Below are positions 1-64,000 of a stretch of 64,000 bases of DNA, piece by piece (the stretch's first letter is position 1; the number at the start of each line of letters is the position of its first letter). Location of the stretch: assembly GCA_965215275.1 (NCBI GenBank), contig OZ244044.1:1568001-1632000 (forward strand). Reading direction: 5' to 3'. The notes under the pieces are model-generated. The model ran no database searches. It was not told the origin of the DNA and was given only the letters and a program-made list of their open reading frames with translations. The DNA comes from Thermodesulfobacteriota bacterium (GTDB taxonomy: Bacteria > Desulfobacterota_D > UBA1144 > Nemesobacterales > JAJCZQ01). The position numbers were made by a program, and so were the translations under genes.

Positions 1-44
1 ACGGATCTGGACACGCTTCTTCCATCTGGGATCTCTAGGCTCAT
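1..44 (-). CDS. 5' fragment of an unidentified gene running off the window (leuA often follows pssA in this synteny)
   Basis: GGAGG RBS then ATG at 44 (MSLEIPDGRSVSRS...); only 14 codons are visible. Confidence 0.35.
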   Translation of the reverse strand, partial: MSLEIPDGRSVSRS

Positions 45-147
45 TAAGTCCTCCTTATATAAATTTGAAGATATAAGTACAAAGGTGATCAGGATGATAA
101 ACTTTTTCATCAGGGATAAATAAAAACTTCGTGATTTGATCTTGAGG

Positions 148-996
148 CTATGTTTTTGGCTTGATCAGATTGGTGTATTTTTTCTCCGTCTCCGATTTTT
201 TCCAGGCTCTGCGCTTTTTAATAAGATTGTAAGCGTATATGAACAGTCCAGATAAAAAATAAGAATAAACTATGATTATCACCATTGCGGATGGATTAGA
301 AACGATGGCCGTTATGATTATTGCTGCAATTACCAGTACGTTGAACTGTCCCTTCATCCTTAACGTGTAGATCTTTCTGTAAGGGAGATTACTGACCATT
401 AAGATCCCTACGACCGGAGGTAAGATCAGATAATACCATACGAGCTCCTGAGTTGGTAAGCGATGAAAGTCCGCAAGGAGCATTATCGGTGCGAACATCA
501 GTCCTGCTGCCATCGGGCTCGGCAGCCCCGAGAAGCTGTTTTTTTCTTCGTTATTGACCTGAATGTTAAATCTTGCAAGCCTTAATGCAACACATACTAT
601 GTATAAAAGCAGGGCCATAAGGCCCATCTCGCCCATGTTCATAAGACACCAGACGTATACCAGGACCGCTGGAGCAACCCCGAACGAGACCATGTCCGAC
701 AAAGAGTCATAAGATACCCCGAACTTACTTTCTGAACCGAGTGCACGTGCGATCTTGCCGTCGAGCATATCAAACACGATCGCCAGTGCAATAAAGCCCG
801 CTGCCCACCAGAACTTATCGTGCAGCTTGTCCAGCGGAAAACCGGGAGTGACCTTTGCGGATAAGATCTGCAGGGACTGCATGATCGATGCCAGCCCCAG
901 GGTCAGGCTGCAGGTCGTTATGATATTAGGCAGTAAAGGGATGAGCTTTTCCCTTTTCAGTCTTTTTTTGCTTAATCTCTTTTTTCTATTAACCAT
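148..996 (-). CDS. pssA: CDP-diacylglycerol--serine O-phosphatidyltransferase
   Basis: CDP-alcohol phosphotransferase motif DMLDGKIAR...G...DSLSD; follows psd. Confidence 0.92.
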   Translation of the reverse strand: MVNRKKRLSKKRLKREKLIPLLPNIITTCSLTLGLASIMQSLQILSAKVTPGFPLDKLHDKFWWAAGFIALAIVFDMLDGKIARALGSESKFGVSYDSLSDMVSFGVAPAVLVYVWCLMNMGEMGLMALLLYIVCVALRLARFNIQVNNEEKNSFSGLPSPMAAGLMFAPIMLLADFHRLPTQELVWYYLILPPVVGILMVSNLPYRKIYTLRMKGQFNVLVIAAIIITAIVSNPSAMVIIIVYSYFLSGLFIYAYNLIKKRRAWKKSETEKKYTNLIKPKT

Positions 997-1627
997 GCTA
1001 TTACGGTTTCCCCTGCCTTTACCTTATCACCTTCCCGAACCTCCGTTACGGAACCAGCGGGCAGGTATATGTCCATCCTCGAACCAAATTTTATTATTCC
1101 AAATCTCTCACCCTGATTATAATAACTGCCTACGCCGGCATGTGACACGATCCTGCGAGCTAAAAAGCCGGCAACCTGTGAAAATACTATTTTAAGACCT
1201 TTGTCAAGTTCTACCAGGGTAAGCAGTTGTTCATTTTCACTGGACAGTTCCTTATCATACGCCAGATTGTATTTGCCGTGTTTATATTTTGTAGCCAGGA
1301 CCTTTCCGGAAACGGGAAAGCGATTTACGTGACAGTCAAGAATGGACAGGAATATGCTTATTTTCCGGCAGTCTTTCTTTAAAAATTCCGGCTCGTCAGA
1401 GGTCGATATATCTATTACTTTACCATCGGCGGGTGATACAACGGCATCCGGGTCATTGACCGTGTTCCTTTCAGGGTCTCTGAAAAAGAAGATCAGACAG
1501 GCCGTCAGTACCAGGAGAACAAGGGATAATGACGGAAGTTCCAGAAGGGCCAGTATCCAGCCTGAAACTCCCACTCCCAGTATAACGGTCAGACCTTCAG
1601 GAGATATTCCTGTAAATTTTTTAGTCA

Positions 1628-1628
<1 letters not shown>
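972..1628 (-). CDS. psd: Phosphatidylserine decarboxylase proenzyme
   Basis: FFRDPER, SPADG, HVNRFP and FGSRMD cleavage motif. Confidence 0.93.
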
Positions 1629-3149
<1,521 letters not shown>

Positions 3150-3214
3150 TTTTAACCTTCCATCCTTAAGGGGATATGATTAAAGCAAGGATAATACATG
3201 CTTTTTTCCAGCTT

Positions 3215-4921
3215 TCATGCAACGTCGACCGGCTGCATTATCATGTCGTTCATTGCTCCTCCCGGAGTTATCATCGGATAAACCATCTCCGTGGGGTCCA
3301 CGACTATTTCCATAAGCACGACCCCTTCGGTATTTATCCCTTCCTTCAGCGTGGGTTCCAGTTCTTCCGGTTTTTCGGCTTTTATGCCCTTTGCTCCAAA
3401 GGCTTGTGCCAGCTTGACGAAATCCGGCAGCACTTCGAACTTGGAGGAAGAGTAGTTACTTTCAAAGAACATGGTCTGCCACTGCCTTACCATTCCGTGA
3501 TGCTGATTATTAAATACGATGATCTTCAGGTCCATATCGTTCTCGACCGCCGTTGCAAGTTCCTGAAAGTTCATCTGAAAGCTCCCGTCGCCGCATACTG
3601 CAATGACCAGGTCGTCGGGTTTTGCGAATTTAGCTCCCATGGCAGCGGGAAATCCAAATCCCATCGTTCCCAGTCCTCCGGAATTTATCCAGGTCCTGGG
3701 TTTTGTAAATTTATAGAACTGAGCAAGCCACATCTGATGCTGACCCACGTCTGACACGATGATCGCGTCCCCCTTTGTAAGTTTAGACAGCAGATCGATC
3801 GTATAAGAGGTCGAGATCATATCTCCGTTCTGGTTGGGAAGAAGAGGATGTGTCCTGTCCCACTCGTTTATCTGATCTATCCATGCCTTGTGATCTTTGC
3901 CGGTATTTTCCGGCAGTTTTTCCAGAAGCTGTTTCAGTATCTGCTTTGCATCTCCGACTATCGGACAGTGCACCGTTATATTCTTGTCGATCGTTGCAGG
4001 GTCTATATCAATATGGATGATCTTTGCCTTGGGGGCGAATTCATCGAATTTTCCGCCAGTTGCCCTGTCGTCGAACCTTGCTCCGATGGATATGACAAGA
4101 TCGGACTCATGAACCGCCATGTTGGATGCATAAGAACCGTGCATGCCAAGAAAGTTTACGTACATCGGATTGCTTGGTGGCAGAGCACCCAGGCCCATTA
4201 AGGTGGAGCAGAGAGGGATCTGCATTCTTTCCACAAGCTGCGTGAGTTCGTCCGTTGCATTTGCACAGATCACTCCGCCTCCGCAGAAGACCACTGGCCT
4301 TTCTGATCTCGTTATAAGATCTACCGCTTTTTTGATCTGAGATGGATTGCCTTTTAAATTGGGCTTGTATCCGCGGATGTTTATCTCTTTCGGTATTACA
4401 AATTCATCCTCACCGACCAGAACGTCTTTGGGCATATCAACGAGCACGGGACTGGGTCTTCCGGTCGTTGCAATATGAAATGCCTCGAGCATTGTGCCGG
4501 GCAGGTCGGCCGTTTTTCTTACAAGGTAGTTGTGTTTGGTGCAGGGCATCGTAATACCTATATGATCGGCTTCCTGGAACGCGTCGCTGCCCAGGTACTG
4601 CGTGGGAACCTGTCCCGTAAAGATAACTACGGGAGAGGAGTCCATCTGAGCGGTTGCTATACCCGTCACGGTGTTTGTAGCGGCTGGTCCGGAGGTGCAG
4701 AGTACCACGCCGGCCTTTCCTGAAGCCCTAGCGTAACCATCGGCCATATGCGTTGCAGCCTGTTCATGTCTTGCAAGCACGTGTCGTATCCTGTCCGTGT
4801 AACCGGTCATTACGTCATAAACTTTGAGCACGTAGCCACCGGGCAGTCCAAAGACAACGTCTACTCCCTGGTGAAGAAGTGTTTCAAAAAACATCTGTGC
4901 TCCAAGCATCCTCTTAGCCAT
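3215..4921 (-). CDS. ilvB: Acetolactate synthase large subunit
   Basis: RHEQAATHMADGYAR, TPP motif GDGSFQMN, SGGLGTMGFG. Confidence 0.97.
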   Translation of the reverse strand: MAKRMLGAQMFFETLLHQGVDVVFGLPGGYVLKVYDVMTGYTDRIRHVLARHEQAATHMADGYARASGKAGVVLCTSGPAATNTVTGIATAQMDSSPVVIFTGQVPTQYLGSDAFQEADHIGITMPCTKHNYLVRKTADLPGTMLEAFHIATTGRPSPVLVDMPKDVLVGEDEFVIPKEINIRGYKPNLKGNPSQIKKAVDLITRSERPVVFCGGGVICANATDELTQLVERMQIPLCSTLMGLGALPPSNPMYVNFLGMHGSYASNMAVHESDLVISIGARFDDRATGGKFDEFAPKAKIIHIDIDPATIDKNITVHCPIVGDAKQILKQLLEKLPENTGKDHKAWIDQINEWDRTHPLLPNQNGDMISTSYTIDLLSKLTKGDAIIVSDVGQHQMWLAQFYKFTKPRTWINSGGLGTMGFGFPAAMGAKFAKPDDLVIAVCGDGSFQMNFQELATAVENDMDLKIIVFNNQHHGMVRQWQTMFFESNYSSSKFEVLPDFVKLAQAFGAKGIKAEKPEELEPTLKEGINTEGVVLMEIVVDPTEMVYPMITPGGAMNDMIMQPVDVA

Positions 4922-5036
4922 TATAAACTCCCTTAGGGTCTGCGGTCTTGATCGTTCAATCCCAGATTAAAATATTTACATTAAAAAAGATATTGTAATA
5001 TGTATAATTCTATTTTTCAATTTTGTTGGTCTTATA

Positions 5037-5708
5037 TCAGTTCGTACTTGCCGGCCTTTTGATATAGCTGGGAGTTAACGTCATAGGGTCATCTTCAATA
5101 CCTTCTTTCAACTTACTGTAACCTATAAGTGCACAATGCGACGACCTGGGGTTGTTAAACGATCTTCCGGCTATTATTGCAAGACCTTTCATATGCTCGT
5201 TTAAAACGTCTTGATAGATCGGAACTGCATCTCCGACGAATATGGTTTTTTCATTTAAGCCGCTGCACAGGTCCTTGATCGTTTGAACTTTTTCATCCCT
5301 GATCTGCCTGATAGTTCCGCTGCGATATTCAAATACCGATGAGTATACTTCATTCCGCTTGGCGTCCGTTAACGTGCATATTTTTCTGTCAGTGCAGGGA
5401 ACGTTCAACGCCAGGACCTCAAGCGACGATACTCCGATAATCTGCAGTTTAAGTGCGTAGGCAAAGGATTTTGCCGTTACAACCCCGACCCTGAGAGAGG
5501 TGAACGAACCAGGACCGATGGACACGGCTATGCCCTGCAGTTCATATCTTTTTATATTCAGGGTTTTAAGCAGCCAGTCGATCGAGGAAGTTATGTTCTC
5601 TGAGTGCACGGGACCTAAGTTCAGAAGGCACTCTCCAAGTAACCTGTTATCTTCAGTAACTGATACGCTGCCCAGATGGGATGACGTGTCTATGCCAAGT
5701 AGTTTCAT
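5037..5708 (-). CDS. tsaB: tRNA threonylcarbamoyladenosine biosynthesis protein TsaB
   Basis: LGIDTS, GPGSFTSLR, DAKRNEVY. Confidence 0.93.
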   Translation of the reverse strand: MKLLGIDTSSHLGSVSVTEDNRLLGECLLNLGPVHSENITSSIDWLLKTLNIKRYELQGIAVSIGPGSFTSLRVGVVTAKSFAYALKLQIIGVSSLEVLALNVPCTDRKICTLTDAKRNEVYSSVFEYRSGTIRQIRDEKVQTIKDLCSGLNEKTIFVGDAVPIYQDVLNEHMKGLAIIAGRSFNNPRSSHCALIGYSKLKEGIEDDPMTLTPSYIKRPASTN

Positions 5709-6027
5709 ATTTATAAGAAGAACGAACGTCCTGACGTTTCAGCTGTGCTGTGAAGTCCCCTGTACATTAACAGCCGTGTATTTTCTGCATGCAGCCTGAT
5801 CCGTTACACGTTCGGACTTTTTACAGGAAGTGCTCATGAAGTGATCTGCTTCTTAATTTTGAACGTCCTTATTTAAGCGGGACCACTTTTTGACCTTACG
5901 TACCTTATCATTTACTTTGCAGAACAGAGCCGGTTTACCTTATAAGCGGCAGACCCGGTGCATCAGGCCGTCCGGCGGGTATTAGTATTAACTGACTTAT
6001 TAATACTGATCCGGCCGTTCCTGATCA

Positions 6028-7077
6028 CTATCCGTTACTTTGTCCCTGTCTGCCATTCCTGTTCGGTACTCCACTTTCTTCTAATATCTTAAAATATATT
6101 TCCTTTCTTATTTCGGGGTTTTCAATTAAGAAGTTTTTGGCATTTTCCTTTCCCTGACCAAGCTTTTCGTCCTTATAGGAGACCCAGGTCCCGCTTCTGT
6201 CCAGAACCTTATATTTTATTCCCAGGTCCACCAGTTCGCTTAACTGGGATATCCCTTTTCCGAAGATCAGATCAAGTTCTGCTTCTCTGAACGGCGGAGC
6301 CACTTTGTTCTTGGTTACTTTGACCCGGACCCTGTTTGCCAGGATCTTGTCCCCGTCCTTCAGGGATGCGATCTTTTTTACCTCCATTCTTACCGATGCA
6401 GAAAATTTAAGTGCCTTTCCTCCTGGCGTGGTCGTGGGGTTGCCATAGATCGGGCGACTCTCGATCCTCATACGGGTCTGGTTGGTAAAGATAACGACCG
6501 TTTTGGACTTGTTGATAGTTGCGGTCATTTTTCTGAGTGCCTGAGACATCAGCCTTGCCTGCAGGCCCACGTGCGCGGCTCCCATATCACCTTCGATCTC
6601 GGCCCGTGGCGTCAGGGCCGCGACCGAGTCAAGCACTATAGTGTCCACCGCACCGCTTCTTAGCAGGGAATCCACTATCTCAAGTGCTTCTTCACCACTC
6701 TCCGGCTGAGATACCAGCAGGTCATCGACCTTTACGCCGAGATTCCTGGCATATACTGCGTCAAGTGCGTGTTCGACGTCTACAAAAGCCGCAATTCCTC
6801 CCGCCTTTTGTGCTTCTGCGATCGAATGGAGCGTTATGGTCGTTTTGCCAGTGGATTCCTCTCCATATATCTCAACTATCCTTCCTCTCGGCAGTCCTCC
6901 GACCCCAAGTGCAATATCCATTCCCAGCGAACCGGTTGAGATCACGGAGAGACTTAAGGCAGGAGTATCTGCTCCCAGTCTCATTATAGAACCTTTACCA
7001 AACTGTTTTTCAATAGAGGAGATCGCAATATCTATGGATTTTTCTCTATCATCTTTTACCTTGCTGTTCTTGGGCAT
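6028..7077 (-). CDS. recA: Recombinase RecA
   Basis: [37 protein letters not shown]. Confidence 0.99.
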
Positions 7078-7095
7078 AGTCGTTCCTTTGATTAT

Positions 7096-8355
7096 TTAAG
7101 TGTTAGAATCATTATCTACTTTTCTTCTTATAATATCAAGTGCATACTTACTCGATGCCATCTTAATATCTTTTCTTGTTCCGTTAAATCTGTATTTTTG
7201 AGAACAGGGGGGTTCTTCTTTATAGGCCATTCCTATGTAAACGGTGCCAACTGGTTTTTCCCTGCTGCCCCCTCCTGGTCCCGCAACGCCGGAGATCGCA
7301 ACCCCTATATCAGCACCGCTCAGGTCCTTAATTCCCTCGGCCATCGCTTCTACCACCTGAGAACTGACGGCACCGTGTTCAGTGATGAGCTCTTCATCCA
7401 CTTTCAGCAGTTCAGACTTTGAAGCATTGTTGTAACTTATAACTCCTCTTACAAAATAAGCGGAGCTGCCCGGTACGTCGGTGAGAATGCTCGCGAGCAG
7501 TCCACCGGTGCATGATTCAGCGGTTGCCACAGTTAAGTTATTTTCAAAGAGAAGTTTTGAAACTACCTCTTCCATACTTTCGTCTTCAGCCGTGAACACG
7601 TGTTTTCCAAGCCTGTCCTTTAACAGGTACGTGTATTTGTCTATGTTCTTGCCTGCCGGTCCTTCATCTTCGTCCTTTGAAGTTAATCTGAGGTGTATTT
7701 CAGGGTAGTATATCCTGTAGCTTATCTCCACGTTATCAAACACGATACCGCTTAGCCTCGTTGCTATCTCCGATTCACCAAGGCCAACCGTTTTAATGGT
7801 CCTTGTGGTGACCCTTGGACTTATGTTCAGACAGCCGAGTTCGTTAAGTACGTCAGGGAACACAAAGTTTGTAACCATGGATCTGAACTCTCCGGGAATT
7901 CCGGGAAGAAAGTAGAAAGAGCGTTTACCCTTAACGAGTTTAAAACCGGAAGAGGTACCGACCTCGTTTTTAATAACGAGGGAATTTTCCGGGAACATTG
8001 CCTGTTTTCTGTGTACGGAAAGGACTTTCCTGCCTCTTTCGTGCAGTTTGCTCTCGATCTTTTTAAATTCTTCCTCGTTAAAGACAAGAGGGGCGTTAAA
8101 AAAACTGGAAGCTGCCGACGCGGTCAGGTCATCGTCCGTAGGTCCCAGCCCTCCCGTGACTATTACAAAGTCCGACCTTCCTGACGCGTTTTTCAGTGCG
8201 GAGAGAATATCGTCCTTATCGTCTCCTGTGGAGCAGTGATGTCTGATCGTCAGGCCATGGTCGGTGAACTTTTTCGCCGTCCATGAAAAATTAGTGTCAA
8301 CGGTCAGACCTGACATTATCTCATTACCTGTGGATATGAATTCAACGTTTTTCAT
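7096..8355 (-). CDS. cinA: Competence/damage-inducible protein CinA (NMN deamidase fusion)
   Basis: TGGLGPTDDDLT and AESCTGG motifs; pgpA-cinA-recA synteny. Confidence 0.94.
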   Translation of the reverse strand: MKNVEFISTGNEIMSGLTVDTNFSWTAKKFTDHGLTIRHHCSTGDDKDDILSALKNASGRSDFVIVTGGLGPTDDDLTASAASSFFNAPLVFNEEEFKKIESKLHERGRKVLSVHRKQAMFPENSLVIKNEVGTSSGFKLVKGKRSFYFLPGIPGEFRSMVTNFVFPDVLNELGCLNISPRVTTRTIKTVGLGESEIATRLSGIVFDNVEISYRIYYPEIHLRLTSKDEDEGPAGKNIDKYTYLLKDRLGKHVFTAEDESMEEVVSKLLFENNLTVATAESCTGGLLASILTDVPGSSAYFVRGVISYNNASKSELLKVDEELITEHGAVSSQVVEAMAEGIKDLSGADIGVAISGVAGPGGGSREKPVGTVYIGMAYKEEPPCSQKYRFNGTRKDIKMASSKYALDIIRRKVDNDSNT

Positions 8356-8367
8356 AGTCTTTGACCG

Positions 8368-8829
8368 TTATTTCATTACAGTAAAATAGTTTATACAGAT
8401 AAGTATCAGGTTTGTGTAGACCCCGGCGGCAATATCGTCCATAACGATACCATAACCTCCTTTTAACCTCTCAAGCCAGTTTACCGGAAAGGGTTTTACA
8501 ATATCGAACGCTCTGAACAGAACAAAGCCTGTTATAATATTTACAGCGGTCGGTTCAATGAGCGCCATCGCCACAAGGTATCCGACGACTTCGTCCAGTA
8601 CCACTTCTTTCGGGTCGTTGTTTTTATATATTTTTATGGCCTTAAAAGATAAGAATATACAGAGTACGGACAGGACCACTACCAGGAGAAGGTACTGAAG
8701 ATCTGTCAAGGACCGGGACATGACATAGTAAAGGGGCAAAGCCCCGATAGTACCGCAGGAACCGGGAGCAAAAGGTGAATAACCCAGATAGAAAAAACTT
8801 GTAAGAGCGGTTATCAGTCTGTTTGTCAA
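8368..8829 (-). CDS. pgpA: Phosphatidylglycerophosphatase A
   Basis: PFAPGS, DPKEVVLDEVVG, FRAFDIVKP, DDIAAG. Confidence 0.95.
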   Translation of the reverse strand: MTNRLITALTSFFYLGYSPFAPGSCGTIGALPLYYVMSRSLTDLQYLLLVVVLSVLCIFLSFKAIKIYKNNDPKEVVLDEVVGYLVAMALIEPTAVNIITGFVLFRAFDIVKPFPVNWLERLKGGYGIVMDDIAAGVYTNLILICINYFTVMK

Positions 8830-8952
8830 TTTACTTTAGACCTTGTTAAAAAAACAGGGAATGAAAAATGATAGGTTTCCTTTAATGTTTTTTCAATTTC
8901 GTTTACAATAATTTTATCTTGTTTAAAAGCAAATTTTATTCCAAAGACCAAA

Positions 8953-9744
8953 ATGGCAAAAACGATATGCGTTGTAAATCAAAAAGGTGGCGTGGGAAAG
9001 ACGACCACCGCTGTAAATCTCGGAGCATCCCTGGCTGCTGCTGATAAAAAAACCCTGATCGTGGATTTTGATCCCCAGGGGAATGCATCGAGCGGACTTG
9101 GTCTGGAAAAGCAGGATATTGAGAAGAACATATACGGTGCCCTGATCGGAGAGATAAACATTAAAGAAGCTATATATCCGGTTCATAAGGACAGCTTGAA
9201 CGACTTTCTGCACGTTTCTCCTTCTAATACGGAACTGACCGGTGCTGAAGTGGAGCTGCTTCACGTTGATGATAAGGAGTCCATATTAAAGAACATGCTT
9301 TTTATGATCAAAGATGATTATGAATACGTTATAATCGACTGTCCTCCTTCGCTTGGTATATTGACGATCAACGCGCTGACCGCTGCAGATTCGGTCCTCG
9401 TGCCGATCCAGTGTGAGTACTACGCACTGGAAGGTCTTGGGCAGCTTCAGAGCATTCTTTCCCTGGTACGCCAGAGGCTCAACGCAGACCTTAAGGTCGA
9501 AGGATATCTTCTTACTATGTTCGATACCAGAAATAACATCTGCCATTCCGTTGCGAACGAGATCAAAAGCTATTTTAACGAACAGGTGTTCGAGTCTGTA
9601 ATTACAAGGAACGTTAAGTTGGCCGAGGCTCCGAGTTTTGGTAAACCCTTAATGCTTTACGACGTCAGGTCCACGGGTTCGGAAAACTATCTTTCGCTGG
9701 CAAGAGAGATCATTATGCGTGAAAATGGAGGTCCGCCGCTTTGA
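8953..9744 (+). CDS. parA: Chromosome partitioning ATPase ParA/Soj
   Basis: NQKGGVGKTTT, DPQGNAS, QCEYYALEG, EAPSFG. Confidence 0.96.
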   Translation: MAKTICVVNQKGGVGKTTTAVNLGASLAAADKKTLIVDFDPQGNASSGLGLEKQDIEKNIYGALIGEINIKEAIYPVHKDSLNDFLHVSPSNTELTGAEVELLHVDDKESILKNMLFMIKDDYEYVIIDCPPSLGILTINALTAADSVLVPIQCEYYALEGLGQLQSILSLVRQRLNADLKVEGYLLTMFDTRNNICHSVANEIKSYFNEQVFESVITRNVKLAEAPSFGKPLMLYDVRSTGSENYLSLAREIIMRENGGPPL

Positions 9745-10601
9745 AAAAATCCGGACTGGGCAGAGGACTGGACGCTTTAATACCGCGGAGGGATACGGAA
9801 GATACCCAGACCGGTACCGGTGTAAGAACGCTCCCGATAGAAAGGCTCATACCCAATAAACTGCAGCCTAGAAAGACGTTCGACGGCTCATCTATCGAAG
9901 AACTTGCAGAGTCAATAAAGGAACAGGGCATCCTTCAGCCTCTTTTAGTGAGAAAAAAAGGTGACCTGTATGAAATAATAGCAGGAGAAAGGAGATGGAG
10001 AGCATCTCAGGTGGCTGGGATCAGGAACGTACCTGTAATGGTCAGTGAGCTGGACGAAACGGAAATGCTTGAGGTCGCACTTGTGGAAAATCTTCAACGT
10101 GAGGACCTCAATCCGATCGAAGAAGGGGAAGCGTATCAGCAGTTGATAGATAACCACGGGCTGACCCATGAAGATATATCAAAAAGAATAGGGAAAAACA
10201 GATCAACTATATCGAATCAGCTACGCCTTCTGAAGTTGTCCGTTAATGCAAAAGAGGCTTTGATGTCCGGTCTGATCTCCTCCGGTCATGCACGTGCCCT
10301 TGTTACTTTGGAAGATCATACTGAAATAGATAAGGTGCTCAATACTGTAATTCAGAAAAAATTATCTGTCAGACAAACTGAAAATCAGGTTAAGTCCTTA
10401 AAGAAATTAAAGTCATCCGACCAGAAAAGTGAAGATACCTCATCGGGGAACGATGTATTTATAAACACCTTGATAGAGGAACTTAAAAGAGCACTGGGGA
10501 CCAAAGTCCGTATAAAGGGTAAAAGAGGCACGGGTAAGATCGAGATCCAGTACTATTCCGAGGATGAGTTTGAAAGATTAATAGAACTTCTCACTAAGTA
10601 A
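9741..10601 (+). CDS. parB: Chromosome partitioning protein ParB/Spo0J
   Basis: GLGRGLDAL, AGERRWRA, ENLQREDL. Confidence 0.96.
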   Translation: MKKSGLGRGLDALIPRRDTEDTQTGTGVRTLPIERLIPNKLQPRKTFDGSSIEELAESIKEQGILQPLLVRKKGDLYEIIAGERRWRASQVAGIRNVPVMVSELDETEMLEVALVENLQREDLNPIEEGEAYQQLIDNHGLTHEDISKRIGKNRSTISNQLRLLKLSVNAKEALMSGLISSGHARALVTLEDHTEIDKVLNTVIQKKLSVRQTENQVKSLKKLKSSDQKSEDTSSGNDVFINTLIEELKRALGTKVRIKGKRGTGKIEIQYYSEDEFERLIELLTK

Positions 10602-10636
10602 ACAGTGTCGTTTAGTGACGTCAACGTGGAATTTCA

Positions 10637-10900
10637 ATGAAAAAATTTCTGGCCAGAGTTGAAGTGAGATTGAAGCCGGTCGTTCTGGACCCTCAGGGAA
10701 AGACGGTCCTTTCCGCTCTTCACAATCTTGGTTATGAACAGGTTACAGATTTGAGGATTGGAAAACTTATAGAGCTGAAACTTAAAGCCGACTCCTTGAA
10801 TGAAGCAAATGGTTTGGTGGACGATATGTGTAATAAACTGCTGACGAACACCGTGATCGAGTTCTATACCGTTAATATTGAAGAGGAGCATAGTGGCTAA
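10637..10900 (+). CDS. purS: FGAM synthase subunit PurS
   Basis: VLDPQGK, LLTNTVIE; precedes purQ. Confidence 0.95.
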   Translation: MKKFLARVEVRLKPVVLDPQGKTVLSALHNLGYEQVTDLRIGKLIELKLKADSLNEANGLVDDMCNKLLTNTVIEFYTVNIEEEHSG

Positions 10901-11591
10901 GTTCGGAGTTGTGGTGTTTCCCGGTTCCAACTGTGACCGGGACTGCTATTACGTACTTAAAGATTTTTTACGTCAGAGTTGTGAATATATCTGGCATCAG
11001 GACACCTGTCTGGATGATCTTGACTGTATATTGATCCCAGGTGGTTTTTCCTACGGTGATTATCTCAGAACGGGGGCTATAGCCAGATTTTCTCCGATTA
11101 TGGGAGCAGTAAAGGAATTTGCTGAAAATGGAAAACCTGTAATTGGAATATGTAATGGATTTCAGATATTAGTTGAATCTGGGATACTTCAGGGAGCATT
11201 TGTAAAAAATTATTCATTAAAATTCGTTTGCAGGTGGACAAACCTTCTGGTTGAAAACACCGATACACCTTTTACTTGTAACTTAAAAAAGGGCGACATT
11301 ATGAGGATCCCTGTTGCACATGGGCAGGGAAATTTCTACGTTTCTGACAAGCAGCTTAAAGCTTTGAAAGAAGGTTCACAAGTGGTGTTCAGGTATTGTG
11401 ATGAAAAAGGCAATACCGGTGTCAATGATAACCCCAACGGTTCTACTTACAGTATTGCGGGAATTTGTAACCCTGATCTCAATGTAGTTGGGATGATGCC
11501 ACATCCCGAACGGTCGTGTGAAGATATAATTGGTGGTAGTCAGGGTCGGTTGATCTTTGAATCAGTCCTTTCATGGATAAAGTCTCATTAA
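10893..11591 (+). CDS. purQ: FGAM synthase glutaminase subunit PurQ
   Basis: FPGSNCD, GGFSYGDYLR, GICNGFQ, MMPHPER; GTG start at 10893 after GAGGAG. Confidence 0.96.
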   Translation: MAKFGVVVFPGSNCDRDCYYVLKDFLRQSCEYIWHQDTCLDDLDCILIPGGFSYGDYLRTGAIARFSPIMGAVKEFAENGKPVIGICNGFQILVESGILQGAFVKNYSLKFVCRWTNLLVENTDTPFTCNLKKGDIMRIPVAHGQGNFYVSDKQLKALKEGSQVVFRYCDEKGNTGVNDNPNGSTYSIAGICNPDLNVVGMMPHPERSCEDIIGGSQGRLIFESVLSWIKSH

Positions 11592-11655
11592 CTGTCTGCA
11601 CAAGTACGGGTATAGATCTTCAGGTAATTCTCATAGACGTTACAGGAGATCACAC

Positions 11656-11685
11656 TTGACATCCGTTCATAATACTTGGTAAAAT
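11656..11685 (+). promoter_or_regulatory. Sigma70-type promoter of S8-like paralog 1
   Basis: TTGACA-N18-TAAAAT with TG extension; same layout upstream of paralog 2. Confidence 0.65.
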
Positions 11686-11731
11686 ATCAATGTTATGAAA
11701 AATCCAAACATAAAAACACATAGTTCCATTA

Positions 11732-11811
11732 CCCCCCCCCCGTGTATACCTGAACTTTCAGCCTGGTATAAGTATTCTGTAAGAGCAATGTTTAAGATAA
11801 TACCCCCCCCC
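11732..11811 (+). repeat. Two poly-C tracts (C10 at 11732-11741, C9 at 11803-11811), candidate phase-variation switch
   Basis: C9 puts ATG 11695/11788 out of frame with the signal peptide and main ORF; C8 would restore it. Confidence 0.65.
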
Positions 11812-11914
11812 ATCTAAGTCGTTACTAACCTTAGTCTTATTTCTTCTGTTTATACTGGTAATAGCTGCAAAAGGGCAGAGCAGCCTGGAAGAAACATTAT
11901 CTGAATGCAGAGGT

Positions 11915-14900
11915 ATGAGTTCAGACACGGAAGATCCGTTATACGGATGTCAGTGGCATCTGAAGAACACTGGGCAGTTAAGTATTTCCGGAAAGGAAAT
12001 AACAGCAGGAGAAGATATAAACATAGAGGGAGTGTGGAACGAAGACGTATATGGTTCTGGAATTAACGTAGCAGTAGTAAGTGACGGCATCGACCTTTCA
12101 CATGAGGACCTTACTGCAAACGTCCGTTCCGGACTGAACTATGATCTGTCTGACAGTTCATCTTTTAGTGGGACACGAGCGGCAGGAGTAACAGCAGCAA
12201 CTGGATATAACGGACTGGGAGTAAGAGGAACAGCACCGGGTGCGAGTATATACAGTTACAGGTTATCCGGTGATCTCAGAGAAGCGGACGCGGTGGTCCG
12301 TAATAAGGAAATAACTGCAGTATTGGTTAACGGCCGGGGATATGAGGAAGGAGCTTTTTTTCAGGAGGCTTTGGCTGAGTGGGAAGAAGGAGTGGAACTT
12401 GGAATAAGAGAAGGGTTTTATGGTAAAGGTGTGTTTTACGTCCGGGGAGCAGGGGACGGTCATGAGAATAACGATCAGGCTAATTTTTCTGAATATTCAA
12501 ACTATTACGGAGTAACGGCCGTTTGTTCAACTGACGGTTTTGGAAAGAAGAGTATATTTTCAGAAGAGGGAGTAAATCTATGGGTATGTGCACCTGGTTC
12601 TGATATTGTAACTACAGATAACAACAACGATTACGTTGTAACATCCGGAACTGTCCTTTCAGCTTCACAGGTTGGAGGAGTGGCAGCACTGCTGAGAGAG
12701 ATAAATGGACAGCTGAGCTGGAGGGATATAAAGCTTATACTTGCGGGTTCAGCACGGCAGAACGATTTTTTTGATATGAGCTGGGAGACTGGAGCTGTTA
12801 AATACGGTTCTGATACGGAAAGATATAAATATAATCCTAAGTATGGTTTTGGCGTGGTAGACGCAGAAGCAGCTGCAGAACTTGCAAAAAGCTGGAAAGG
12901 CGTTGGAGAGATGAGGACCATTACAGCTTCTTCAGATAATGAGATAACAATTCCTGATGGAGAAGGAGATGGAGAAGGAGAAGCAGACGGGATCCTTGTT
13001 TCCAGACTTATGATACCGGACCTTGAAGAAATATTTACGGAATTCGTTGAAGTAGAACTTGTTTTTTCTCATGACCGCTTACAGGACCTTGATATAAAAA
13101 TAACTTCTCCTTCTGGGATTGTTTCGGAACTTGTCCGGGAGTTTTCAGGGGAGGAAGAAGATGCTGATATCAGTTACCTGAGAAGAACACATCGTTTCGG
13201 GTCGGCAAAGCACCTCGGAGAAGACCCTTCCGGAGAATGGATCCTTCATATAACTGATACTGCTTATGGAGATGAAGAAAATGAAGAAAACACCGTTACC
13301 CTGCACTCATGGAGCGTTAAGGTGTATGGGCATGTTTTTTTATCAGACCGTGGCAAGGAGATAACTACTAAAGCTTTAACCTTCGGCAATCAGACGGTAG
13401 AAGATCAGGTGTGGGGTAACGGCAGCGCAGTAACGTTAACTCTGCCTGCTGCTACCGGAGGTAACGGAACTTTAAATTACAGTTTAACTCCTAATCCACC
13501 TCTTGGATTGACCTTTACCCAAGGCACCAGAACGTTAAGTGGAACGCTCAACGTCAGTGGACAACTACCCGTAACTACTACTTATACTTACAAGGTAACT
13601 GACGATGACGGAGATTCGGATACTCGCACCTTCTCTATTACTATAGAAGCTGATACAGAGCCGAGCTTTGGAGGTCAGTCTATCCCAAATCAGCTATATC
13701 TTGAAGGGACAACGTTAGGTCTTCCGGTAACGCTGCCTGAGGCAACGGGAGGGAATGGTCAGTTAAATTACAGTTTATCTCCTGCTTTACCAACTGGATT
13801 GGAATTTAATCCTGATATCAGAGTTATAAGCGGAACTCCAACTCAACATATAGTTATCCCTGAAACTTATACATATAAGGTAACGGACAATGACGGAGAT
13901 ACAGTTAATCTGAGGTTTCACCTGTCTGTATTATTCAACACCCGGCCAATCTTTGGTAACAGGATGATAACAGATAAGGTGTATTATACGTTTACAGGAG
14001 TAACGGAAACGTTACCTGAGGCAGCACAAAATAATAATCCACCTTCAACTTACAGTTTAGTTCCTGCATTACCTGATGGACTGATCTTTACCCCTGCTAC
14101 CAGAGAGATAACAGGAACACCGACCACTGCAATGTCTGAGACTGATTATACGTATACGGTTGCTGATCTAAATGGAGATACGGATGAGTTAACGTTCAGT
14201 ATCACTGTATTAGCAGGAGCAGACACGGAACCGACCTTCGGAAGTGAAACTATAGATAACAAGGTGTATATAAACGGAGAAGCAGTAAATGAAACACTGC
14301 CTGAAGCAACGTCAGGGAATGCTCCATTAACTTACAGCTTAACTAATACTGGGTTAACTATTTTGACTTTACATCGTGGATTGGATTATACAGACAGAGT
14401 TATAAGTGGAACACTCAATATCAATACTCCAAGAATACTTCCTCACACTTGGAGTTATACATATAAAGTAAGAGACAATAATGGAGATACAGCAGAGATA
14501 ATGTTCAGTATAACAATAGAAGAAGACAGCGAACCGGACTTCAGCGGTGTGACAATACCAGATCGTGTGTACACGGGGAGAACAATAGAGCTGCCAGAGG
14601 CAGCGGGAGGGAATTTACCGGTTACATACAGTATAACACCTGATCTGCCAGCTGGATTGAGATTTAACGAAGTAACGCGGGAAATAAGTGGGACACCCAG
14701 GAGTGCATCGACAAGGACTTACACGTATACGGCAACGGACAGGAATGGAAATACGGATACATTGGATTTCATGCTCAGTGTAGAGGTTACTTCTACTCCA
14801 GGACCAACACCACCACGAGGACCAAGAACGTCAGGTAGTGATTCAGGCGGAGGTGGAGGAGGATGTGCTGTATCAGAGCAAAGCAGCGTTGATGAAGATA

Positions 14901-14983
14901 TTCTCGGAGTAATGGCATGTCTGATACTTATACCCGTGTCAGTAGTGATAAGAAGGAAGAGAAGAGTTCAGATAAAGAACTAG
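11915..14983 (+). CDS. Catalytically degenerate S8/kexin-like domain + P domain + about 5 Ig-like repeats + Gly-Cys-TM-basic sorting tail; the true N-terminus lies upstream across a frameshift
   Basis: QWHLKNTGQ, LSWRDIK, YGFGVVDA, GEWILHITD, LHSWSVKVYG; LPEATGGNG/YTYKVTD repeats; GGGGGGC...RRKRR. Confidence 0.85.
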   Translation: MSSDTEDPLYGCQWHLKNTGQLSISGKEITAGEDINIEGVWNEDVYGSGINVAVVSDGIDLSHEDLTANVRSGLNYDLSDSSSFSGTRAAGVTAATGYNGLGVRGTAPGASIYSYRLSGDLREADAVVRNKEITAVLVNGRGYEEGAFFQEALAEWEEGVELGIREGFYGKGVFYVRGAGDGHENNDQANFSEYSNYYGVTAVCSTDGFGKKSIFSEEGVNLWVCAPGSDIVTTDNNNDYVVTSGTVLSASQVGGVAALLREINGQLSWRDIKLILAGSARQNDFFDMSWETGAVKYGSDTERYKYNPKYGFGVVDAEAAAELAKSWKGVGEMRTITASSDNEITIPDGEGDGEGEADGILVSRLMIPDLEEIFTEFVEVELVFSHDRLQDLDIKITSPSGIVSELVREFSGEEEDADISYLRRTHRFGSAKHLGEDPSGEWILHITDTAYGDEENEENTVTLHSWSVKVYGHVFLSDRGKEITTKALTFGNQTVEDQVWGNGSAVTLTLPAATGGNGTLNYSLTPNPPLGLTFTQGTRTLSGTLNVSGQLPVTTTYTYKVTDDDGDSDTRTFSITIEADTEPSFGGQSIPNQLYLEGTTLGLPVTLPEATGGNGQLNYSLSPALPTGLEFNPDIRVISGTPTQHIVIPETYTYKVTDNDGDTVNLRFHLSVLFNTRPIFGNRMITDKVYYTFTGVTETLPEAAQNNNPPSTYSLVPALPDGLIFTPATREITGTPTTAMSETDYTYTVADLNGDTDELTFSITVLAGADTEPTFGSETIDNKVYINGEAVNETLPEATSGNAPLTYSLTNTGLTILTLHRGLDYTDRVISGTLNINTPRILPHTWSYTYKVRDNNGDTAEIMFSITIEEDSEPDFSGVTIPDRVYTGRTIELPEAAGGNLPVTYSITPDLPAGLRFNEVTREISGTPRSASTRTYTYTATDRNGNTDTLDFMLSVEVTSTPGPTPPRGPRTSGSDSGGGGGGCAVSEQSSVDEDILGVMACLILIPVSVVIRRKRRVQIKN

Positions 14984-15005
14984 CAAATGCGGTTCTTTCC
15001 AGAAC

Positions 15006-15067
15006 ATTGAACTAATATCTTTCCCATCAAAATATATACTGGTTGCTTACGGGAGAAGACGCAGTAT
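15006..15067 (+). repeat. ~62-66 bp dispersed repeat, copy A
   Basis: ATTGAAC..ATATCTTTCCCATCA..CTGGTTGCTTACGGGAGAAGACGCAGTAT; similar copies at 19963 and 46510. Confidence 0.75.
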
Positions 15068-15234
15068 TTCTCTGTTAAAGTCCTCTTTTCTTTAGCTAAT
15101 CCATACACAGAAGCAAGTATGAAACCCTACTTAACTTTGATTTAGATACAGACCTGTATAACAAGCGTCTTAAATACCACAACCTTATCAAGGAATAATA
15201 GTGAGCAGAAAATCAAAGATAATTTTACTAATAG

Positions 15235-15540
15235 ATGGGGATTTTGATCGCATTGATGCTTGTTTTTTTAATCTCGGGTAACATTGTATATGGTTCCCAG
15301 AATTTTCGATCATATGTGATAAACAGTATAGCTGGTTCTACAGGGAGACAACATTTTTATAATAATCCCCTAAAATTATTTACAGCACTAAAAATTACAA
15401 ATAAACAAATGATTGATTTACATAGCAAATCATCTGTTTTGTTTAACAAGGTAAGACAAGTTTTGGAAGAAACTAAAATACTACTATCTCTTTTGGATAT
15501 TCCCTTATCAAAATTAACCAAAACAGATATAACTGCATGA
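15235..15540 (+). pseudogene. hsdS: Probable 3' remnant of type I RM specificity subunit HsdS
   Basis: FRSYVINSIAGSTGRQ and terminal LLSLLDIPLSKLTK resemble the HsdS C-terminal part; ATGA overlap with the next gene; hsdR remnant lies downstream. Confidence 0.45.
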
Positions 15541-16334
15541 CCATTGCCACCGGAACCATTCAATACCAATTAGGAACTGTGCCGGTCACCGGATGCGGTT
15601 TCTCTTATTCCGTTGCTGAATTGGACACAGCATTGTCCGGTTCCGTAGCAGAAATTTTACATGATGATTCTGGAAAGGCAGATATTAGGGCACTGCTTGC
15701 CGGGATTGTTGAAACTGATTTTGAAAAAGGCGAAATTGAACGGATTTTATCCAATACTAAACCGCCGGAAAACTGGCGTGTAGGTGAAGCACTGGCAGAG
15801 TCTTATTTAGTTCATCAAAAGAACTGCTTTTTCCCTTGGCCGAGTGGCCGTGACGAACGCAAGAGTGGTTCCAGTCTTTCCGGTGCAGACTTGATCGGTT
15901 TTCAATCTAACGGTACCGATGATTTTTTTGCATTCGGCGAGGTAAAAACATCGACTGAAAACAAATATCCTCCCGGAACTATGTATGGTCGCACAGGCTT
16001 GAAACAGCAGCTTGAGGATCTAAAATATGATGTACAAATAAAGGACGATATCTTTAGATATCTTGGCTTTCGTGCACAAAGATCAGCATGGAAAGACCGG
16101 TTCAAGAGAGCAGCAAAAAATTACATTCAAAGCAAAACCAATATTCGTGTTTTTGGTTTTATGGTCCGCGATGTAGAGCCCAATAAGGACGATATTCATA
16201 CTCGAGTAACTAAACTCGCCAAGGATCAGCACGCAGATATGGTGATTGAATTGCTTGTGCTTTATTTACCGCAAGACAGCATCGGGCAACTTAGTGATAA
16301 AGTTGTCAGTAGTAGACATGGAGGTGTTGTATGA
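15537..16334 (+). CDS. hamA: HamA-like PD-(D/E)XK nuclease (Hachiman anti-phage system)
   Basis: GEALAE...GADLIG...FGEVKT motif; 265 aa; translationally coupled to a Ski2-like helicase. Confidence 0.6.
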   Translation: MTIATGTIQYQLGTVPVTGCGFSYSVAELDTALSGSVAEILHDDSGKADIRALLAGIVETDFEKGEIERILSNTKPPENWRVGEALAESYLVHQKNCFFPWPSGRDERKSGSSLSGADLIGFQSNGTDDFFAFGEVKTSTENKYPPGTMYGRTGLKQQLEDLKYDVQIKDDIFRYLGFRAQRSAWKDRFKRAAKNYIQSKTNIRVFGFMVRDVEPNKDDIHTRVTKLAKDQHADMVIELLVLYLPQDSIGQLSDKVVSSRHGGVV

Positions 16335-19300
16335 ACGTAACAGAAGCATCTTTGGACAAAATTGATCAGCACTGGGCAGTTCAGGCCATTGGTGCCGAAC
16401 AACTCAAGCAGGCTTTTGAACTGTCTAACCGACTCTTCGTGGAAAAGACCGTGGGCGGTCAGATACATTTCAACTATACATTTTTACAGTCTGATTACGA
16501 GTTGCTCGACAGAGTTTCTATGGCTTACGAAATGGCAGCAATTGAAGGGTTAAATGATTTTCTGAACCCGACTTCCATTGAGAAGGAACTAAGAGAACAA
16601 TGCGCATCAGGTGCTTATCGGGCATTTGAAATTCGAAGGCTCTTTAATTTCCCTGCTACCAATGAACAACGGATTTTTCACGTTTTACACCTCTCGTCAT
16701 TGGCTTATTGCGGAGATAGGTGGACGGATCTACGCCGCTGGTACAACGAAAACGAAAACAGCATTCAGGTGCCTTCTGTTGCAAATGCCCCTTGGGACGG
16801 ACGTTTGCTCAATCGTCTGTTTGAATGCTGGATTCGGCTTTTCAGAAAAAAACGCTGGGACGACCTGGACCGTATCCGCGAGATCATTGCCGGGCTTAGA
16901 GAAGATCAGAAACAGTATGAGGCTGGAGTTCTGAACGAACCCAGTAATGCTGAAAACCACACTATGGCACTACGGCTCATAAGTCTGTATCACTGGGCCA
17001 AAGCTACGGAAATTCTAGCTAAATATATGCTGCAAGGTGAACCGGCCAGTGTTGCCACTTTGTTGAACAAACATTTTGAATCAGCTATCGAATCCTCTGC
17101 AGACAGTGCCGACTCACAACTCGAAATATTGTTAAGGTGGTTGCAAATTGCAAGTCGTCAGATGATCACTGATTCCATCTGGTGGGTCGCAAGTCGAATC
17201 AATACCCGCGTCACAAAATTTATAAATGAAGTAACCAAGCAGCAGGCTTTGTTCGAATTATTACCGCCGCAGCGAGCTGCTATTCAGGAACATGGGTTGC
17301 TTGATCAAGCTGCAACCGCCATCGTTGTTGATATGCCAACCTCGGGTGGTAAAACATTGCTTGCTCAGTTCCGAATATTGCAGACTCTCAATCAGTTTAG
17401 TCAAGATGAATTAGATAAAGGATGGGTGGCTTATGTGGCCCCGACAAAAGCTCTTACCGCACAAATAACTCGAAGCCTCAGACGTGATTTTGAACCAATC
17501 GGGGTAAAGGTTGAGCAACTCACTGGAGCCATTGAGATTGATACTTTTGAGGAAGACCTTTTAGCACAGACAGAAAAAACTGATGCCTTCGATGTTTTAG
17601 TCGCTACGCCGGAGAAACTGCAACTTATCATTCGCAACAAAAAGGTGACTCGCCCTCTGGCTCTTGTTGTCATGGATGAGGCTCATAATATTGAGGATGA
17701 AACCCGTGGATTAAGAATTGAATTATTGCTGGCAACGATCAAGGGTGAATGCAGCACGGCCAACTTTTTACTGCTGATGCCTTTTGTTGAGAATCCAGAA
17801 ATTCTTGCCCGTTGGCTCGCGCAGGATATCAACGCCGGGCGATCAATAAGTTTTGGAACGACACCATGGAAGCCTAATGAAAGAATTGTGGGTATGTTCA
17901 AGGCGGAAGCCGATGACTCCGTCAAGGCTGGATGGCGCCTGAAATATGAAACTCTTACCACCACGCCAAAGACTATTCATCTCTCAGGTGAACATACTGT
18001 GGGTGGAGTGAAACCTCTAAATTTCTCGAAAAGCAAAGTTCTGAAAAAAAACAAACAAGATAAAATAACTTGGCAGACTGCGGCAATGGCTCGAATTATG
18101 TCTGATCGTGGAACAAGTATTGCTGTAGCCAATAATACCGACTGGGTTTGGAACATGGCTCGAAAAATTTGTGAGACCTTGGAACCATTCAATTCGCTTC
18201 CTAATGAAATCTTGCTGGTCCAGAATTTTCTTCGAACAGAAATAAGCACTAATTTTGAACTTATCAATATGCTCTCTCATGGTGTAGGGGTTCATCATGC
18301 CGGACTGTCCGATGAAGTTAGAACCCTTATGGAGTGGCTTGCTGAAGAAGGAAAGTTGCGGGTGCTTTGTGCAACAACAACTATTGCACAGGGCTTAAAC
18401 TTTCCGGTTTCATCCGTCTTTTTAGCTTCGAACAAATATCAATATGGGAAAGAAATGTCGCCTCGTGAGTTCTGGAACCTCGCGGGCCGTGCAGGTCGTA
18501 TGAAAAACGACAGCGTAGGTGTTGTTGGTCTTGCTGCTGGCAATGAACCTGATAAAATAATTGACTATGTATCCCGTGCAACTGGTGCACTTGCCTCCCG
18601 TTTGGTGATGATGCTTGATGAACTTGAACAGGCAGGAAAGTTGAATGAGTTGGAGGCTGTTTTTCAAAATGAACAATGGGAAGATTTTCGTTGCTATGTC
18701 GCACATCTCTGGAATGAAAAGAAAAACCTTGATGCGGTTCTTTTAGATACAGAGCAACTTCTCAGAAACACCCTTGGATATGGATGGCTCGAAAGCCAAA
18801 CTGATCAGAAGCAGAAAGCCGAAAAACTTCTGGAAGTTACCAAAGAATATGCTAGAACCCTCTCAGAAAATCCTGGACATGCGTCGCTTGCCGATATGAC
18901 AGGCTTCTCCCCAGAAGGTATCGGCCAAGCGTTAGCTGGAATAAACTCTCTGGAAAATAAACTCACGGTTGATGACTGGAAACCTAACAGTCTATTTGGC
19001 GGGCAGTCCGGCATGGCTGATCTCTATGGGGTTATGCTGCGGATTCCGCAGTTGAAAGGCAACCTTGAAGAGATTACCAATCGAGGACTTAAGCACAGCC
19101 AAATAGCAGACATTACCAAAGCATGGGTTAACGGTAAAAGCATTGAGGAGATCGCAAGAGATTTTTTCAAGGGTGATGAAGATCAGACAAAGGCTCTAAC
19201 TTTAGCGTGTAAAGCAATCTACAAAACTCTGGTGAATAACGGGACTTGGGGAATATCAGCATTAAGTCGCTTGTCAGGACTTGATTTTGATCAATTGTCG

Positions 19301-19591
19301 GAGTCTGAAAAACGCCAGATTAATATCATTCCCGCAATGATTTATTACGGAGTTAAATCAGAAGAAGGCATTTTGTTACGCATGAACTCTGTGCCAAGAA
19401 GTATTGCGGAATCTCTTGGTACCGTCATGAAAGATTCAGTATCCAAGGAGAACTGTACTGTTCAGGACGCACGATTGTTTTTGAAAGAATCTGATATGTC
19501 TGCGTGGGATAAGGCTATCCCACAAGCATCATCTCTGTCTGGAGAGGAATATAAGCGAATTTGGAAAATACTTTCAGGAAAAGATAGATGA
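16331..19591 (+). CDS. hamB: HamB-like SF2 DEAH (Ski2-like) helicase with long N-terminal helical region
   Basis: PTSGGKT, TPEK, DEAH, HHAGL, ATTTIAQGLN, NLAGRAGR. Confidence 0.7.
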   Translation: MNVTEASLDKIDQHWAVQAIGAEQLKQAFELSNRLFVEKTVGGQIHFNYTFLQSDYELLDRVSMAYEMAAIEGLNDFLNPTSIEKELREQCASGAYRAFEIRRLFNFPATNEQRIFHVLHLSSLAYCGDRWTDLRRWYNENENSIQVPSVANAPWDGRLLNRLFECWIRLFRKKRWDDLDRIREIIAGLREDQKQYEAGVLNEPSNAENHTMALRLISLYHWAKATEILAKYMLQGEPASVATLLNKHFESAIESSADSADSQLEILLRWLQIASRQMITDSIWWVASRINTRVTKFINEVTKQQALFELLPPQRAAIQEHGLLDQAATAIVVDMPTSGGKTLLAQFRILQTLNQFSQDELDKGWVAYVAPTKALTAQITRSLRRDFEPIGVKVEQLTGAIEIDTFEEDLLAQTEKTDAFDVLVATPEKLQLIIRNKKVTRPLALVVMDEAHNIEDETRGLRIELLLATIKGECSTANFLLLMPFVENPEILARWLAQDINAGRSISFGTTPWKPNERIVGMFKAEADDSVKAGWRLKYETLTTTPKTIHLSGEHTVGGVKPLNFSKSKVLKKNKQDKITWQTAAMARIMSDRGTSIAVANNTDWVWNMARKICETLEPFNSLPNEILLVQNFLRTEISTNFELINMLSHGVGVHHAGLSDEVRTLMEWLAEEGKLRVLCATTTIAQGLNFPVSSVFLASNKYQYGKEMSPREFWNLAGRAGRMKNDSVGVVGLAAGNEPDKIIDYVSRATGALASRLVMMLDELEQAGKLNELEAVFQNEQWEDFRCYVAHLWNEKKNLDAVLLDTEQLLRNTLGYGWLESQTDQKQKAEKLLEVTKEYARTLSENPGHASLADMTGFSPEGIGQALAGINSLENKLTVDDWKPNSLFGGQSGMADLYGVMLRIPQLKGNLEEITNRGLKHSQIADITKAWVNGKSIEEIARDFFKGDEDQTKALTLACKAIYKTLVNNGTWGISALSRLSGLDFDQLSESEKRQINIIPAMIYYGVKSEEGILLRMNSVPRSIAESLGTVMKDSVSKENCTVQDARLFLKESDMSAWDKAIPQASSLSGEEYKRIWKILSGKDR

Positions 19592-19937
19592 ACACTAAAC
19601 TTACAGAGAAAAAACTAGAACTTGCAATAATCAAACTTCTGAAAGTTGAAGGCTACAAGCACATTCTTATACAAACTATTGCAAGAAAAACCAATAAAGT
19701 GCTATCCGCGAAGTGACCACCATTCATGATGTTTATGTCTAGCTGACAACCCAGTACCACCGGGATATTATAGAGTTTTTAAATACAATGCGATTTGTAT
19801 GATTAGCGACGGAAGCAATAATAAGGCTGGTTCTCCTTACGGGTTTTTTCTATGCATGGGACAAAATCTATGGCACAAATCTTGTTGAAAAATGGAATTG
19901 ATGACTCTATGTTATGATGGTTAAAGGGATATTCAAT
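19588..19937 (+). pseudogene. hsdR: Decayed 5' fragments of type I restriction subunit HsdR
   Basis: ATGA-coupled MNTKLTEKKLELAIIKLLKVEGYKH, then TIHDVYV*LTTQYHRDI and FKYNAICMISDGSNNKAGS with stops, frameshifts and internal deletion. Confidence 0.72.
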
Positions 19938-19962
19938 TTGCATCTGTAAACTGTTCCAAAAT

Positions 19963-20027
19963 ATTGAACGAACTGAGATCTTTCCATCAGAATATCTGCT
20001 GGCTGATTACGGGAGAAGAAGCAGTAT
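19963..20027 (+). repeat. Dispersed repeat copy B (direct repeat of copy A at the far side of the defence island)
   Basis: ATTGAACGAACTGAGATCTTTCCATCAGAATATCTGCTGGCTGATTACGGGAGAAGAAGCAGTAT. Confidence 0.75.
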
Positions 20028-20077
20028 TATAAAAAGTAAGAAGCAGAAAACATTTTACACTGCAATAGTATAATATA

Positions 20078-21985
20078 TTACTGCGAACAAATATCTCTGA
20101 TACATTCGTAAATCATGACCATAGCAAACGTATCAAGTTCACAATATCGAAGAAGAGAATCTTCAATATTATTCCTCTCTTCCTCTGAAATATCAGAAAA
20201 TTGTAAATAATGGTAAGCCATCATAGCTTCTCCACCTTCCGTAATATCCTGAAATTGAGAATTTTCAGAATCAATATAATCTAGAAAAGAAACATTGCTG
20301 TTTAAAAGCTTGTATGGGTCTACAATACTATTACCATTTTTTTGAATCCAAATTTTCTCTTTGAAATTCAAACTTTTAATCTCATCTGATCCATAAATAG
20401 GATTTGAATATTTGTCCTGTAAAAATTTAGATTCATTTAAAATAGCAGGAAGTACTTTTTTAATAGAGTTCGAACCCTTCGTTAAAGGTGAGTAGTAATA
20501 TTCCTTTATTATTCCTTTTCCTAAATCTACCATGGCTCTTTGTCCGTTCTTAATAATTGAGCATATAAATCTTATTAAATCTGCTTTATCATTTTCATGG
20601 GAGTGCTCAAGCTGTTTTTTTATTTTAGTTAAACAGGTATTTTCATGATCCCAGTATCTAAAAATAGTTCCACAATCTTCCTCAAGTGCTTTTTTTAAAG
20701 CTCTTACAAAATCAAAATTAGGAAAAAAGGATGCCTTCGTGTTCAGATATTGATCTTTATGTTCAATTTTCCCACACTCGTCAACAATATGATGAGAGAA
20801 TTGAAAAGCGATCTCTTCATAGGGTCTTTTGCCTTTTGTAAATGGAATGGCAGGCCTTGATGTTTCAAAATCTATAAAATGTAAAGGAAATTTCCATGTT
20901 TTCATTTCATCTCTCAAGCCTTCTAGGTCAATCCAAGATGCCTTGTTTCCGTCACTTTCTTGTTGTATCTGCATTGCTTGTCTTTTTCCTGTAGAAGTTG
21001 AAGTGTTTATATCGGACAATGACAGACTCTTAATCTTAAATTTTTTCTTTTGAATAAAAACATCTATATCTTTATCTTTACAATTATGAAGGTCAAGAAC
21101 TGTCTGATCTTTAAAATCCTCTTTTTTAAAGTTGGCCATCTCTTTCCAGCATTCTTGAAATCCATCTATAAACCCTTGTTTTCTTTGTTCCTCTGTACAT
21201 CTAAATTCACACTTATTACATTTGTTTCCTAATCTCACCTTGATTTTTTCGTCTCTTTTGTATTTTTCAGAAAAAATTTGAACTTCATCTTTAAAACTTA
21301 TAGAACGATCCACTAAACCTTTTCCATCTATGACGTTATCAACACACGGGTCTACGCAAACTTTAGTTAAAATATCTACTTCTTTATCTTCATCTGACAA
21401 ATTAGTGGGTTTAACCACTGTTTTTTTGTTATTTTTATCTTTTATAATTTTAAACTTTCCAAAAAGTCCGTCTACTGAACAAACCTTATCTTTATCAACC
21501 AGCATTAAGAAACTTTTAATTTTATATTCAGGAAAAGCCTTTTTTAAAACATATTTCTGAAAGGCTACATCTTCTATGTATTCTTTCCATCCAGCCTTAC
21601 AAAACTTGCTTTTATCTCTTTTGTATGAGTATGATTTCGACTTAACTTCTATGAGTTCTATTACATCTTCTTTTTTATCCAAAATATCTGCTCGAAGAAA
21701 GAAATTATCAAACTTTATTACTGCTTCAAAAATAGTAACAATGTTTTTCTTCAAAAGTTCATTAGTCTGATCTTCTGCTTCAGAATAATCTAAAGCCTTA
21801 ATATCATGGCCGTTTGGAAAGCGGATCTTAGCTAATTCTCCTACTTGCAGACCACTCTCCATTAGTTCTTTAATAAAATAATCTTCGTCTTTCTGATCAG
21901 GGTACTGATCTTTATCAGTGTAAAATAATTTTCTTGGACACTCTACGGCCAGCTTAAACCGGGATTTTGTTAGATATCTTTCCAT
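20078..21985 (-). CDS. DUF2779-domain protein (N-terminal PD-(D/E)XK/Cas4-like part plus RNase H-like region)
   Basis: LTKSRFKLAVECPRKL, RADIL..IELIEVKS, CNKCEF, FIDFET, FQFSHH, SIKKVLPA, LLRYCELDT; visibly AT-rich. Confidence 0.75.
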   Translation of the reverse strand: MERYLTKSRFKLAVECPRKLFYTDKDQYPDQKDEDYFIKELMESGLQVGELAKIRFPNGHDIKALDYSEAEDQTNELLKKNIVTIFEAVIKFDNFFLRADILDKKEDVIELIEVKSKSYSYKRDKSKFCKAGWKEYIEDVAFQKYVLKKAFPEYKIKSFLMLVDKDKVCSVDGLFGKFKIIKDKNNKKTVVKPTNLSDEDKEVDILTKVCVDPCVDNVIDGKGLVDRSISFKDEVQIFSEKYKRDEKIKVRLGNKCNKCEFRCTEEQRKQGFIDGFQECWKEMANFKKEDFKDQTVLDLHNCKDKDIDVFIQKKKFKIKSLSLSDINTSTSTGKRQAMQIQQESDGNKASWIDLEGLRDEMKTWKFPLHFIDFETSRPAIPFTKGKRPYEEIAFQFSHHIVDECGKIEHKDQYLNTKASFFPNFDFVRALKKALEEDCGTIFRYWDHENTCLTKIKKQLEHSHENDKADLIRFICSIIKNGQRAMVDLGKGIIKEYYYSPLTKGSNSIKKVLPAILNESKFLQDKYSNPIYGSDEIKSLNFKEKIWIQKNGNSIVDPYKLLNSNVSFLDYIDSENSQFQDITEGGEAMMAYHYLQFSDISEEERNNIEDSLLRYCELDTFAMVMIYECIRDICSQ

Positions 21986-22089
21986 CTAAATAATCTCTAT
22001 AATGATTTTTAATTTTTCTAAGAGAAAAACAGTTTAAATAAGACAAACCCAAGATCTAGAAAATATAAGAAAATTAACGAGTAATATAG

Positions 22090-22115
22090 TTTGTCAACTT
22101 AACTATATAATTCCC
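22090..22115 (-). repeat. Orphan terminal inverted repeat of the TnpB-cassette family
   Basis: TTTGTCAACTTAACTATATAATTCCC, 23/26 identical to the TIR at 57979-58004. Confidence 0.65.
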
Positions 22116-22359
22116 CTTTTTTAACTTCCTCAACCTTATCTGAATATTCTTTTAACATTTCCTTCTCCTTTTAGTTGGTTGTCTATATATATATTCTGAT
22201 CAATAAAAACCACCGGCAGTTATTGATGTTGCTAATACCACATCAGACCGTGAATAATCAGTCAACCTTTAAGCATCGTTACCTGTATAATTCCCAAACG
22301 GATGCTGCGAACTCTTTCGTTCCGTTGTTATCACTCTGGAAATCTAAAAAAGAGGGGCG

Positions 22360-22785
22360 TTACTGTATGGTCTCGGTGGAAAATTCAGAGCGTGGAATTG
22401 GCATTGGGGAAGAATGATGAAGAACGATGTTCCACTGTTCTTCTTTGCTCTCAAAAATATTGGTGGTTTGTGCCACCGTTATGATCATCCGATTTTTGAT
22501 TATATAGCTTATCTTTTCCGTACAGTTCAACCATGCCGAACCGTCATCATTAACGTCTATATAAACGTTTGATATCTCAATACTGGCAAATCCACCGGTG
22601 TCGAATATTGTCTGCCAGCTTTCACGAATTTGCTCCCATCCCCTTATTATGGGCCATCCCGGGTGAATACACTTTACATCGCTTGTTTTAGCCCACAGAT
22701 CTTCCATCATTGAAAGGTTCGCAGTGCGGATAGCCTCATAGAACCTTTTGTTGATCTTCTGTATTTTTTCTTTTACCTCGTTCAT
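22360..22785 (-). CDS. SnoaL-like/NTF2 family protein
   Basis: NKRFYEAI, CIHPGW..IRGWEQIRESW, TNIFE, HHSSP. Confidence 0.85.
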   Translation of the reverse strand: MNEVKEKIQKINKRFYEAIRTANLSMMEDLWAKTSDVKCIHPGWPIIRGWEQIRESWQTIFDTGGFASIEISNVYIDVNDDGSAWLNCTEKISYIIKNRMIITVAQTTNIFESKEEQWNIVLHHSSPMPIPRSEFSTETIQ

Positions 22786-22815
22786 GTCAGATAAACCACT
22801 TTGTTTTATTAACGG

Positions 22816-23943
22816 TCAGCTGGCCATCTCAAGAATGTTGTTCAGTTCTGTAACGACGCCTTCATCCTGTTCCGTTTCGATCATTGCTTTTAAAGATCCC
22901 AGGCACTCTCTTCCCTGTATTTTCCACAATGCCCATACTGCGTGCCTGCGTATAAGAGGGTCGTCATCTTTAATGAAATCCTGCAGTATATCAGTATACT
23001 TGGAATCCTGAGTGTTGCCAATGGCTACCAATGTGTTTCTTATCAGACCTTTTCTTTTCGTTCTTTTTACCGGACTGTTCCTGAAGATCTCAGAGAAGGT
23101 TTTCTGGTCCAGTCCGAGAAGGTATTCTAACTCTGGCTGATAAAGCTGTTTTCTTGGCAGGAACTGACCGTTTTTAGTGGCAGGTGCTTTAGCGTTCCAG
23201 GGACAAACGTCCTGACATATATCGCATCCGAATACGTTGTTTCCAACTGCTTCGCGATATTCGTATGATATTTCATTCTTATTTTCTATCGTAAGATAAG
23301 AAATGCAGCGCGAAGAATCAATAACATAAGGTTTTCTGATCGCGTCCGTCGGACATTCGTCAATGCACTTTGTGCAGGTACCGCACCTGTCAGGTACAGG
23401 GCTGTCGTATTCGAGTTCCATGCTTGTGATTATCTCTCCGAGAAAGAGCCAGGACCCCAGGTACTGATTGATAGTGCAGGTGTTCTTTCCGGTCCAGCCA
23501 ACGCCGGAGTATTTGCTGTACATCCTTTCAAGTACTGGTCCTGTGTCAACGTAAGTCAGATAATCGTTGTCCTCAGTATTTTTTTCTATAAAGTCCTTTA
23601 ATCTGTTGAGTTTGTCCTTCATGACCGCGTGGTAATCATCTCCCCATGCGTACCTTGATATCCATCCCTTTTCAGTGTTTTTTAATGAAGTTGAATAGGG
23701 ATTATCGGAGTTGTAGTTGATCGCACATGAAATTACCGATCTGGCATCTGGCATAATGTTTCTTACGTTTTCCCTTTTTTCCGGGTTTTTCGACATATAG
23801 GACATGGCTGCTTCAAATCCCCTGCTGAGCCATTTTTTGTAAAATTGACTTTCGGGGTAGTCGTCAACGGGGGCTACGCCTATCAGGTCAAAACCTATTC
23901 TGTGGCCTTCCTCTTTAATTCTGCCCGTTATCTCTTTTTGCAT
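22816..23943 (-). CDS. queG: Epoxyqueuosine reductase
   Basis: ISRYAWGDDYH, VDTGPVLER, CGTCTKCIDECPT, GCDICQDVCPWN. Confidence 0.95.
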   Translation of the reverse strand: MQKEITGRIKEEGHRIGFDLIGVAPVDDYPESQFYKKWLSRGFEAAMSYMSKNPEKRENVRNIMPDARSVISCAINYNSDNPYSTSLKNTEKGWISRYAWGDDYHAVMKDKLNRLKDFIEKNTEDNDYLTYVDTGPVLERMYSKYSGVGWTGKNTCTINQYLGSWLFLGEIITSMELEYDSPVPDRCGTCTKCIDECPTDAIRKPYVIDSSRCISYLTIENKNEISYEYREAVGNNVFGCDICQDVCPWNAKAPATKNGQFLPRKQLYQPELEYLLGLDQKTFSEIFRNSPVKRTKRKGLIRNTLVAIGNTQDSKYTDILQDFIKDDDPLIRRHAVWALWKIQGRECLGSLKAMIETEQDEGVVTELNNILEMAS

Positions 23944-24403
23944 GGATTATTAAGTTCCCGATCTCTCCAAAGGCTTTTGTACCGCTGAAATTGGAGACGT
24001 ATTGTGCTTCCATTTTTAGCTCAAGCGGAGCATTTATTGTTGTGGTTGAGAATCTGCAGTGTCTTATCAGATCCAGATCTTCCACTTCATTGCCCATAAC
24101 GACCATGTCCCTGAACGAGTAACTGCCTTTACAATAGGAAAGGATGTCTATTTTTCTGTTCCCGTTCAGCTTAATAAGCTCCATTCCAAAGGAAGTTCCC
24201 TTTCTGACCGATCTTTCAGAAGAGTTAAATCCTAAAACCTCTACTCCAATATCGTTTAGTGAAAGTATCAGGTCCTTGCTTTTCTTTTTCCGGACCTTAA
24301 GGTGGCCGGGATCGCCTGAACCGTCACTCAACGCTCCGACGTTAACAATAAAGAGTTTTGTGCTTTTTACCTTTTCTGAAATATCTTTTCTTAGTATCAG
24401 CAT
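23915..24403 (-). CDS. Degenerate KdsC-like HAD-fold protein
   Basis: Size and C-terminal MGNEVEDL...NAPLELKMEAQYVS resemble KdsC, but the DxD motif is absent. Confidence 0.45.
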   Translation of the reverse strand: MLILRKDISEKVKSTKLFIVNVGALSDGSGDPGHLKVRKKKSKDLILSLNDIGVEVLGFNSSERSVRKGTSFGMELIKLNGNRKIDILSYCKGSYSFRDMVVMGNEVEDLDLIRHCRFSTTTINAPLELKMEAQYVSNFSGTKAFGEIGNLIIHAKRDNGQN

Positions 24404-24524
24404 TGGCTTTAATTGATCTTTTTTACAGTTAAACTCATAAGTTACTTACCATGATTTTAAATTCAATTGATGATTTTGGTAAAAACGATTTAAGAAGGCA
24501 TATTATCATTTCAGGTGTTGTAAT

Positions 24525-25775
24525 ATGGCAGTAAAAAAAGATAACGTTGGAATAATAGTTGCAGGTGGTCCCGCTCCTGGGATCAACGGCGTTATAAGTG
24601 CGGCTACGATCGAAGCTCAGAACAGAGGAAAGAAAGTAATAGGGATACTGGATGGTTTTAAATGGATCGCAAAAGGCAAGATAACAAAGGCCATGGAACT
24701 GACAATAGACAACACTTCAAGGGTCCATACCCAGGGTGGGTCAATAATAGGTATTTCAAGAGAAAACCCGTTTTCCACTCCTGCCCGAACTGAAAGTACC
24801 ATTAACTCCTTAAAGAAACTGGGGATCAAGTATCTGCTTACCATTGGAGGTGACGGTACGATGTACCTGGCGGACAAGCTCGAGAGAGAGATGAAAGGGG
24901 CCGTACAAGTGGTCCATCTGCCAAAAACGATCGATAATAACCTTCCGCTTCACGTTAACGATTCCACTTTTGGTTATGAGACCGCCAAACATATCGGAAC
25001 TGAGATCGTCAGCTATGTTATGGAAGATGCCAGGACCACTCGCAGGTGGTTCCTTATCGTTACCATGGGCAGAAAGACCGGTCATCTGGCAATGGGGATC
25101 GGTAAATCGTCCGGGGCGACCCTGGTGCTGATCCCTGAAGAGTTCAAAGACGAAAAACTACCCGTGAGGAAAATAGTGAAGATCCTTGAAGGTTCTATAA
25201 TCAAAAGATTAAAAACGGGAAGAGACTATGGCGTTGCAATAGTTGCCGAAGGGATCGCCGGAAAGATAAACAGCGAGGATATTAAGGGAACAACGGCCGT
25301 GAGGTACGACCATCTTGGAAGAATAAGATTTTCTGACTTTCAGCTTGCACCTTTTTTAAAACGTGAACTTGAGGAAAGTTTGAAGAATAAAGGAATAGAT
25401 ATAACCATAGTGGAGAAAAGGATCGGTTACGAACTTCGTTCCGCACCTCCTATTCCGTTCGACCTCTGTTATACAAGGGATCTGGGTTATAGTGCGGTAA
25501 AATATCTGCTAAGCGGCGGGACCCGTTCGTTGATCTCGATCAAGAATGGAAAAATGATCCCGCTGGATTTTGATACCTTGAAGGATAAAAGAACGGGAGC
25601 AATGAAAATACGGTACGTTGACATAGAAACGGAGTCTTACGAGGTTGCACAGAGATATATGATCAAGTTAAAAAAAGATGATCTGAAAAATAAGGAAGCA
25701 GTGAAAAAAATGGCTTCGGTCACGAATATGACACAGAAGGCGTTCGTTGAATATTTTTCGGAGGTTGCCGAATGA
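24525..25775 (+). CDS. 6-phosphofructokinase (PfkA family, Pfp-like)
   Basis: GGPAPGIN, IGGDGT, PKTIDN, MGRKTG, IGYELR. Confidence 0.9.
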   Translation: MAVKKDNVGIIVAGGPAPGINGVISAATIEAQNRGKKVIGILDGFKWIAKGKITKAMELTIDNTSRVHTQGGSIIGISRENPFSTPARTESTINSLKKLGIKYLLTIGGDGTMYLADKLEREMKGAVQVVHLPKTIDNNLPLHVNDSTFGYETAKHIGTEIVSYVMEDARTTRRWFLIVTMGRKTGHLAMGIGKSSGATLVLIPEEFKDEKLPVRKIVKILEGSIIKRLKTGRDYGVAIVAEGIAGKINSEDIKGTTAVRYDHLGRIRFSDFQLAPFLKRELEESLKNKGIDITIVEKRIGYELRSAPPIPFDLCYTRDLGYSAVKYLLSGGTRSLISIKNGKMIPLDFDTLKDKRTGAMKIRYVDIETESYEVAQRYMIKLKKDDLKNKEAVKKMASVTNMTQKAFVEYFSEVAE

Positions 25776-25993
25776 TGGCAGGACCATCGGATCTTGGCGA
25801 TCTTGACGATAACGTCGTTTTAAGTTTAAAAAGGTATGGAAAGAAGATAAAAGGGTACGAGTTAGTTCAGATGCTTAAAGCGGATTTTGCCTGTTCAGAA
25901 CTTGAAATAAAGCAGTCACTTGTGAGGCTTATCGGTTCCAGGACAGTCAGAAAGACGGGCTCAGGAGAGTATCTGCTCGTGGATCATCAGTAG
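25772..25993 (+). CDS. Small hypothetical protein, possible winged helix
   Basis: 73 aa with ATGA overlap to the upstream gene. Confidence 0.5.
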   Translation: MMAGPSDLGDLDDNVVLSLKRYGKKIKGYELVQMLKADFACSELEIKQSLVRLIGSRTVRKTGSGEYLLVDHQ

Positions 25994-26089
25994 GCGGTCG
26001 GTCACCTGTTCAATTTGCCGGACCGCTTCTATTAAGTTAATATAGCAGTTAAGATCATGAGTTGTTTGTTGTTTTGATATGGAGATCTT

Positions 26090-27256
26090 ATGGATATAAA
26101 ATGGGCAAAAAGGATAGAGGAGTTACCACCTTATCTGTTTGCAGAAATAGATAAAAAGAAAAATATTCTGATCGAAAGAGGGGTTGACGTTATCGACCTT
26201 GGCGTGGGTGATCCTGATATTCCCACCCCGGGACACATTATCGACGCTTTAAGTTCAGCTGCAAAAGACCCTGCCAATCACGTTTATCCTTCTTACATAG
26301 GTATGATGGCTTTTCGTGAAGCGGTCTCCGATTGGTATAAAAAGAGATTTAACGTGGACGTTGATCCCGCCAGTGAGGTTGTTACGCTGATAGGTTCCAA
26401 GGAAGGTATAGCTCATGCTCCGCTGGCTTTTCTCGACCCGGGCGATATTGCACTGGTACCTGATCCGGGTTACCCGGTTTATCCGGTAGCAACGACTTTT
26501 GCAGGGGGCATACCTTATAACATGCCGCTGCTTAAGGAAAACGGTTTTCTTCCGGACCTTGATGCGGTTCCCCAGAAAATAGCCGATAAGGCAAGGATCA
26601 TGTTTTTAAACTACCCGAACAACCCTACGACCGCCGTCGTTGACAAGGGATTTTTAAAAGACGTGATAGGGTTTGCTTCAAAAAACAATATTCTGGTCTT
26701 TCATGACGCGGCATACACGGAAATTGCGTTCGATGGTTACGTACCTCCCAGTTTTCTGGAAGTGGAGGGTGCTATGGACGTCTGTCTGGAATTTCACTCG
26801 CTTTCAAAAACGTTCAGTATGACGGGTTGGAGGATTGCCTTTGCAGTTGGTAACGGAAAAGCCGTTTCCGGGCTCGGTAAGATAAAGACCAATATTGACT
26901 CGGGCGTGTTTCAGGCGGTTCAGGTCGCAGGGATAGAGGCATTGAAAAATTACGAACTGGGTCTTGAGGATAGAAAGAGGGTCTATCAGGAAAGGATCGA
27001 TCTTTTCTGTAACGGCCTGCGTGATGCCGGTCTGCGTTACGACAAGCCGAAGGCAACGTTTTACGTGTGGTTTGAGGTCCCTGACGGTTTTACTTCATCC
27101 GAGTTTGCTTCGAAACTGCTTGAAGACGCCGGTATCGTTGTTACGCCGGGAAATGGATTTGGCGGATCGGGTGAAGGTTATGCAAGGGTTTCGGTAACTT
27201 TTGATACCGAAAGGATAGCCAAGGCAGTGGACAGGATCAGAGAGTTTAAATTCTGA
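26090..27256 (+). CDS. dapL: LL-diaminopimelate aminotransferase
   Basis: LPPYLFAEID, LIGSKEGIAH, NYPNNPT, SLSKTFSMTGWR, KTNIDSG. Confidence 0.85.
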   Translation: MDIKWAKRIEELPPYLFAEIDKKKNILIERGVDVIDLGVGDPDIPTPGHIIDALSSAAKDPANHVYPSYIGMMAFREAVSDWYKKRFNVDVDPASEVVTLIGSKEGIAHAPLAFLDPGDIALVPDPGYPVYPVATTFAGGIPYNMPLLKENGFLPDLDAVPQKIADKARIMFLNYPNNPTTAVVDKGFLKDVIGFASKNNILVFHDAAYTEIAFDGYVPPSFLEVEGAMDVCLEFHSLSKTFSMTGWRIAFAVGNGKAVSGLGKIKTNIDSGVFQAVQVAGIEALKNYELGLEDRKRVYQERIDLFCNGLRDAGLRYDKPKATFYVWFEVPDGFTSSEFASKLLEDAGIVVTPGNGFGGSGEGYARVSVTFDTERIAKAVDRIREFKF

Positions 27257-27278
27257 TAGTTCACCTGAGTTCTTACAA

Positions 27279-28763
27279 TTGGAAATTCTGCTTCTTTTTA
27301 CCAAAATAACCTTAACTGCCATATATACGGCTTCCCTTTTATTTTTATGCGTTTTTGGACTGCACAGGCTCTATCTGTCCGTTTTGTATAAAAGATACAG
27401 CAGCCGGGATACAGGACCTTTATCCAAGGTCATCAGCCGTCCAAGGGTCACCGTGCAGCTTCCGGTTTATAATGAGATGTACGTTGTTGAAAGACTTATA
27501 GATGCCGTTTGCAAGATCCGTTATCCAAAGGCCCTGCTTCAGATCCAGGTCCTTGATGATTCCACTGATGAAACGACCAGTATAGTTGAAAGGTCCGTGA
27601 GTAAATACAAACGTCTGGGTTTTGATATTGAGTGTATAAAAAGAGATAATCGTCAAGGTTACAAGGCAGGTGCACTGAACGAAGGTTTAAAAAGTGCCAC
27701 GGGAGAGATCATCGCTGTCTTTGATGCCGATTTTGTACCTCCTGAGGATTTTTTGAAAGACACGATAGACTGCTTTTCAGATCCTGAGGTCGGAATAGTT
27801 CAGACAAGGTGGGGTCATCTGAACCCGAACTATTCGATTTTAACAAAGGCCCAGGAAGTCCTTTTAAATGGGCATTTTATAATTGAGCAGACTGCAAGGT
27901 TTAAGCACGGGGTGTTCGGTAATTTTAACGGCACTGCCGGACTGCTGAGAAAAAGCTGTATCCAGTCTTCGGGAGGCTGGCAGCACGACACGCTGACCGA
28001 GGACCTTGATCTTAGCTACAGGGCACAGATGCAGGGCTGGAAGTTCGTTTACCTGAAGGACGTGGTTTCTGATGCTGAACTTCCGGTTGACGTGAACGCT
28101 TTTAAATCGCAGCAGCATAGATGGGCTAAGGGCGGAATTCAGACCGCCAAGAAACTCCTTCCTGAAATACTGAGGTCCAAAAAGCTCTCCGTTAAAATAA
28201 AGGCAGAAGCCGTTTTTCACCTGCTGGGTAATATGTCGTACCTGTTTCTGCTTACCCTTTTGACGTTCATGCTGCCTATGAGCTATCTCTGGGGGTCCAT
28301 TGGGTGGTATGAAATGATAGTTATTAACGTTGTAACGGTATCCACGGGGACAGGTGGTGTTTTCTATTTTTATTATTTAACGATAAAGGAAACGTATGGG
28401 GATAAATGGAAAAAATATATTAAATATATCCCTGTGGCAGTGTCGCTTGGCGCCGGACTTGCGGTCAATAATTCAAAAGCCGTTCTTGAAGCGTTAAGAG
28501 GTAAACGGTCCGAGTTTAAAAGAACTCCCAAGTACGCCGTCAATAACAAGCGTGACGTCTGGATGAACAGGGATTACGTCAGTTCAAATGACGTTACTGC
28601 GTTTTTTGAACTGATGATAGGTTTTTTAATTTTGTTTCAGACATGCTATGCCTTCTACGTGAGCAGTATATTATGGGTGCTGTTCTTTTTAATGATCCAG
28701 TTCGGCTTTATATATATAGCCCTGTATTCGTTTATTCACAGCTGGATGCGAAAAAGGACTTAA
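27279..28763 (+). CDS. Processive GT2 membrane glycosyltransferase (cellulose synthase-like)
   Basis: QLPVYNE, DDSTD, KAGAL, DADF, TEDLD, QQHRW; TM helices. Confidence 0.9.
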   Translation: MEILLLFTKITLTAIYTASLLFLCVFGLHRLYLSVLYKRYSSRDTGPLSKVISRPRVTVQLPVYNEMYVVERLIDAVCKIRYPKALLQIQVLDDSTDETTSIVERSVSKYKRLGFDIECIKRDNRQGYKAGALNEGLKSATGEIIAVFDADFVPPEDFLKDTIDCFSDPEVGIVQTRWGHLNPNYSILTKAQEVLLNGHFIIEQTARFKHGVFGNFNGTAGLLRKSCIQSSGGWQHDTLTEDLDLSYRAQMQGWKFVYLKDVVSDAELPVDVNAFKSQQHRWAKGGIQTAKKLLPEILRSKKLSVKIKAEAVFHLLGNMSYLFLLTLLTFMLPMSYLWGSIGWYEMIVINVVTVSTGTGGVFYFYYLTIKETYGDKWKKYIKYIPVAVSLGAGLAVNNSKAVLEALRGKRSEFKRTPKYAVNNKRDVWMNRDYVSSNDVTAFFELMIGFLILFQTCYAFYVSSILWVLFFLMIQFGFIYIALYSFIHSWMRKRT

Positions 28764-28837
28764 AGGTTACGAAAGTTTTTTTGTAAATTTATTTTTGAGT
28801 ATTTCTGAATTAATATCACACTTTGTACCATTGATCA

Positions 28838-28922
28838 GCCGAAGTGGCGGAACTGGTAGACGCGCAGGATTCAGAATCCTGTTCTCGCTTAGAGAGTGGG
28901 GGTTCAACTCCCCCCTTCGGCA
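28838..28922 (+). tRNA. tRNA-Leu(CAG)
   Basis: GCCGAAG/CTTCGGC acceptor stem, anticodon arm CAGGA-TTCAGAA-TCCTG, long variable arm, GGTTCAACTC T loop; CCA not encoded. Confidence 0.96.
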
Positions 28923-29015
28923 TTCAGTTGTATATGCCCGGTAATCTGCTGATGAGATTGGGTCATTTTTTAGTTATTATATTCAGTATCTTGAGTTAAC
29001 AGGAGAGCGAATCTT

Positions 29016-29999
29016 ATGAAAGCTATAATCTATCATGAGCCTGGGGATGTGGAAGTGCTTAGGTACGAAGACACTGATGTTCCGGAAGTTGATAATTACG
29101 AGGTCCTTGTAAAGGTCAGGGCATCGTCAATTAACTCTCTTGATCTGAGGTTGAGGTCGGGAAAATCTCCCCGTCCCGTTGATCTGCCCCACGTTGGAGG
29201 TATTGATATTTCCGGAGATATCGAGAGCACCGGAAGCGATGTATCAAGTGTAAAGCAAGGGGATAGGGTTGTTGTCGATCCCACGGTAAGACTGGAAAAA
29301 GGTTTCAAAGTTATCGGAGTTAATCTCTGGGGTGGCTTTGCCGATTACGTTAAAGTGCCTGAGACGAACGTTGTAAAGATCCCTGATGAACTGTCATATG
29401 ACCATGCTTCGGCCCTTCCCGTGTGTTACGTGACCGCTGTATACGGGCTTGTAAGCAGGGGAGGATTAAAAGCTGGGGAAACTATCGTCGTTCATGCGGC
29501 AGGAAGCGGTACTGGCAGTGCTGCCGTGCAGATCGCAAAGCATCTGGGAGCCAGAGTGATAGCAACGGCCGGAAGTGATGAAAAGCTCGAAAAAGCAAAA
29601 CAGATCGGTGCTGATGAAACGGTCAACTATAACACCTCCGATTTTGCAGAGGTGATAAAGGGCGGGGTGGACGTTATATTTGATCAGGTCGGTGCGAGTT
29701 TCTGGGACGGGAATCTTAAAATACTCAACTCCAGGGGAAGACTTCTGCTCGTTGGAGTGGTTGGCGGTGGAATGGTAGAAAAAGTAAATATCGGACCAAT
29801 GATAATGAAGGACATATCGGTGCTTGGAGTTACGATGTTCAATGCCCCGCAAACTGTTTTAGAGGAAGTGGTCGGACTTGCCGCTGAAGGAAAGGTCCAA
29901 CCGGTTATCGATAAAACTTTTCCTCTGTCCCAGGCATCTGAAGCTCAAAAGATGCTTCAGGACCGGCAACAGTTTGGCAAGGTCATCTTAAATCCTTAG
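29016..29999 (+). CDS. MDR-family NAD(P)H:quinone oxidoreductase
   Basis: VHAAGSGTGSAAVQIAK, FGKVIL. Confidence 0.88.
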   Translation: MKAIIYHEPGDVEVLRYEDTDVPEVDNYEVLVKVRASSINSLDLRLRSGKSPRPVDLPHVGGIDISGDIESTGSDVSSVKQGDRVVVDPTVRLEKGFKVIGVNLWGGFADYVKVPETNVVKIPDELSYDHASALPVCYVTAVYGLVSRGGLKAGETIVVHAAGSGTGSAAVQIAKHLGARVIATAGSDEKLEKAKQIGADETVNYNTSDFAEVIKGGVDVIFDQVGASFWDGNLKILNSRGRLLLVGVVGGGMVEKVNIGPMIMKDISVLGVTMFNAPQTVLEEVVGLAAEGKVQPVIDKTFPLSQASEAQKMLQDRQQFGKVILNP

Positions 30000-30061
30000 A
30001 CCGGCGCAGTATACAGTTTTTACCTTCCGGTAACCATTTATAAAATTTTTCAAAAATTTTC

Positions 30062-30111
30062 TTGACAACAGGATCTGAATTGCTGATATTGTAAGTGACT
30101 GACTGGTCAGT
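30062..30111 (+). promoter_or_regulatory. Promoter plus palindromic TetR-type operator
   Basis: TTGACA at 30062; ACTGAC-TG-GTCAGT palindrome at 30098-30111 just upstream of tetR. Confidence 0.6.
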
Positions 30112-30130
30112 TTTATTCAGGTGAGGGTAA

Positions 30131-30748
30131 ATGTCCAAAGCAGCAAGGTTGAAAAGCAGTTCGCGAAGAGGCAGTGGATCTTCGGTCAGACTGAGTAAAA
30201 AGAACAATATAATAAAAGCCGCCACCAGGCTGTTTTCTGATAGAAGTTTTCATGACGTTACAATGGACGAAATAGCAGAGCGTGCCAAGGTATCAAAAGG
30301 TGCGCTTTACCTGTACTTCTCTTCAAAGGACAATTTATACCTTGAGATCCTTGAGCATACTTTTGATTCTATCGAGTCGATCTTAGAAAGAGAGGTTGCA
30401 AAAAGTGATTCCGCACCGGAAAAGCTGAAAAAACTTCTTTACATAATAATCAAATTTTACAGAGACAACATTGACATTTTAAGGATTCTCAGCAGAGATG
30501 AAACGCATCTTATACGCGAGCATCAGGAGTTAACGGAAAAGTGGAGATCAAGACGGCTTAGCTTATACGAGAAGATAATCAAAAAAGGTGTTGCGGAGGG
30601 GTCGTTCAAGACCAGGAACACCGAGCTTGCTGCTTTAATACTGTATGGGTCGATTGGTGTGGTTATGGTTTTTTATGATCTGGGAAAAAGTCCGGAAGTG
30701 GTTGCCGAGGAACTCTATTCAGAAATTGCCTCAGGACTTTTTCATTAA
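30131..30748 (+). CDS. TetR/AcrR family regulator
   Basis: TMDEIAERAKVSKGALYLYFSSK HTH. Confidence 0.93.
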   Translation: MSKAARLKSSSRRGSGSSVRLSKKNNIIKAATRLFSDRSFHDVTMDEIAERAKVSKGALYLYFSSKDNLYLEILEHTFDSIESILEREVAKSDSAPEKLKKLLYIIIKFYRDNIDILRILSRDETHLIREHQELTEKWRSRRLSLYEKIIKKGVAEGSFKTRNTELAALILYGSIGVVMVFYDLGKSPEVVAEELYSEIASGLFH

Positions 30749-30828
30749 GGACGTGCAGATATATTAATTATTGTTCTGAAAATAATGAGTTTTAGCTAAT
30801 AAATTAATGTTTTAGGAGGTTAAGTTAG

Positions 30829-32004
30829 ATGGTTAATTATCCATTTAGTTCAAGAATTGGACATTTTGTTCCACCAAAGCAGTGGGCAAGCATGAGGGTC
30901 GCCAGGGACCTTGAGAAGCGAACCGGGAAAAAGATAATCCACTTTGAAAAAGGTGATTATCAGGGACCTGATTTTGACACTCCGGCACACGTGCTTGAAG
31001 CTACCGAAACGGCTTTGAGAGATGGCTATGTCAGATATGACCCAGGCCCGGGTTTACCGGAACTTAGAGAAGCCATTGCATCGCTTATGGCAGAAAGGGG
31101 AAGACCTACAAAGCCCGAAGAGGTGATCGTTACGGCGGGGGCCAAACACTCCCTTACGATGAACCTTTTAACTTTCCTTGAGGACGGGGACGAGGTTATC
31201 TTTCCCAATCCCGGTTATCCGCCTGACGAAGTCTGGGCAAAGTACACCAAAGCGGTAATTAAACACACGCCTTTGACAAAGCCCGACTGGCAGTTTGATG
31301 TGGCAAAACTTGAGGAGCAGATCACTCCCAAGACCAAACTTGTAATTATCAACACACCTCAAAGACCAAATGGTCACCTGGTGGAAAATCCCCAGGAGAT
31401 AGCGGATATGCTTCAAAGGCATCCACAGGTTATGATAATCTCCGATGAAATATTTTCACAGGTCACTTTTGATAAGCCGCATAGATCAATATCCGCAATT
31501 GAGGATATAAGGGACAGGGTGATCGTGATAGATACTTTCTCAAAGACCTGGGCAATGACAGGATGGCGTATTGGCTGGACCGTTGCACCCAAACCGGTCG
31601 TTGATAAGCTCTCAATATTTCTTCAGGATTCAATAACCAACGTGGCTGCGTTTATTCAAAAGGCCGCAACAGCAGCGATTACAGGCTCTCAGGACTGGGT
31701 CGATAACAAGCTCGGGTTATTGCAGAACAAAAGGGACCGTATGGTAAATGGTCTGAACGGTATTGACGGTATAGAGTGTGACTTGCCTGATGGTGCATTT
31801 TATGCTTTTGCCGATATTACGGGAACCGGGCTGACCTCACAGGAATTTACTGACCGGCTTGTTGAGAAAGCAGGAGTTGCAGTTGTTGCAGGAACTGCTT
31901 TTGGCAGCGAGGGTGAGGGATATGTAAGAATAACCTATGCCTGTTCTGATGAGGATATTGATGAAGGTGTGGAAAGGATAACAAATACCGATCTTAACGA
32001 CTGA
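30829..32004 (+). CDS. PLP-dependent aminotransferase class I/II
   Basis: GLPELREAIA, SDEIF, FSKTWAMTGWRIG. Confidence 0.9.
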   Translation: MVNYPFSSRIGHFVPPKQWASMRVARDLEKRTGKKIIHFEKGDYQGPDFDTPAHVLEATETALRDGYVRYDPGPGLPELREAIASLMAERGRPTKPEEVIVTAGAKHSLTMNLLTFLEDGDEVIFPNPGYPPDEVWAKYTKAVIKHTPLTKPDWQFDVAKLEEQITPKTKLVIINTPQRPNGHLVENPQEIADMLQRHPQVMIISDEIFSQVTFDKPHRSISAIEDIRDRVIVIDTFSKTWAMTGWRIGWTVAPKPVVDKLSIFLQDSITNVAAFIQKAATAAITGSQDWVDNKLGLLQNKRDRMVNGLNGIDGIECDLPDGAFYAFADITGTGLTSQEFTDRLVEKAGVAVVAGTAFGSEGEGYVRITYACSDEDIDEGVERITNTDLND

Positions 32005-32071
32005 TCTGTTCTTTCAGAGTACAGAGACGTTGCACCATTCTTTTTATCATTATATTTAACTCTTGAATAGC

Positions 32072-32938
32072 ATGAGAGAAGTTGGTGAAAAAGAATTTTT
32101 TTGCCAAGGCATAAAACATTTTTTGCCAGGGCATAGAAAACTAGTTCTTTTAGCTCTTTTTTTGAGTCTTTTCATCTCTTCCTGTGCAAAGGTACCGATT
32201 ACCGGGCGCAGCCAGCTCCTGCTTGTATCACAGGAATATGAGCAAAAGCTGGGACTGGTTGCTTTTCAGGAAGTGGTCCGAAATGAAAAGATATCATACG
32301 ACCCGGTTTATAATGCCGCGGTTGGTCGCGTGGTCAGCAGGATCGCCGGAGTTTCCAACCGTCCTGATTTTAACTGGGAATATACGGTCTTTGATGATGA
32401 CAACAATATAAACGCCTTTGCCCTGCCGGGTGGTATAGTAGGGATCTATACCGGTATTTTAAAGATAGCTGAAACCGAAGCAGGACTTGCCACCATTGTA
32501 AGCCATGAAGTCGCTCATGCAGTTGCAAGACACGGTGGAGAAAGATTCTCACGAGGACTCATTTTTCAGACACTCGCAGTGGGACTGGATGTCCTGCTTC
32601 AAGGTCTGGAAGTTAATTCAAATCTGACTTATGGTATAATGCAGGCGTATGGGATCGGTGTTGGTGTTGGGGTAGTTCTGCCTTTTAACAGGAAGCAGGA
32701 ATCTGAAGCGGATAGAATAGGGCTGGTATACATGGCACGTGCGGGATATGACCCAAGAGAAGCCATAAATTTCTGGCAAAAAATGGCAGAGTTTGAAGGA
32801 CACGACAAAGCTCCGGAGTTCTTCTTAACTCATCCTCATGCTGAAACGAGGGTCATTAACCTCCAAAAATATCTTCCTGAAGCACTTGAGATATATGAAA
32901 GATCCGATAAAGCTCCCAACTATCGGATTACGAAGTAG
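32072..32938 (+). CDS. M48 metallopeptidase lipoprotein, copy 1
   Basis: Lipobox ISSC, INAFALPGG, HEVAH, QESEAD, THP. Confidence 0.9.
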   Translation: MREVGEKEFFCQGIKHFLPGHRKLVLLALFLSLFISSCAKVPITGRSQLLLVSQEYEQKLGLVAFQEVVRNEKISYDPVYNAAVGRVVSRIAGVSNRPDFNWEYTVFDDDNNINAFALPGGIVGIYTGILKIAETEAGLATIVSHEVAHAVARHGGERFSRGLIFQTLAVGLDVLLQGLEVNSNLTYGIMQAYGIGVGVGVVLPFNRKQESEADRIGLVYMARAGYDPREAINFWQKMAEFEGHDKAPEFFLTHPHAETRVINLQKYLPEALEIYERSDKAPNYRITK

Positions 32939-33073
32939 CATTCTTTTCAGCAAGTTCCATAGGGCAAGAGGCAAAATTATAAAAGGAGATCCTTTTATAA
33001 AAGAGGTTAATGATCAAAGGGAGTTATTGGATTTTTCTCGGCTTTCCTGTATAGTGCCCTTTTTGCGAATAGT

Positions 33074-33976
33074 ATGAGAAAAATTGTTAGAAAAGAGGTT
33101 TTCTGCCAAGGCATAAAACCGACTGTTTTAGCTCTTTTTTTGAGTTTTTTCATCTCTTCCTGTGTAAAGGTACCAATATCCGCACCCAGACATGAAGACA
33201 ATGAAAAAACGATGGAGAAAGATGAGAAACGGCAAACTTCATCAACATCCACACCCGAGCGTGAATACAATAAAAAACCGGCTGAACCCAATGCCGGGCA
33301 CAGCCAGAACCAGACTGCATCACGGGAAGTTGCTTTTCAGGAAGCAGTTGACCACGTGATCAACAGGGTCGTCAGAGTTTCCAACCGTCCTGATTTTGAC
33401 TGGAAATATGAGGTCATTGATGATGACCATCAGATAAACGCCTTTGCCTTGCCAAGTGGTACAATAGGGATCTATACAGGTATTTTACATATAGCTGAAA
33501 CCGAAGCGGAACTTGCCGTCATTTTAGGCCATGAAGTCGCTCATGTGGTTGCAGGACACGGTGAGAAAAGAGTATCATCACGGGAACGCTCTGATTACCT
33601 ATGTGGAGGAGGGGTACTGGGTGTCATTAGAAGAAGAGGTCTGAGCGTTAGATCAATTGTAGTTTCCGGTATAATGTTAGCAGCGTGTAAGTTCGGAGTT
33701 GATGTTGGACTTGTCAAGCCTTTCAGCAGAAAACAGGAAGCTGAAGCAGATAGAATGGGGCTGGCATACATGGCACGTGCGGGATATGACCCAAGAGAAG
33801 CCATAAATGTCTGGCAAAAAATGGCAGAGTTTGAAAGACGTGACAAAGCTCCGGAGTTTTTATTAACTCATCCTCATGCTGAAACGAGGATCATGAACCT
33901 CCAGAAATATCTTCCTGAAGCACTTGAGATATATGAAAGATCTTATAAAGCTTCTAATTATCGGATCACGAAGTAG
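33074..33976 (+). CDS. M48 metallopeptidase lipoprotein, tandem copy 2
   Basis: ISSC, INAFALPSG, HEVAH; C-terminus nearly identical to copy 1. Confidence 0.88.
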   Translation: MRKIVRKEVFCQGIKPTVLALFLSFFISSCVKVPISAPRHEDNEKTMEKDEKRQTSSTSTPEREYNKKPAEPNAGHSQNQTASREVAFQEAVDHVINRVVRVSNRPDFDWKYEVIDDDHQINAFALPSGTIGIYTGILHIAETEAELAVILGHEVAHVVAGHGEKRVSSRERSDYLCGGGVLGVIRRRGLSVRSIVVSGIMLAACKFGVDVGLVKPFSRKQEAEADRMGLAYMARAGYDPREAINVWQKMAEFERRDKAPEFLLTHPHAETRIMNLQKYLPEALEIYERSYKASNYRITK

Positions 33977-34168
33977 CATTCTGTTCAGCAAATTCTGTTA
34001 TGACACTGGGTAAAGGGTAAAAATTACAGAAGGAAAAATATTATCCTCTTCCTGCCAGAGAATGCACATCGGGAAATGGAAATAAAGAACGGCTCCCCGG
34101 CCCTTCAAAGGTCTGTAAAGACGTCATTTATCAGAAGGACCTGGTCGATTTAGGCATATAGGTTTTTA

Positions 34169-34207
34169 TTAACTATAAATTCATTGTTTATTAATGTTAT
34201 TTTAACA
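34169..34207 (+). promoter_or_regulatory. Putative Pho box
   Basis: TTAACT, TTCATT, TTAATG and TTAACA at 11-bp spacing (34169, 34180, 34191, 34202) upstream of pstS. Confidence 0.55.
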
Positions 34208-34255
34208 AGTTCCTTTGACAATATATACCTAATTTGTTAAAGGAGGTTTTAAGCG

Positions 34256-35221
34256 ATGAGAATTTTTCTTACGCTCTTGGTATTTTCTTTATTTTTAAGT
34301 TTAAACGACGGTTTTGCTCAAACTGTTAAAGTTGATCCTTCATTGCCAACCTATAAGAAAGTAAGTGGTGTTTCTGGTAACATTAACAGTGTAGGGTCGG
34401 ACACTATGAATAATCTGATGACGCTTTGGTGTGAAGGATTTAACAGGTATTATCCAAACGTAAGGTGTCAGATAGAAGGTAAGGGGTCAAGTACCGCTCC
34501 ACCTTCTTTAATTGAAGGGACTTCCCAGTTTGGCCCGATGTCAAGGGCGATGAAGGGAAAAGAGACCGATGCTTTTGAAAAGGCCAAAGGTTACAAGCCT
34601 ACTTCCATACCGACCTCGATCGATACGCTGGCAGTTTACGTCAACAAGGATAATCCGATAAACTGTCTTACCGTTAAGCAGGTGGATGCTATATTCTCCA
34701 AAACGAGAAATTGCGGTCGTGCCAGGGATATAAGCGTCTGGGACAAGTTGGTCATTGACTATAACTGGAGGAATAAACCGATCAGTATATATGGCAGGAA
34801 CTCTGCTTCTGGTACATATGGTTATTTCAAGAAGAAAGCTCTTTGCAAAGGTGACTACAAAGACACTGTAAAAGAGCAACCTGGTTCCGCTTCGGTCGTG
34901 CAAGGTATAACAGAAGACCTTGCCGGAATTGGGTATAGTGGTATAGGTTACAAGACTTCTGGTGTAAAAGCGGTTCAACTTGCCAAGAGGGTTGGACGGT
35001 GTGCGGCGCCCAGTCTTGAAAACGTTGTCAGTGGCAGGTATCCACTTGGAAGATATCTATATCTTTACGTTAATAAACAGCCAAACAAGAGCCTTGACCC
35101 TTTAAGGAAGGAGTTTTTGTTTTACGTGCTGAGCAAGGAAGGTCAGCGGATCGTTGTTAAAGACGGTTATCTGCCTCTTCCAGCCGGCAAGGTGGCTGAA
35201 CTTAGAGCCAAGATCAACTGA
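34256..35221 (+). CDS. pstS: Phosphate ABC transporter substrate-binding protein
   Basis: GSDTM, GKGSSTAPP, GRNSASGTY. Confidence 0.95.
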   Translation: MRIFLTLLVFSLFLSLNDGFAQTVKVDPSLPTYKKVSGVSGNINSVGSDTMNNLMTLWCEGFNRYYPNVRCQIEGKGSSTAPPSLIEGTSQFGPMSRAMKGKETDAFEKAKGYKPTSIPTSIDTLAVYVNKDNPINCLTVKQVDAIFSKTRNCGRARDISVWDKLVIDYNWRNKPISIYGRNSASGTYGYFKKKALCKGDYKDTVKEQPGSASVVQGITEDLAGIGYSGIGYKTSGVKAVQLAKRVGRCAAPSLENVVSGRYPLGRYLYLYVNKQPNKSLDPLRKEFLFYVLSKEGQRIVVKDGYLPLPAGKVAELRAKIN

Positions 35222-35272
35222 TGAGAAATCCCTTGATGGTTTTAGATTTGAATCTATAATTGACTGTATCAG

Positions 35273-35307
35273 GCACTTCGGAAGCTGTAACTTCCGAAGT
35301 GCTTTTT
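35273..35307 (+). terminator. Hairpin plus T-run after pstS
   Basis: GCACTTCGGAAG-ctgtaa-CTTCCGAAGTGC-TTTTT, 12-bp perfect stem. Confidence 0.8.
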
Positions 35308-35345
35308 AATATCCGTTATGAAAGAGGTAAAACCAGGCCGGTCCA

Positions 35346-37622
35346 GTGAATAAGTTAGAAGACAGTTCTCAAAAAGAAAAAGCAATAAACAGGAGAAAGA
35401 TCTATGACAGATTGTCCTCCCTGGTCGTTACGTCGGGAGGTATTACGATAATCCTGTCTATAATCGCCATGTTGCTGTTTATAGGGATCGAGATAGTTCC
35501 GCTTTGGCAAAAACCTCAAACGTCCCTTATAAATAACTTTTCTGTCACGGACCCTTTGTCTGGTGCAGCCGGCAAAGATGAGATCCTGCTGGTTGGAACG
35601 GAAGAGTACCGAGAGATCGCTTTTCTGCTTGATAAGAACGGGATTGCAAGTTTCATCCGTCTGGACGATGGGTCTGTAATTAGCGAAGAAGACATTATGA
35701 CCGGCGAAATCGGCAAGGTGTCTTCCGTATATGTTATGGAGATGAACAGATCCTATGCGGTCGCTACCGATAAAGGATGGATACTGCCTTTTCAGATCAA
35801 ATACGGCGTTACTTATGATGATGAGAATTTAAGAAAAATAACCCCTCGTATAGTTAAGTTCGATCCGGTCAACGTGGCTGACGGTAAAGTGAAGAAGTTC
35901 GCCTTCCAGAAAGAGGATTTTGAAGATCCTGACGGTTCCTATGTGGCTGCTTTTCTCACTGATGCGAACCAGTTCGGAATTCAGAGCGTTGAAGTATCGG
36001 AGGATGATTTTTTCGGCCCTTCTGCGCCCGTGGAAAGCACAGCAGATTTATCAGATAGAACAGATACAAGCCGTATAATGGAGATAGAAATTGATTCTTT
36101 TTTGCACAATCTGTACGTGGGGACGTCAGATGGACGGATACTGCACTGGAGCATCAAAGATAAATCCTCTCCTGTTCTGATGGAAAAAATAACTGCCACG
36201 AGCAGTTCTGATATCGGTGTTTCCTCACTTGGTTTTCTGATCGGGAACAAGTCCGTTGTCGTTGGCAGCACGGACGGCGATCTAAGTGTATGGTTCCCTG
36301 TAAAGAACGAAGAAGGTGAAGGGGTACTGACCAGGGTACACGTCTTGCCAGGAATGAATGGAAGCATCTCGGGGTTTTCCAAATCCATAAGGGACAGGGG
36401 TTTTATAGTAAGTGACACGACGGGGAACGTGGGAGTTTATCATGCAACCTCAAATACTCTTTATGCCAGTTTGAAAGGTGATAATAAGAACTATGTCTCC
36501 ATCTCATTTGCACCGAGGGCGGACGGTATAGTCGCCGTGGACGTTGAAGGAAGGGTAAAGCACTGGCTCGTTGATAACCCGCACCCGGAGACCAACCTGA
36601 GAACGCTTTTTGGAAAAGTGTGGTACGAGGGCTACTCGGAGCCTGCATACGTCTGGCAGTCTACCGGGGGAACCGATGAATTCGAGACAAAACTGAGCCT
36701 TACGCCGTTAATTTACGGAACGTTAAAAGGTGCGTTCTATGCACTTTTATTTGCCATACCGCTTGCCGTTCTCAGTGCGATCTGCGTGTCTCAGTTCATG
36801 CATCCGAGCCATAGAAATGTCATCAAACCTATTATAGAGATCATGGCTGCACTTCCAAGCGTGGTACTTGGTTTTTTTGCCGGACTTTGGATGGCTCCAA
36901 AGATCGAGAAGATATTTCCTGCTGTTATGGCAATGTTCGTGGTCATTCCGGTCTTTGCGATCATATCCGTTTATTTATGGAACAAACTGCCCGTCAGGTT
37001 TACAAAGAGCTTCAGGGTTGGCACGGAACTGTTCCTTCTGATCCCCGTAATAATTGCGGCTGTGCTTTTATGCCTTGAGTTTAATTCAACTCTGGAAAAT
37101 GCCGTTTTTGCCGGTGATTACAAAGCATGGTTTTACAGTGTTATGGGACTTCAATACGATCAGCGCAACTCTCTTGTGGTCGGGTTTGCCATGGGCTTTG
37201 CCGTTATTCCTATCATTTTTACGATTTCGGAGGATGCACTTTCAAGCGTGCCTAAGATCCTGACTTCTGGTTCTCTTGCACTGGGTGCCAGCAGATGGCA
37301 GACGGCGACCAGGATCGTGCTGCCTTCTGCAAGTCCCGGGATTTTTTCTGCCGTTATGATAGGGCTTGGAAGAGCCGTTGGTGAGACGATGATCGTACTT
37401 ATGGCCACGGGTAACACTCCTGTGATGGACTGGAGTTTCTTTAATGGGTTCAGGGCCCTTTCTGCAAATATTGCCGTTGAACTTCCCGAGGCTCCTCATG
37501 GAGGCACGCTTTACAGGGTACTTTTTCTTGCTGCAATGCTTTTATTCCTGTTTACGTTCGTTGTGAATACTCTTGCTGAAATTATAAGACAGAGGTTGAG
37601 AAAAAAATACGGGCAGTTGTGA
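35346..37622 (+). CDS. pstC: Phosphate ABC permease PstC (long form with periplasmic domain)
   Basis: KVWYEGY, WQSTGG, SLALGASRWQT, GRAVGETM. Confidence 0.92.
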   Translation: MNKLEDSSQKEKAINRRKIYDRLSSLVVTSGGITIILSIIAMLLFIGIEIVPLWQKPQTSLINNFSVTDPLSGAAGKDEILLVGTEEYREIAFLLDKNGIASFIRLDDGSVISEEDIMTGEIGKVSSVYVMEMNRSYAVATDKGWILPFQIKYGVTYDDENLRKITPRIVKFDPVNVADGKVKKFAFQKEDFEDPDGSYVAAFLTDANQFGIQSVEVSEDDFFGPSAPVESTADLSDRTDTSRIMEIEIDSFLHNLYVGTSDGRILHWSIKDKSSPVLMEKITATSSSDIGVSSLGFLIGNKSVVVGSTDGDLSVWFPVKNEEGEGVLTRVHVLPGMNGSISGFSKSIRDRGFIVSDTTGNVGVYHATSNTLYASLKGDNKNYVSISFAPRADGIVAVDVEGRVKHWLVDNPHPETNLRTLFGKVWYEGYSEPAYVWQSTGGTDEFETKLSLTPLIYGTLKGAFYALLFAIPLAVLSAICVSQFMHPSHRNVIKPIIEIMAALPSVVLGFFAGLWMAPKIEKIFPAVMAMFVVIPVFAIISVYLWNKLPVRFTKSFRVGTELFLLIPVIIAAVLLCLEFNSTLENAVFAGDYKAWFYSVMGLQYDQRNSLVVGFAMGFAVIPIIFTISEDALSSVPKILTSGSLALGASRWQTATRIVLPSASPGIFSAVMIGLGRAVGETMIVLMATGNTPVMDWSFFNGFRALSANIAVELPEAPHGGTLYRVLFLAAMLLFLFTFVVNTLAEIIRQRLRKKYGQL

Positions 37623-39253
37623 TCCGGTCGTTAATAATGAAAAAAATGTTTAAAAACGGAGATGTTCTTATATGGATGACCGGTGTGTCACTTATATGCA
37701 GCCTTCTTATGATAATCGGGCTGATCTTCCTGATCGCGACAAAGGGACTTGGTTTTTTCTGGCCCCATAACGTGGTAGAGCTCAGAATGAAAGATGATCG
37801 TGTGTATCTCGGTCAGCTTGCAGGAGAGGAGGTCATTCCTCAGCGGAGGGACACGGACGTAAAAGAGTACAGGACCAGGCTCAAGATCGGCAATAGGGAT
37901 ATTTACGGACTGGACTTTACATGGGTTAACAACAAAATGGCAGAAAAAAAGTCCCTTCCAAAGGATGCTGTAGTGCTCGAGAGGCGTGAGTGGGGTAATT
38001 TCTACGGTTTTTTAAAGGCGATAGAAATAGACGGCAGAACTATAGACGGAGGAGACAGGGAAGCTTTTTCGTCTTTACAGGGATTGATCTCCCGTGCGAG
38101 AAAGATCAGCGCGGAGATCACCGAGATCGAGAAAGGTGAGATCGGAGATATAAACTACAATATAGAAAAACTGAGGCTGAAAATAAGGCGCATAGAGCTT
38201 TCAGGGGAAGAGGACCTTTCGGCGATCGCCGAATTAAAAAATAAAATAAAAGCGGAAGAAGCGAAATATATAGAGAGAGAAGAGGAACTTGATCAGCTCT
38301 ATGGTCAGCTGGTAGCGGACAGCGTCGTTGTGAGATCGGTTGAAGGAACGGAAAAGCATCTTCACGCCGGACTGATCGTCAGGGCTTTTAAGCCAAACTC
38401 AATGGGATTTTTTGCCAAACTCAGACACTACGTTTCCAAGCTCTGGGAGTTCGTTGCTGATAATCCAAGAGAAGCCAATACAGAGGGGGGAGTGTTCCCG
38501 GCGATCTTTGGAACTGTTCTTATGGTGCTTATAATGAGCATAGTCGTAATGCCGCTTGGGGTGCTTGCAGCTTTATACCTTAGAGAGTATGCAAAGCAGG
38601 GCTGGATGGTGCGTATAGTAAGAATATGCGTTAATAACCTGGCGGGAGTTCCTTCGATCGTGTTCGGTGTTTTTGGAGTGGGTTTCTTTCTGTATAGCGT
38701 CGGAGGAACGATAGATACCTTGTTCTACAGCGAATCACTTCCCAACCCGACGTTCGGAACGGGCGGGATACTGTGGGCTTCGTTAACTCTGGCACTGTTA
38801 ACCGTACCCGTTGTCATCGTTGCCACTGAGGAAGGACTTGCCGCCGTACCCAGGAACATAAAAGAGGGTTCTCTGGCGCTTGGTGCCACAAAGTTTGAGA
38901 CCGTCTGTAAGGTTATTATTCCAAGTGCGCTGCCTGCCATATTAACCGGTCTGATACTTGCTATTGCCAGGGCGACGGGTGAAGTTGCACCCCTTATGAT
39001 CACAGGGGTTGTGAAACTGGCTCCCGATCTTCCAATAGATGGTTATTTTCCGTTTATCCATCTTGAAAGAAAATTTATGCATCTTGGCTTTCATATATAT
39101 GACGTTGGTTTTCAGTCGCCTAACGTGGAGGCTGCAAAACCAATGGTTTACACGACGGCGTTCTTACTGATACTGATAGTGGTTATTTTAAACCTGACTG
39201 CTATAATCATAAGAAACAGATTAAAGAAAAAATATATGTCATCGGCAGTATGA
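37619..39253 (+). CDS. pstA: Phosphate ABC permease PstA
   Basis: PREANTEGGVFPAIFGT, NLAGVPSIV, ARATGEVAP. Confidence 0.94.
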   Translation: MIRSLIMKKMFKNGDVLIWMTGVSLICSLLMIIGLIFLIATKGLGFFWPHNVVELRMKDDRVYLGQLAGEEVIPQRRDTDVKEYRTRLKIGNRDIYGLDFTWVNNKMAEKKSLPKDAVVLERREWGNFYGFLKAIEIDGRTIDGGDREAFSSLQGLISRARKISAEITEIEKGEIGDINYNIEKLRLKIRRIELSGEEDLSAIAELKNKIKAEEAKYIEREEELDQLYGQLVADSVVVRSVEGTEKHLHAGLIVRAFKPNSMGFFAKLRHYVSKLWEFVADNPREANTEGGVFPAIFGTVLMVLIMSIVVMPLGVLAALYLREYAKQGWMVRIVRICVNNLAGVPSIVFGVFGVGFFLYSVGGTIDTLFYSESLPNPTFGTGGILWASLTLALLTVPVVIVATEEGLAAVPRNIKEGSLALGATKFETVCKVIIPSALPAILTGLILAIARATGEVAPLMITGVVKLAPDLPIDGYFPFIHLERKFMHLGFHIYDVGFQSPNVEAAKPMVYTTAFLLILIVVILNLTAIIIRNRLKKKYMSSAV

Positions 39254-39283
39254 TCTAATTCTGTTTTTAAGGAGATCTGTAAA

Positions 39284-40147
39284 TTGCAAACAGCAAATTT
39301 TGAGCAGATAAACGAAACCGTGGATAAAGTAAATAAACAAACAGAGCTTCCCAACGAGATAAAAAGCGACCCTTCGGTGATCCGTGAGGTTCATGACCCC
39401 GTTGTTGAGGTGCAGAACCTGCACTTAAGCTACGGTTCCCAGGAAGCACTGACCGATATCTGTGTTTCCATACCGAAAAATAAAGCCACGGCCTTTATTG
39501 GTCCCTCAGGGTGTGGAAAGTCAACTCTTCTCAGATGTTTTAACAGATTGAACGACCTTATAGATGATTGTCACATCAGAGGTGAGATCAGGATCAACGG
39601 AGAGAATATATACACGTCGACCATTGACATTACGGATCTCAGAAAAAGGGTCGGGATGGTCTTTCAGAAATCCAATCCATTCCCGAAGTCGATCTATGAG
39701 AACGTTGCGTATGGTGCACGAATAGCAGGTATAACAAAAAATGAAATTATAGATGAAATAGTGGAGAGGAGTCTCAAGGGTGCCGCCCTCTGGGATGAGG
39801 TGAAAGACAGATTGAACGATAGTGCTCTCGGAATATCAGGAGGACAGCAACAGAGGCTGTGTATAGCAAGAGCGATTGCGGTTGAACCTGAAGTCCTGCT
39901 GATGGATGAACCGTGTTCCGCTCTTGACCCGATCGCAACGGGCAAAATTGAAGATCTTGTAACTAAATTAAAAGAAAAATACACGATCGTTATAGTTACT
40001 CACAATATGCAGCAGGCTTCCCGGGTATCCGATTACACGGCTTTTATGTATTTAGGGGAGTTAATAGAGTACGATAAGACCGAGAATATATTTCTTAATC
40101 CTTCGGTAAAACAGACGGAAGATTACGTCTCTGGAAAATTTGGCTGA
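39284..40147 (+). CDS. pstB: Phosphate ABC ATPase
   Basis: [31 protein letters not shown]. Confidence 0.96.
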
Positions 40148-40153
40148 TGACTG

Positions 40154-40558
40154 ATGAAGAAGGCAGTTTTGTTCCTGTGTACTCATAACTCTTCAAGATC
40201 ACAAATGGCCGAGGGGATTATGAACCATTACCTTGGTGAAAGGTACCAGGCTTTCAGTGCGGGGACCCGGCCGAAAGGGGTGAACAGGTTTGCGGTGGAG
40301 GCAATGACGGATATTGGAATAGATATAAGAGGTCATTACTCAAAGGACGTGGATGAGCTTAGAGACAGGGAATTCAGCTGTGTTGTCACCGTTTGTGACG
40401 GTGCTCGGGAAGTCTGTCCGGTCTTTGAAGGTACAAGCGTTATTCACAAGGGATTTGCGGACCCGACTTTACCGGCGGGAACGGATGAAGACAAACTGGC
40501 CTGTTTCAAAAATATAAGGGATCAGATAAAAGACTGGATATTAAGCAGTTTCAGTTGA
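40154..40558 (+). CDS. arsC: Arsenate reductase (thioredoxin-type, LMW-PTP fold)
   Basis: CTHNSSRSQMAEG and TVCDGAREVCP. Confidence 0.85.
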   Translation: MKKAVLFLCTHNSSRSQMAEGIMNHYLGERYQAFSAGTRPKGVNRFAVEAMTDIGIDIRGHYSKDVDELRDREFSCVVTVCDGAREVCPVFEGTSVIHKGFADPTLPAGTDEDKLACFKNIRDQIKDWILSSFS

Positions 40559-40580
40559 ATACGCAAAGAATAAAAGCACT

Positions 40581-41246
40581 ATGATCAGATTTGAAGAGGA
40601 ACTGATAGAACTGAACAAGATGATCTCCGAGATCGGTTCGGAAGTTGAGGACATGATAGCAAGAAGTATAAAGTCCCTGATCGATAAGAACATGATAATG
40701 GCACAGGAGGTCATAAACAACGATAAAAAGATCAACACCATGGAGATCGCCATAGATAATCAGGCTATTAAGGTCCTTGGGCTGTATCAGCCTGAGGCCA
40801 AGGACCTGAGGATCATTACAATGATCATGAAGATCAACAATGACCTGGAACGAATAGGTGATCATTCCGTGAGCATTGCAAAACTTTCTCTGTATCTTTC
40901 GGAACAGCCTGCTATCAAACCTTTGATAGATATACCAAGGATGGCGGATAAATCCATGGAAATGCTAAGAGATGCTCTGAACTGTTTTATAAACAGGGAC
41001 GCTGAAACTGCAGTTCTTGTGTGTAAGAAAGATGATGAGGTGGATAATCTGGAAACGCAGATAGTGAGAGAACTGATGACCTACATTATGTCCGACCCTA
41101 AGATCCTTGATAGAGCGTTCAGGTTGATATTTGTTGCCAGGCATCTGGAAAGAGTAGCGGACCTGGCTACCAATATAGCCGAGGGTGCCTATTACGTTGC
41201 AACGGGTAAGGTCCTTAAACATCATCACACCTCGGAGATGAACTGA
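40581..41246 (+). CDS. phoU: Phosphate signalling protein PhoU
   Basis: QPEAKDLR, DLERIGDH, LERVADLATNIAE. Confidence 0.95.
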   Translation: MIRFEEELIELNKMISEIGSEVEDMIARSIKSLIDKNMIMAQEVINNDKKINTMEIAIDNQAIKVLGLYQPEAKDLRIITMIMKINNDLERIGDHSVSIAKLSLYLSEQPAIKPLIDIPRMADKSMEMLRDALNCFINRDAETAVLVCKKDDEVDNLETQIVRELMTYIMSDPKILDRAFRLIFVARHLERVADLATNIAEGAYYVATGKVLKHHHTSEMN

Positions 41247-41310
41247 CGGTTGTAGGTCATGCAGCTGGTATAGTTCATATGGTTATGAAAGCAGGACCAA
41301 CGAACAACGG

Positions 41311-42102
41311 TCACTCGCCTTCAAAGATCGGTTTTCTTCCTTCTTCAAATGCACTTCTGCCTTCTTTGTAGTCTTTACTGCTTTGTACTTTCTGGAACAG
41401 CTTTTTTATTAATTCCTCATCCTCTGGTGCAATGTTCTGATCTTTTTGCCAAACGTTGATCAGTTTCTTCATTGTGCTCAGAGAAAGCGGGGCGTTACGT
41501 GATATTCCAACTGCCAGGTCGTTTGTGAACTTCTCGATTTCATTTTTACTTATAACGTGGTTGACCAGTCCTGTTTTCTCGGCCCTTGCCGCGTTTATGG
41601 TATTTCCGGTCAGAAAGAGTTCCTTGGTATTAGCGATGCCGATCAGGTTCAGGAATTTTTTTGTTCCGGAATACGAATAAACCAGTCCCAGCTTTGCAGG
41701 TGGAATGCCCATTTTTGCCGTGTTAACGCACACCCGTATGTCGCAGGTGACGGCTAATTCAAGCCCGGCACCGAAGGTGTGACCATTCATCATTGCGATC
41801 ACCGGATACGGAAAGTCCTCTATTGCACCGAGACATTCCTCAAGTGGATGTCCTTTTCTGAATTCCCTCGTCATATCGTCGTCCCGTATCAATGTAATGT
41901 CGTAGCCGGAAGAAAAGATATTGTTTCCCATGCCCTTTATGATCGCACATCTTGTACCTTCGATAAGCTCCTTCTGTGTCAGTGCTTCTCTTATCTCGCT
42001 TAGCATAACGGGAGACAGGGCATTTCTCTTGTTCGGATTGTTAAGAGCGATGGTAATGACCGCTCCTGCTTTGGTGAAAGCTATTTCCTTGAAATCCATC
42101 AT
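41311..42102 (-). CDS. Enoyl-CoA hydratase/isomerase family protein
   Basis: FSSGYDI, GAGLELAVTCD, PPAKLG. Confidence 0.9.
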   Translation of the reverse strand: MMDFKEIAFTKAGAVITIALNNPNKRNALSPVMLSEIREALTQKELIEGTRCAIIKGMGNNIFSSGYDITLIRDDDMTREFRKGHPLEECLGAIEDFPYPVIAMMNGHTFGAGLELAVTCDIRVCVNTAKMGIPPAKLGLVYSYSGTKKFLNLIGIANTKELFLTGNTINAARAEKTGLVNHVISKNEIEKFTNDLAVGISRNAPLSLSTMKKLINVWQKDQNIAPEDEELIKKLFQKVQSSKDYKEGRSAFEEGRKPIFEGE

Positions 42103-42313
42103 ACTCTGATACCTGAGGGTGTTAATAAAGAGAAACTGAAGTAACTAGCACAGGGAAATGACCGCGGGTCGTCAGCAGGTCTTCTTTACACGGTATATCT
42201 CTGCAGTTCCCGTTTGCCTTTCAATGTTTTCGTAATTTTGTTTCATAATTAAGATTTTGGAAATATATATTTAACTGTGCGAAAATAAAGTATAACCTTT
42301 GTATATTTATCAA

Positions 42314-42342
42314 TTGACATCACAGCAGAGCAGAAGTAAAAT
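42314..42342 (+). promoter_or_regulatory. Sigma70-type promoter of S8-like paralog 2
   Basis: TTGACA-N17-TAAAAT. Confidence 0.65.
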
Positions 42343-42388
42343 ATCAATGTTATGAAAATACCAAACATAAAAACGTGTAGTTCCATTA

Positions 42389-42467
42389 CCCCCCCCCGTG
42401 TATACCTGAACTTTCAGTTATATATAAGTGTTTTGTAAGAACAATGTTTAAGATAATACCCCCCCCC
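42389..42467 (+). repeat. Two poly-C tracts (C9 at 42389-42397, C9 at 42459-42467)
   Basis: Same leader as paralog 1; both tracts shift the upstream ATGs out of the main frame. Confidence 0.65.
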
Positions 42468-42510
42468 ATCTAAGTCATTACTAACTTTAGTCTTTATTCT
42501 TCTGATTATT

Positions 42511-45500
42511 ATGGTCATAGCTGCAAAAGGAGAGAGCAGATTAGAAGACCAGTTATCTGAATGCAGAGATATCAGTGCAGACACGGAAGACCCGTTATAC
42601 GGATGTCAGTGGCATCTGAAGAACACGGGGCAGTTTATTTATTCAGGAAAGGAAATAACGGCAGGAGAAGATATAAACATAGAGGGTGTGTGGAACGAAG
42701 ACGTATACGGTTCTGGAATTAACGTAGCAGTTGTAAGTGATGGTATCGACCTTTCACATGAGGACCTTTCTGCAAACGTTGATCCTGGACTGAGCTATAA
42801 CTATTCCGAGAGCGTTGACCTTTCCGACAGTTCATCCTTTACCGGAACACGAGCAGCAGGAGTAATAGCAGCTACTGGATATAACGGACTGGGAGTAAGA
42901 GGAGTTGCACCCGGTGCAAGTATATACAGTAATGAGTTAACTGGTGATAACAGGGAAGTTGCCGCAGGGGATGCAATGGTCCGTAATAAGGAAATAACAG
43001 CAGTATCTGTTAACGACTGGGGACCGGAAGATAAATATTCTCTTGCTCAGGCATCAACTGTCTGGGAAGAAGGATTGGAACTTGGAATAAGTAAAGGGTT
43101 TTATGGTAAAGGTGTGTTTTACGTCCGGGGAGCAGGGGACGGGCATGAAAGAGGAGATCAGGCTAATTTTAATGAATATTCCAGCTATTACGGAGTAACA
43201 GCCGTTTGTTCAACGGACGGTTATGGAAAAAAGAGTATTTTTTCAGAAGAGGGAGTAAATCTATGGGTATGTGCACCTGGTTCTGATATTGTAACCACAG
43301 ATAACAACAACGATTACGTTGTAACTTCCGGAACTGTTCTATCAGCTTCACAGGCTGGAGGAGTGGCAGCACTGCTGAGAGAGATAAATGTAGATCTGAG
43401 CTGGAGGGATATAAAGCTTATACTTGCGGGTTCAGCACGGCAGAACGATTTTTCTGACGTGAGCTGGGAGACTGGAGCTGTTAAATACGGTTCTGATACG
43501 GAAAGATATAAATATAATCCTAAGTATGGTTTTGGCGTGGTAGACGCAGAAGCAGCCGCAGAACTTGCAAAAAGCTGGAAAGGCGTTGGTGAAATGAGGA
43601 CCGTTACAGCTTCTTCAGATAATGAACTGACAATCCCTGATAGAGATGGAGAAGCAGATGGGGTCCTTGTCTCCAGACTTATGATACCGGACCTGGAGGT
43701 AACATTTACGGAATTCGTTGAGGTAGAACTTGTTTTTTCTCATGACCGCTTACAGGACCTTGATATACAGATAACCTCTCCTTCCGGAACAACGTCTGAG
43801 CTTGTAAGGGAGTTTTCAGTTGAGGAAGAAGACGCTGAGATCAGTTATGTAAGAAGAACACATCGTTTCGGGTCGGCTAAGCACCTCGGAGAAGACCCTT
43901 CCGGAGAATGGATTCTCAATATAGCCGATACTGCTTCCGGAGATGAAGAAGATGGAGAAGAAGTGGGGACCTTACACTCCTGGAGCATTAAGGTATACGG
44001 GAATAAGAAGGGGGATACCGCTGCAGACCTTGCTAAGGAGATAACTCCTAAGGCTTTAACCTTCGGTGGTGCGACAGTTCAGGATCAGGTGTACAGAGCA
44101 GGAACTCAGATAACACCATTAGTACTGCCTGAGGCGACCGGGGCAGAAGGAATAACGTACAGTATAAGACCTGCTCCACCTGCTGGACTGAATTATAACG
44201 ATAATACCAGAACTATAAGCGGAACACCAACTGCTTCGCAGTCTAATATCCGTTATCAACATATTGCCAGAGACAAAGATGGGAAGACGACGAGTGTAGC
44301 GTTCCATATCAGGGTAAGGTTCCGTAACTCCACAACGCCGAGTTTCAGAGAGACTATCCCGGATCAGAACTATGTAACGGGGAGATCAATAACGCCACTG
44401 GTGTTCCCTCGTGCAACAGGAGGGGATGGTCAGCTAAGTTACAGTTTTGACGGCACTTTAAATAACTTACCAGGTGGATTGAGCCTTACCAGCAATCCGT
44501 TTAGGATAATTGGAACACCAAGTAATGCGGGGACAAGTACCTGGCAATGGACCGCTACTGACGCAGACGGGGATACGGCTACACTTGAGTTCAGGATAAG
44601 GATAAGAGCTGCAGCTGACGTTCCGGACTTCGGCGATACGCAGGTGAGGGATCAGACGTTTGGTAACGGCAGAACAATAAGTCTGGGAATGCCTGTGGCA
44701 GATGGAGGTAATGGAACTTTAAATTACAGTATAACTCCTGCCTTGCCTAATGGATTGACCTATACCAGTAACAACCGACAGATAAATGGAACGATCAACG
44801 TCTCTGGACAACTTCCTGTAACTACTACTTATACCTACAAGGTAACTGACTCTGATACAGATACTGATGACGGTGATTCTGATACTCTGACTTTCTCTTT
44901 TACGATAGAAGCTAATTCAGTGCCAAACTTCGGCAGTCAGACGGTAGAGGGTCAGGTGTATGCTACTGGGCAACAGGTAACGTTGACTCTGCCTCTTGCA
45001 ACGGGAGGGAATGGAAATTTAAGTTACAGTATAATCGGTGCTCTACCTTCCGGATTGAGTTTTAACCCAACCACCCGGGAGATAAGTGGAACACCAACTA
45101 CCGTAAAGTCTGCGAGGACTTATACATATAGAGCAAGGGACGATGATCTGGACACGGATACTATCACCTTCTCTATTACGATAACGGCCCTGTCCTTTGA
45201 CGGGCAGGTACCTTCTTCTCCTGTTTTGTACTCAGCAGAAAGACGAATAACACCAGTAACGCTGCCTGTGGCAACGGGAGGAGGTACTGCTCCATATACT
45301 TACAGTTTAACCCCTCGTTTACCTGATGGATTGAGTTTTAACCCAACCACCCGGGTTATAAGTGGAACACCGACTGCTGCGACGCCTTTGAATACTTATA
45401 CGTATACCGTTACAGACAGTAACGGAGTTACGGTGGAGATGACGTTCGATATTGCTGTAAGAGCACACTTTTCAGGCCTTACGATACAAAGTAAGGTGTA

Positions 45501-46488
45501 TACAGTCGGGACGGCAGTAATGGAAATGCTGCCTGAGGCAACTGGACATAATGGAACGGTAACATACAGTTTAACTCCTGAATTACCTTCCGGACTGGAT
45601 TTTACCCCTGCTACACGAGTGATAAGCGGAAGACCGACTGCTACACAGAATACGAGGCTTTATACGTATACTGATACTACCGGTACAGGTGGACCTGCTC
45701 GAACTTTGGTGTTCCATATCACGGTAAGAACAGAACCCAACACAATGCCGACCTTCGGCAGTGAAACTATAGATAATAAGGTGTATATAAACGGAGAAGC
45801 AGTAAATGAAACACTGCCTGAAGCAACGTCAGGGAATGCACCATTAACTTACAGCTTAAGTACTAATTTAGCAGGAGGTCGGCTAATTAACGGATTAAGT
45901 TTTAACAGAAACACCAGAGTATTAAGTGGAACACCTGATCTCAATCCAGTTCCACTTCCTGTAACTGTGAATCATACATATAAAGTAAGAGACAATGATG
46001 GAGATACAGCAGAGATAACGTTCAGTATAACAGTAGAAGAAGACAGCGAACCGGACTTCAGCGGTGTGACAATACCAGATCGTGTGTACACGGGTAGAAC
46101 AATAGAGCTGCCAGAGGCAGCGGGAGGGAATTTACCGGTTACATACAGTATAACGCCTGGTTTACCAGCGGGATTGAGTTTTAACGGTAGTACCAGAAGG
46201 ATAAGTGGGACACCCAGGAGTGCATCGACAAGAACTTACACGTATACGGCAACGGACAGGAATGGAGATATGGACACATTGGATTTCATGTTCAGTGTAG
46301 AGGTTACTTCTTCTCCACCACCACCAAATCCAAGACCAGCACCAGATACTGAAGCTGGTGGAGGAGGATGTGCGGTCTCAGAGCAGAGCAGCGTTGCTTC
46401 TGATATTCTCGGAGTAATGACATGTCTGATACTTATACCTGTATCTGTAACGATAAGAAGAAAGAGAAGATCTCATATAAAGACGTAG
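42511..46488 (+). CDS. Paralogous degenerate S8/kexin-like + P domain + about 8 Ig-like repeats + sorting tail
   Basis: N- and C-termini nearly identical to 11915-14983; GGGGCAVSEQ...RRKRR tail. Confidence 0.85.
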   Translation: MVIAAKGESRLEDQLSECRDISADTEDPLYGCQWHLKNTGQFIYSGKEITAGEDINIEGVWNEDVYGSGINVAVVSDGIDLSHEDLSANVDPGLSYNYSESVDLSDSSSFTGTRAAGVIAATGYNGLGVRGVAPGASIYSNELTGDNREVAAGDAMVRNKEITAVSVNDWGPEDKYSLAQASTVWEEGLELGISKGFYGKGVFYVRGAGDGHERGDQANFNEYSSYYGVTAVCSTDGYGKKSIFSEEGVNLWVCAPGSDIVTTDNNNDYVVTSGTVLSASQAGGVAALLREINVDLSWRDIKLILAGSARQNDFSDVSWETGAVKYGSDTERYKYNPKYGFGVVDAEAAAELAKSWKGVGEMRTVTASSDNELTIPDRDGEADGVLVSRLMIPDLEVTFTEFVEVELVFSHDRLQDLDIQITSPSGTTSELVREFSVEEEDAEISYVRRTHRFGSAKHLGEDPSGEWILNIADTASGDEEDGEEVGTLHSWSIKVYGNKKGDTAADLAKEITPKALTFGGATVQDQVYRAGTQITPLVLPEATGAEGITYSIRPAPPAGLNYNDNTRTISGTPTASQSNIRYQHIARDKDGKTTSVAFHIRVRFRNSTTPSFRETIPDQNYVTGRSITPLVFPRATGGDGQLSYSFDGTLNNLPGGLSLTSNPFRIIGTPSNAGTSTWQWTATDADGDTATLEFRIRIRAAADVPDFGDTQVRDQTFGNGRTISLGMPVADGGNGTLNYSITPALPNGLTYTSNNRQINGTINVSGQLPVTTTYTYKVTDSDTDTDDGDSDTLTFSFTIEANSVPNFGSQTVEGQVYATGQQVTLTLPLATGGNGNLSYSIIGALPSGLSFNPTTREISGTPTTVKSARTYTYRARDDDLDTDTITFSITITALSFDGQVPSSPVLYSAERRITPVTLPVATGGGTAPYTYSLTPRLPDGLSFNPTTRVISGTPTAATPLNTYTYTVTDSNGVTVEMTFDIAVRAHFSGLTIQSKVYTVGTAVMEMLPEATGHNGTVTYSLTPELPSGLDFTPATRVISGRPTATQNTRLYTYTDTTGTGGPARTLVFHITVRTEPNTMPTFGSETIDNKVYINGEAVNETLPEATSGNAPLTYSLSTNLAGGRLINGLSFNRNTRVLSGTPDLNPVPLPVTVNHTYKVRDNDGDTAEITFSITVEEDSEPDFSGVTIPDRVYTGRTIELPEAAGGNLPVTYSITPGLPAGLSFNGSTRRISGTPRSASTRTYTYTATDRNGDMDTLDFMFSVEVTSSPPPPNPRPAPDTEAGGGGCAVSEQSSVASDILGVMTCLILIPVSVTIRRKRRSHIKT

Positions 46489-46509
46489 CAATGAGGTCCT
46501 TTCAAAGGC

Positions 46510-46575
46510 ATTGAACTGACTGATATCTTTCCCGTCAGAATACCTGCTGGCTGCTTACGGAAAAAGAAACGGTAT
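46510..46575 (+). repeat. Dispersed repeat copy C (downstream of S8-like paralog 2)
   Basis: ATTGAACTGACTGATATCTTTCCCGTCAGAATACCTGCTGGCTGCTTACGGAAAAAGAAACGGTAT. Confidence 0.75.
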
Positions 46576-46792
46576 CTCTCCGTTAAAGTCCTGTTTTTTT
46601 GTCTTCAATGTTCTTATTACCTCAAAGGTCTGACTACAAGGTCTTTCACCCGATATGAATATGCGCCTGTTAAAAACGTCTTTTTTATTCATTTGGAGTA
46701 GTTCCTGTATAATTCCCTAATATTTTTAATTAGCTTCTATGGTTTATACAGGAATAGCTGTTATACTATATAAACTTGTAACGGAGAAAACA

Positions 46793-47287
46793 ATGCCTCT
46801 TTACGAATATGAATGCGATAGCTGTATGCAGAATTACAATGACGATATAGATGTCCTCGTTCAGAAACTGAACAAGACGAATGCGTCCAGGGTCATAAAG
46901 AAAAATCCTAATATTTCCTTTATTGAGGTTAAGGAAGAAGGAAAGAACGGTTTTTCGATCGGTAAGAAAAACACACCGAGCATACGAAGGTTCATACATA
47001 AGATAAATAAAAAGATACTGTATATGGAACTTAAAAACTTTCGCTTTAGTGAACTTATAACAGAAAAGGGTGATGAAAAAGATCTTGTGTGTCCGCTGTG
47101 CAAGGACGGCAGATCCATCCGAAGGGTCTTTTCAACGTTCAAGGCAATATTTGATGATAAGAACAAAAGAGCTCCCAGACCCGGAGACGATATAAAGTTC
47201 CACATGGACTATAAGGTCCAGAAAGATGAAGAGATGAGAAATGACTGGGTGGGACAGGACCATCTGAATCAGTACTTCAACAGATAG
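46793..47287 (+). CDS. FmdB-like zinc-ribbon protein with large insertion
   Basis: MPLYEYECDSC...CPLC...RRVFS; GGAG RBS before ATG 46793. Confidence 0.7.
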   Translation: MPLYEYECDSCMQNYNDDIDVLVQKLNKTNASRVIKKNPNISFIEVKEEGKNGFSIGKKNTPSIRRFIHKINKKILYMELKNFRFSELITEKGDEKDLVCPLCKDGRSIRRVFSTFKAIFDDKNKRAPRPGDDIKFHMDYKVQKDEEMRNDWVGQDHLNQYFNR

Positions 47288-47297
47288 GAAAAAAACA

Positions 47298-47780
47298 ATG
47301 CCTCTTTACGAGTTTGAATGTATAAAATGCAGGAACAATGTTGAGAGTTCCTTAAAGGTCTTAAAAAAGAAAAGAGATAAGAAAACTGTCGCAGGCCTTA
47401 TTGATAAACATAAGAACATTAATGCCATTGAGGTCGTGGACCTGAATAAGAACAAGATCATTGCCAGGCACGGCAAAAGAGGTGACGGTTCAGTTTTTAT
47501 GGATTTTTATCAGGATGAAGGCGAGGTGCTTGTACTCGTTAATATCAGACCTTACAGATTCTCCGAGTTGATCTACGAACCGGAGGATGAGAAAAAAATA
47601 AAATGCCGCTGTGGTGAAAAAAAGAAAGTGGAAAAAGTAATATCAGGATTTGCATTTACAAAGGATCTTTCCACTAATATGCCAAAGCCCGACCTGTCCA
47701 ATCTGCCCGCTTCGGTCAGGGACAGGACGTACATTGGGGATTATATAGAGGAAAAGGACAGACCAAAGAAGAACAGATAG
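47298..47780 (+). CDS. Second FmdB-like zinc-ribbon protein with large insertion
   Basis: MPLYEFECIKC...CRCG...EKVIS. Confidence 0.7.
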   Translation: MPLYEFECIKCRNNVESSLKVLKKKRDKKTVAGLIDKHKNINAIEVVDLNKNKIIARHGKRGDGSVFMDFYQDEGEVLVLVNIRPYRFSELIYEPEDEKKIKCRCGEKKKVEKVISGFAFTKDLSTNMPKPDLSNLPASVRDRTYIGDYIEEKDRPKKNR

Positions 47781-47792
47781 CAGGTCAGTCCT

Positions 47793-48443
47793 CTAATCCA
47801 TGGTGTAATCGGTTTTCTTTTTACCAAATCTTCTTTCCAGTTCTGTGTTTATGTCCTGCGGACCCAGTTCCAGCTCAGAAAGCAGTACAAGTGAGTGAAA
47901 CCATAGATCGGTGACCTCGTATATAAGTTCTTTTTTGCTCCTGTTCTTGCCTGCTATTATTGTCTCTCCTGCTTCTTCTCCGATCTTTTTCAATATTTTA
48001 TCCATACCGTCACTGAAGAGGCTGCTTACGTAAGATCCCTTGACGGGGTTCTTCTTTCTATCCTCTATGACCTTAAAAACTTTATATATTGCAGGGTCGG
48101 TAAACACGGGAGACAGTTCCTTAGTGGAGTCTGTCCGGGTGTGAAAACAGCTTTGTTCTCCTGTGTGACAGGCCACCCTTGTCTGATCGACCATGATCAG
48201 CAACGTGTCCTTATCACAATCTATGTAGATCTGTCTGACTTTCTGAACGTTCCCTGACTCTTCACCCTTTTTCCATATTTTTTTTCTGGATCTGCTCCAA
48301 AAATGCGTAAAACCCGTTTCAATGGTCAGTTTAACTGTCTCAGCGTTTGCATAAGCGAGCATGAGAACCTGTCCAGTTGTATTATCCTGTATTATTGTGG
48401 GGATTAGCCCATCTTTGTTGAATTTCAGTTCGTTAAGGTCCAT
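47793..48443 (-). CDS. hisIE: Bifunctional phosphoribosyl-AMP cyclohydrolase / phosphoribosyl-ATP pyrophosphatase
   Basis: [35 protein letters not shown]. Confidence 0.96.
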
Positions 48444-48479
48444 GCCTTCTCCCTTTATAAAATGAATACTTTTAAGATA

Positions 48480-48611
48480 GGGAATTATATACTGAATTAG
48501 ACATGATCAGCATACTGTTCTGCAAGCAGGTTTCCTCTAACCCTGTAACCTTTTGGCACTAACGAGTACTCAGCTTGCATCGGGAGACTTTCGTCCTTAT
48601 TCCCACCCGAT
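48480..48611 (-). ncRNA. Predicted omegaRNA scaffold of E1
   Basis: ATCGGG/CCCGAT, GAC-GAAA-GTC and TGCAAGC/GCTTGCA stems shared with E2 and E3. Confidence 0.6.
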
Positions 48612-49954
48612 AAAGAGGATAAACCTCTTTTAAGCATGTTCTTCGCAGCATTTGTATCAGCATGTTCCGTATGAGCACAGAAAATACCGACGCATTTAAA
48701 CAGCTCTCCTTTTCTATTTTCTTTATCTATCCATCCACAACGAGAACAGGTTTGTGACGTGTATTGAGCAGGTATCTTATGCAACTTGCCACCAGTGCTT
48801 AAAACCTTGTAATCAAGCTGATTAACAACCTTACCCAATTGCTGTTCTATTAAGGACCTGTTTAATCCTGATTTCTGCTTAATATTCTTACCAGGATCTT
48901 CCACAGTTCCTTTTGCAGATTTAGTCATATTCTTTAATTTTAAATCTTCCGCCATAATGAAATTATGCTTCCTTGAAAGTTCAGTAGTTATTTCGTGTAT
49001 CATGTAATGTTCTCTTTCTGCGACCCTTGCATATTCTTTTGCAAGTATTTGAACTTTCTTCTTTCTGCTGGCAGAACCTTTTACAGCTCTTGAAAGAATC
49101 TTTTGCTTTCTTTTAAGTTCTTTTCTATCCGTTTTTATACCTTTATAAAATGATCCATCTGATAAAGCGATCCTGTTATTTACTCCAAGATCTATCCCTA
49201 TCGGTCTGTCCATACCTCTGTCAACCCCAACTATCGCTTCATAAATAAACTGAATTTCTACTCTTAAAGCCGTTTGCACTATCCTTATATATCTTGTTCC
49301 TTCAGGTATCCTTCCCTTGAAGGAAACCCTGCCAATTCCTTTTATATACAACGAAGTCCTTCTTTCCTGCTTTCTGATCTTGCTTAACAGACGAGTTTCA
49401 AACGACCTGACCTTTCTGGAACTCTTCTTAAATCTCGGATGTCCACCTCGACTGAAAAACCTGTCATACGCACTATCTAATCTTTTTAAAACGGACAATT
49501 GAATCTGACGAAGAACTTTATTAAAAACAGGTTCTTCTTCTCTTATTTCAGTTAATGATTTTGATTGATCCTCATAACTGACCGACTTCTTTTTTAAATC
49601 TTCTTCAGGTAACATCTTCCAGTTTAAAGGATCATCACAAGGTTGAATGTCACTTTTAACACTATTCAACGCTTTATAAACAATGTTCAAATTCTTAACG
49701 GTATTTCCCTTATTATAAGAAATACCCGACTTCCAGTGTGGATAGAAATAAACCCTTAATCTATCTTCTGACAAACCCCATCTCTTCAGCTTCTTGTATT
49801 TTTCATATGCTTCCTTTCTTTCTTCTAAAGCACAGTTATACAAATAAGTTAATTGATCTAAAGTCCTGTCCAGACCTTCATGAGCAGATATATTCAACCC
49901 AGCCGCTCTACGGTCTGTTCTCATCTGTTTTATAATTTTAGTTTCACTATCCAT
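48497..49954 (-). CDS. tnpB: RNA-guided endonuclease TnpB (485 aa)
   Basis: RuvC motifs GIDLG, AEDLK, HADTNAA; zinc finger CSRC...CVGIFC. Confidence 0.93.
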
Positions 49955-50122
49955 CGTCTACAACACAACAACCGATCTATTAACTGCTTTCAAATTCGTC
50001 TCCTGTCTAATTAAGTATATAATTCCCTTAAGATATTATAATTGGGAATAATATACTTTAGTAAACAAAAGACAGGCAAATAGCTTTGATAGTGCTGTAA
50101 AATTAGGGAATTATATATAGAT

Positions 50123-51577
50123 ATGGATAGTGAAGGAAGTGTGATCAGAAAGACGAGAGTAGACCTCAGGGCGGTTAAGTTGGATCCGTCTGCTCATAAG
50201 AAACTGGAATCTATGTTAAACCAGCTTACCTATCTTTATAACCGAGCTCGTGAAGAAAGGATAAGATCATATGATAAATATGAGAAACTGATGAAATGGG
50301 GTTTATCAGAAAAGAGATTTAAGACGTATTTCTATCCCCACTGGAAGTCTGGACTTTCTTATAATAAAGGTAATACAGTTAAACATATAGACAAGGTATA
50401 TATAGCTCTTAACAGGGTTAGAAGTGAAGTCCGACCTTGTAACGACCCGTTAAACTGGAGAGAGTTATCAGAAAAAGAAATAGGAAAGAAGTCGATCAGT
50501 TACGAAGATCAGGCAAGATCACTGACGGAAATAAGGAACGACCTTTTACTGTCTGATGAGTTTAGTAAGGTTGACGCTCAAGCGCAACAGCGGACGTTAC
50601 AAAGACTGGATAAGGCTTATAAAGAATATCTAAAAGGGATACGTGGTCGTCCGAGATATAAGAACAGTAGCAGAAAGATAAAAAGTTTTGAAACTTACCA
50701 ATGGAGTAGAGTTAAGAAACAAGACAGAAGAACTTCCTTGTCCGTAAAAGGAGCAGGCAGGATGAGTTTCAAAGGCAGGATACCGGAAGGAACTAAATAC
50801 ATAAGGATAGTAAGAACTGCTTTAAGAGTAGAGATACAGTTTGTATATGAAACAGTTGCAGGAGTGGACAGAGGGTCAGACAGACCGATAGGGATAGATC
50901 TCGGAGTGAAGAACAGAATTACCTTATCGGATGGAACTTTCTATAAAGGAACAGAAATAGACAGGAAGGAACTTAAAAGAAAGCAAAGAGCAATAAGCAG
51001 AGCTGAAAAAGGTTCTAACAACAGAAACAAGAAGAAAACAGCTTATGCCAAAGAACGTGCAAGGACCACTGAAAGGGAACATAATAAAATACATGAATTA
51101 ACTACAGGGATAGTAAAGGGTCATGGTAATCATTTTATAGTAGAAGATCTGAAGTTAAAGAACATGACAAAGTCCGCTAAGGGGACCGTGAAAGATCCTG
51201 GCAAGAAAGTAAAGCAGAAATCGGGATTGAACAGGTCTATACAGGAGCAGCAATTGGGAAAGGTCATTAGTCAGCTTACTTACAAGGTTGAGAGCACTGG
51301 AGGTAAGATAATAAGAGTTCCATCCCGATACACAAGCCAGACCTGTTCTGCATGCGGATATGCAGCTAAAAAGAACAGAAAAGGAGAGTTATTTAAGTGC
51401 ATGTCCTGTGGTTATAAAGGCCATGCTGACTTAAACGCAGCTAATAACGTTCTCAAAAGAGGTTTATTCTTTTTGTCGGGTGGGAATAAGGACGAGAGTC
51501 TCCCGGTGCAAGCTGGGAACGTTATATCAAAAGAGAACGGGGTCAGAGGGACTCTGCTTGCAGAACAGTATATTTAG
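50123..51577 (+). CDS. tnpB: RNA-guided endonuclease TnpB (484 aa)
   Basis: GIDLG, VEDLK, HADLNAA; CSAC...CMSC. Confidence 0.93.
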   Translation: MDSEGSVIRKTRVDLRAVKLDPSAHKKLESMLNQLTYLYNRAREERIRSYDKYEKLMKWGLSEKRFKTYFYPHWKSGLSYNKGNTVKHIDKVYIALNRVRSEVRPCNDPLNWRELSEKEIGKKSISYEDQARSLTEIRNDLLLSDEFSKVDAQAQQRTLQRLDKAYKEYLKGIRGRPRYKNSSRKIKSFETYQWSRVKKQDRRTSLSVKGAGRMSFKGRIPEGTKYIRIVRTALRVEIQFVYETVAGVDRGSDRPIGIDLGVKNRITLSDGTFYKGTEIDRKELKRKQRAISRAEKGSNNRNKKKTAYAKERARTTEREHNKIHELTTGIVKGHGNHFIVEDLKLKNMTKSAKGTVKDPGKKVKQKSGLNRSIQEQQLGKVISQLTYKVESTGGKIIRVPSRYTSQTCSACGYAAKKNRKGELFKCMSCGYKGHADLNAANNVLKRGLFFLSGGNKDESLPVQAGNVISKENGVRGTLLAEQYI

Positions 51578-51604
51578 TATTTGTTTACTAAATGTATAAT
51601 TCCC
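51475..51604 (+). ncRNA. Predicted omegaRNA scaffold of E2
   Basis: TCGGG-TGGGAATAAG-GACGAGAGTC-TCCCGG, TGCAAGC...GCTTGCA, GAACAGTAT, terminal hairpin. Confidence 0.6.
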
Positions 51605-51656
51605 TTATAGTTTGTGTATCATATAAAAGAAATTAAATTATATTTCAGGAGTCGTT

Positions 51657-51866
51657 ATGGCAAGAGTAACCATAGAAGATTGTTTGGAAAAAGTGGAAAA
51701 CCGCTTTGCACTTTCGGTAGCAGCTATGAAAAGGGCAAAACAGGTGGTTAATGGTGCAATGCCTCTGGCATCGGAAAAAGATAATAAACACGTCGTTATT
51801 GCTCTCAGGGAGATAGCAGAAGGGAAAGTCAACGTGATCTATCCTGATGCACCTGGAAAATATTAG
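51657..51866 (+). CDS. rpoZ: RNA polymerase omega subunit
   Basis: [19 protein letters not shown]...ALREIAEG. Confidence 0.97.
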
Positions 51867-51890
51867 AGCTACTTACCTGATCTATATAAG

Positions 51891-53867
51891 ATGTACCTTC
51901 TAGGTATCGACACGGGCGGGACCTTTACCGACTTTGTGCTTTATGACGGAAAAGATTATAAGGTCCATAAGATCTCCTCAACGCCTGATGACCCTTCCAC
52001 GGCTATATGTGACGGGGTTAATTACTTCAATGAAGTTTCGTTTCGGTATCTGACCTTAGTTCATGGGACAACCGTTGCAACGAACACCCTCCTTGAACGA
52101 AAAGGTGCCAGGGTACTGCTGTTGACCACTAAGGGTTTTGAAGACGTTATTGAGATCGGCAGACAGAACCGCGGTAAACTATACGATCTTTTCTGGACGA
52201 AAAAACCTGCCTTAGTACCGAAACGGGACAGGATAGGTATATCCGAAAGGGTTAATTCCAAAGGTATGGTCTTAAAGGAATTAGACGGTGATGAAGTACG
52301 CACGCTTATGCAAAGTTCAAACTTTGAGGAATTTGAAGCGGTTGCCGTCTGCTTTATTAACTCTTACGTTAATCCTGTACATGAGATCAAAGTTCAGAAC
52401 GTTCTAAGTTCCCTGGATATCCCGGTTTCAATATCGTACGAGGTTATACCTGAATTCAGGGAATATGAACGAACTTCAACCACCGTGGTGAATTCATATC
52501 TCATTCCCAAGGTCAGGGGATATATGCATTCCCTGAACAAAAAACTAAAAGGGGCGGGTATTTACGTTATGCAGTCGAACGGAGGCGTTATAACCCCCGA
52601 GCAGGCGGCAAATGAACCGGTAAAGGTAATTGCCTCGGGTCCGGCTGGCGGAGTGGTCGGGGCTTACAAGATCGCCCGTCAGACAGGGATCGATAAGGTA
52701 ATAACTTACGACATGGGGGGAACTTCCACGGACCTTTCCGTGTGTGATGGTGAATTGAAGTTTACAACGGAGACCGTAATTGATGATGTCCCGATAAAGA
52801 TCCCAATGATGGACATTCTTACCATCGGATCGGGTGGAGGGTCAATTGCGTACGCGGATTCCGGAGGGGTATTGAAAGTAGGGCCTGAAAGTGCAGGTGC
52901 AGACCCGGGACCAGCGTGCTATGGAAAGGGAAAATATCCTACGGTAACCGATGCAAACCTTATGCTTGGAAGAATGCAGGCAGAGAATTTTCTGGGTGGC
53001 AGGATGAAGGTCGACCCCAAGCTGTCAGAAAGTTCCATCAAGACCTTAAACAACGGTTTTGGAATTGATCCCCTTAAACTGGCCGAGATGATAATAAAAG
53101 TTGCAAATTCCAACATGGAACGTGCTGTTAAGGTCATTTCGGTCGAGAAAGGATACGACCCCAGGGAGTTCTCGCTCATCAGTTTCGGTGGGGCAGGGGG
53201 ATTACATGCCTGCGAATTGGCAAGGAGCATCGGCCTTAAAAGAGTGATATTTCCGGTTAACCCGGGAGTTCTTTCTGCGCTGGGTATGCTGTTTGCCGAT
53301 TCGTTCAAAGATTACAGTAAAGGGTTTTTTCTGAACTGTAAGGACGCGGACCTCAGCGTACTTGAACTCCAGTATGGTGAACTGGAGCAGAAAGCGGTCA
53401 GGGATATTCAAGGCGTGGAACAAAACGCTTCATGTTCAAAGGAAGATACAGAGTTTTTAAGGTCAATGGACGTCCGATATAAAAGACAGTCACATGAGCT
53501 GACAATTCCGTACAGCCGTGACTTCATAGATGATTTTCATAAAAAGCATCTCAAAAGGTACGGTTTTAACGGCGTTGATAACGCTGTTGAAATAGTGGCG
53601 TTAAGGGTCCGTGCCGTGATCAGCCGTTCCGTGTTCGAGCTGCCTGAGCTGAAAACAAAAAGATCGGAAATTACAGGAACTGGTTCTCTGGTCTATATAA
53701 ATGGTGAATGGACCGATATAGTTCGTTATGACAGGAGCCGGTTTTATAACGGCTTTGTTTTTAAAGGGCCTTCGATCATTAACGAGGATACGTCAACTAT
53801 TTTCATACCTGAAGGTTTCAGATGCGTTGTGGACCGGTTTGGAAATATAGTTTCAGAAGGGTGTTGA
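51891..53867 (+). CDS. Hydantoinase/oxoprolinase subunit A
   Basis: IDTGGTFTD, HGTTVATN, SGPAGG, DMGGTSTD, GPESAGADPGPACYG. Confidence 0.92.
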   Translation: MYLLGIDTGGTFTDFVLYDGKDYKVHKISSTPDDPSTAICDGVNYFNEVSFRYLTLVHGTTVATNTLLERKGARVLLLTTKGFEDVIEIGRQNRGKLYDLFWTKKPALVPKRDRIGISERVNSKGMVLKELDGDEVRTLMQSSNFEEFEAVAVCFINSYVNPVHEIKVQNVLSSLDIPVSISYEVIPEFREYERTSTTVVNSYLIPKVRGYMHSLNKKLKGAGIYVMQSNGGVITPEQAANEPVKVIASGPAGGVVGAYKIARQTGIDKVITYDMGGTSTDLSVCDGELKFTTETVIDDVPIKIPMMDILTIGSGGGSIAYADSGGVLKVGPESAGADPGPACYGKGKYPTVTDANLMLGRMQAENFLGGRMKVDPKLSESSIKTLNNGFGIDPLKLAEMIIKVANSNMERAVKVISVEKGYDPREFSLISFGGAGGLHACELARSIGLKRVIFPVNPGVLSALGMLFADSFKDYSKGFFLNCKDADLSVLELQYGELEQKAVRDIQGVEQNASCSKEDTEFLRSMDVRYKRQSHELTIPYSRDFIDDFHKKHLKRYGFNGVDNAVEIVALRVRAVISRSVFELPELKTKRSEITGTGSLVYINGEWTDIVRYDRSRFYNGFVFKGPSIINEDTSTIFIPEGFRCVVDRFGNIVSEGC

Positions 53868-53878
53868 GGTTTACCATA

Positions 53879-55186
53879 ATGTCCAAAAATATCATTATAG
53901 GTGGTGGTGTGACGGGGCTTGCCGCGGGTCTGACCTCAGACGTTAAGATATATGAAGCAAAACAGGTTCCCGGAGGTATCTGCTCGTCGTATTATATCCG
54001 TCCCGGTGATAAGCGACCTGAGGCTGCACAACCTGAAGATCAAGAAGCCTACAGGTTCGAGTTAGGTGGTGGACACTGGATCTTTGGTGGAAAGCCCAAA
54101 GTATTGGATTTTATAAGATCACTGACCCCGGTAAAAGAATATACAAGAAAGTCCTCGGTTTACTTCCCGGATACGGAGTTGTATGTTCCGTATCCAATTC
54201 AGAACAATTTGAGATACTTAGGTAAAGACGTGGCAGACAGGGTGTTAGCGGAGATCAGGAACTCTACTGATATGATACCAGACACTATGGAGCAGTGGCT
54301 TGAAAAAAGCTTCGGAAAGACACTTGTAAAGATGTTCTTTGGTCCGTTCCATGAGCTGTATACCGCGGGGCTCTGGACAAGGATCGCACCCCAGGACGCT
54401 TATAAATCTCCCGTGAACGTTGAAGCGGTTAAAAAAGGTGCTTATGGAGACAGGACGGACGCTGTGGGTTACAACGTTAAGTATCTGTACCCTTCAGAGG
54501 GACTTGATGTCCTTGCAGGTAAAATGGCGGGAAGATGTAATATCTCATACGACAAGAAGGTTGAGGAAATAAATCTGGATAAAAAAGAAGTACTTTTTTC
54601 AGATGGGTCAGGAGACAGATACGATAGACTTTTATCAACTCTGCCGCTGAACAAGGCACTGGACTGTTCAGGTCTTACCGTTGATGAATACCGTGATGAC
54701 TACACCTCCGTCCTGGTCCTTAATATCGGTGCTACAAGAGGTGACAGATGTCCTGATGATCACTGGATATACGTGCCTGACAGCAGGTCCAAGTTCCATA
54801 GAGTTGGTTTTTACAGTAACGTTGACAGTTCTTTCCTGCCATTATCGTCCAGAAAGGATATGGACAGGGTCAGTATTTATGTTGAAAGGGCATTTCCAAA
54901 CGGCAGGAAGCCCTCTGACAGTGAGATAAGTTCTTATTCCGGATCAGTAGTTGATGAGTTAAAGGACTGGAAGTTCATTGATGAAGCTGAGACCGTTCAT
55001 CCAACCTGGATAGAGGTTGCCTATACCTGGTCAAAGCCGGGTTCAAGCTGGAGAATGAAAGCATTGAACCTTCTTGCGAAGCAGAACGTCGTTCAGGCAG
55101 GCAGATACGGCAGGTGGAAGTTTCAGGGGATCGCGGAGTCCCTGGAAGATGGTTTTATGGCCGGTAATGATCATCTCTTGTCATGA
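53879..55186 (+). CDS. FAD-dependent oxidoreductase (protoporphyrinogen oxidase / UDP-galactopyranose mutase-like)
   Basis: IIGGGVTGL, GGHW, GRYGRWKF; likely ATG at 53879. Confidence 0.8.
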   Translation: MSKNIIIGGGVTGLAAGLTSDVKIYEAKQVPGGICSSYYIRPGDKRPEAAQPEDQEAYRFELGGGHWIFGGKPKVLDFIRSLTPVKEYTRKSSVYFPDTELYVPYPIQNNLRYLGKDVADRVLAEIRNSTDMIPDTMEQWLEKSFGKTLVKMFFGPFHELYTAGLWTRIAPQDAYKSPVNVEAVKKGAYGDRTDAVGYNVKYLYPSEGLDVLAGKMAGRCNISYDKKVEEINLDKKEVLFSDGSGDRYDRLLSTLPLNKALDCSGLTVDEYRDDYTSVLVLNIGATRGDRCPDDHWIYVPDSRSKFHRVGFYSNVDSSFLPLSSRKDMDRVSIYVERAFPNGRKPSDSEISSYSGSVVDELKDWKFIDEAETVHPTWIEVAYTWSKPGSSWRMKALNLLAKQNVVQAGRYGRWKFQGIAESLEDGFMAGNDHLLS

Positions 55187-55201
55187 AGTACTCAAGGCTG
55201 A

Positions 55202-56272
55202 TCAGCAAGCTATTATTTCCATCATTCGTTCAACCCTGTTCTTTAAGCTGTGGTCTTTCTTTATTCTTTTATATGAAGCCATGGCTATCTCTTCTCTTTC
55301 TTTTTCGTTCTTTAGGTAGTATTGCACTTTATCTCTCAGTTCTTTTTTATCTTTAAAAGTTATGATCTCTTCTCCTATCCTGAAATAATCCCCTATACTT
55401 TTTTTATCGTCCACGATCTGGAACGTTTTTGACGCGGGGATCTCAAAGAGTCGGTAATTCCCCCCGCTGACCTCAAATTCCCGATGGATATTGACCCCTA
55501 TTTTAGCTGACTTCATCACTTTTATCAGATCGTCACCATATACCACGCCTCTGTAGTTTGATCCAAGGGGCGTTTGATGATCACTGAAGTTCCAGCTCCA
55601 TATACCCAGTCCCAGGTCGGAGATATGTTCTAAAAAATTTTTTCTCCTTTCATCGTACATTCCCGAGAAACAGATATTGACCTTGTTGTCTTTAATAAAG
55701 TCACTGTCAGGATTAATTGAGTCATAGTAGGAAACGCTGCATCCAAGTGGTAATGTCTGCGTGTTTGTGATATTAAGTTCCTCTTCGTAGTATTTAACGT
55801 ATGATCTGTCATAAATAAAAGTGTGGTCGCAGTTTTTGAGTATTTTGTGTACGCCAGGCGACACTTTTGACGGATGTAATCCGAGCCATGTCACCACTTT
55901 TATCCCTTCTTTTTTAAGGTTTTTTATTAAACTTGATAAGTTATAGGTATTTATAAGATATATGAACAGTACGTCGGGGTTGAAGTCCTTTACCTCTTCT
56001 GAGATCTGCTGTGACAGATACAGATCATTTGGGTAATCAGCGATGAACCCGAAGTGTTTTCTGAATGTAAGATACTCTTCACTAAAGCTGTTTCTTATCG
56101 TCCTGTCTTTTCTTAAATGGTCTAACAGGACTGGCATCTTTGTATCGGTGGTTTGCAGTACCTTTACTTCATGTCCCAGACCTGCTGCCTCCCGGGACAG
56201 ATGAACCATATATGTACTTATAAAGAACGTTGTATCGTCAAACGTGATGGGAGCCGCGAAAAGAATTTTCAT
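55202..56272 (-). CDS. CgeB-like GT-B glycosyltransferase
   Basis: NYRLFEIPA, YFRIGEEI, YYLKNEKEREEIA, HSLKNR. Confidence 0.8.
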   Translation of the reverse strand: MKILFAAPITFDDTTFFISTYMVHLSREAAGLGHEVKVLQTTDTKMPVLLDHLRKDRTIRNSFSEEYLTFRKHFGFIADYPNDLYLSQQISEEVKDFNPDVLFIYLINTYNLSSLIKNLKKEGIKVVTWLGLHPSKVSPGVHKILKNCDHTFIYDRSYVKYYEEELNITNTQTLPLGCSVSYYDSINPDSDFIKDNKVNICFSGMYDERRKNFLEHISDLGLGIWSWNFSDHQTPLGSNYRGVVYGDDLIKVMKSAKIGVNIHREFEVSGGNYRLFEIPASKTFQIVDDKKSIGDYFRIGEEIITFKDKKELRDKVQYYLKNEKEREEIAMASYKRIKKDHSLKNRVERMMEIIAC

Positions 56273-56457
56273 TAATTAACGTTGATCTCTTTCAGCTTTT
56301 TTTTTGTAAACAGGAAATACAGTCTTTCAAAAGCAACTAACAGATGGATGGTTATAAAAAAAGAGAGTGATAAGATGAACTTAAAACCATGTATGTATTT
56401 ATTTTTAGTGCTGCGACCTGAACGGTTCATATCCTTCATTATATGAATAGCAGACAA
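56272..56457 (-). pseudogene. Probable 3' remnant of a polysaccharide-locus gene
   Basis: Short ORF coupled to the CgeB-like gene and cut upstream by the element remnant. Confidence 0.4.
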
Positions 56458-56474
56458 GATCTTTTATAATATTA

Positions 56475-56636
56475 GGGAATAATATACTTTAGTAAACAAA
56501 AGACAAGCAAATAGCTTTGATAATACTGTAAAATTGGGGAATTATATATAAATATGAGAAACTGATAAAATGGGGTTTGTCAGAAAAAAAGGTTTAAGAC
56601 GTATTTCTACCCACACTGGAAGTCTGGGATTTCTTA
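56475..56636 (+). mobile_element. Decayed, internally deleted left-end copy of element E2
   Basis: Close match to 50044-50119 joined to the tnpB segment at about 50276-50360; no right TIR. Confidence 0.85.
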
Positions 56637-56686
56637 CCATATAGCTGTTAAGGTTAAAATTCTCATTGCAATGCTTTGATAATTAA

Positions 56687-56816
56687 GGGAATTATAAAGG
56701 AAAGTTGACAAACTTACCCATACTGTTCTGAGTGCAGAGTTCCTCTATCCCTGTTCTCTTTTGATCTGATACTCTTAGCACTCATCGGGAGTATTTCTAC
56801 CTTATTCCCACCCGAT
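56687..56816 (-). ncRNA. Predicted omegaRNA scaffold of E3
   Basis: GTA-GAAA-TAC and TGAGTGC/GCACTCA compensatory variants of the E1/E2 stems. Confidence 0.6.
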
Positions 56817-57937
56817 ATGAAGTCTCCTTCATTAAGAGTATTGATATTTTTACCTGCATTTATATCCCTGTTTTCTGAATAACCGCAATATATACAGTTA
56901 AATACTCTTTCAGACAGAGGCAGTTTTGGATTTATCTTTCCGCATTCAGAACAGGCTCTTGTTGTATAATGAGCTTTAACTAAAACCAGCTTGCCTCCAG
57001 CTATCTCGGCTTTGTAGTCAAGTTGATGTTTGATCTTACCCCATTGCTGTTCTGTTATGGATTTAGCAAGATGATGGTTCTTTACCATTCCTTGTATATT
57101 CAAATCCTCTAATTTTATATGATTACACTTCTTTACTATATTGGTAGTCATTCTGTGTATAGCGTTATTTTCACGATCGGTAGTTCGTTCCCATTCCTTT
57201 GCTAACAATAAAACTTTCTTCTTTCTGCTGTCAGAACCTTTTACCGCTCTTGAAACAATTCTCTGCTTTCTTTTCAGTTCCTTCCTGTCTATCCTGATAC
57301 CGGGAACTTTAGTTCCATCTGAAAAAGCTAATCTGTTTGTTATTCCAAGATCTATCCCTATGGAATTATCCAAAGGTCTCTTCTTCTCATTTGTAAACTC
57401 ACACAGAAACTGGAGCTTAATTCTTAACGAACTCCTGATTATTCTTATTATTGTTTTAGGTTGCTTTAATACAACTCCGTCAGGTATAGAACCTTTGAAG
57501 GATAATCTGCCTATTCCCTTAACAGTTAAATATGTTCTTCTGCCTATCTTCTCAATGTTTTTATAATTGTTTGTTTCAAAACTCCTTACAGGTCTGTTTG
57601 GACCTTTATATTTAGGTCTGCCAACCTTCCTTACCTTCTTGCCTGCTTTCTTGTTCCTTAAATAGTTCAAATACGGTCTATATGCATTATCCAGTCTTTC
57701 CAGAACGCTTCTTTGAGCTGTAACATTAAACTTTTCAAATTCCTTGTCTTGCTCTCGGACCTCAGTTAGTTCGTTAAACTGTTCGTATTTAGAGATAGTT
57801 CTTCCATACCAATCCCAGGATTTTAACCTATGGTACAAGGCACTGTTATACAGATCGGTAAGCTGATTTAAGAATTTATCCAGCCTTTTATGAAAACCAC
57901 TATCTGCCTTTACAGTTCTTGTAATCGTTCTAACCAT
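56714..57937 (-). CDS. tnpB: RNA-guided endonuclease TnpB (407 aa)
   Basis: GIDLG, LEDLN, NRDINAG; CSEC...CIYC. Confidence 0.94.
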   Translation of the reverse strand: MVRTITRTVKADSGFHKRLDKFLNQLTDLYNSALYHRLKSWDWYGRTISKYEQFNELTEVREQDKEFEKFNVTAQRSVLERLDNAYRPYLNYLRNKKAGKKVRKVGRPKYKGPNRPVRSFETNNYKNIEKIGRRTYLTVKGIGRLSFKGSIPDGVVLKQPKTIIRIIRSSLRIKLQFLCEFTNEKKRPLDNSIGIDLGITNRLAFSDGTKVPGIRIDRKELKRKQRIVSRAVKGSDSRKKKVLLLAKEWERTTDRENNAIHRMTTNIVKKCNHIKLEDLNIQGMVKNHHLAKSITEQQWGKIKHQLDYKAEIAGGKLVLVKAHYTTRACSECGKINPKLPLSERVFNCIYCGYSENRDINAGKNINTLNEGDFISGGNKVEILPMSAKSIRSKENRDRGTLHSEQYG

Positions 57938-58008
57938 TTAATAACATTACCTTTTTATATTCTGTTTGTCAATTTATTTTTGTCAACTTTTCTTTATAAT
58001 TCCCATAA

Positions 58009-58923
58009 TTAACAGTTTCTGGGTTCAAAACCGAGCAGCAGCCTGAAGCTCTCATACACCCGAACGTAATTAAGTAAAACACGAATAATAACAATTTTTA
58101 ATTTGTTACCGTTTCTTTTGATTTTTGGACTTACATAATTGTGATTTTTTAATGGTTTCCGGATATATGTGACAGGGAGTAAATTCGATAAGGTTAGACG
58201 AAACCAGAATAATGATGAATATCCCCTTTTTTTATAATAAAGATATTCTCCCCCGGTAATCCTTAAATTTTTTCTTATTAAGTCCTTTAAAGTATTATGT
58301 GCAGGATGCTTTACAATCACGTTTCTTCCATAAATGATCTTGGAGCCTGTGATAATAGCCCTGTCTCCCCATTCTCTGTCGCCGCCGCTTCTGAATGAAC
58401 CATCAAAAATTCCAACGTCTGATAGCGTGGATTTAGAGGTAAATAAATTTGCTGTTACAGAAAAATTTAACTTGTTAATAAATCTCTCCTGGTTGAACGC
58501 AAACAGCATTTCATATTGTTCAACTGCGTTCAGATGGTCCTTGTTTTTATATGTTAATTCGATCCTGCCACCAACAACGCCATAGTAGTTGAGTATTTTT
58601 AAATTGTTTACTCCCGTTTCTATCCAGTTCGGGTAGGGTATGCAATCTGAATCAGTGAAGGCAATAATACTTCCTTTTGCTTGTTGTAATCCTTTGTTTC
58701 TGGCGGCATAGGAACCGCTTTTTTGTTCTTTAAGCAGGATTATCTTGTATAATGATTTTAACTTGAGCAGTTTTTTCCAGTGAAATTCGCTTGAATCATT
58801 ATCAACAACTATTACTTCATACAGTCTTTTATCATAACTTTGATCGTTAAGTGACTTTAGGCACAGACCTAATCTGTCAGAGTCGTTCAAATGTGGAATT
58901 ATTACTGAAACAAATTTCTTCAT
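58009..58923 (-). CDS. GT2 glycosyltransferase
   Basis: VSVIIP, VVDNDS, AARNKG, FTDSDC. Confidence 0.9.
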   Translation of the reverse strand: MKKFVSVIIPHLNDSDRLGLCLKSLNDQSYDKRLYEVIVVDNDSSEFHWKKLLKLKSLYKIILLKEQKSGSYAARNKGLQQAKGSIIAFTDSDCIPYPNWIETGVNNLKILNYYGVVGGRIELTYKNKDHLNAVEQYEMLFAFNQERFINKLNFSVTANLFTSKSTLSDVGIFDGSFRSGGDREWGDRAIITGSKIIYGRNVIVKHPAHNTLKDLIRKNLRITGGEYLYYKKRGYSSLFWFRLTLSNLLPVTYIRKPLKNHNYVSPKIKRNGNKLKIVIIRVLLNYVRVYESFRLLLGFEPRNC

Positions 58924-59160
58924 AATGCGTTTTGAATCCCGGTAAATGTATTGCCATTTCGTCTGTTTCTGAGAGTTTGCTGGGAATTAAATACACAAGT
59001 TTAATATCTGATAAAAACCTTTTCATACTTTTGACCGGTCCTGTTATTGCTGTTTGTTACCTTCTGTCTGTTTTATATCACGGCTTGTGTTCAAGTCGTA
59101 AAAAGGATACAAACCCTTATCCATAATAGAAATGCTGCATTGCTGATAACCTTATGGGTT

Positions 59161-59913
59161 TTATGAGCTGATGCTTTGTTGATCTTCCGTTCCTGATTCT
59201 TCCACTCTTTCAATACTGCCCTTATTGATATAATAAACGCGGTCGGTCAACTGTATGAGCCTCTCAAGACTGTGACTGACTATAACAAATGTCTTTTTAT
59301 CGTTTTTCATTATCTGGTCTATCTTTAGCTCGCATTTACTGACAAAATATGCATCACCCACTGCCAATGTTTCATCCAGGAGAAAGATATCTACATCGCT
59401 GTGTATGGCAACTGAAAAACCTAACCTTGCGAGCATACCGGAAGAATATTTTTTCACGGGAGTGTCCAGGAATTTATTTTCCAGTTCCGAAAATCCCAGG
59501 ATCTGTTCTTCAAGGCTTTTTATCTTCTCCACCGACATGCCGAGTATTATACCGTTGATGTAAATGTTCTCTTTTCCTGTCAGGTCGGGATGAAATCCGA
59601 CGCCTAATGAGATTAACGGTGCCACTCTGCCTTTCACCATGACTTCACCCTTGGTTGGGGAGGTAACGTTGGCAAGGAGTTTTATGATCGTTGTTTTTCC
59701 TGAACCGTTTGGCCCGTAGATCCCGATCGATTCTCCCTCTTCAACCCTGATGTTAATATCTTTAAGCGCCCAGAACTCGCTGCTGTCTATCTCCCCTGTT
59801 TTCTTGCTGGAGAAAAGAAGTTCGAGTCTCTCTCGTAACGTGTTATGGTAGCCCTTTCCGATCGTAAATTTCTTCCAGACGTTTTTGATCTCTATGATGG
59901 TGTTAGATGACAT
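59161..59913 (-). CDS. wzt: Polysaccharide ABC exporter ATPase
   Basis: FWALKDI, GPNGSGKTT, YSSGMLARLGF, DETLAVGD. Confidence 0.92.
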   Translation of the reverse strand: MSSNTIIEIKNVWKKFTIGKGYHNTLRERLELLFSSKKTGEIDSSEFWALKDINIRVEEGESIGIYGPNGSGKTTIIKLLANVTSPTKGEVMVKGRVAPLISLGVGFHPDLTGKENIYINGIILGMSVEKIKSLEEQILGFSELENKFLDTPVKKYSSGMLARLGFSVAIHSDVDIFLLDETLAVGDAYFVSKCELKIDQIMKNDKKTFVIVSHSLERLIQLTDRVYYINKGSIERVEESGTEDQQSISS

Positions 59914-60682
59914 CGGCGAACTTTGTTTCTATCTTGGCAAATAGTCTTTGTGCTAAATAAAACAGTATTATTATAAGGAAAAATACTACGATCAACTGCC
60001 ACAGTACGACGTTCCTTCCTTCCAGCATGCACCTTCTCATGTTTTCGATTATAAACGTGAGAGGGTTCAGGAAGAGCAACAATTTTAGTTCTATATTTAT
60101 ACTGTCTATCGAGTAAAGAATAGGAGAACCAAAGAACATGAGTTGCAAGATAAACCTGGTGAGAAGGGCAACGTCCTTGTAATAGACGTTCAGACTGGCA
60201 AGTATTAATGATACTGACAGGGTGAATATAACAAGCACCAGTATTAACGGGATTAACCACAGGATTGTGAAGGTGATCTGGATCTTGAAATACAGCATCA
60301 TTACAAAAAACAGAAGGCTGGCAATGATCATATCGATAAACGCCACCGCAATGCCCGACAGAGGAAAGACCTCTCTGGGGAAATATATACTTGTTATAAG
60401 TTGCTGGTTTGATGAAAGGCTGTTTATGGAATAGTTGACCGATGAGGAAAAAAAGGTCCAGGGAAGCAGTGCACTGTAATAAAATACGGGTCGCGGATAG
60501 TTTCCAATGTCTATAGTTAAGATGAACGTAAAAACGAATGTAAAGACCAGCATCAGGCTCAGCGGTTGAAGCACTGCCCACATGATGCCCAGAAGGCTGT
60601 TTTTGTACCTTATGTTGAACTCCCTCCATGCTAACATGTAAATGAGGTCTTTATAGGGCAACAATCTTGATATAGGGTTCAC
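59903..60682 (-). CDS. wzm: Polysaccharide ABC exporter permease
   Basis: RYKNSLLGIMWAVLQP, IYFPRE, LNPLT, FADVI. Confidence 0.92.
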   Translation of the reverse strand: MNPISRLLPYKDLIYMLAWREFNIRYKNSLLGIMWAVLQPLSLMLVFTFVFTFILTIDIGNYPRPVFYYSALLPWTFFSSSVNYSINSLSSNQQLITSIYFPREVFPLSGIAVAFIDMIIASLLFFVMMLYFKIQITFTILWLIPLILVLVIFTLSVSLILASLNVYYKDVALLTRFILQLMFFGSPILYSIDSINIELKLLLFLNPLTFIIENMRRCMLEGRNVVLWQLIVVFFLIIILFYLAQRLFAKIETKFADVI

Positions 60683-60690
60683 GTTGAGAT

Positions 60691-61593
60691 TTACCTGTAG
60701 TCCACTTTTTTGTTTATTACGCCGTAGAAGATCCCTATCAGGAATCCCATGCTGAACCTGAACTGATTCTTATATTTCTCATTAAACTGTAAAACACCAA
60801 GAGGTAAATACCTGCAGCCGTTCATAAGTAACAAGATCCATATGGCAAAAGGATATTTATCTTTTAATCCGTAGTAGGAAAGCCCTACGGCTGCTGATTT
60901 ATTATAGCTTTGCTGGATTAACGGAGGATGATAATAAACTAATTCCGGACTTTTTACCAGTTTTTTATTTCCTATACTGAGCCTTATCGTAAGTTCCACG
61001 TCTTCCTGCCCGATTATCTTTGAATTAAATCCTTTTAGTTCGATCAGGGTTTTTCTCGAATACGCCATACATTTATTGGCGGGGAAGAAAAGATCATGAA
61101 ACTGGTATTTACTCCTGCTGAGACAAAAGCTGGGACGGCCCATTGGAATTACTCCATCTGGCTTTTTTTGTTCAAACGTTTCAAGCAGCAGGGTCAGGAA
61201 GTTACTTTGCAGAATTACCGTGTCATCGTCCAAAAAAAGTATGTATTTTCCCCTGGAAGAAAGTATTCCTGCGTTTCTGGAGTAACCCATAATTCCGAAA
61301 TTTTTCTTTAAAGGCATGTAGGTTATGTTCAGGCAGTCGGAAAATTCCTTTGCCGTCTCACTTCCTTCGGATGTTCCGTTCCTGTCTTCTACCAGCAGGA
61401 CTTCGAACCTGCTCTTGTTAATATCCTGTTCTTTCAGGCAGGACAGGATGTTCCTCAGGGACCCGGTCCTTCCATAGAAGTTAATTACGCAGGATATATC
61501 GCAGGTTACCCGTTCATCGATCGCTGCGTCTCCATGGACGGGTATGGGGAACGGTTTATTGAGAAGAGTTAGAATTTTGGATCTGAATCCCAT
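60691..61593 (-). CDS. GT2 glycosyltransferase
   Basis: SRNAGI, LFLDDD, GQEDVEL. Confidence 0.85.
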   Translation of the reverse strand: MGFRSKILTLLNKPFPIPVHGDAAIDERVTCDISCVINFYGRTGSLRNILSCLKEQDINKSRFEVLLVEDRNGTSEGSETAKEFSDCLNITYMPLKKNFGIMGYSRNAGILSSRGKYILFLDDDTVILQSNFLTLLLETFEQKKPDGVIPMGRPSFCLSRSKYQFHDLFFPANKCMAYSRKTLIELKGFNSKIIGQEDVELTIRLSIGNKKLVKSPELVYYHPPLIQQSYNKSAAVGLSYYGLKDKYPFAIWILLLMNGCRYLPLGVLQFNEKYKNQFRFSMGFLIGIFYGVINKKVDYR

Positions 61594-61671
61594 AAAATTT
61601 TTCAGCTTTATGATTTTTTAAATATAATTCAGGTAGTTTCACAATATTGAAAGAAATGGTTTACATCTGCC

Positions 61672-62250
61672 TTGAATAAAGATCTGCTTTACGACCTGGA
61701 GAGGTATTATAGATCCAAAGTTCCCAAAAGGGAAATAGGTAAGAGGGATTATGTCCATGCATCTGTTGCTGTGATTTTAAACAGGGACCTGGATATTCTG
61801 TTCATTAAAAGAACTGAAAGATCTGATGACCCTTACTCGGGACACGTGGCTTTCCCGGGCGGCAAAAAGAAAGAAGAGGAGGATATAAAGTTCACTGCCG
61901 TCAGGGAGGTTAACGAAGAGGTTGGGATTGATCTTGAACGTGATGCAAGGGTCATTGGTGAAATGGACTCCATACATCCGCTGAACCCGCAAGGTCCCAG
62001 ATATATCGTCACACCGTTTGTCGCAGTTCTGGAAAGGGCAAAGGACCCTGTTATAAGTGAAGAAGTCGACCGGTGTATATGGATCCCGTTATTTCATTTT
62101 TTTAACGCCGATAACATGAGACTCAGGATCAAAGAGAGAAACGGTGTTCGCACAGAGGATTTTGTGTATAGATACGGAGAATTTATTATTTGGGGAATGA
62201 CGGGGAAGATAGTAAACTTGTTTGTAAACAACGTTTCTGTTATTCTCTAA
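61672..62250 (+). CDS. Nudix CoA pyrophosphatase-like hydrolase
   Basis: [26 protein letters not shown]. Confidence 0.9.
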
Positions 62251-62299
62251 TGCCAGTAAATCAGACTTCCATAACGGAGATTTTGCACGGGAGATAAAA

Positions 62300-62767
62300 A
62301 TGTCGGTCAATAAAGCTATCTTAATAGGTCATCTTGGTGATAAGCCGCAAGTGCGTTACACTGGAAGTGGTCAGTCGGTCGCAAACTTCTCTATGGCTAC
62401 CAATGAAGTTTTTAATGATAAGGAAGGTAACAGGCAGGAGCGTACCACTTGGCATAGAATAGTAGCCTGGGGCAGACTTGCGGATATATGTGATAAATAT
62501 CTCAATAAAGGTAATATGGTTTATATCGAAGGTACAATTCAGCACAGATCATGGGAAGATAAAGAAGGTAATAAGAGATGGAGCACCGAAATAGTAGCAA
62601 GACAAATGCAGATGCTTGGGCAAGCTGGAGAAAGACCGGAGCATGGGCATACGGGGGGTGAGCATGCTTTTTCAGATCAGGGTCCTTCTGAAAAAGAAGG
62701 TGAAGATGCTCCTGGTATGAACTTTAACGAAGAATCAGTAAGCACTGATGATGATATTCCCTTCTAA
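62300..62767 (+). CDS. ssb: Single-stranded DNA-binding protein
   Basis: [17 protein letters not shown]-terminal DDDIPF. Confidence 0.97.
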
Positions 62768-62824
62768 TATCGGACGATTTGTGGTCAAAGGGACTTCCTT
62801 CATTATGAAGCCAAGGATACGTCG

Positions 62825-64000
62825 ATGTCCCTGGCTGCCTTAGTTCTTGCAGCAGGCAAGGGGAGCAGGATGAAGTCGGACCTGCCGAAGGTCATTCATC
62901 CCATTCTCGGCAAGCCTATGATAGGTTACGTTCTGAACGCGGTCAGGTCTGCAGGTCCCGACAGGATATGCGTTGTCTTAGGGTATAAGGGAGACGTAAT
63001 AAGAAACTATTTAGATGGGTTGTCCTCGGGCGTTGAGTATATTGTTCAAAGCCGTCAGCTTGGAACTGGTCACGCTGTTTCCATGGCAGGATCACACCTC
63101 AGATCATATAAAGGAAATATCCTTATAATAAACGGGGACTCTCCTGCGGTTACGGGAGGTACGTTGAAAAAATTGATCAGAGGGCATGTAAAAAGCCGTT
63201 CCGTACTTTCCTTTATATCTTCTGAACTGGAGTGTCCAGGTGGGTACGGGCGTGTAGTTCGGGACGAGAATAAAATACTGAAGTATGTCGTTGAGGAAAA
63301 AGATGCCTCTGTCAAAGAAAGACGGATCAGAGAGGTCAACGCGGGAATATACTGTGTCAGGGGGGATCTTCTCTGGGATGCGTTAAAGCACCTGAGATCG
63401 GACAACAGACAGCGGGAGTACTATCTGCCCGATATAATTGGTTACGCCGTTAAAAAAGGTTTTAAGACCTCAGTTCATAGAGTTACCGACCCGGATGAAA
63501 TACTTGGAATAAACGACAGGTCGGAACTTGTGAACGTGGAGAGTTATCTGAAGGAAAGAATATTAAAAGATCTTCTTGCAAGAGGCGTGACCATAACGGA
63601 CCCCGTGTCGACCTTTATTGCTCCCGACGTTAAAATTGGAAAAGATACTGTAATATATCCAGGCACTTATATATACGGAAATACAAAAATTGGCAGGTCG
63701 TGCACGATAGGTCCAAACGTGTATATGGAGAATTCAACTTTAGGTAACGATGTCAGTGTAAAATTTTCTTCTCATCTGGAAGGATGTGCCGTAAAAAATA
63801 ACGTTACGGTCGGTCCGTTCGCACGATTAAGACCGGAAGTACGCATAGGAAGTAACTCAAAGATAGGGAATTTTGTGGAGATAAAGAAATCGGACATTGG
63901 TAATGGCAGCAAAGTTCCGCATCTGTCGTACGTGGGGGATGCGACCGTGGGAAAAAAGGTCAATATAGGAGCTGGCACCATTACCTGTAATTATGACGGG
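62825..64000 (+). CDS. glmU: Bifunctional GlmU (3' end outside the window)
   Basis: LAAGKGSRMKSDLPKV, QLGTGHAV, EYYLPD, GPFARLRP, GNFVEIK, HLSYVGD, TCNYDG. Confidence 0.96.
   Translation, partial: MSLAALVLAAGKGSRMKSDLPKVIHPILGKPMIGYVLNAVRSAGPDRICVVLGYKGDVIRNYLDGLSSGVEYIVQSRQLGTGHAVSMAGSHLRSYKGNILIINGDSPAVTGGTLKKLIRGHVKSRSVLSFISSELECPGGYGRVVRDENKILKYVVEEKDASVKERRIREVNAGIYCVRGDLLWDALKHLRSDNRQREYYLPDIIGYAVKKGFKTSVHRVTDPDEILGINDRSELVNVESYLKERILKDLLARGVTITDPVSTFIAPDVKIGKDTVIYPGTYIYGNTKIGRSCTIGPNVYMENSTLGNDVSVKFSSHLEGCAVKNNVTVGPFARLRPEVRIGSNSKIGNFVEIKKSDIGNGSKVPHLSYVGDATVGKKVNIGAGTITCNYDG

Follow-up and report, generated by a model that had tools for sequence, protein, structure and literature searches.

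The general idea that TnpB occurs in prokaryotic DDE/TIR elements is already published. In the available text of Altae-Tran et al. 2023 (PMC10691335), six DDE-associated TnpB branches (DDE-1 to DDE-6) have inverted repeats and solo TnpBs have the same ends; the 3' end of tnpB lies at most 250 bp from the element end, and the solo copies were proposed to move in trans. IS1595 does not figure in the available main text of that paper, and its sole mention in the available supplement is one row of an HMM list. A 2026 review (PMC13565253, available sections) names ISL2, IS630 and IS1031 as partners of TnpB, and considers the occurrence of TnpB in DDE transposons of prokaryotes a rarity that is difficult to account for (section 6.2). 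The IS1595 family has TIRs of about 25 bp, 8-bp TSDs and the passenger-gene elements MTnSag1 and tISCpe8 (PMC5704250, available part). Our literature search found no relevant paper on TnpB with IS1595, on TnpB with Dadabacteria or on the ISNwi1 group of IS1595, and none on a TnpB insertion sequence that restores an in-frame start codon.

In this study we focus on three tnpB elements (E1, E2 and E3) within 64,000 nucleotides (the window) of contig OZ244044.1 from a Thermodesulfobacteriota bacterium (GCA_965215275.1). Like the branches in the available text of PMC10691335, they carry a prokaryotic tnpB between inverted terminal repeats, and one of DDE-1 to DDE-6 could be the present family; in contrast to those branches, no transposase was found in cis in E1-E3-type elements. 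The layout of TIRs and 8-bp TSD is shared with MTnSag1 and tISCpe8, but the cargo differs, being here a putative RNA-guided nuclease with an RNA predicted to include the TIR. The likeness to IS200/IS605 (ISDra2) and IS607 elements lies in the canonical RuvC D-E-D and C4 finger, and in a scaffold that overlaps the ORF end, with hairpins and a predicted pseudoknot beside the guide. The differences are the TIRs and TSDs, which IS200/IS605 and IS607 lack according to the available part of PMC13565253, the absence of a Y1 or serine transposase, and a flank motif that is not fixed by the target of a transposase. Fanzors in eukaryotic TIR transposons (PMC10711439 and PMC13565253, available parts) are likewise nucleases captured by a DDE element, and their RNA scaffold takes in the TIR and some of the TSD, as is predicted here. 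However, the RuvC-II glutamate of E1-E3 stands at the canonical position without the Fanzor shift, the 8-bp TSD is variable where that of Fanzors is short and fixed, and the pseudoknot is predicted to be kept. IStrons (PMC13521648, available text) are also TnpB elements that spare the interrupted host gene; in the present family there is no intron, and in a sister genus the right end of the element donates a new in-frame start codon.

E1-E3 are transposase-free elements with IS1595-type ends, their only cargo being tnpB and its predicted guide-RNA scaffold. We consider it probable that they are moved by an IS1595 transposase from elsewhere in the genome and that TnpB serves as a homing nuclease.

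Three tnpB elements with IS1595-type ends

The first-pass annotation of the window had described three cassettes, each with one intact tnpB, its own TIR pair and an 8-bp TSD, and none with a transposase. All of this was borne out at the same positions (Table 1), tnpB being the sole long ORF of E1 (48480-50027, 1548 bp), E2 (50044-51604, 1561 bp) and E3 (56687-58004, 1318 bp). The E3 TIRs are identical at 25 of 26 positions; those of E2 need a 1-nt gap to be aligned (23/26 columns gapped, by eye, and 15/24 ungapped), and the E2 TSD copies read TTATAATT and TTATAGTT.

Table 1. Positions of the element parts in the window; the omegaRNA scaffolds are predictions.
Feature	Position	Strand	Remarks
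E1 TSD copy next to right (3') end	48472..48479	.	TTAAGATA, same as 50028-50035
E1 right TIR, 3' of tnpB	48480..48503	-	stop codon of tnpB lies within; 3' portion of the predicted omegaRNA scaffold
E1 predicted omegaRNA scaffold	48480..48631	-	hairpins; GGGAAU strand 48599-48604, predicted partner the TIR tip
E1 tnpB	48497..49954	-	485 aa; RuvC D255/E336/D433; C4 zinc finger
E1 left TIR	50004..50027	-	23/24 identical to E1 right TIR
E1 TSD copy, then directly E2 TSD copy	50028..50043	.	50028-50035 and 50036-50043
E2 left TIR	50044..50069	+	
E2 tnpB	50123..51577	+	484 aa; RuvC D259/E341/D436
E2 predicted omegaRNA scaffold, up to right TIR tip	51455..51604	+	GGGAAU strand 51482-51487; fold z -2.46
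E2 right TIR	51580..51604	+	
E2 right TSD copy	51605..51612	.	1 mismatch to 50036-50043; rpoZ start (51657) 44 bp on
Decayed E2-type element	56475..56660 (about)	+	left end and internally deleted 5' tnpB piece, without right end
E3 TSD copy next to right end	56679..56686	.	ATAATTAA
E3 right TIR and predicted omegaRNA scaffold	56687..56832	-	TIR 56687-56712; GGGAAU strand 56804-56809
E3 tnpB	56714..57937	-	407 aa; RuvC D196/E277/D358
E3 left TIR	57979..58004	-	24-nt type, that of IS1595 transposase element L197 (sister-genus genome)
E3 TSD copy next to left end	58005..58012	.	ATAATTAA; overlaps upstream glycosyltransferase stop codon

The three proteins match Pfam PF01385 and PF07282 (OrfB_IS605 and TNB domains) and score 167-201 bits with the NCBIfam model guided_TnpB (cut-off 100); with the IS200_TnpB and IS607_TnpB models they score under both cut-offs. 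The RuvC D-E-D triad and a C4 zinc finger are present in all three, the triad is kept in 125 of 126 family proteins (alignment count), and dN/dS of 0.10-0.30 in 12/12 pairs shows purifying selection. RNA-guided nuclease function is predicted for E1-E3 TnpB. The greater divergence of E3 TnpB, pointed out earlier, amounts to 42-45% identity to E1 and E2, against 63% between these two. The TnpB tree shows a clear separation of clade 1 (E1-E3 and Y) from clade 2 (X); two independent captures are not claimed, a single origin being only marginally rejected (AU test, p 0.0018 without L236 in the group and 0.046 with it). The metagenome scan (alignment A4) gave at least 12 loci with distant TnpBs, at 25-37% identity among the matches listed, and the viral scan (same alignment) gave 5 loci, all with distant TnpBs (25-37% identity).

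The end motif GGGAATWATA is found in 129 copies in the 1.99-Mb genome, against about 13 expected. In this genome 18 tnpB copies of full or nearly full length were examined. All of them have IS1595-type ends, tnpB starting 66-81 bp inside the left tip and stopping 14-36 bp short of the right tip; 7 of them have no 7-of-8 TSD. Counting TIR pairs with a TSD match of at least 7/8, the genome contains 23, of which 11 enclose tnpB, 8 an IS1595 transposase and 4 other cargo. Methylase, ABC/TPR and peptidase cargo, named by eye, is seen in other IS1595-type elements of this genome. The passenger cassettes that the first-pass annotation mentioned for IS1595 are a known feature of the family (PMC5704250, available part) and occur in this genome too.

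A scan for DDE_Tnp_IS1595 transposases with matching ends, suggested at the same time, found them: IS1595 transposases give 28 matches in the genome (family membership by DDE_Tnp_IS1595, NF033547), some with ends like those of the tnpB elements, and the left ends of tnpB element X714 and IS1595 element C1:1519071 are identical over 28 nt. In the sister genus, 31 of 36 genomes carry IS1595 transposases with matching ends. No tnpB and transposase were found inside one TIR pair; both genes occur in two of the loci examined, of which L172 is two separate elements and L112 a tnpB fragment outside the TIRs of the transposase element. This genome has no match to serine recombinases (PF00239) and no IS605 tnpA was found in it, the one Y1 match, in a 274-aa ORF that by eye is of the REP-associated type, being weak (26 bits) and far from any tnpB. 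Among the close relatives no tnpB with IS605/IS607-type ends and tnpA was found, an arrangement that would have spoken against capture by IS1595; their ends are of the same TIR type, and no TIR was seen at more distant TnpBs. Related elements are found in the sister genus and in at least three other bacterial lineages.

An empty hisIE-rpoZ site, which had also been proposed as a check, was found in a close strain. There, position 48479 is followed directly by 51605 in a contig from run X7, which lacks 3125 bp (E1, 16 bp and E2) and retains a single copy of each TSD, with boundaries exactly at the TIR tips. Furthermore, hisIE and rpoZ are adjacent in 5/5 relatives, and in relative G001 the spacer is consistent with a single copy of each TSD. 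An empty allele of E3 at the glycosyltransferase locus was not found in X7, whose contigs do not cover the cluster, nor as a joint in seven other runs, contigs being unable to show absence.

The exact empty allele, the TIR-type ends of the relatives and the co-resident transposases with matching ends support the placement of TnpB in IS1595-type elements. By their ends (TIRs of about 25 bp, 8-bp TSD) E1-E3 are IS1595-type and non-autonomous, with no internal transposase to make them autonomous. Judging from the shared ends and the footprint, they are likely mobilised in trans by an IS1595 transposase whose gene lies at another place in the genome. The ends fit 'ggnnatTAT', the end motif of the ISNwi1 group of IS1595, which also has a group-specific DDE spacing; by their ends, E1-E3 may belong to this group.

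Predicted omegaRNA scaffold at the right end

Covariation predicts a guide RNA whose last hairpin and pseudoknot are formed by the right TIR. The scaffold would start in the last part of the tnpB reading frame and extend up to the right TIR tip; the TIR would contribute the 3' side of the last hairpin and, through its UUCCC tip, one strand of the pseudoknot. When this structure is applied to 35 right ends, 91% of cells are paired, against 36-46% in slid controls, and 12 of 30 scaffold pairs have changed on both sides; RNAalifold, unaided, recovered the TIR hairpin and the GGGA/UCCC pairing. Moreover, a 5-nt internal strand tracks the TIR subtype, with 88% paired over 31 distinct combinations against 76% in shuffles (0/5000 as high). 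Over the first 4 bases the right TIR decays less than the left (6 vs 22 of 70; 10 vs 23 of 54). Excluded from the end-decay, TIR-subtype pairing, start-codon and in-frame-ORF site counts were L074 (contig edge) and L071, L089, L150, L165, L168, L187 and L191 (unclear ends).

The pseudoknot core is nearly invariant, with one both-sides change among its four pairs (35 rows), and could be kept by protein coding and transposase binding alone. The +1 pair of the pseudoknot fails in all E1-E3-type copies, and the single-sequence fold of E3 is no better than shuffles (z -0.60). Rfam returned one chance match and no omegaRNA family for 48000-58500. A fixed internal guide after the conserved TCAA was rejected, this stretch falling within paired stems, and so was the TIR itself as guide, its bases pairing inside the last hairpin. 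Outward or hybrid promoters in the TIR found no support (5 promoter-like sites, 8.4 in shuffles). Flanking or TSD bases are also taken into the scaffold of IS607 omegaRNAs and Fanzors (PMC10711439, available part).

The predicted pairing of the scaffold with the TIR itself bears on another origin of these elements, in which ordinary IS605/IS1341 tnpB elements inserted into empty IS1595 miniature elements and the TIRs are a separate shell. The four transposase-free shells with other cargo in this genome make such an event plausible as an origin, but the element as it now stands already contradicts this view: tnpB fills the element nearly tip to tip with no IS605-type end seen between, the arrangement is common to relatives in three other lineages, and no IS605 tnpA was found in the genome. 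We hold this explanation to be extremely improbable.

Flank motif and the proposed role of TnpB

Among distinct sites with a TSD match of at least 7/8, a G is present at -1 in 37 of 38 sites of E3-type and sister-genus Y-type elements, compared with 9/38 at the opposite end and 6/38 at the ends of transposase elements, a small control (19 elements, partly matched by TIR subtype); kin are not independent in these counts. In X-type elements an A is found at +1 in 27/27 sites and in 10/27 at the opposite end; the E1/E2-type motif is based on 3 sites with good TSDs. From these sequence counts, the one-sided, TnpB-clade-specific motif is likely the TAM. It would straddle the left TSD border, reading TG before and T after it in the E3 type, and A before and T after it in the E1/E2 type; the left TSD copy of E3 is indeed preceded, in element orientation, by TG on the predicted TAM side. 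The guide would start no more than 1-2 bases into the right TSD and continue into host DNA.

In the homing model, insertion sites that lack the element would be cleaved by TnpB, and repair would copy the element back. An empty site would present the TAM and a full guide match and be cut, and a filled site would be spared, its right junction having no TAM and its left junction matching the guide over no more than 8 bases. Host selection would retain those insertions that are oriented with the right end towards the following gene. IS1595 elements may excise replicatively (PMC5704250, available part), so that empty donor sites would be few and the targets would have to be empty alleles of sister chromosomes or of other strains. 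Near-identical young copies all carry the flank motif, which slow post-insertion selection explains poorly.

The motif might instead reflect the target preference of particular IS1595 transposases together with host-survival selection, TnpB being conserved for another benefit and guarding no site. In favour of this, the right end faces a co-oriented host gene in 15/18 tnpB copies of this genome; many sister-genus sites are start codons or ribosome-binding sites that themselves give TG, GG or GA, and the control set is small. However, transposase elements of the same TIR subtype are without the motif, which is one-sided and tracks the TnpB clade instead of the TIR core. It also holds in 27/28 sites (G at -1) that do not lead into a long in-frame ORF, and at two copies between convergent genes in this genome (C157 and C869). 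We regard this explanation as unlikely.

Alternatively, TnpB with its omegaRNA at the element end may steer the borrowed transposase to TAM-bearing DNA, the motif being set at insertion. The near invariance of the motif is in line with this, as is its presence in the young copies C157 and C1441 (branch lengths 0.002 and 0.005) while transposase elements persist without it. Cas12k, by comparison, serves for targeting only, and in contrast to it the TnpBs have an intact RuvC triad. TnpB is, moreover, dispensable for IS200/IS605 transposition (PMC13565253, available sections), and steering seems to us quite doubtful.

Host genes and significance of the family

In the sister genus, and not in this window, insertions lie directly after host start codons, including those of the sole alaS and leuS, and the right end of the element brings a new in-frame ATG for the interrupted gene. 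In this genome, such donation was seen in 0/18 tnpB copies, E1-E3 included. We see only a slim chance that TnpB is a targeting subunit of a borrowed DDE transposase whose TAM preference, in the sister genus, coincides with start codons that are then replaced in matching frame. If true, the family would represent a minimal transposon that is steered by a nuclease, spares genes and can inhabit essential ones without splicing.

Start-codon replacement in the sister genus represents a second way, besides IStron splicing, to spare essential genes. The change of the internal strand in step with the TIR subtype suggests how a foreign end can be built into a guide RNA, and the shortness of the predicted TAMs points to compact nucleases whose targeting is relaxed. 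A TAM is predicted for each clade, as is the start of the guide, and a candidate transposase can be named, such as that of L197 for E3. With over 120 copies having exact boundaries, matched transposase-only controls and an empty allele, the family thus makes the question of TnpB in DDE transposons testable.

Ends and boundaries of the elements

Each of the three elements contains a single TnpB ORF with the RuvC D-E-D triad and none encloses a transposase; the ends of all three begin with GGGAAT(T/A)ATA. The complete genome (1.99 Mb) has 129 occurrences of this motif, where about 13 are expected. The host is probably a Dadabacteria-type bacterium, since the relatives of one host protein encoded nearby carry the labels Thermodesulfobacteriota, Deltaproteobacteria and Ca. 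Dadabacteria. The first-pass annotation had read them as TnpB carried on IS1595-type ends, with 24-26 bp terminal inverted repeats (TIRs) and 8-bp target duplications (TSDs). Coordinates, TIRs and TSDs were re-found, and the genome-wide scan also recovered IS1595 transposase elements with like ends. The ends may belong to the ISNwi1 group.

E1 lies 36 bp upstream of hisIE and E2 52 bp upstream of rpoZ, two genes that are adjacent in all five relatives searched; the same-genus spacer fits an alignment model with a single copy of each duplication. Moreover, in one 5.8-kb contig of a close strain (sequencing run X7), position 48479 is joined to 51605, and the 3125 bp absent are exactly E1, 16 bp and E2. 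Because of this contig and the arrangement in the relatives, we place the boundaries of E1 and E2 at the tips of their TIRs and accept the 8-mers as genuine duplications. The proposed empty site was thus recovered at hisIE-rpoZ, and a search for that of E3 found none. Taken with the resident IS1595 transposases, the ends, duplications and empty allele uphold the earlier reading, and E1-E3 are almost certainly IS1595-type cassettes carrying TnpB.

Positions of the elements and associated features (window coordinates unless prefixed; C1, contig of the source genome; L, loci fetched from other genomes)
Feature	Position	Description
E1	48480-50027	inverted ends; 8-bp duplication, 8/8 matching
E2	50044-51604	inverted ends, one-base gap needed for alignment; 8-bp duplication, 7/8 matching
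E3	56687-58004	inverted ends; 8-bp duplication, 8/8 matching
Remnant	56475-56660	decayed E2-type left end and internally deleted 5' tnpB piece, adjoining the E3 right end
Solo ends	22115, 22295, 46717 (minus strand)	further GGGAATTATA-type ends; pair search gave no partner
Insert in E1/E2 tnpB	49700-49935; 50160-50520	about 70 aa in the N-terminal region, missing from E3 and other aligned relatives
Peptidase	42511-46488	resembled by the S8-type passenger peptidase
IS1595-type elements with other passengers	C1:17470-21955, 1028600-1033127, 1897941-1900957, 1002026-1005187, 1812584-1815955	by eye: ABC ATPase and TPR proteins, large S8-type peptidase, DNA methylases
L236 (Dehalococcoidia, OY762443.1)	3794-4800	clade-1 TnpB relative without TIRs; directly after it, a CRISPR array with 28-nt repeats (at least 17) at a 61-nt period
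L021 (genome G019)	369-539	X-clade TnpB, then three repeats (66-nt period), two ending TIR-tip-like (TATTCCC)
L022 (genome G027)	295-3200	597-aa TnpB-like protein adjoining a 16-repeat CRISPR array

Probable IS1595 partners and distribution

The source genome holds 28 DDE_Tnp_IS1595 matches, a single weak Y1 match (a 274-aa ORF, by eye of the REP-associated type) and no serine recombinase. A census of TIR pairs with TSDs matching in at least 7/8 positions, which E2 escapes because of the gap in its ends, gave 23 pairs, of which 11 enclose tnpB, 8 an IS1595 transposase and 4 other cargo. We examined 18 tnpB copies of full or nearly full length in this genome; all are flanked by IS1595-type ends, 11 of them with such TSDs. 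The TnpBs of two of these copies, X203 and X714, are just 26-30% identical to those of E1-E3; X714 and an IS1595 transposase element have left ends that agree at every one of 28 nt, and ends of the E3 type are also borne by a transposase element (L197) in a sister-genus genome. No element with both tnpB and transposase inside one TIR pair was found. We infer that E1-E3 were moved in trans by an IS1595 transposase.

Any TnpB match occurs in 8 of 40 relatives, and in none of the four from the same family. In a sister genus of the same order (g10, 36 genomes), type Y (40% identical) and an X-like type are each present in 23 genomes and IS1595 transposases in 31; distinct sites with TSDs of at least 7/8 number 32 for Y (58 loci fetched) and 27 for X (56 loci fetched). 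We examined 39 of the 80 loci given by a GTDB scan. Fifteen are close relatives with the same kind of right end (3' of tnpB), hosted by Latescibacterota, Arenicellales and other Gammaproteobacteria, and Aminicenantes, four of them with TSDs of at least 7/8; in the remaining 24 no TIR was seen, and many carry, by eye, IS605-like terminal motifs. E1-E3, Y and the close GTDB relatives form one clade (clade 1) and X another; in the fairer comparison a single origin of both is no more than marginally rejected (AU p 0.046).

Two loci (L067, L164) are chimeras with left and right TIRs of different subtypes, which suggests recombination between copies. Beside repeat arrays, L236 is a candidate TnpB-to-Cas12 transition and L022 is probably a compact type V system; the L021 arrangement occurs in one of six genomes of its genus and in none of the metagenome matches listed.

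Nuclease, predicted guide RNA and proposed homing

Judged from sequence, the nuclease looks alive: of 126 proteins, 125 retain the RuvC D-E-D triad, and all 12 tnpB pairs compared have dN/dS values of 0.10-0.30. Its guide RNA is predicted to be rebuilt on the TIR. In a five-helix model of 35 right ends, 91% of cells are paired (36-46% in the slid control), with changes on both sides in 12 of 30 pairs. RNAalifold independently placed TIR bases 8-12 as the 3' strand of the last hairpin and paired an internal GGGA with the UCCC tip. The 5' strand of this hairpin varies with TIR subtype, the 31 distinct combinations being 88% paired against 76% in shuffles (0/5000 as high), a kind of test that relatedness inflates. 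Furthermore, the right TIR tip is less decayed than the left (6 vs 22 of 70). The predicted pseudoknot core barely varies, and the E3 scaffold alone folds no better than shuffles. The predicted layout, a pseudoknot beside the guide, is like the known one, and drawing a flanking base into the scaffold is a known trick that it parallels (PMC10711439, accessible part).

The sites carry a one-sided motif, which we take as the putative target-adjacent motif (TAM). Read in the direction of tnpB, the left TSD is preceded by G at 37 of 38 distinct E3-type and Y sites; the counts are 9/38 at the opposite end and 6/38 at transposase-element ends. G is kept at 27 of 28 sites without a long in-frame ORF ahead, some of these still NTG. 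At X-type sites, TSD +1 is A (27/27), joined by purines at -2 and -1 in 23/27, and E1/E2-type sites read A|T in 3/3. An empty site, offering the TAM and a full guide match, would be cut, and a filled site would be spared. IS1595 excision may be replicative, according to the accessible part of PMC5704250, so empty sister or incoming alleles are the likely targets, and the process would be one of homing, not of excision repair. We regard the full homing model for these cassettes as reasonably probable.

Host genes and proposed start-codon replacement

Of the 18 right ends in the source genome, 15 point towards a host gene of the same orientation, and no copy there donates a start codon. In g10, where the right tip of a Y element has an ATG 15 nt inwards, the element lies immediately behind a host ATG at 14 of the 18 sites with a readable TSD (at least 5/8), and the donated frame is open for at least 100 codons in 16/24 (other frames, 1 and 1). 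For X elements whose ATG is at -25, the commonest insertion point is one base further on (9 of 27, vs 2 at zero offset), and the shifted frame is rescued in 17/35 (others, 4 and 5); in an X subtype one base shorter it is frame 0 again (5/9; others, 0 and 1). Insertion offset and donated frame shift jointly between subtypes. Y elements without the ATG have frames open in 3, 2 and 3 of 26. One TIR subtype has the ATG-forming bases in 14/14 right and 0/14 left repeats.

Eleven hand-picked rescued ORFs all match housekeeping families (hemL, nadD, argC, queA, murJ, alaS and leuS among them), the match beginning within the first 40 residues. The interrupted alaS (genome G056) and leuS (G051) are the sole matches in their genomes, and each of two other g10 genomes has the start uninterrupted. 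The interrupted genes would be translated from the element-donated ATG. Examples are L051/L321 (alaS), L189/L319 (leuS), L050 (hemL) and L082 (argC). At L060/L085, L061/L180 and L024/L178, one host gene start has received independent Y-type and X-type insertions, in one of these pairs one base apart and each in its own rescuing frame.

TnpB in inverted-repeat DDE elements is already known. The accessible part of PMC10691335 describes six DDE-associated TnpB branches, inverted repeats in all, as well as solo TnpBs that share those ends, and there IS1595 is only an entry of an HMM list; that of PMC13565253 names ISL2, IS630 and IS1031 as partners. Our search, which most subscription journals lay outside, found no literature that describes TnpB within IS1595 ends, or ends of this kind donating a start codon. 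What appears new is the IS1595 ends, the predicted TIR-rebuilt guide RNA, the likely TAM and, in relatives of the source genome, an apparent frame-matched start-codon replacement, which merits a separate study in g10.

Follow-up and report, generated by a model that had tools for sequence, protein, structure and literature searches.

The closest structurally described counterpart of the system considered here is the TnpB-omegaRNA complex of ISDra2 (PDB 8H1J, 8BF8/8EXA). In the parts of the structural account that bear on the RNA (PMC10097598), the scaffold runs in order through stem 1 with the pseudoknot loop, stem 2, stem 4 and the pseudoknot strand before the guide begins; the loop strand reads GGAAU, and the scaffold overlaps the end of the ORF. 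One unpaired base separates the pseudoknot from the guide, and the TAM is read by Y52/S56 at -1, Q80 at -2 and K76 at -3. TnpB has also been described on DDE-type transposons, where branches DDE-1 to DDE-6 have inverted ends and solo tnpB genes are mobilised in trans (Altae-Tran et al. 2023, PMC10691335). The supplement of that paper describes a TA motif for DDE-5, located 8 bp upstream of where the element is predicted to end. IS1595 is not named as a partner in its main text and appears in one row of an HMM list in the supplement, and the available sections on the DDE branches describe neither an omegaRNA fold nor a pseudoknot and leave the motif unconnected to TAM residues.

A tested precedent for the absorption of flanking DNA into a scaffold is provided by IS607 TnpB, in which one flank base joins the scaffold (Yoon et al. 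2023, PMC10711439). In Fanzors, the TIR and the TSD lie in the scaffold, and part of the TAM comes from the 5' TSD (PMC10711439; review PMC13565253). As far as these accounts extend, the bases absorbed in IS607 and Fanzors are fixed by the transposase, with the whole TSD serving as scaffold, and Fanzor1 has lost its pseudoknot. Non-autonomous passenger elements of the IS1595 family form a further point of comparison, with GGGAATTATA-type TIRs, an 8-bp TSD and passenger genes.

Three tnpB elements, E1 to E3, are present in the window, the whole 64-kb stretch of DNA that was analysed. Their GGGAAU loop strand is similar to that of ISDra2, and both scaffolds overlap the ORF end; unlike ISDra2, they have neither a Y1 transposase nor hairpin ends and carry TIRs with an 8-bp TSD instead, their predicted TAM is not the target motif of the transposase, and one flank base is predicted to belong to the scaffold. 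The inverted terminal repeats and the position of the tnpB end near the element end are shared with the DDE-TnpBs, to the extent that these are described, and the TA motif of DDE-5, which also occurs at E2-type copies and in a distant TnpB group (group C, below), is probably the same phenomenon as the flank motif reported here. In contrast to IS607 and Fanzors, the TSD is variable with one base predicted to be absorbed, and a predicted pseudoknot is kept. They resemble other IS1595 passengers in their TIRs, TSD and passenger gene but differ in that the cargo is an RNA-guided nuclease whose RNA is predicted to use the TIR itself. No description of TnpB between IS1595 ends, of this fold or of the residue-TAM link was found in titles and abstracts outside subscription papers.

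Three tnpB-only elements with IS1595-type ends

In each of the three elements, tnpB is the sole long gene inside GGGAAT[AT]ATA-type inverted repeats bounded by an 8-bp TSD (Table 1), and no accessory gene was found. These TIRs are common to IS1595-transposase elements, for which an 8-bp TSD is a family feature, and E1-E3 encode no IS1595 DDE transposase of their own. The hallmarks of IS200/IS605 (a Y1 TnpA or hairpin ends, no TIR, no TSD) and of IS607 (GG ends, no TIR, no TSD) are not found in them, and NF038280 scores far under its cut-off. In the host genome (G000), elements with an IS1595-family transposase (28 PF12762 matches; also NF033547) end in identical TIR tips, and the single Y1 transposase match is weak and adjoins no tnpB copy. 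E1-E3 are therefore regarded as non-autonomous IS1595-type elements that likely depend for mobility on an IS1595 transposase acting in trans from another locus of the genome; their ends presumably represent an ISNwi1-like IS1595 subgroup. About 17 near-complete tnpB copies of the E1-E3 group, plus fragments, are held by G000; tnpB copies occupy many distinct sites with TSDs, and this genome contains intact transposase ORFs.

All three proteins pass the NCBIfam TnpB model NF040570 (174.8 bits for E2, cut-off 100) and keep the RuvC D/E/D residues and a zinc finger, of the C4 type in E2 (motifs GIDLG, [AVL]EDL, D.NA and CxxC). An insertion of ~68 aa in the N-terminal half of TnpB (window 50123-50450 and 49630-49954) is present in E1, E2 and one G000 subfamily and in no other aligned row. 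By profile and by fold, ISDra2 TnpB is the top natural PDB match to the E-type TnpBs; the AlphaFold model of E3 is mediocre (pLDDT 69, pTM 0.43) and served only for the fold search. E1 and E2 are inserted back to back, and their predicted TAMs share one palindromic AT step.

Table 1. Features of the three elements and their predicted omegaRNAs, in window coordinates.
Feature	Position	Strand	Remarks
E1, tnpB-only element	48480-50027	-	1548 bp; perfect 8-bp TSD
E2, tnpB-only element	50044-51604	+	1561 bp; IS1595-type TIR pair, TSD TTATAATT/TTATAGTT
E3, tnpB-only element	56687-58004	-	1318 bp; perfect TSD at 56679-56686 and 58005-58012
E1 tnpB	48497-49954	-	485 aa
E2 tnpB	50123-51577	+	484 aa; ORF end overlaps the omegaRNA
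E3 tnpB	56714-57937	-	407 aa
E1 omegaRNA scaffold (predicted)	48479-48610	-
E3 omegaRNA scaffold (predicted)	56686-56815	-
E2 stem 1	TCGGG 51476-51480 with CCCGG 51502-51506	+	97.7% of cells paired; encloses the pseudoknot strand
E2 pseudoknot 5' strand GGGAAT (predicted)	51482-51487	+	same register as ISDra2 -106 to -102, as described in PMC10097598
E2 GNRA hairpin	51491-51500	+	inside stem 1; dispensable
E2 stem 2	TGCAAGC 51507-51513 with GCTTGCA 51556-51562	+	variable inner region; 95.2% paired, 6/6 pairs changed on both sides
E2 stem 4	51568-51579 with 51586-51597	+	3' arm in the right TIR; 5/6 pairs change on both sides
E2 right TIR	51580-51604	+	last six bases ATTCCC (51599-51604) form the predicted pseudoknot 3' strand
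E2 right TSD	51605-51612	+	base 51605 would be the final scaffold base
Abutting left TSDs	E1 50028-50035; E2 50036-50043		E1 and E2 head to head
E1 guide (predicted)	48463-48478	-
E2 guide (predicted)	51606-51621	+	from TSD base 2, about 16 nt; the ISDra2 guide has 16 nt in the account of PMC10097598
E3 guide (predicted)	56670-56685	-
E1 TAM AAT (predicted)	50035-50037	-	based on 1 site
E2 TAM TAT (predicted)	50034-50036	+	based on 2 sites
E3 TAM TGT (predicted)	58012-58014	-	two flank bases and TSD base 1
Left-end relic, E2-type	56475-56658	+	truncated and internally deleted; next to the right flank of E3, whose right end is 28 bp away

A predicted omegaRNA completed by the terminal inverted repeat

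The original prediction described one fold shared by the last ~130 nt of E1-E3, and all of the motifs on which it drew are in place: a TCGGG/CCCG[AG] stem with GNRA hairpins GAC-GAAA-GTC, GAC-GAGA-GTC and GTA-GAAA-TAC, a second stem in the two versions TGCAAGC/GCTTGCA and TGAGTGC/GCACTCA, the arms ATTTAGTA/TACTAAAT of the last hairpin of E2, which use the inner TIR, the terminal ATTCCC and three quoted flanks. Each of the two motifs that had been termed invariant occurs three times in the 64-kb window, TGGGAATAAG at 51481+, 48596- and 56801- and GAACAGTAT at 51563+, 48512- and 56720-. Invariance holds within E1-E3 but not across the family, in which the GNRA hairpin is often missing and the loop reads GGGAA, GGGAC, GGGGA or GGGGT.

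Homologs were drawn from G000, one same-order genus (22 of 36 genomes), GTDB and metagenome contigs. With the pattern used, 123 right ends were picked up, representing 91 distinct sites; the tally covers pattern-matching loci only and includes eight ends corrected by hand. Among 35 representative ends, 92.3% of the 794 cells of stem 1, the pseudoknot, stem 2 and stem 4 pair, compared with 75.8% of cells in shuffles (0 of 500 reach the observed value) and 30-50% with slid partners, and 17 of the 23 scaffold pairs vary on both sides. RNAalifold, run unaided, recovered stems 1 and 2 and missed stem 4. Folding of single sequences constitutes weak evidence because its scores lie only modestly beyond those of shuffles (z of -2.84 for E2, -2.22 for E1 and -1.09 for E3).

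The 5' arm of stem 4 follows the TIR variants, so the last stem covaries with the TIR that supplies its other arm. Taken with the overlap of the ORF 3' end and the element end, and with a pseudoknot placed before the guide, the covariation supports a predicted structured omegaRNA of the TnpB kind; this assignment, already made in the original prediction, is in keeping with the stem order and pseudoknot position of ISDra2 in the available description (PMC10097598). A guide that starts after GAACAGTAT, inside the element, is rejected because the GTAT of this motif is the base of stem 4 (columns 105-108 with 138-141), where it pairs with the TIR with compensations. An Rfam search over positions 46000-60000 gave no match at E<=1, and a promoter and terminator scan returned 5 and 1 sites, respectively, the same as in shuffles.

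Predicted pairing between the loop and the TIR tip

Pairing of the stem 1 loop with the end of the TIR was counted over 89 distinct ends, with L161 and L228 left out. Loop positions 1 to 7 pair with the tip in 89, 89, 87, 84, 69, 52 and 6 of these ends. The first two pairs never vary, and changes on both sides occur at position 3 (A-U in L133), position 4 (G-C in L135 and L140/142/144) and position 5 (C-G in the G000 subfamily and in a second L135 element; U-G in L047 and L140/142/144). The pseudoknot alone is 87.5% paired; its 8 double-changed cells are equalled in 0 of 500 shuffles and its 4 changed pairs in 5 of 500, and the number of pair types, as high in 87 of 500 shuffles, is not significant. 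Positions 5 and 6 are unpaired in 20/89 and 37/89 ends, perfect-TSD copies included. As these copies tolerate a mismatch at position 5, the core of the pseudoknot comprises four or five pairs rather than six. The pairing of the GGGAAT loop with the ATTCCC tip is thus supported by compensatory changes, with the reservation that only four to five of its six pairs are conserved.

The loop motif is preserved across three reading frames, which argues for a constraint at the RNA level. Loss of the tip is found for the left GGG in 11/46 elements and for the right CCC in 2/46, the latter count being biased because right ends were found by pattern. Extension of the pseudoknot by TSD base 1 was considered and dropped, just 25 of 89 ends being able to pair there.

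Flanking bases and TAM-reading residues

Left ends were defined by TSD match, and the letters of the flank played no part in the definition. In the short-TnpB elements (~400 aa), a G stands directly 5' of the left TSD in 36/36 copies with a perfect TSD and in 42/43 with a near-perfect one; at two mismatches, where some TSD matches are spurious, the count is 46/53. On the mirror side, G is found in 5/36 and 8/43 cases, respectively. Transposase-carrying IS1595 controls have G before the left TSD in 3/18 cases (4/18 on either side) against a background of 21%, and TnpB-free IS1595 controls from G000 have it in 0/8. TG before the 8-mer was not seen at E3-type ends outside tnpB copies. The long-TnpB elements (E1, E2 and the G000 subfamily) have A at this position in 4/4 cases, two of which abut each other. 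The first base of the TSD is T in 18/18 G000 copies, compared with 3/8 G000 controls, and TSD bases 2-8 vary freely. A preference of the transposase as the source of the flank motif was discarded, the motif being absent from the 18 IS1595 controls.

When the residues that read the TAM are mapped by alignment to ISDra2 TnpB, the E-type proteins differ from ISDra2 in having Arg or Gln at 80 and Val, Ala or Ser at 76, and these residues are associated with the flank one position at a time. Cys at 56 accompanies A at TSD base 1 in 30/32 cases, and Tyr or Phe accompanies T in 31/33. Arg at 80 accompanies G before the left TSD in 40/40 (a count that omits L062, which has T, and the duplicate L239), and Gln accompanies A in 2/2. 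At the second base 5' of the TSD, T is found with Val or Ala at 76 in 21/26 cases and with Ser in 2/15. These counts overstate independence because the rows are kin, about ten lineages contributing to them. Residue 56 shows no association with TSD base 2 (p 0.19), which, together with the variability of bases 2-8, sets these elements apart from a Fanzor-like scaffold that contains the whole TSD. Three elements (L050, L053 and L247) have the TIR type of the T group yet carry Cys56 and A, so that the flank follows the protein. L316/L321 deviate by one register, the base taken as TSD base 1 facing the first loop G, and Arg80 is combined with A in L321.

The context of host genes also enters here, since in 11/17 Cys56 elements the TIR contains an in-frame ATG with a downstream host frame of at least 100 codons, and a start-codon context could itself favour TG|A at Cys56 sites. 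G is nevertheless found at 13/13 Tyr56 sites, not one of them preceded by a start codon opening a long frame, and A persists at Cys56 sites away from starts. Many elements of the related genus are inserted directly behind a host start codon (right ends of L013-L017, L022, L056, L057, L123, L177 and L178). The in-frame ATG of the right TIR re-creates the host N-terminus (e.g., MTIIP + KIAVIG), which would leave the insertion nearly silent.

As TSD base 1 behaves like TAM position -1, the guide likely starts at TSD base 2, and TSD base 1 would be both TAM -1 and the last base of the scaffold. The original prediction had the guide begin at the TSD and target element-free alleles. That the guide comes from the flank and matches such alleles is retained as a prediction; its likely start moves from base 1 to base 2 on account of the residue-TAM register.

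Proposed mechanism and alternative explanations

The reading preferred here, to which a probability of about two in three may be assigned, is that TnpB with a predicted omegaRNA resides between IS1595 ends and is moved in trans, and that the TIR completes stem 4 and the pseudoknot, with TSD base 2 as the first guide base. The tnpB transcript would be processed to an RNA ending ~16 nt past the TIR, which would supply half of stem 4 and the 3' strand of the pseudoknot. TSD base 1 would serve as the unpaired linker before the guide and, on the empty allele, as TAM -1. TnpB would cut that allele, on which TAM and guide match run contiguously. The filled locus would be spared because the right junction presents the C of the TIR at -2 and the left one offers a match to no more than 7 guide bases. 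With the filled copy as repair template, the insertion would then spread. Most fresh insertions should be TAM-less, since the transposase has no such preference, and the few that lie next to a TAM would spread by homing or drive and come to dominate. Drive or homing by IS605 elements has precedents in the available parts of two studies (PMC11870625; 10.1101/2023.03.14.532601). Given the frequency of the flanking G in near-perfect-TSD copies and its rarity in the transposase-carrying controls (42/43 versus 3/18), the nuclease rather than the transposase most likely determines which insertion sites persist.

The boundary between scaffold and guide could be drawn one base earlier, with a scaffold that stops exactly at the TIR, a guide that begins with TSD base 1, a TAM that lies wholly 5' of the TSD and a bias at TSD base 1 that reflects a first-guide-base or context preference. 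Three points favour this boundary: the terminal C falls at -1 when ISDra2 GGAAU/GUUCAA is aligned with GGGAAU/AUUCCC, the scaffolds of IS200/605 stop where the element does, and position -1 in L316/L321 would be taken by the base that faces the first loop G. This placement is nonetheless unlikely: the three flank positions fit the TAM-reading residues of ISDra2 only in the base-2 register, the uniform T at TSD base 1 of the G000 copies is not shared by the G000 controls, and, with the G-C end fully paired, only TSD base 1 could provide an unpaired linker. The bias might also arise at integration, if a TnpB ribonucleoprotein bound in cis steered the IS1595 transposase and the 8-bp TSD began on the last TAM base. 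This would suit a bias that is near absolute (42/43 against a background of 21%), as well as the persistence of unbiased TnpB-free IS1595 copies (28 transposase matches in G000) and the consideration that neutral TAM-less tnpB insertions might linger. Steering is rendered quite improbable by the exact register, for which selection accounts for free, by the TnpB-free elements of the same genome, whose lack of bias (G in 0/8) means that any steering must be strictly cis, and by the want of an accessory gene. If it did occur, an RNA-guided nuclease would be coupled to a DDE transposase in a minimal way that does not depend on the guide, and three residues would hold the target code.

That tnpB is a passive passenger, the motif being the preference of a dedicated transposase subfamily and the match of loop and tip inherited or coincidental, would agree with the many cargos of IS1595 elements in this genome (methyltransferases, TPR and ABC genes) and with the invariance of GGG and CCC. 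Such a passenger is very improbable given that the motif stands on one side only, varies with TnpB residues and not with TIR type, and is missing from controls with the same TIRs, and that the catalytic residues are intact and the stems covary.

Under the preferred reading, in which the nuclease filters insertions made in trans, these elements illustrate a route by which TnpB could settle on a transposon with a random AT-rich 8-mer target, the TIR tip keeping the pseudoknot and the TAM straddling the duplication. Since the transposase lacks such a preference, the flanks would record selection by the nuclease in nature, and a homing or drive model becomes testable without the common complication of a motif recognised by both TnpA and TnpB. 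The sites of insertion would also relate three REC residues to three TAM bases in a natural map, and compact nucleases with the short TAMs TGT, TGA, NGT and TAT are predicted.

Related TnpB groups and the origin of the loop-TIR match

The lineage L316/L321, found on Bosea plasmids, is the sister of the E1-E3 lineage in both protein trees (SH-aLRT 98; both are quick IQ-TREE runs) and consists of tnpB-only elements with TIRs and a TSD. Its loop, GGGCTA (GGGCUA), can pair with the end TAGCC(C). Model R1 did not detect L316/L321. In these elements, the right tip is conserved and the left tip varies, and the scaffold has an extra hairpin.

Two further, distant TnpB groups have TIRs like those of E1-E3. 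Group B (L025-L027, L032, L033, L036 and L040) has the same TIRs with TnpBs of ~28% identity; its loops read GGGAAT in 4/7 cases and share a GAAT core in 7/7, and TSD base 1 is A in 7/7 with a purine before it. Group C (L163-L165; G000:202435-203481, 714859-715815 and 1724052-1724867) has TnpBs of 26-30% identity, the same kind of TIR and a different scaffold, whose loop reads GGGAA in 3/3 cases; TA immediately precedes the TSD, again in 3/3. Both groups fall outside the E1-E3 clade in the tree, where a long-branch warning applies, and this position suggests at least two captures of TnpB under these TIRs. The row nearest to group B in both trees is L019 (G019:C4), which, like L020 (G027:C13), has CRISPR-like direct repeats downstream of a TnpB-like ORF.

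The claim that the scaffold has co-adapted to the TIR can be upheld for stem 4, whose tracking of TIR variants indicates co-adaptation, and less readily for the loop, which may have fitted the IS1595 TIR from the outset, as the pseudoknot strand GGAAU of ISDra2 implies. A prior fit between the TIR tip and an ancestral pseudoknot is plausible in view of this strand, of several IS605-type rows in which GGAAC loops occur with GTTCAC ends and of the tip-complementary loops of groups B and C. Polarising the loop by a TIR-free sister group was attempted and abandoned, as the nearest sister, L316/L321, has TIRs and the distant IS605-type rows have other scaffolds.

Host genome context

The omegaRNA covariance model gives 30 matches in G000 at E<=0.01. 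When predicted guides of 12 copies were compared with the rest of this genome, the 14-nt matches found (at most 1 mismatch) were scattered. Four DNA runs from a single study yielded no empty-allele joint, a result that proves nothing.

Decayed omegaRNA-like ends, at which no tnpB was detected, lie at G000:1484831, 494705, 1886844, 1976547, 522336, 292586, 1936282 and 794416, and two of these eight seem to be mini-elements of ~210-220 bp. IS1595-type ends also enclose other cargo at G000:17470-21955, 1002026-1005187 and 1812584-1815955, which, from sequence motifs, we take to be ABC/TPR genes, a cytosine methyltransferase with a partner ORF and a methyltransferase-HNH fusion. Elsewhere in the window, two paralogous proteins with subtilase, P-domain and Ig-repeat regions are encoded at 11915-14983 and 42511-46488 and are 83% alike over 1.9 kb.
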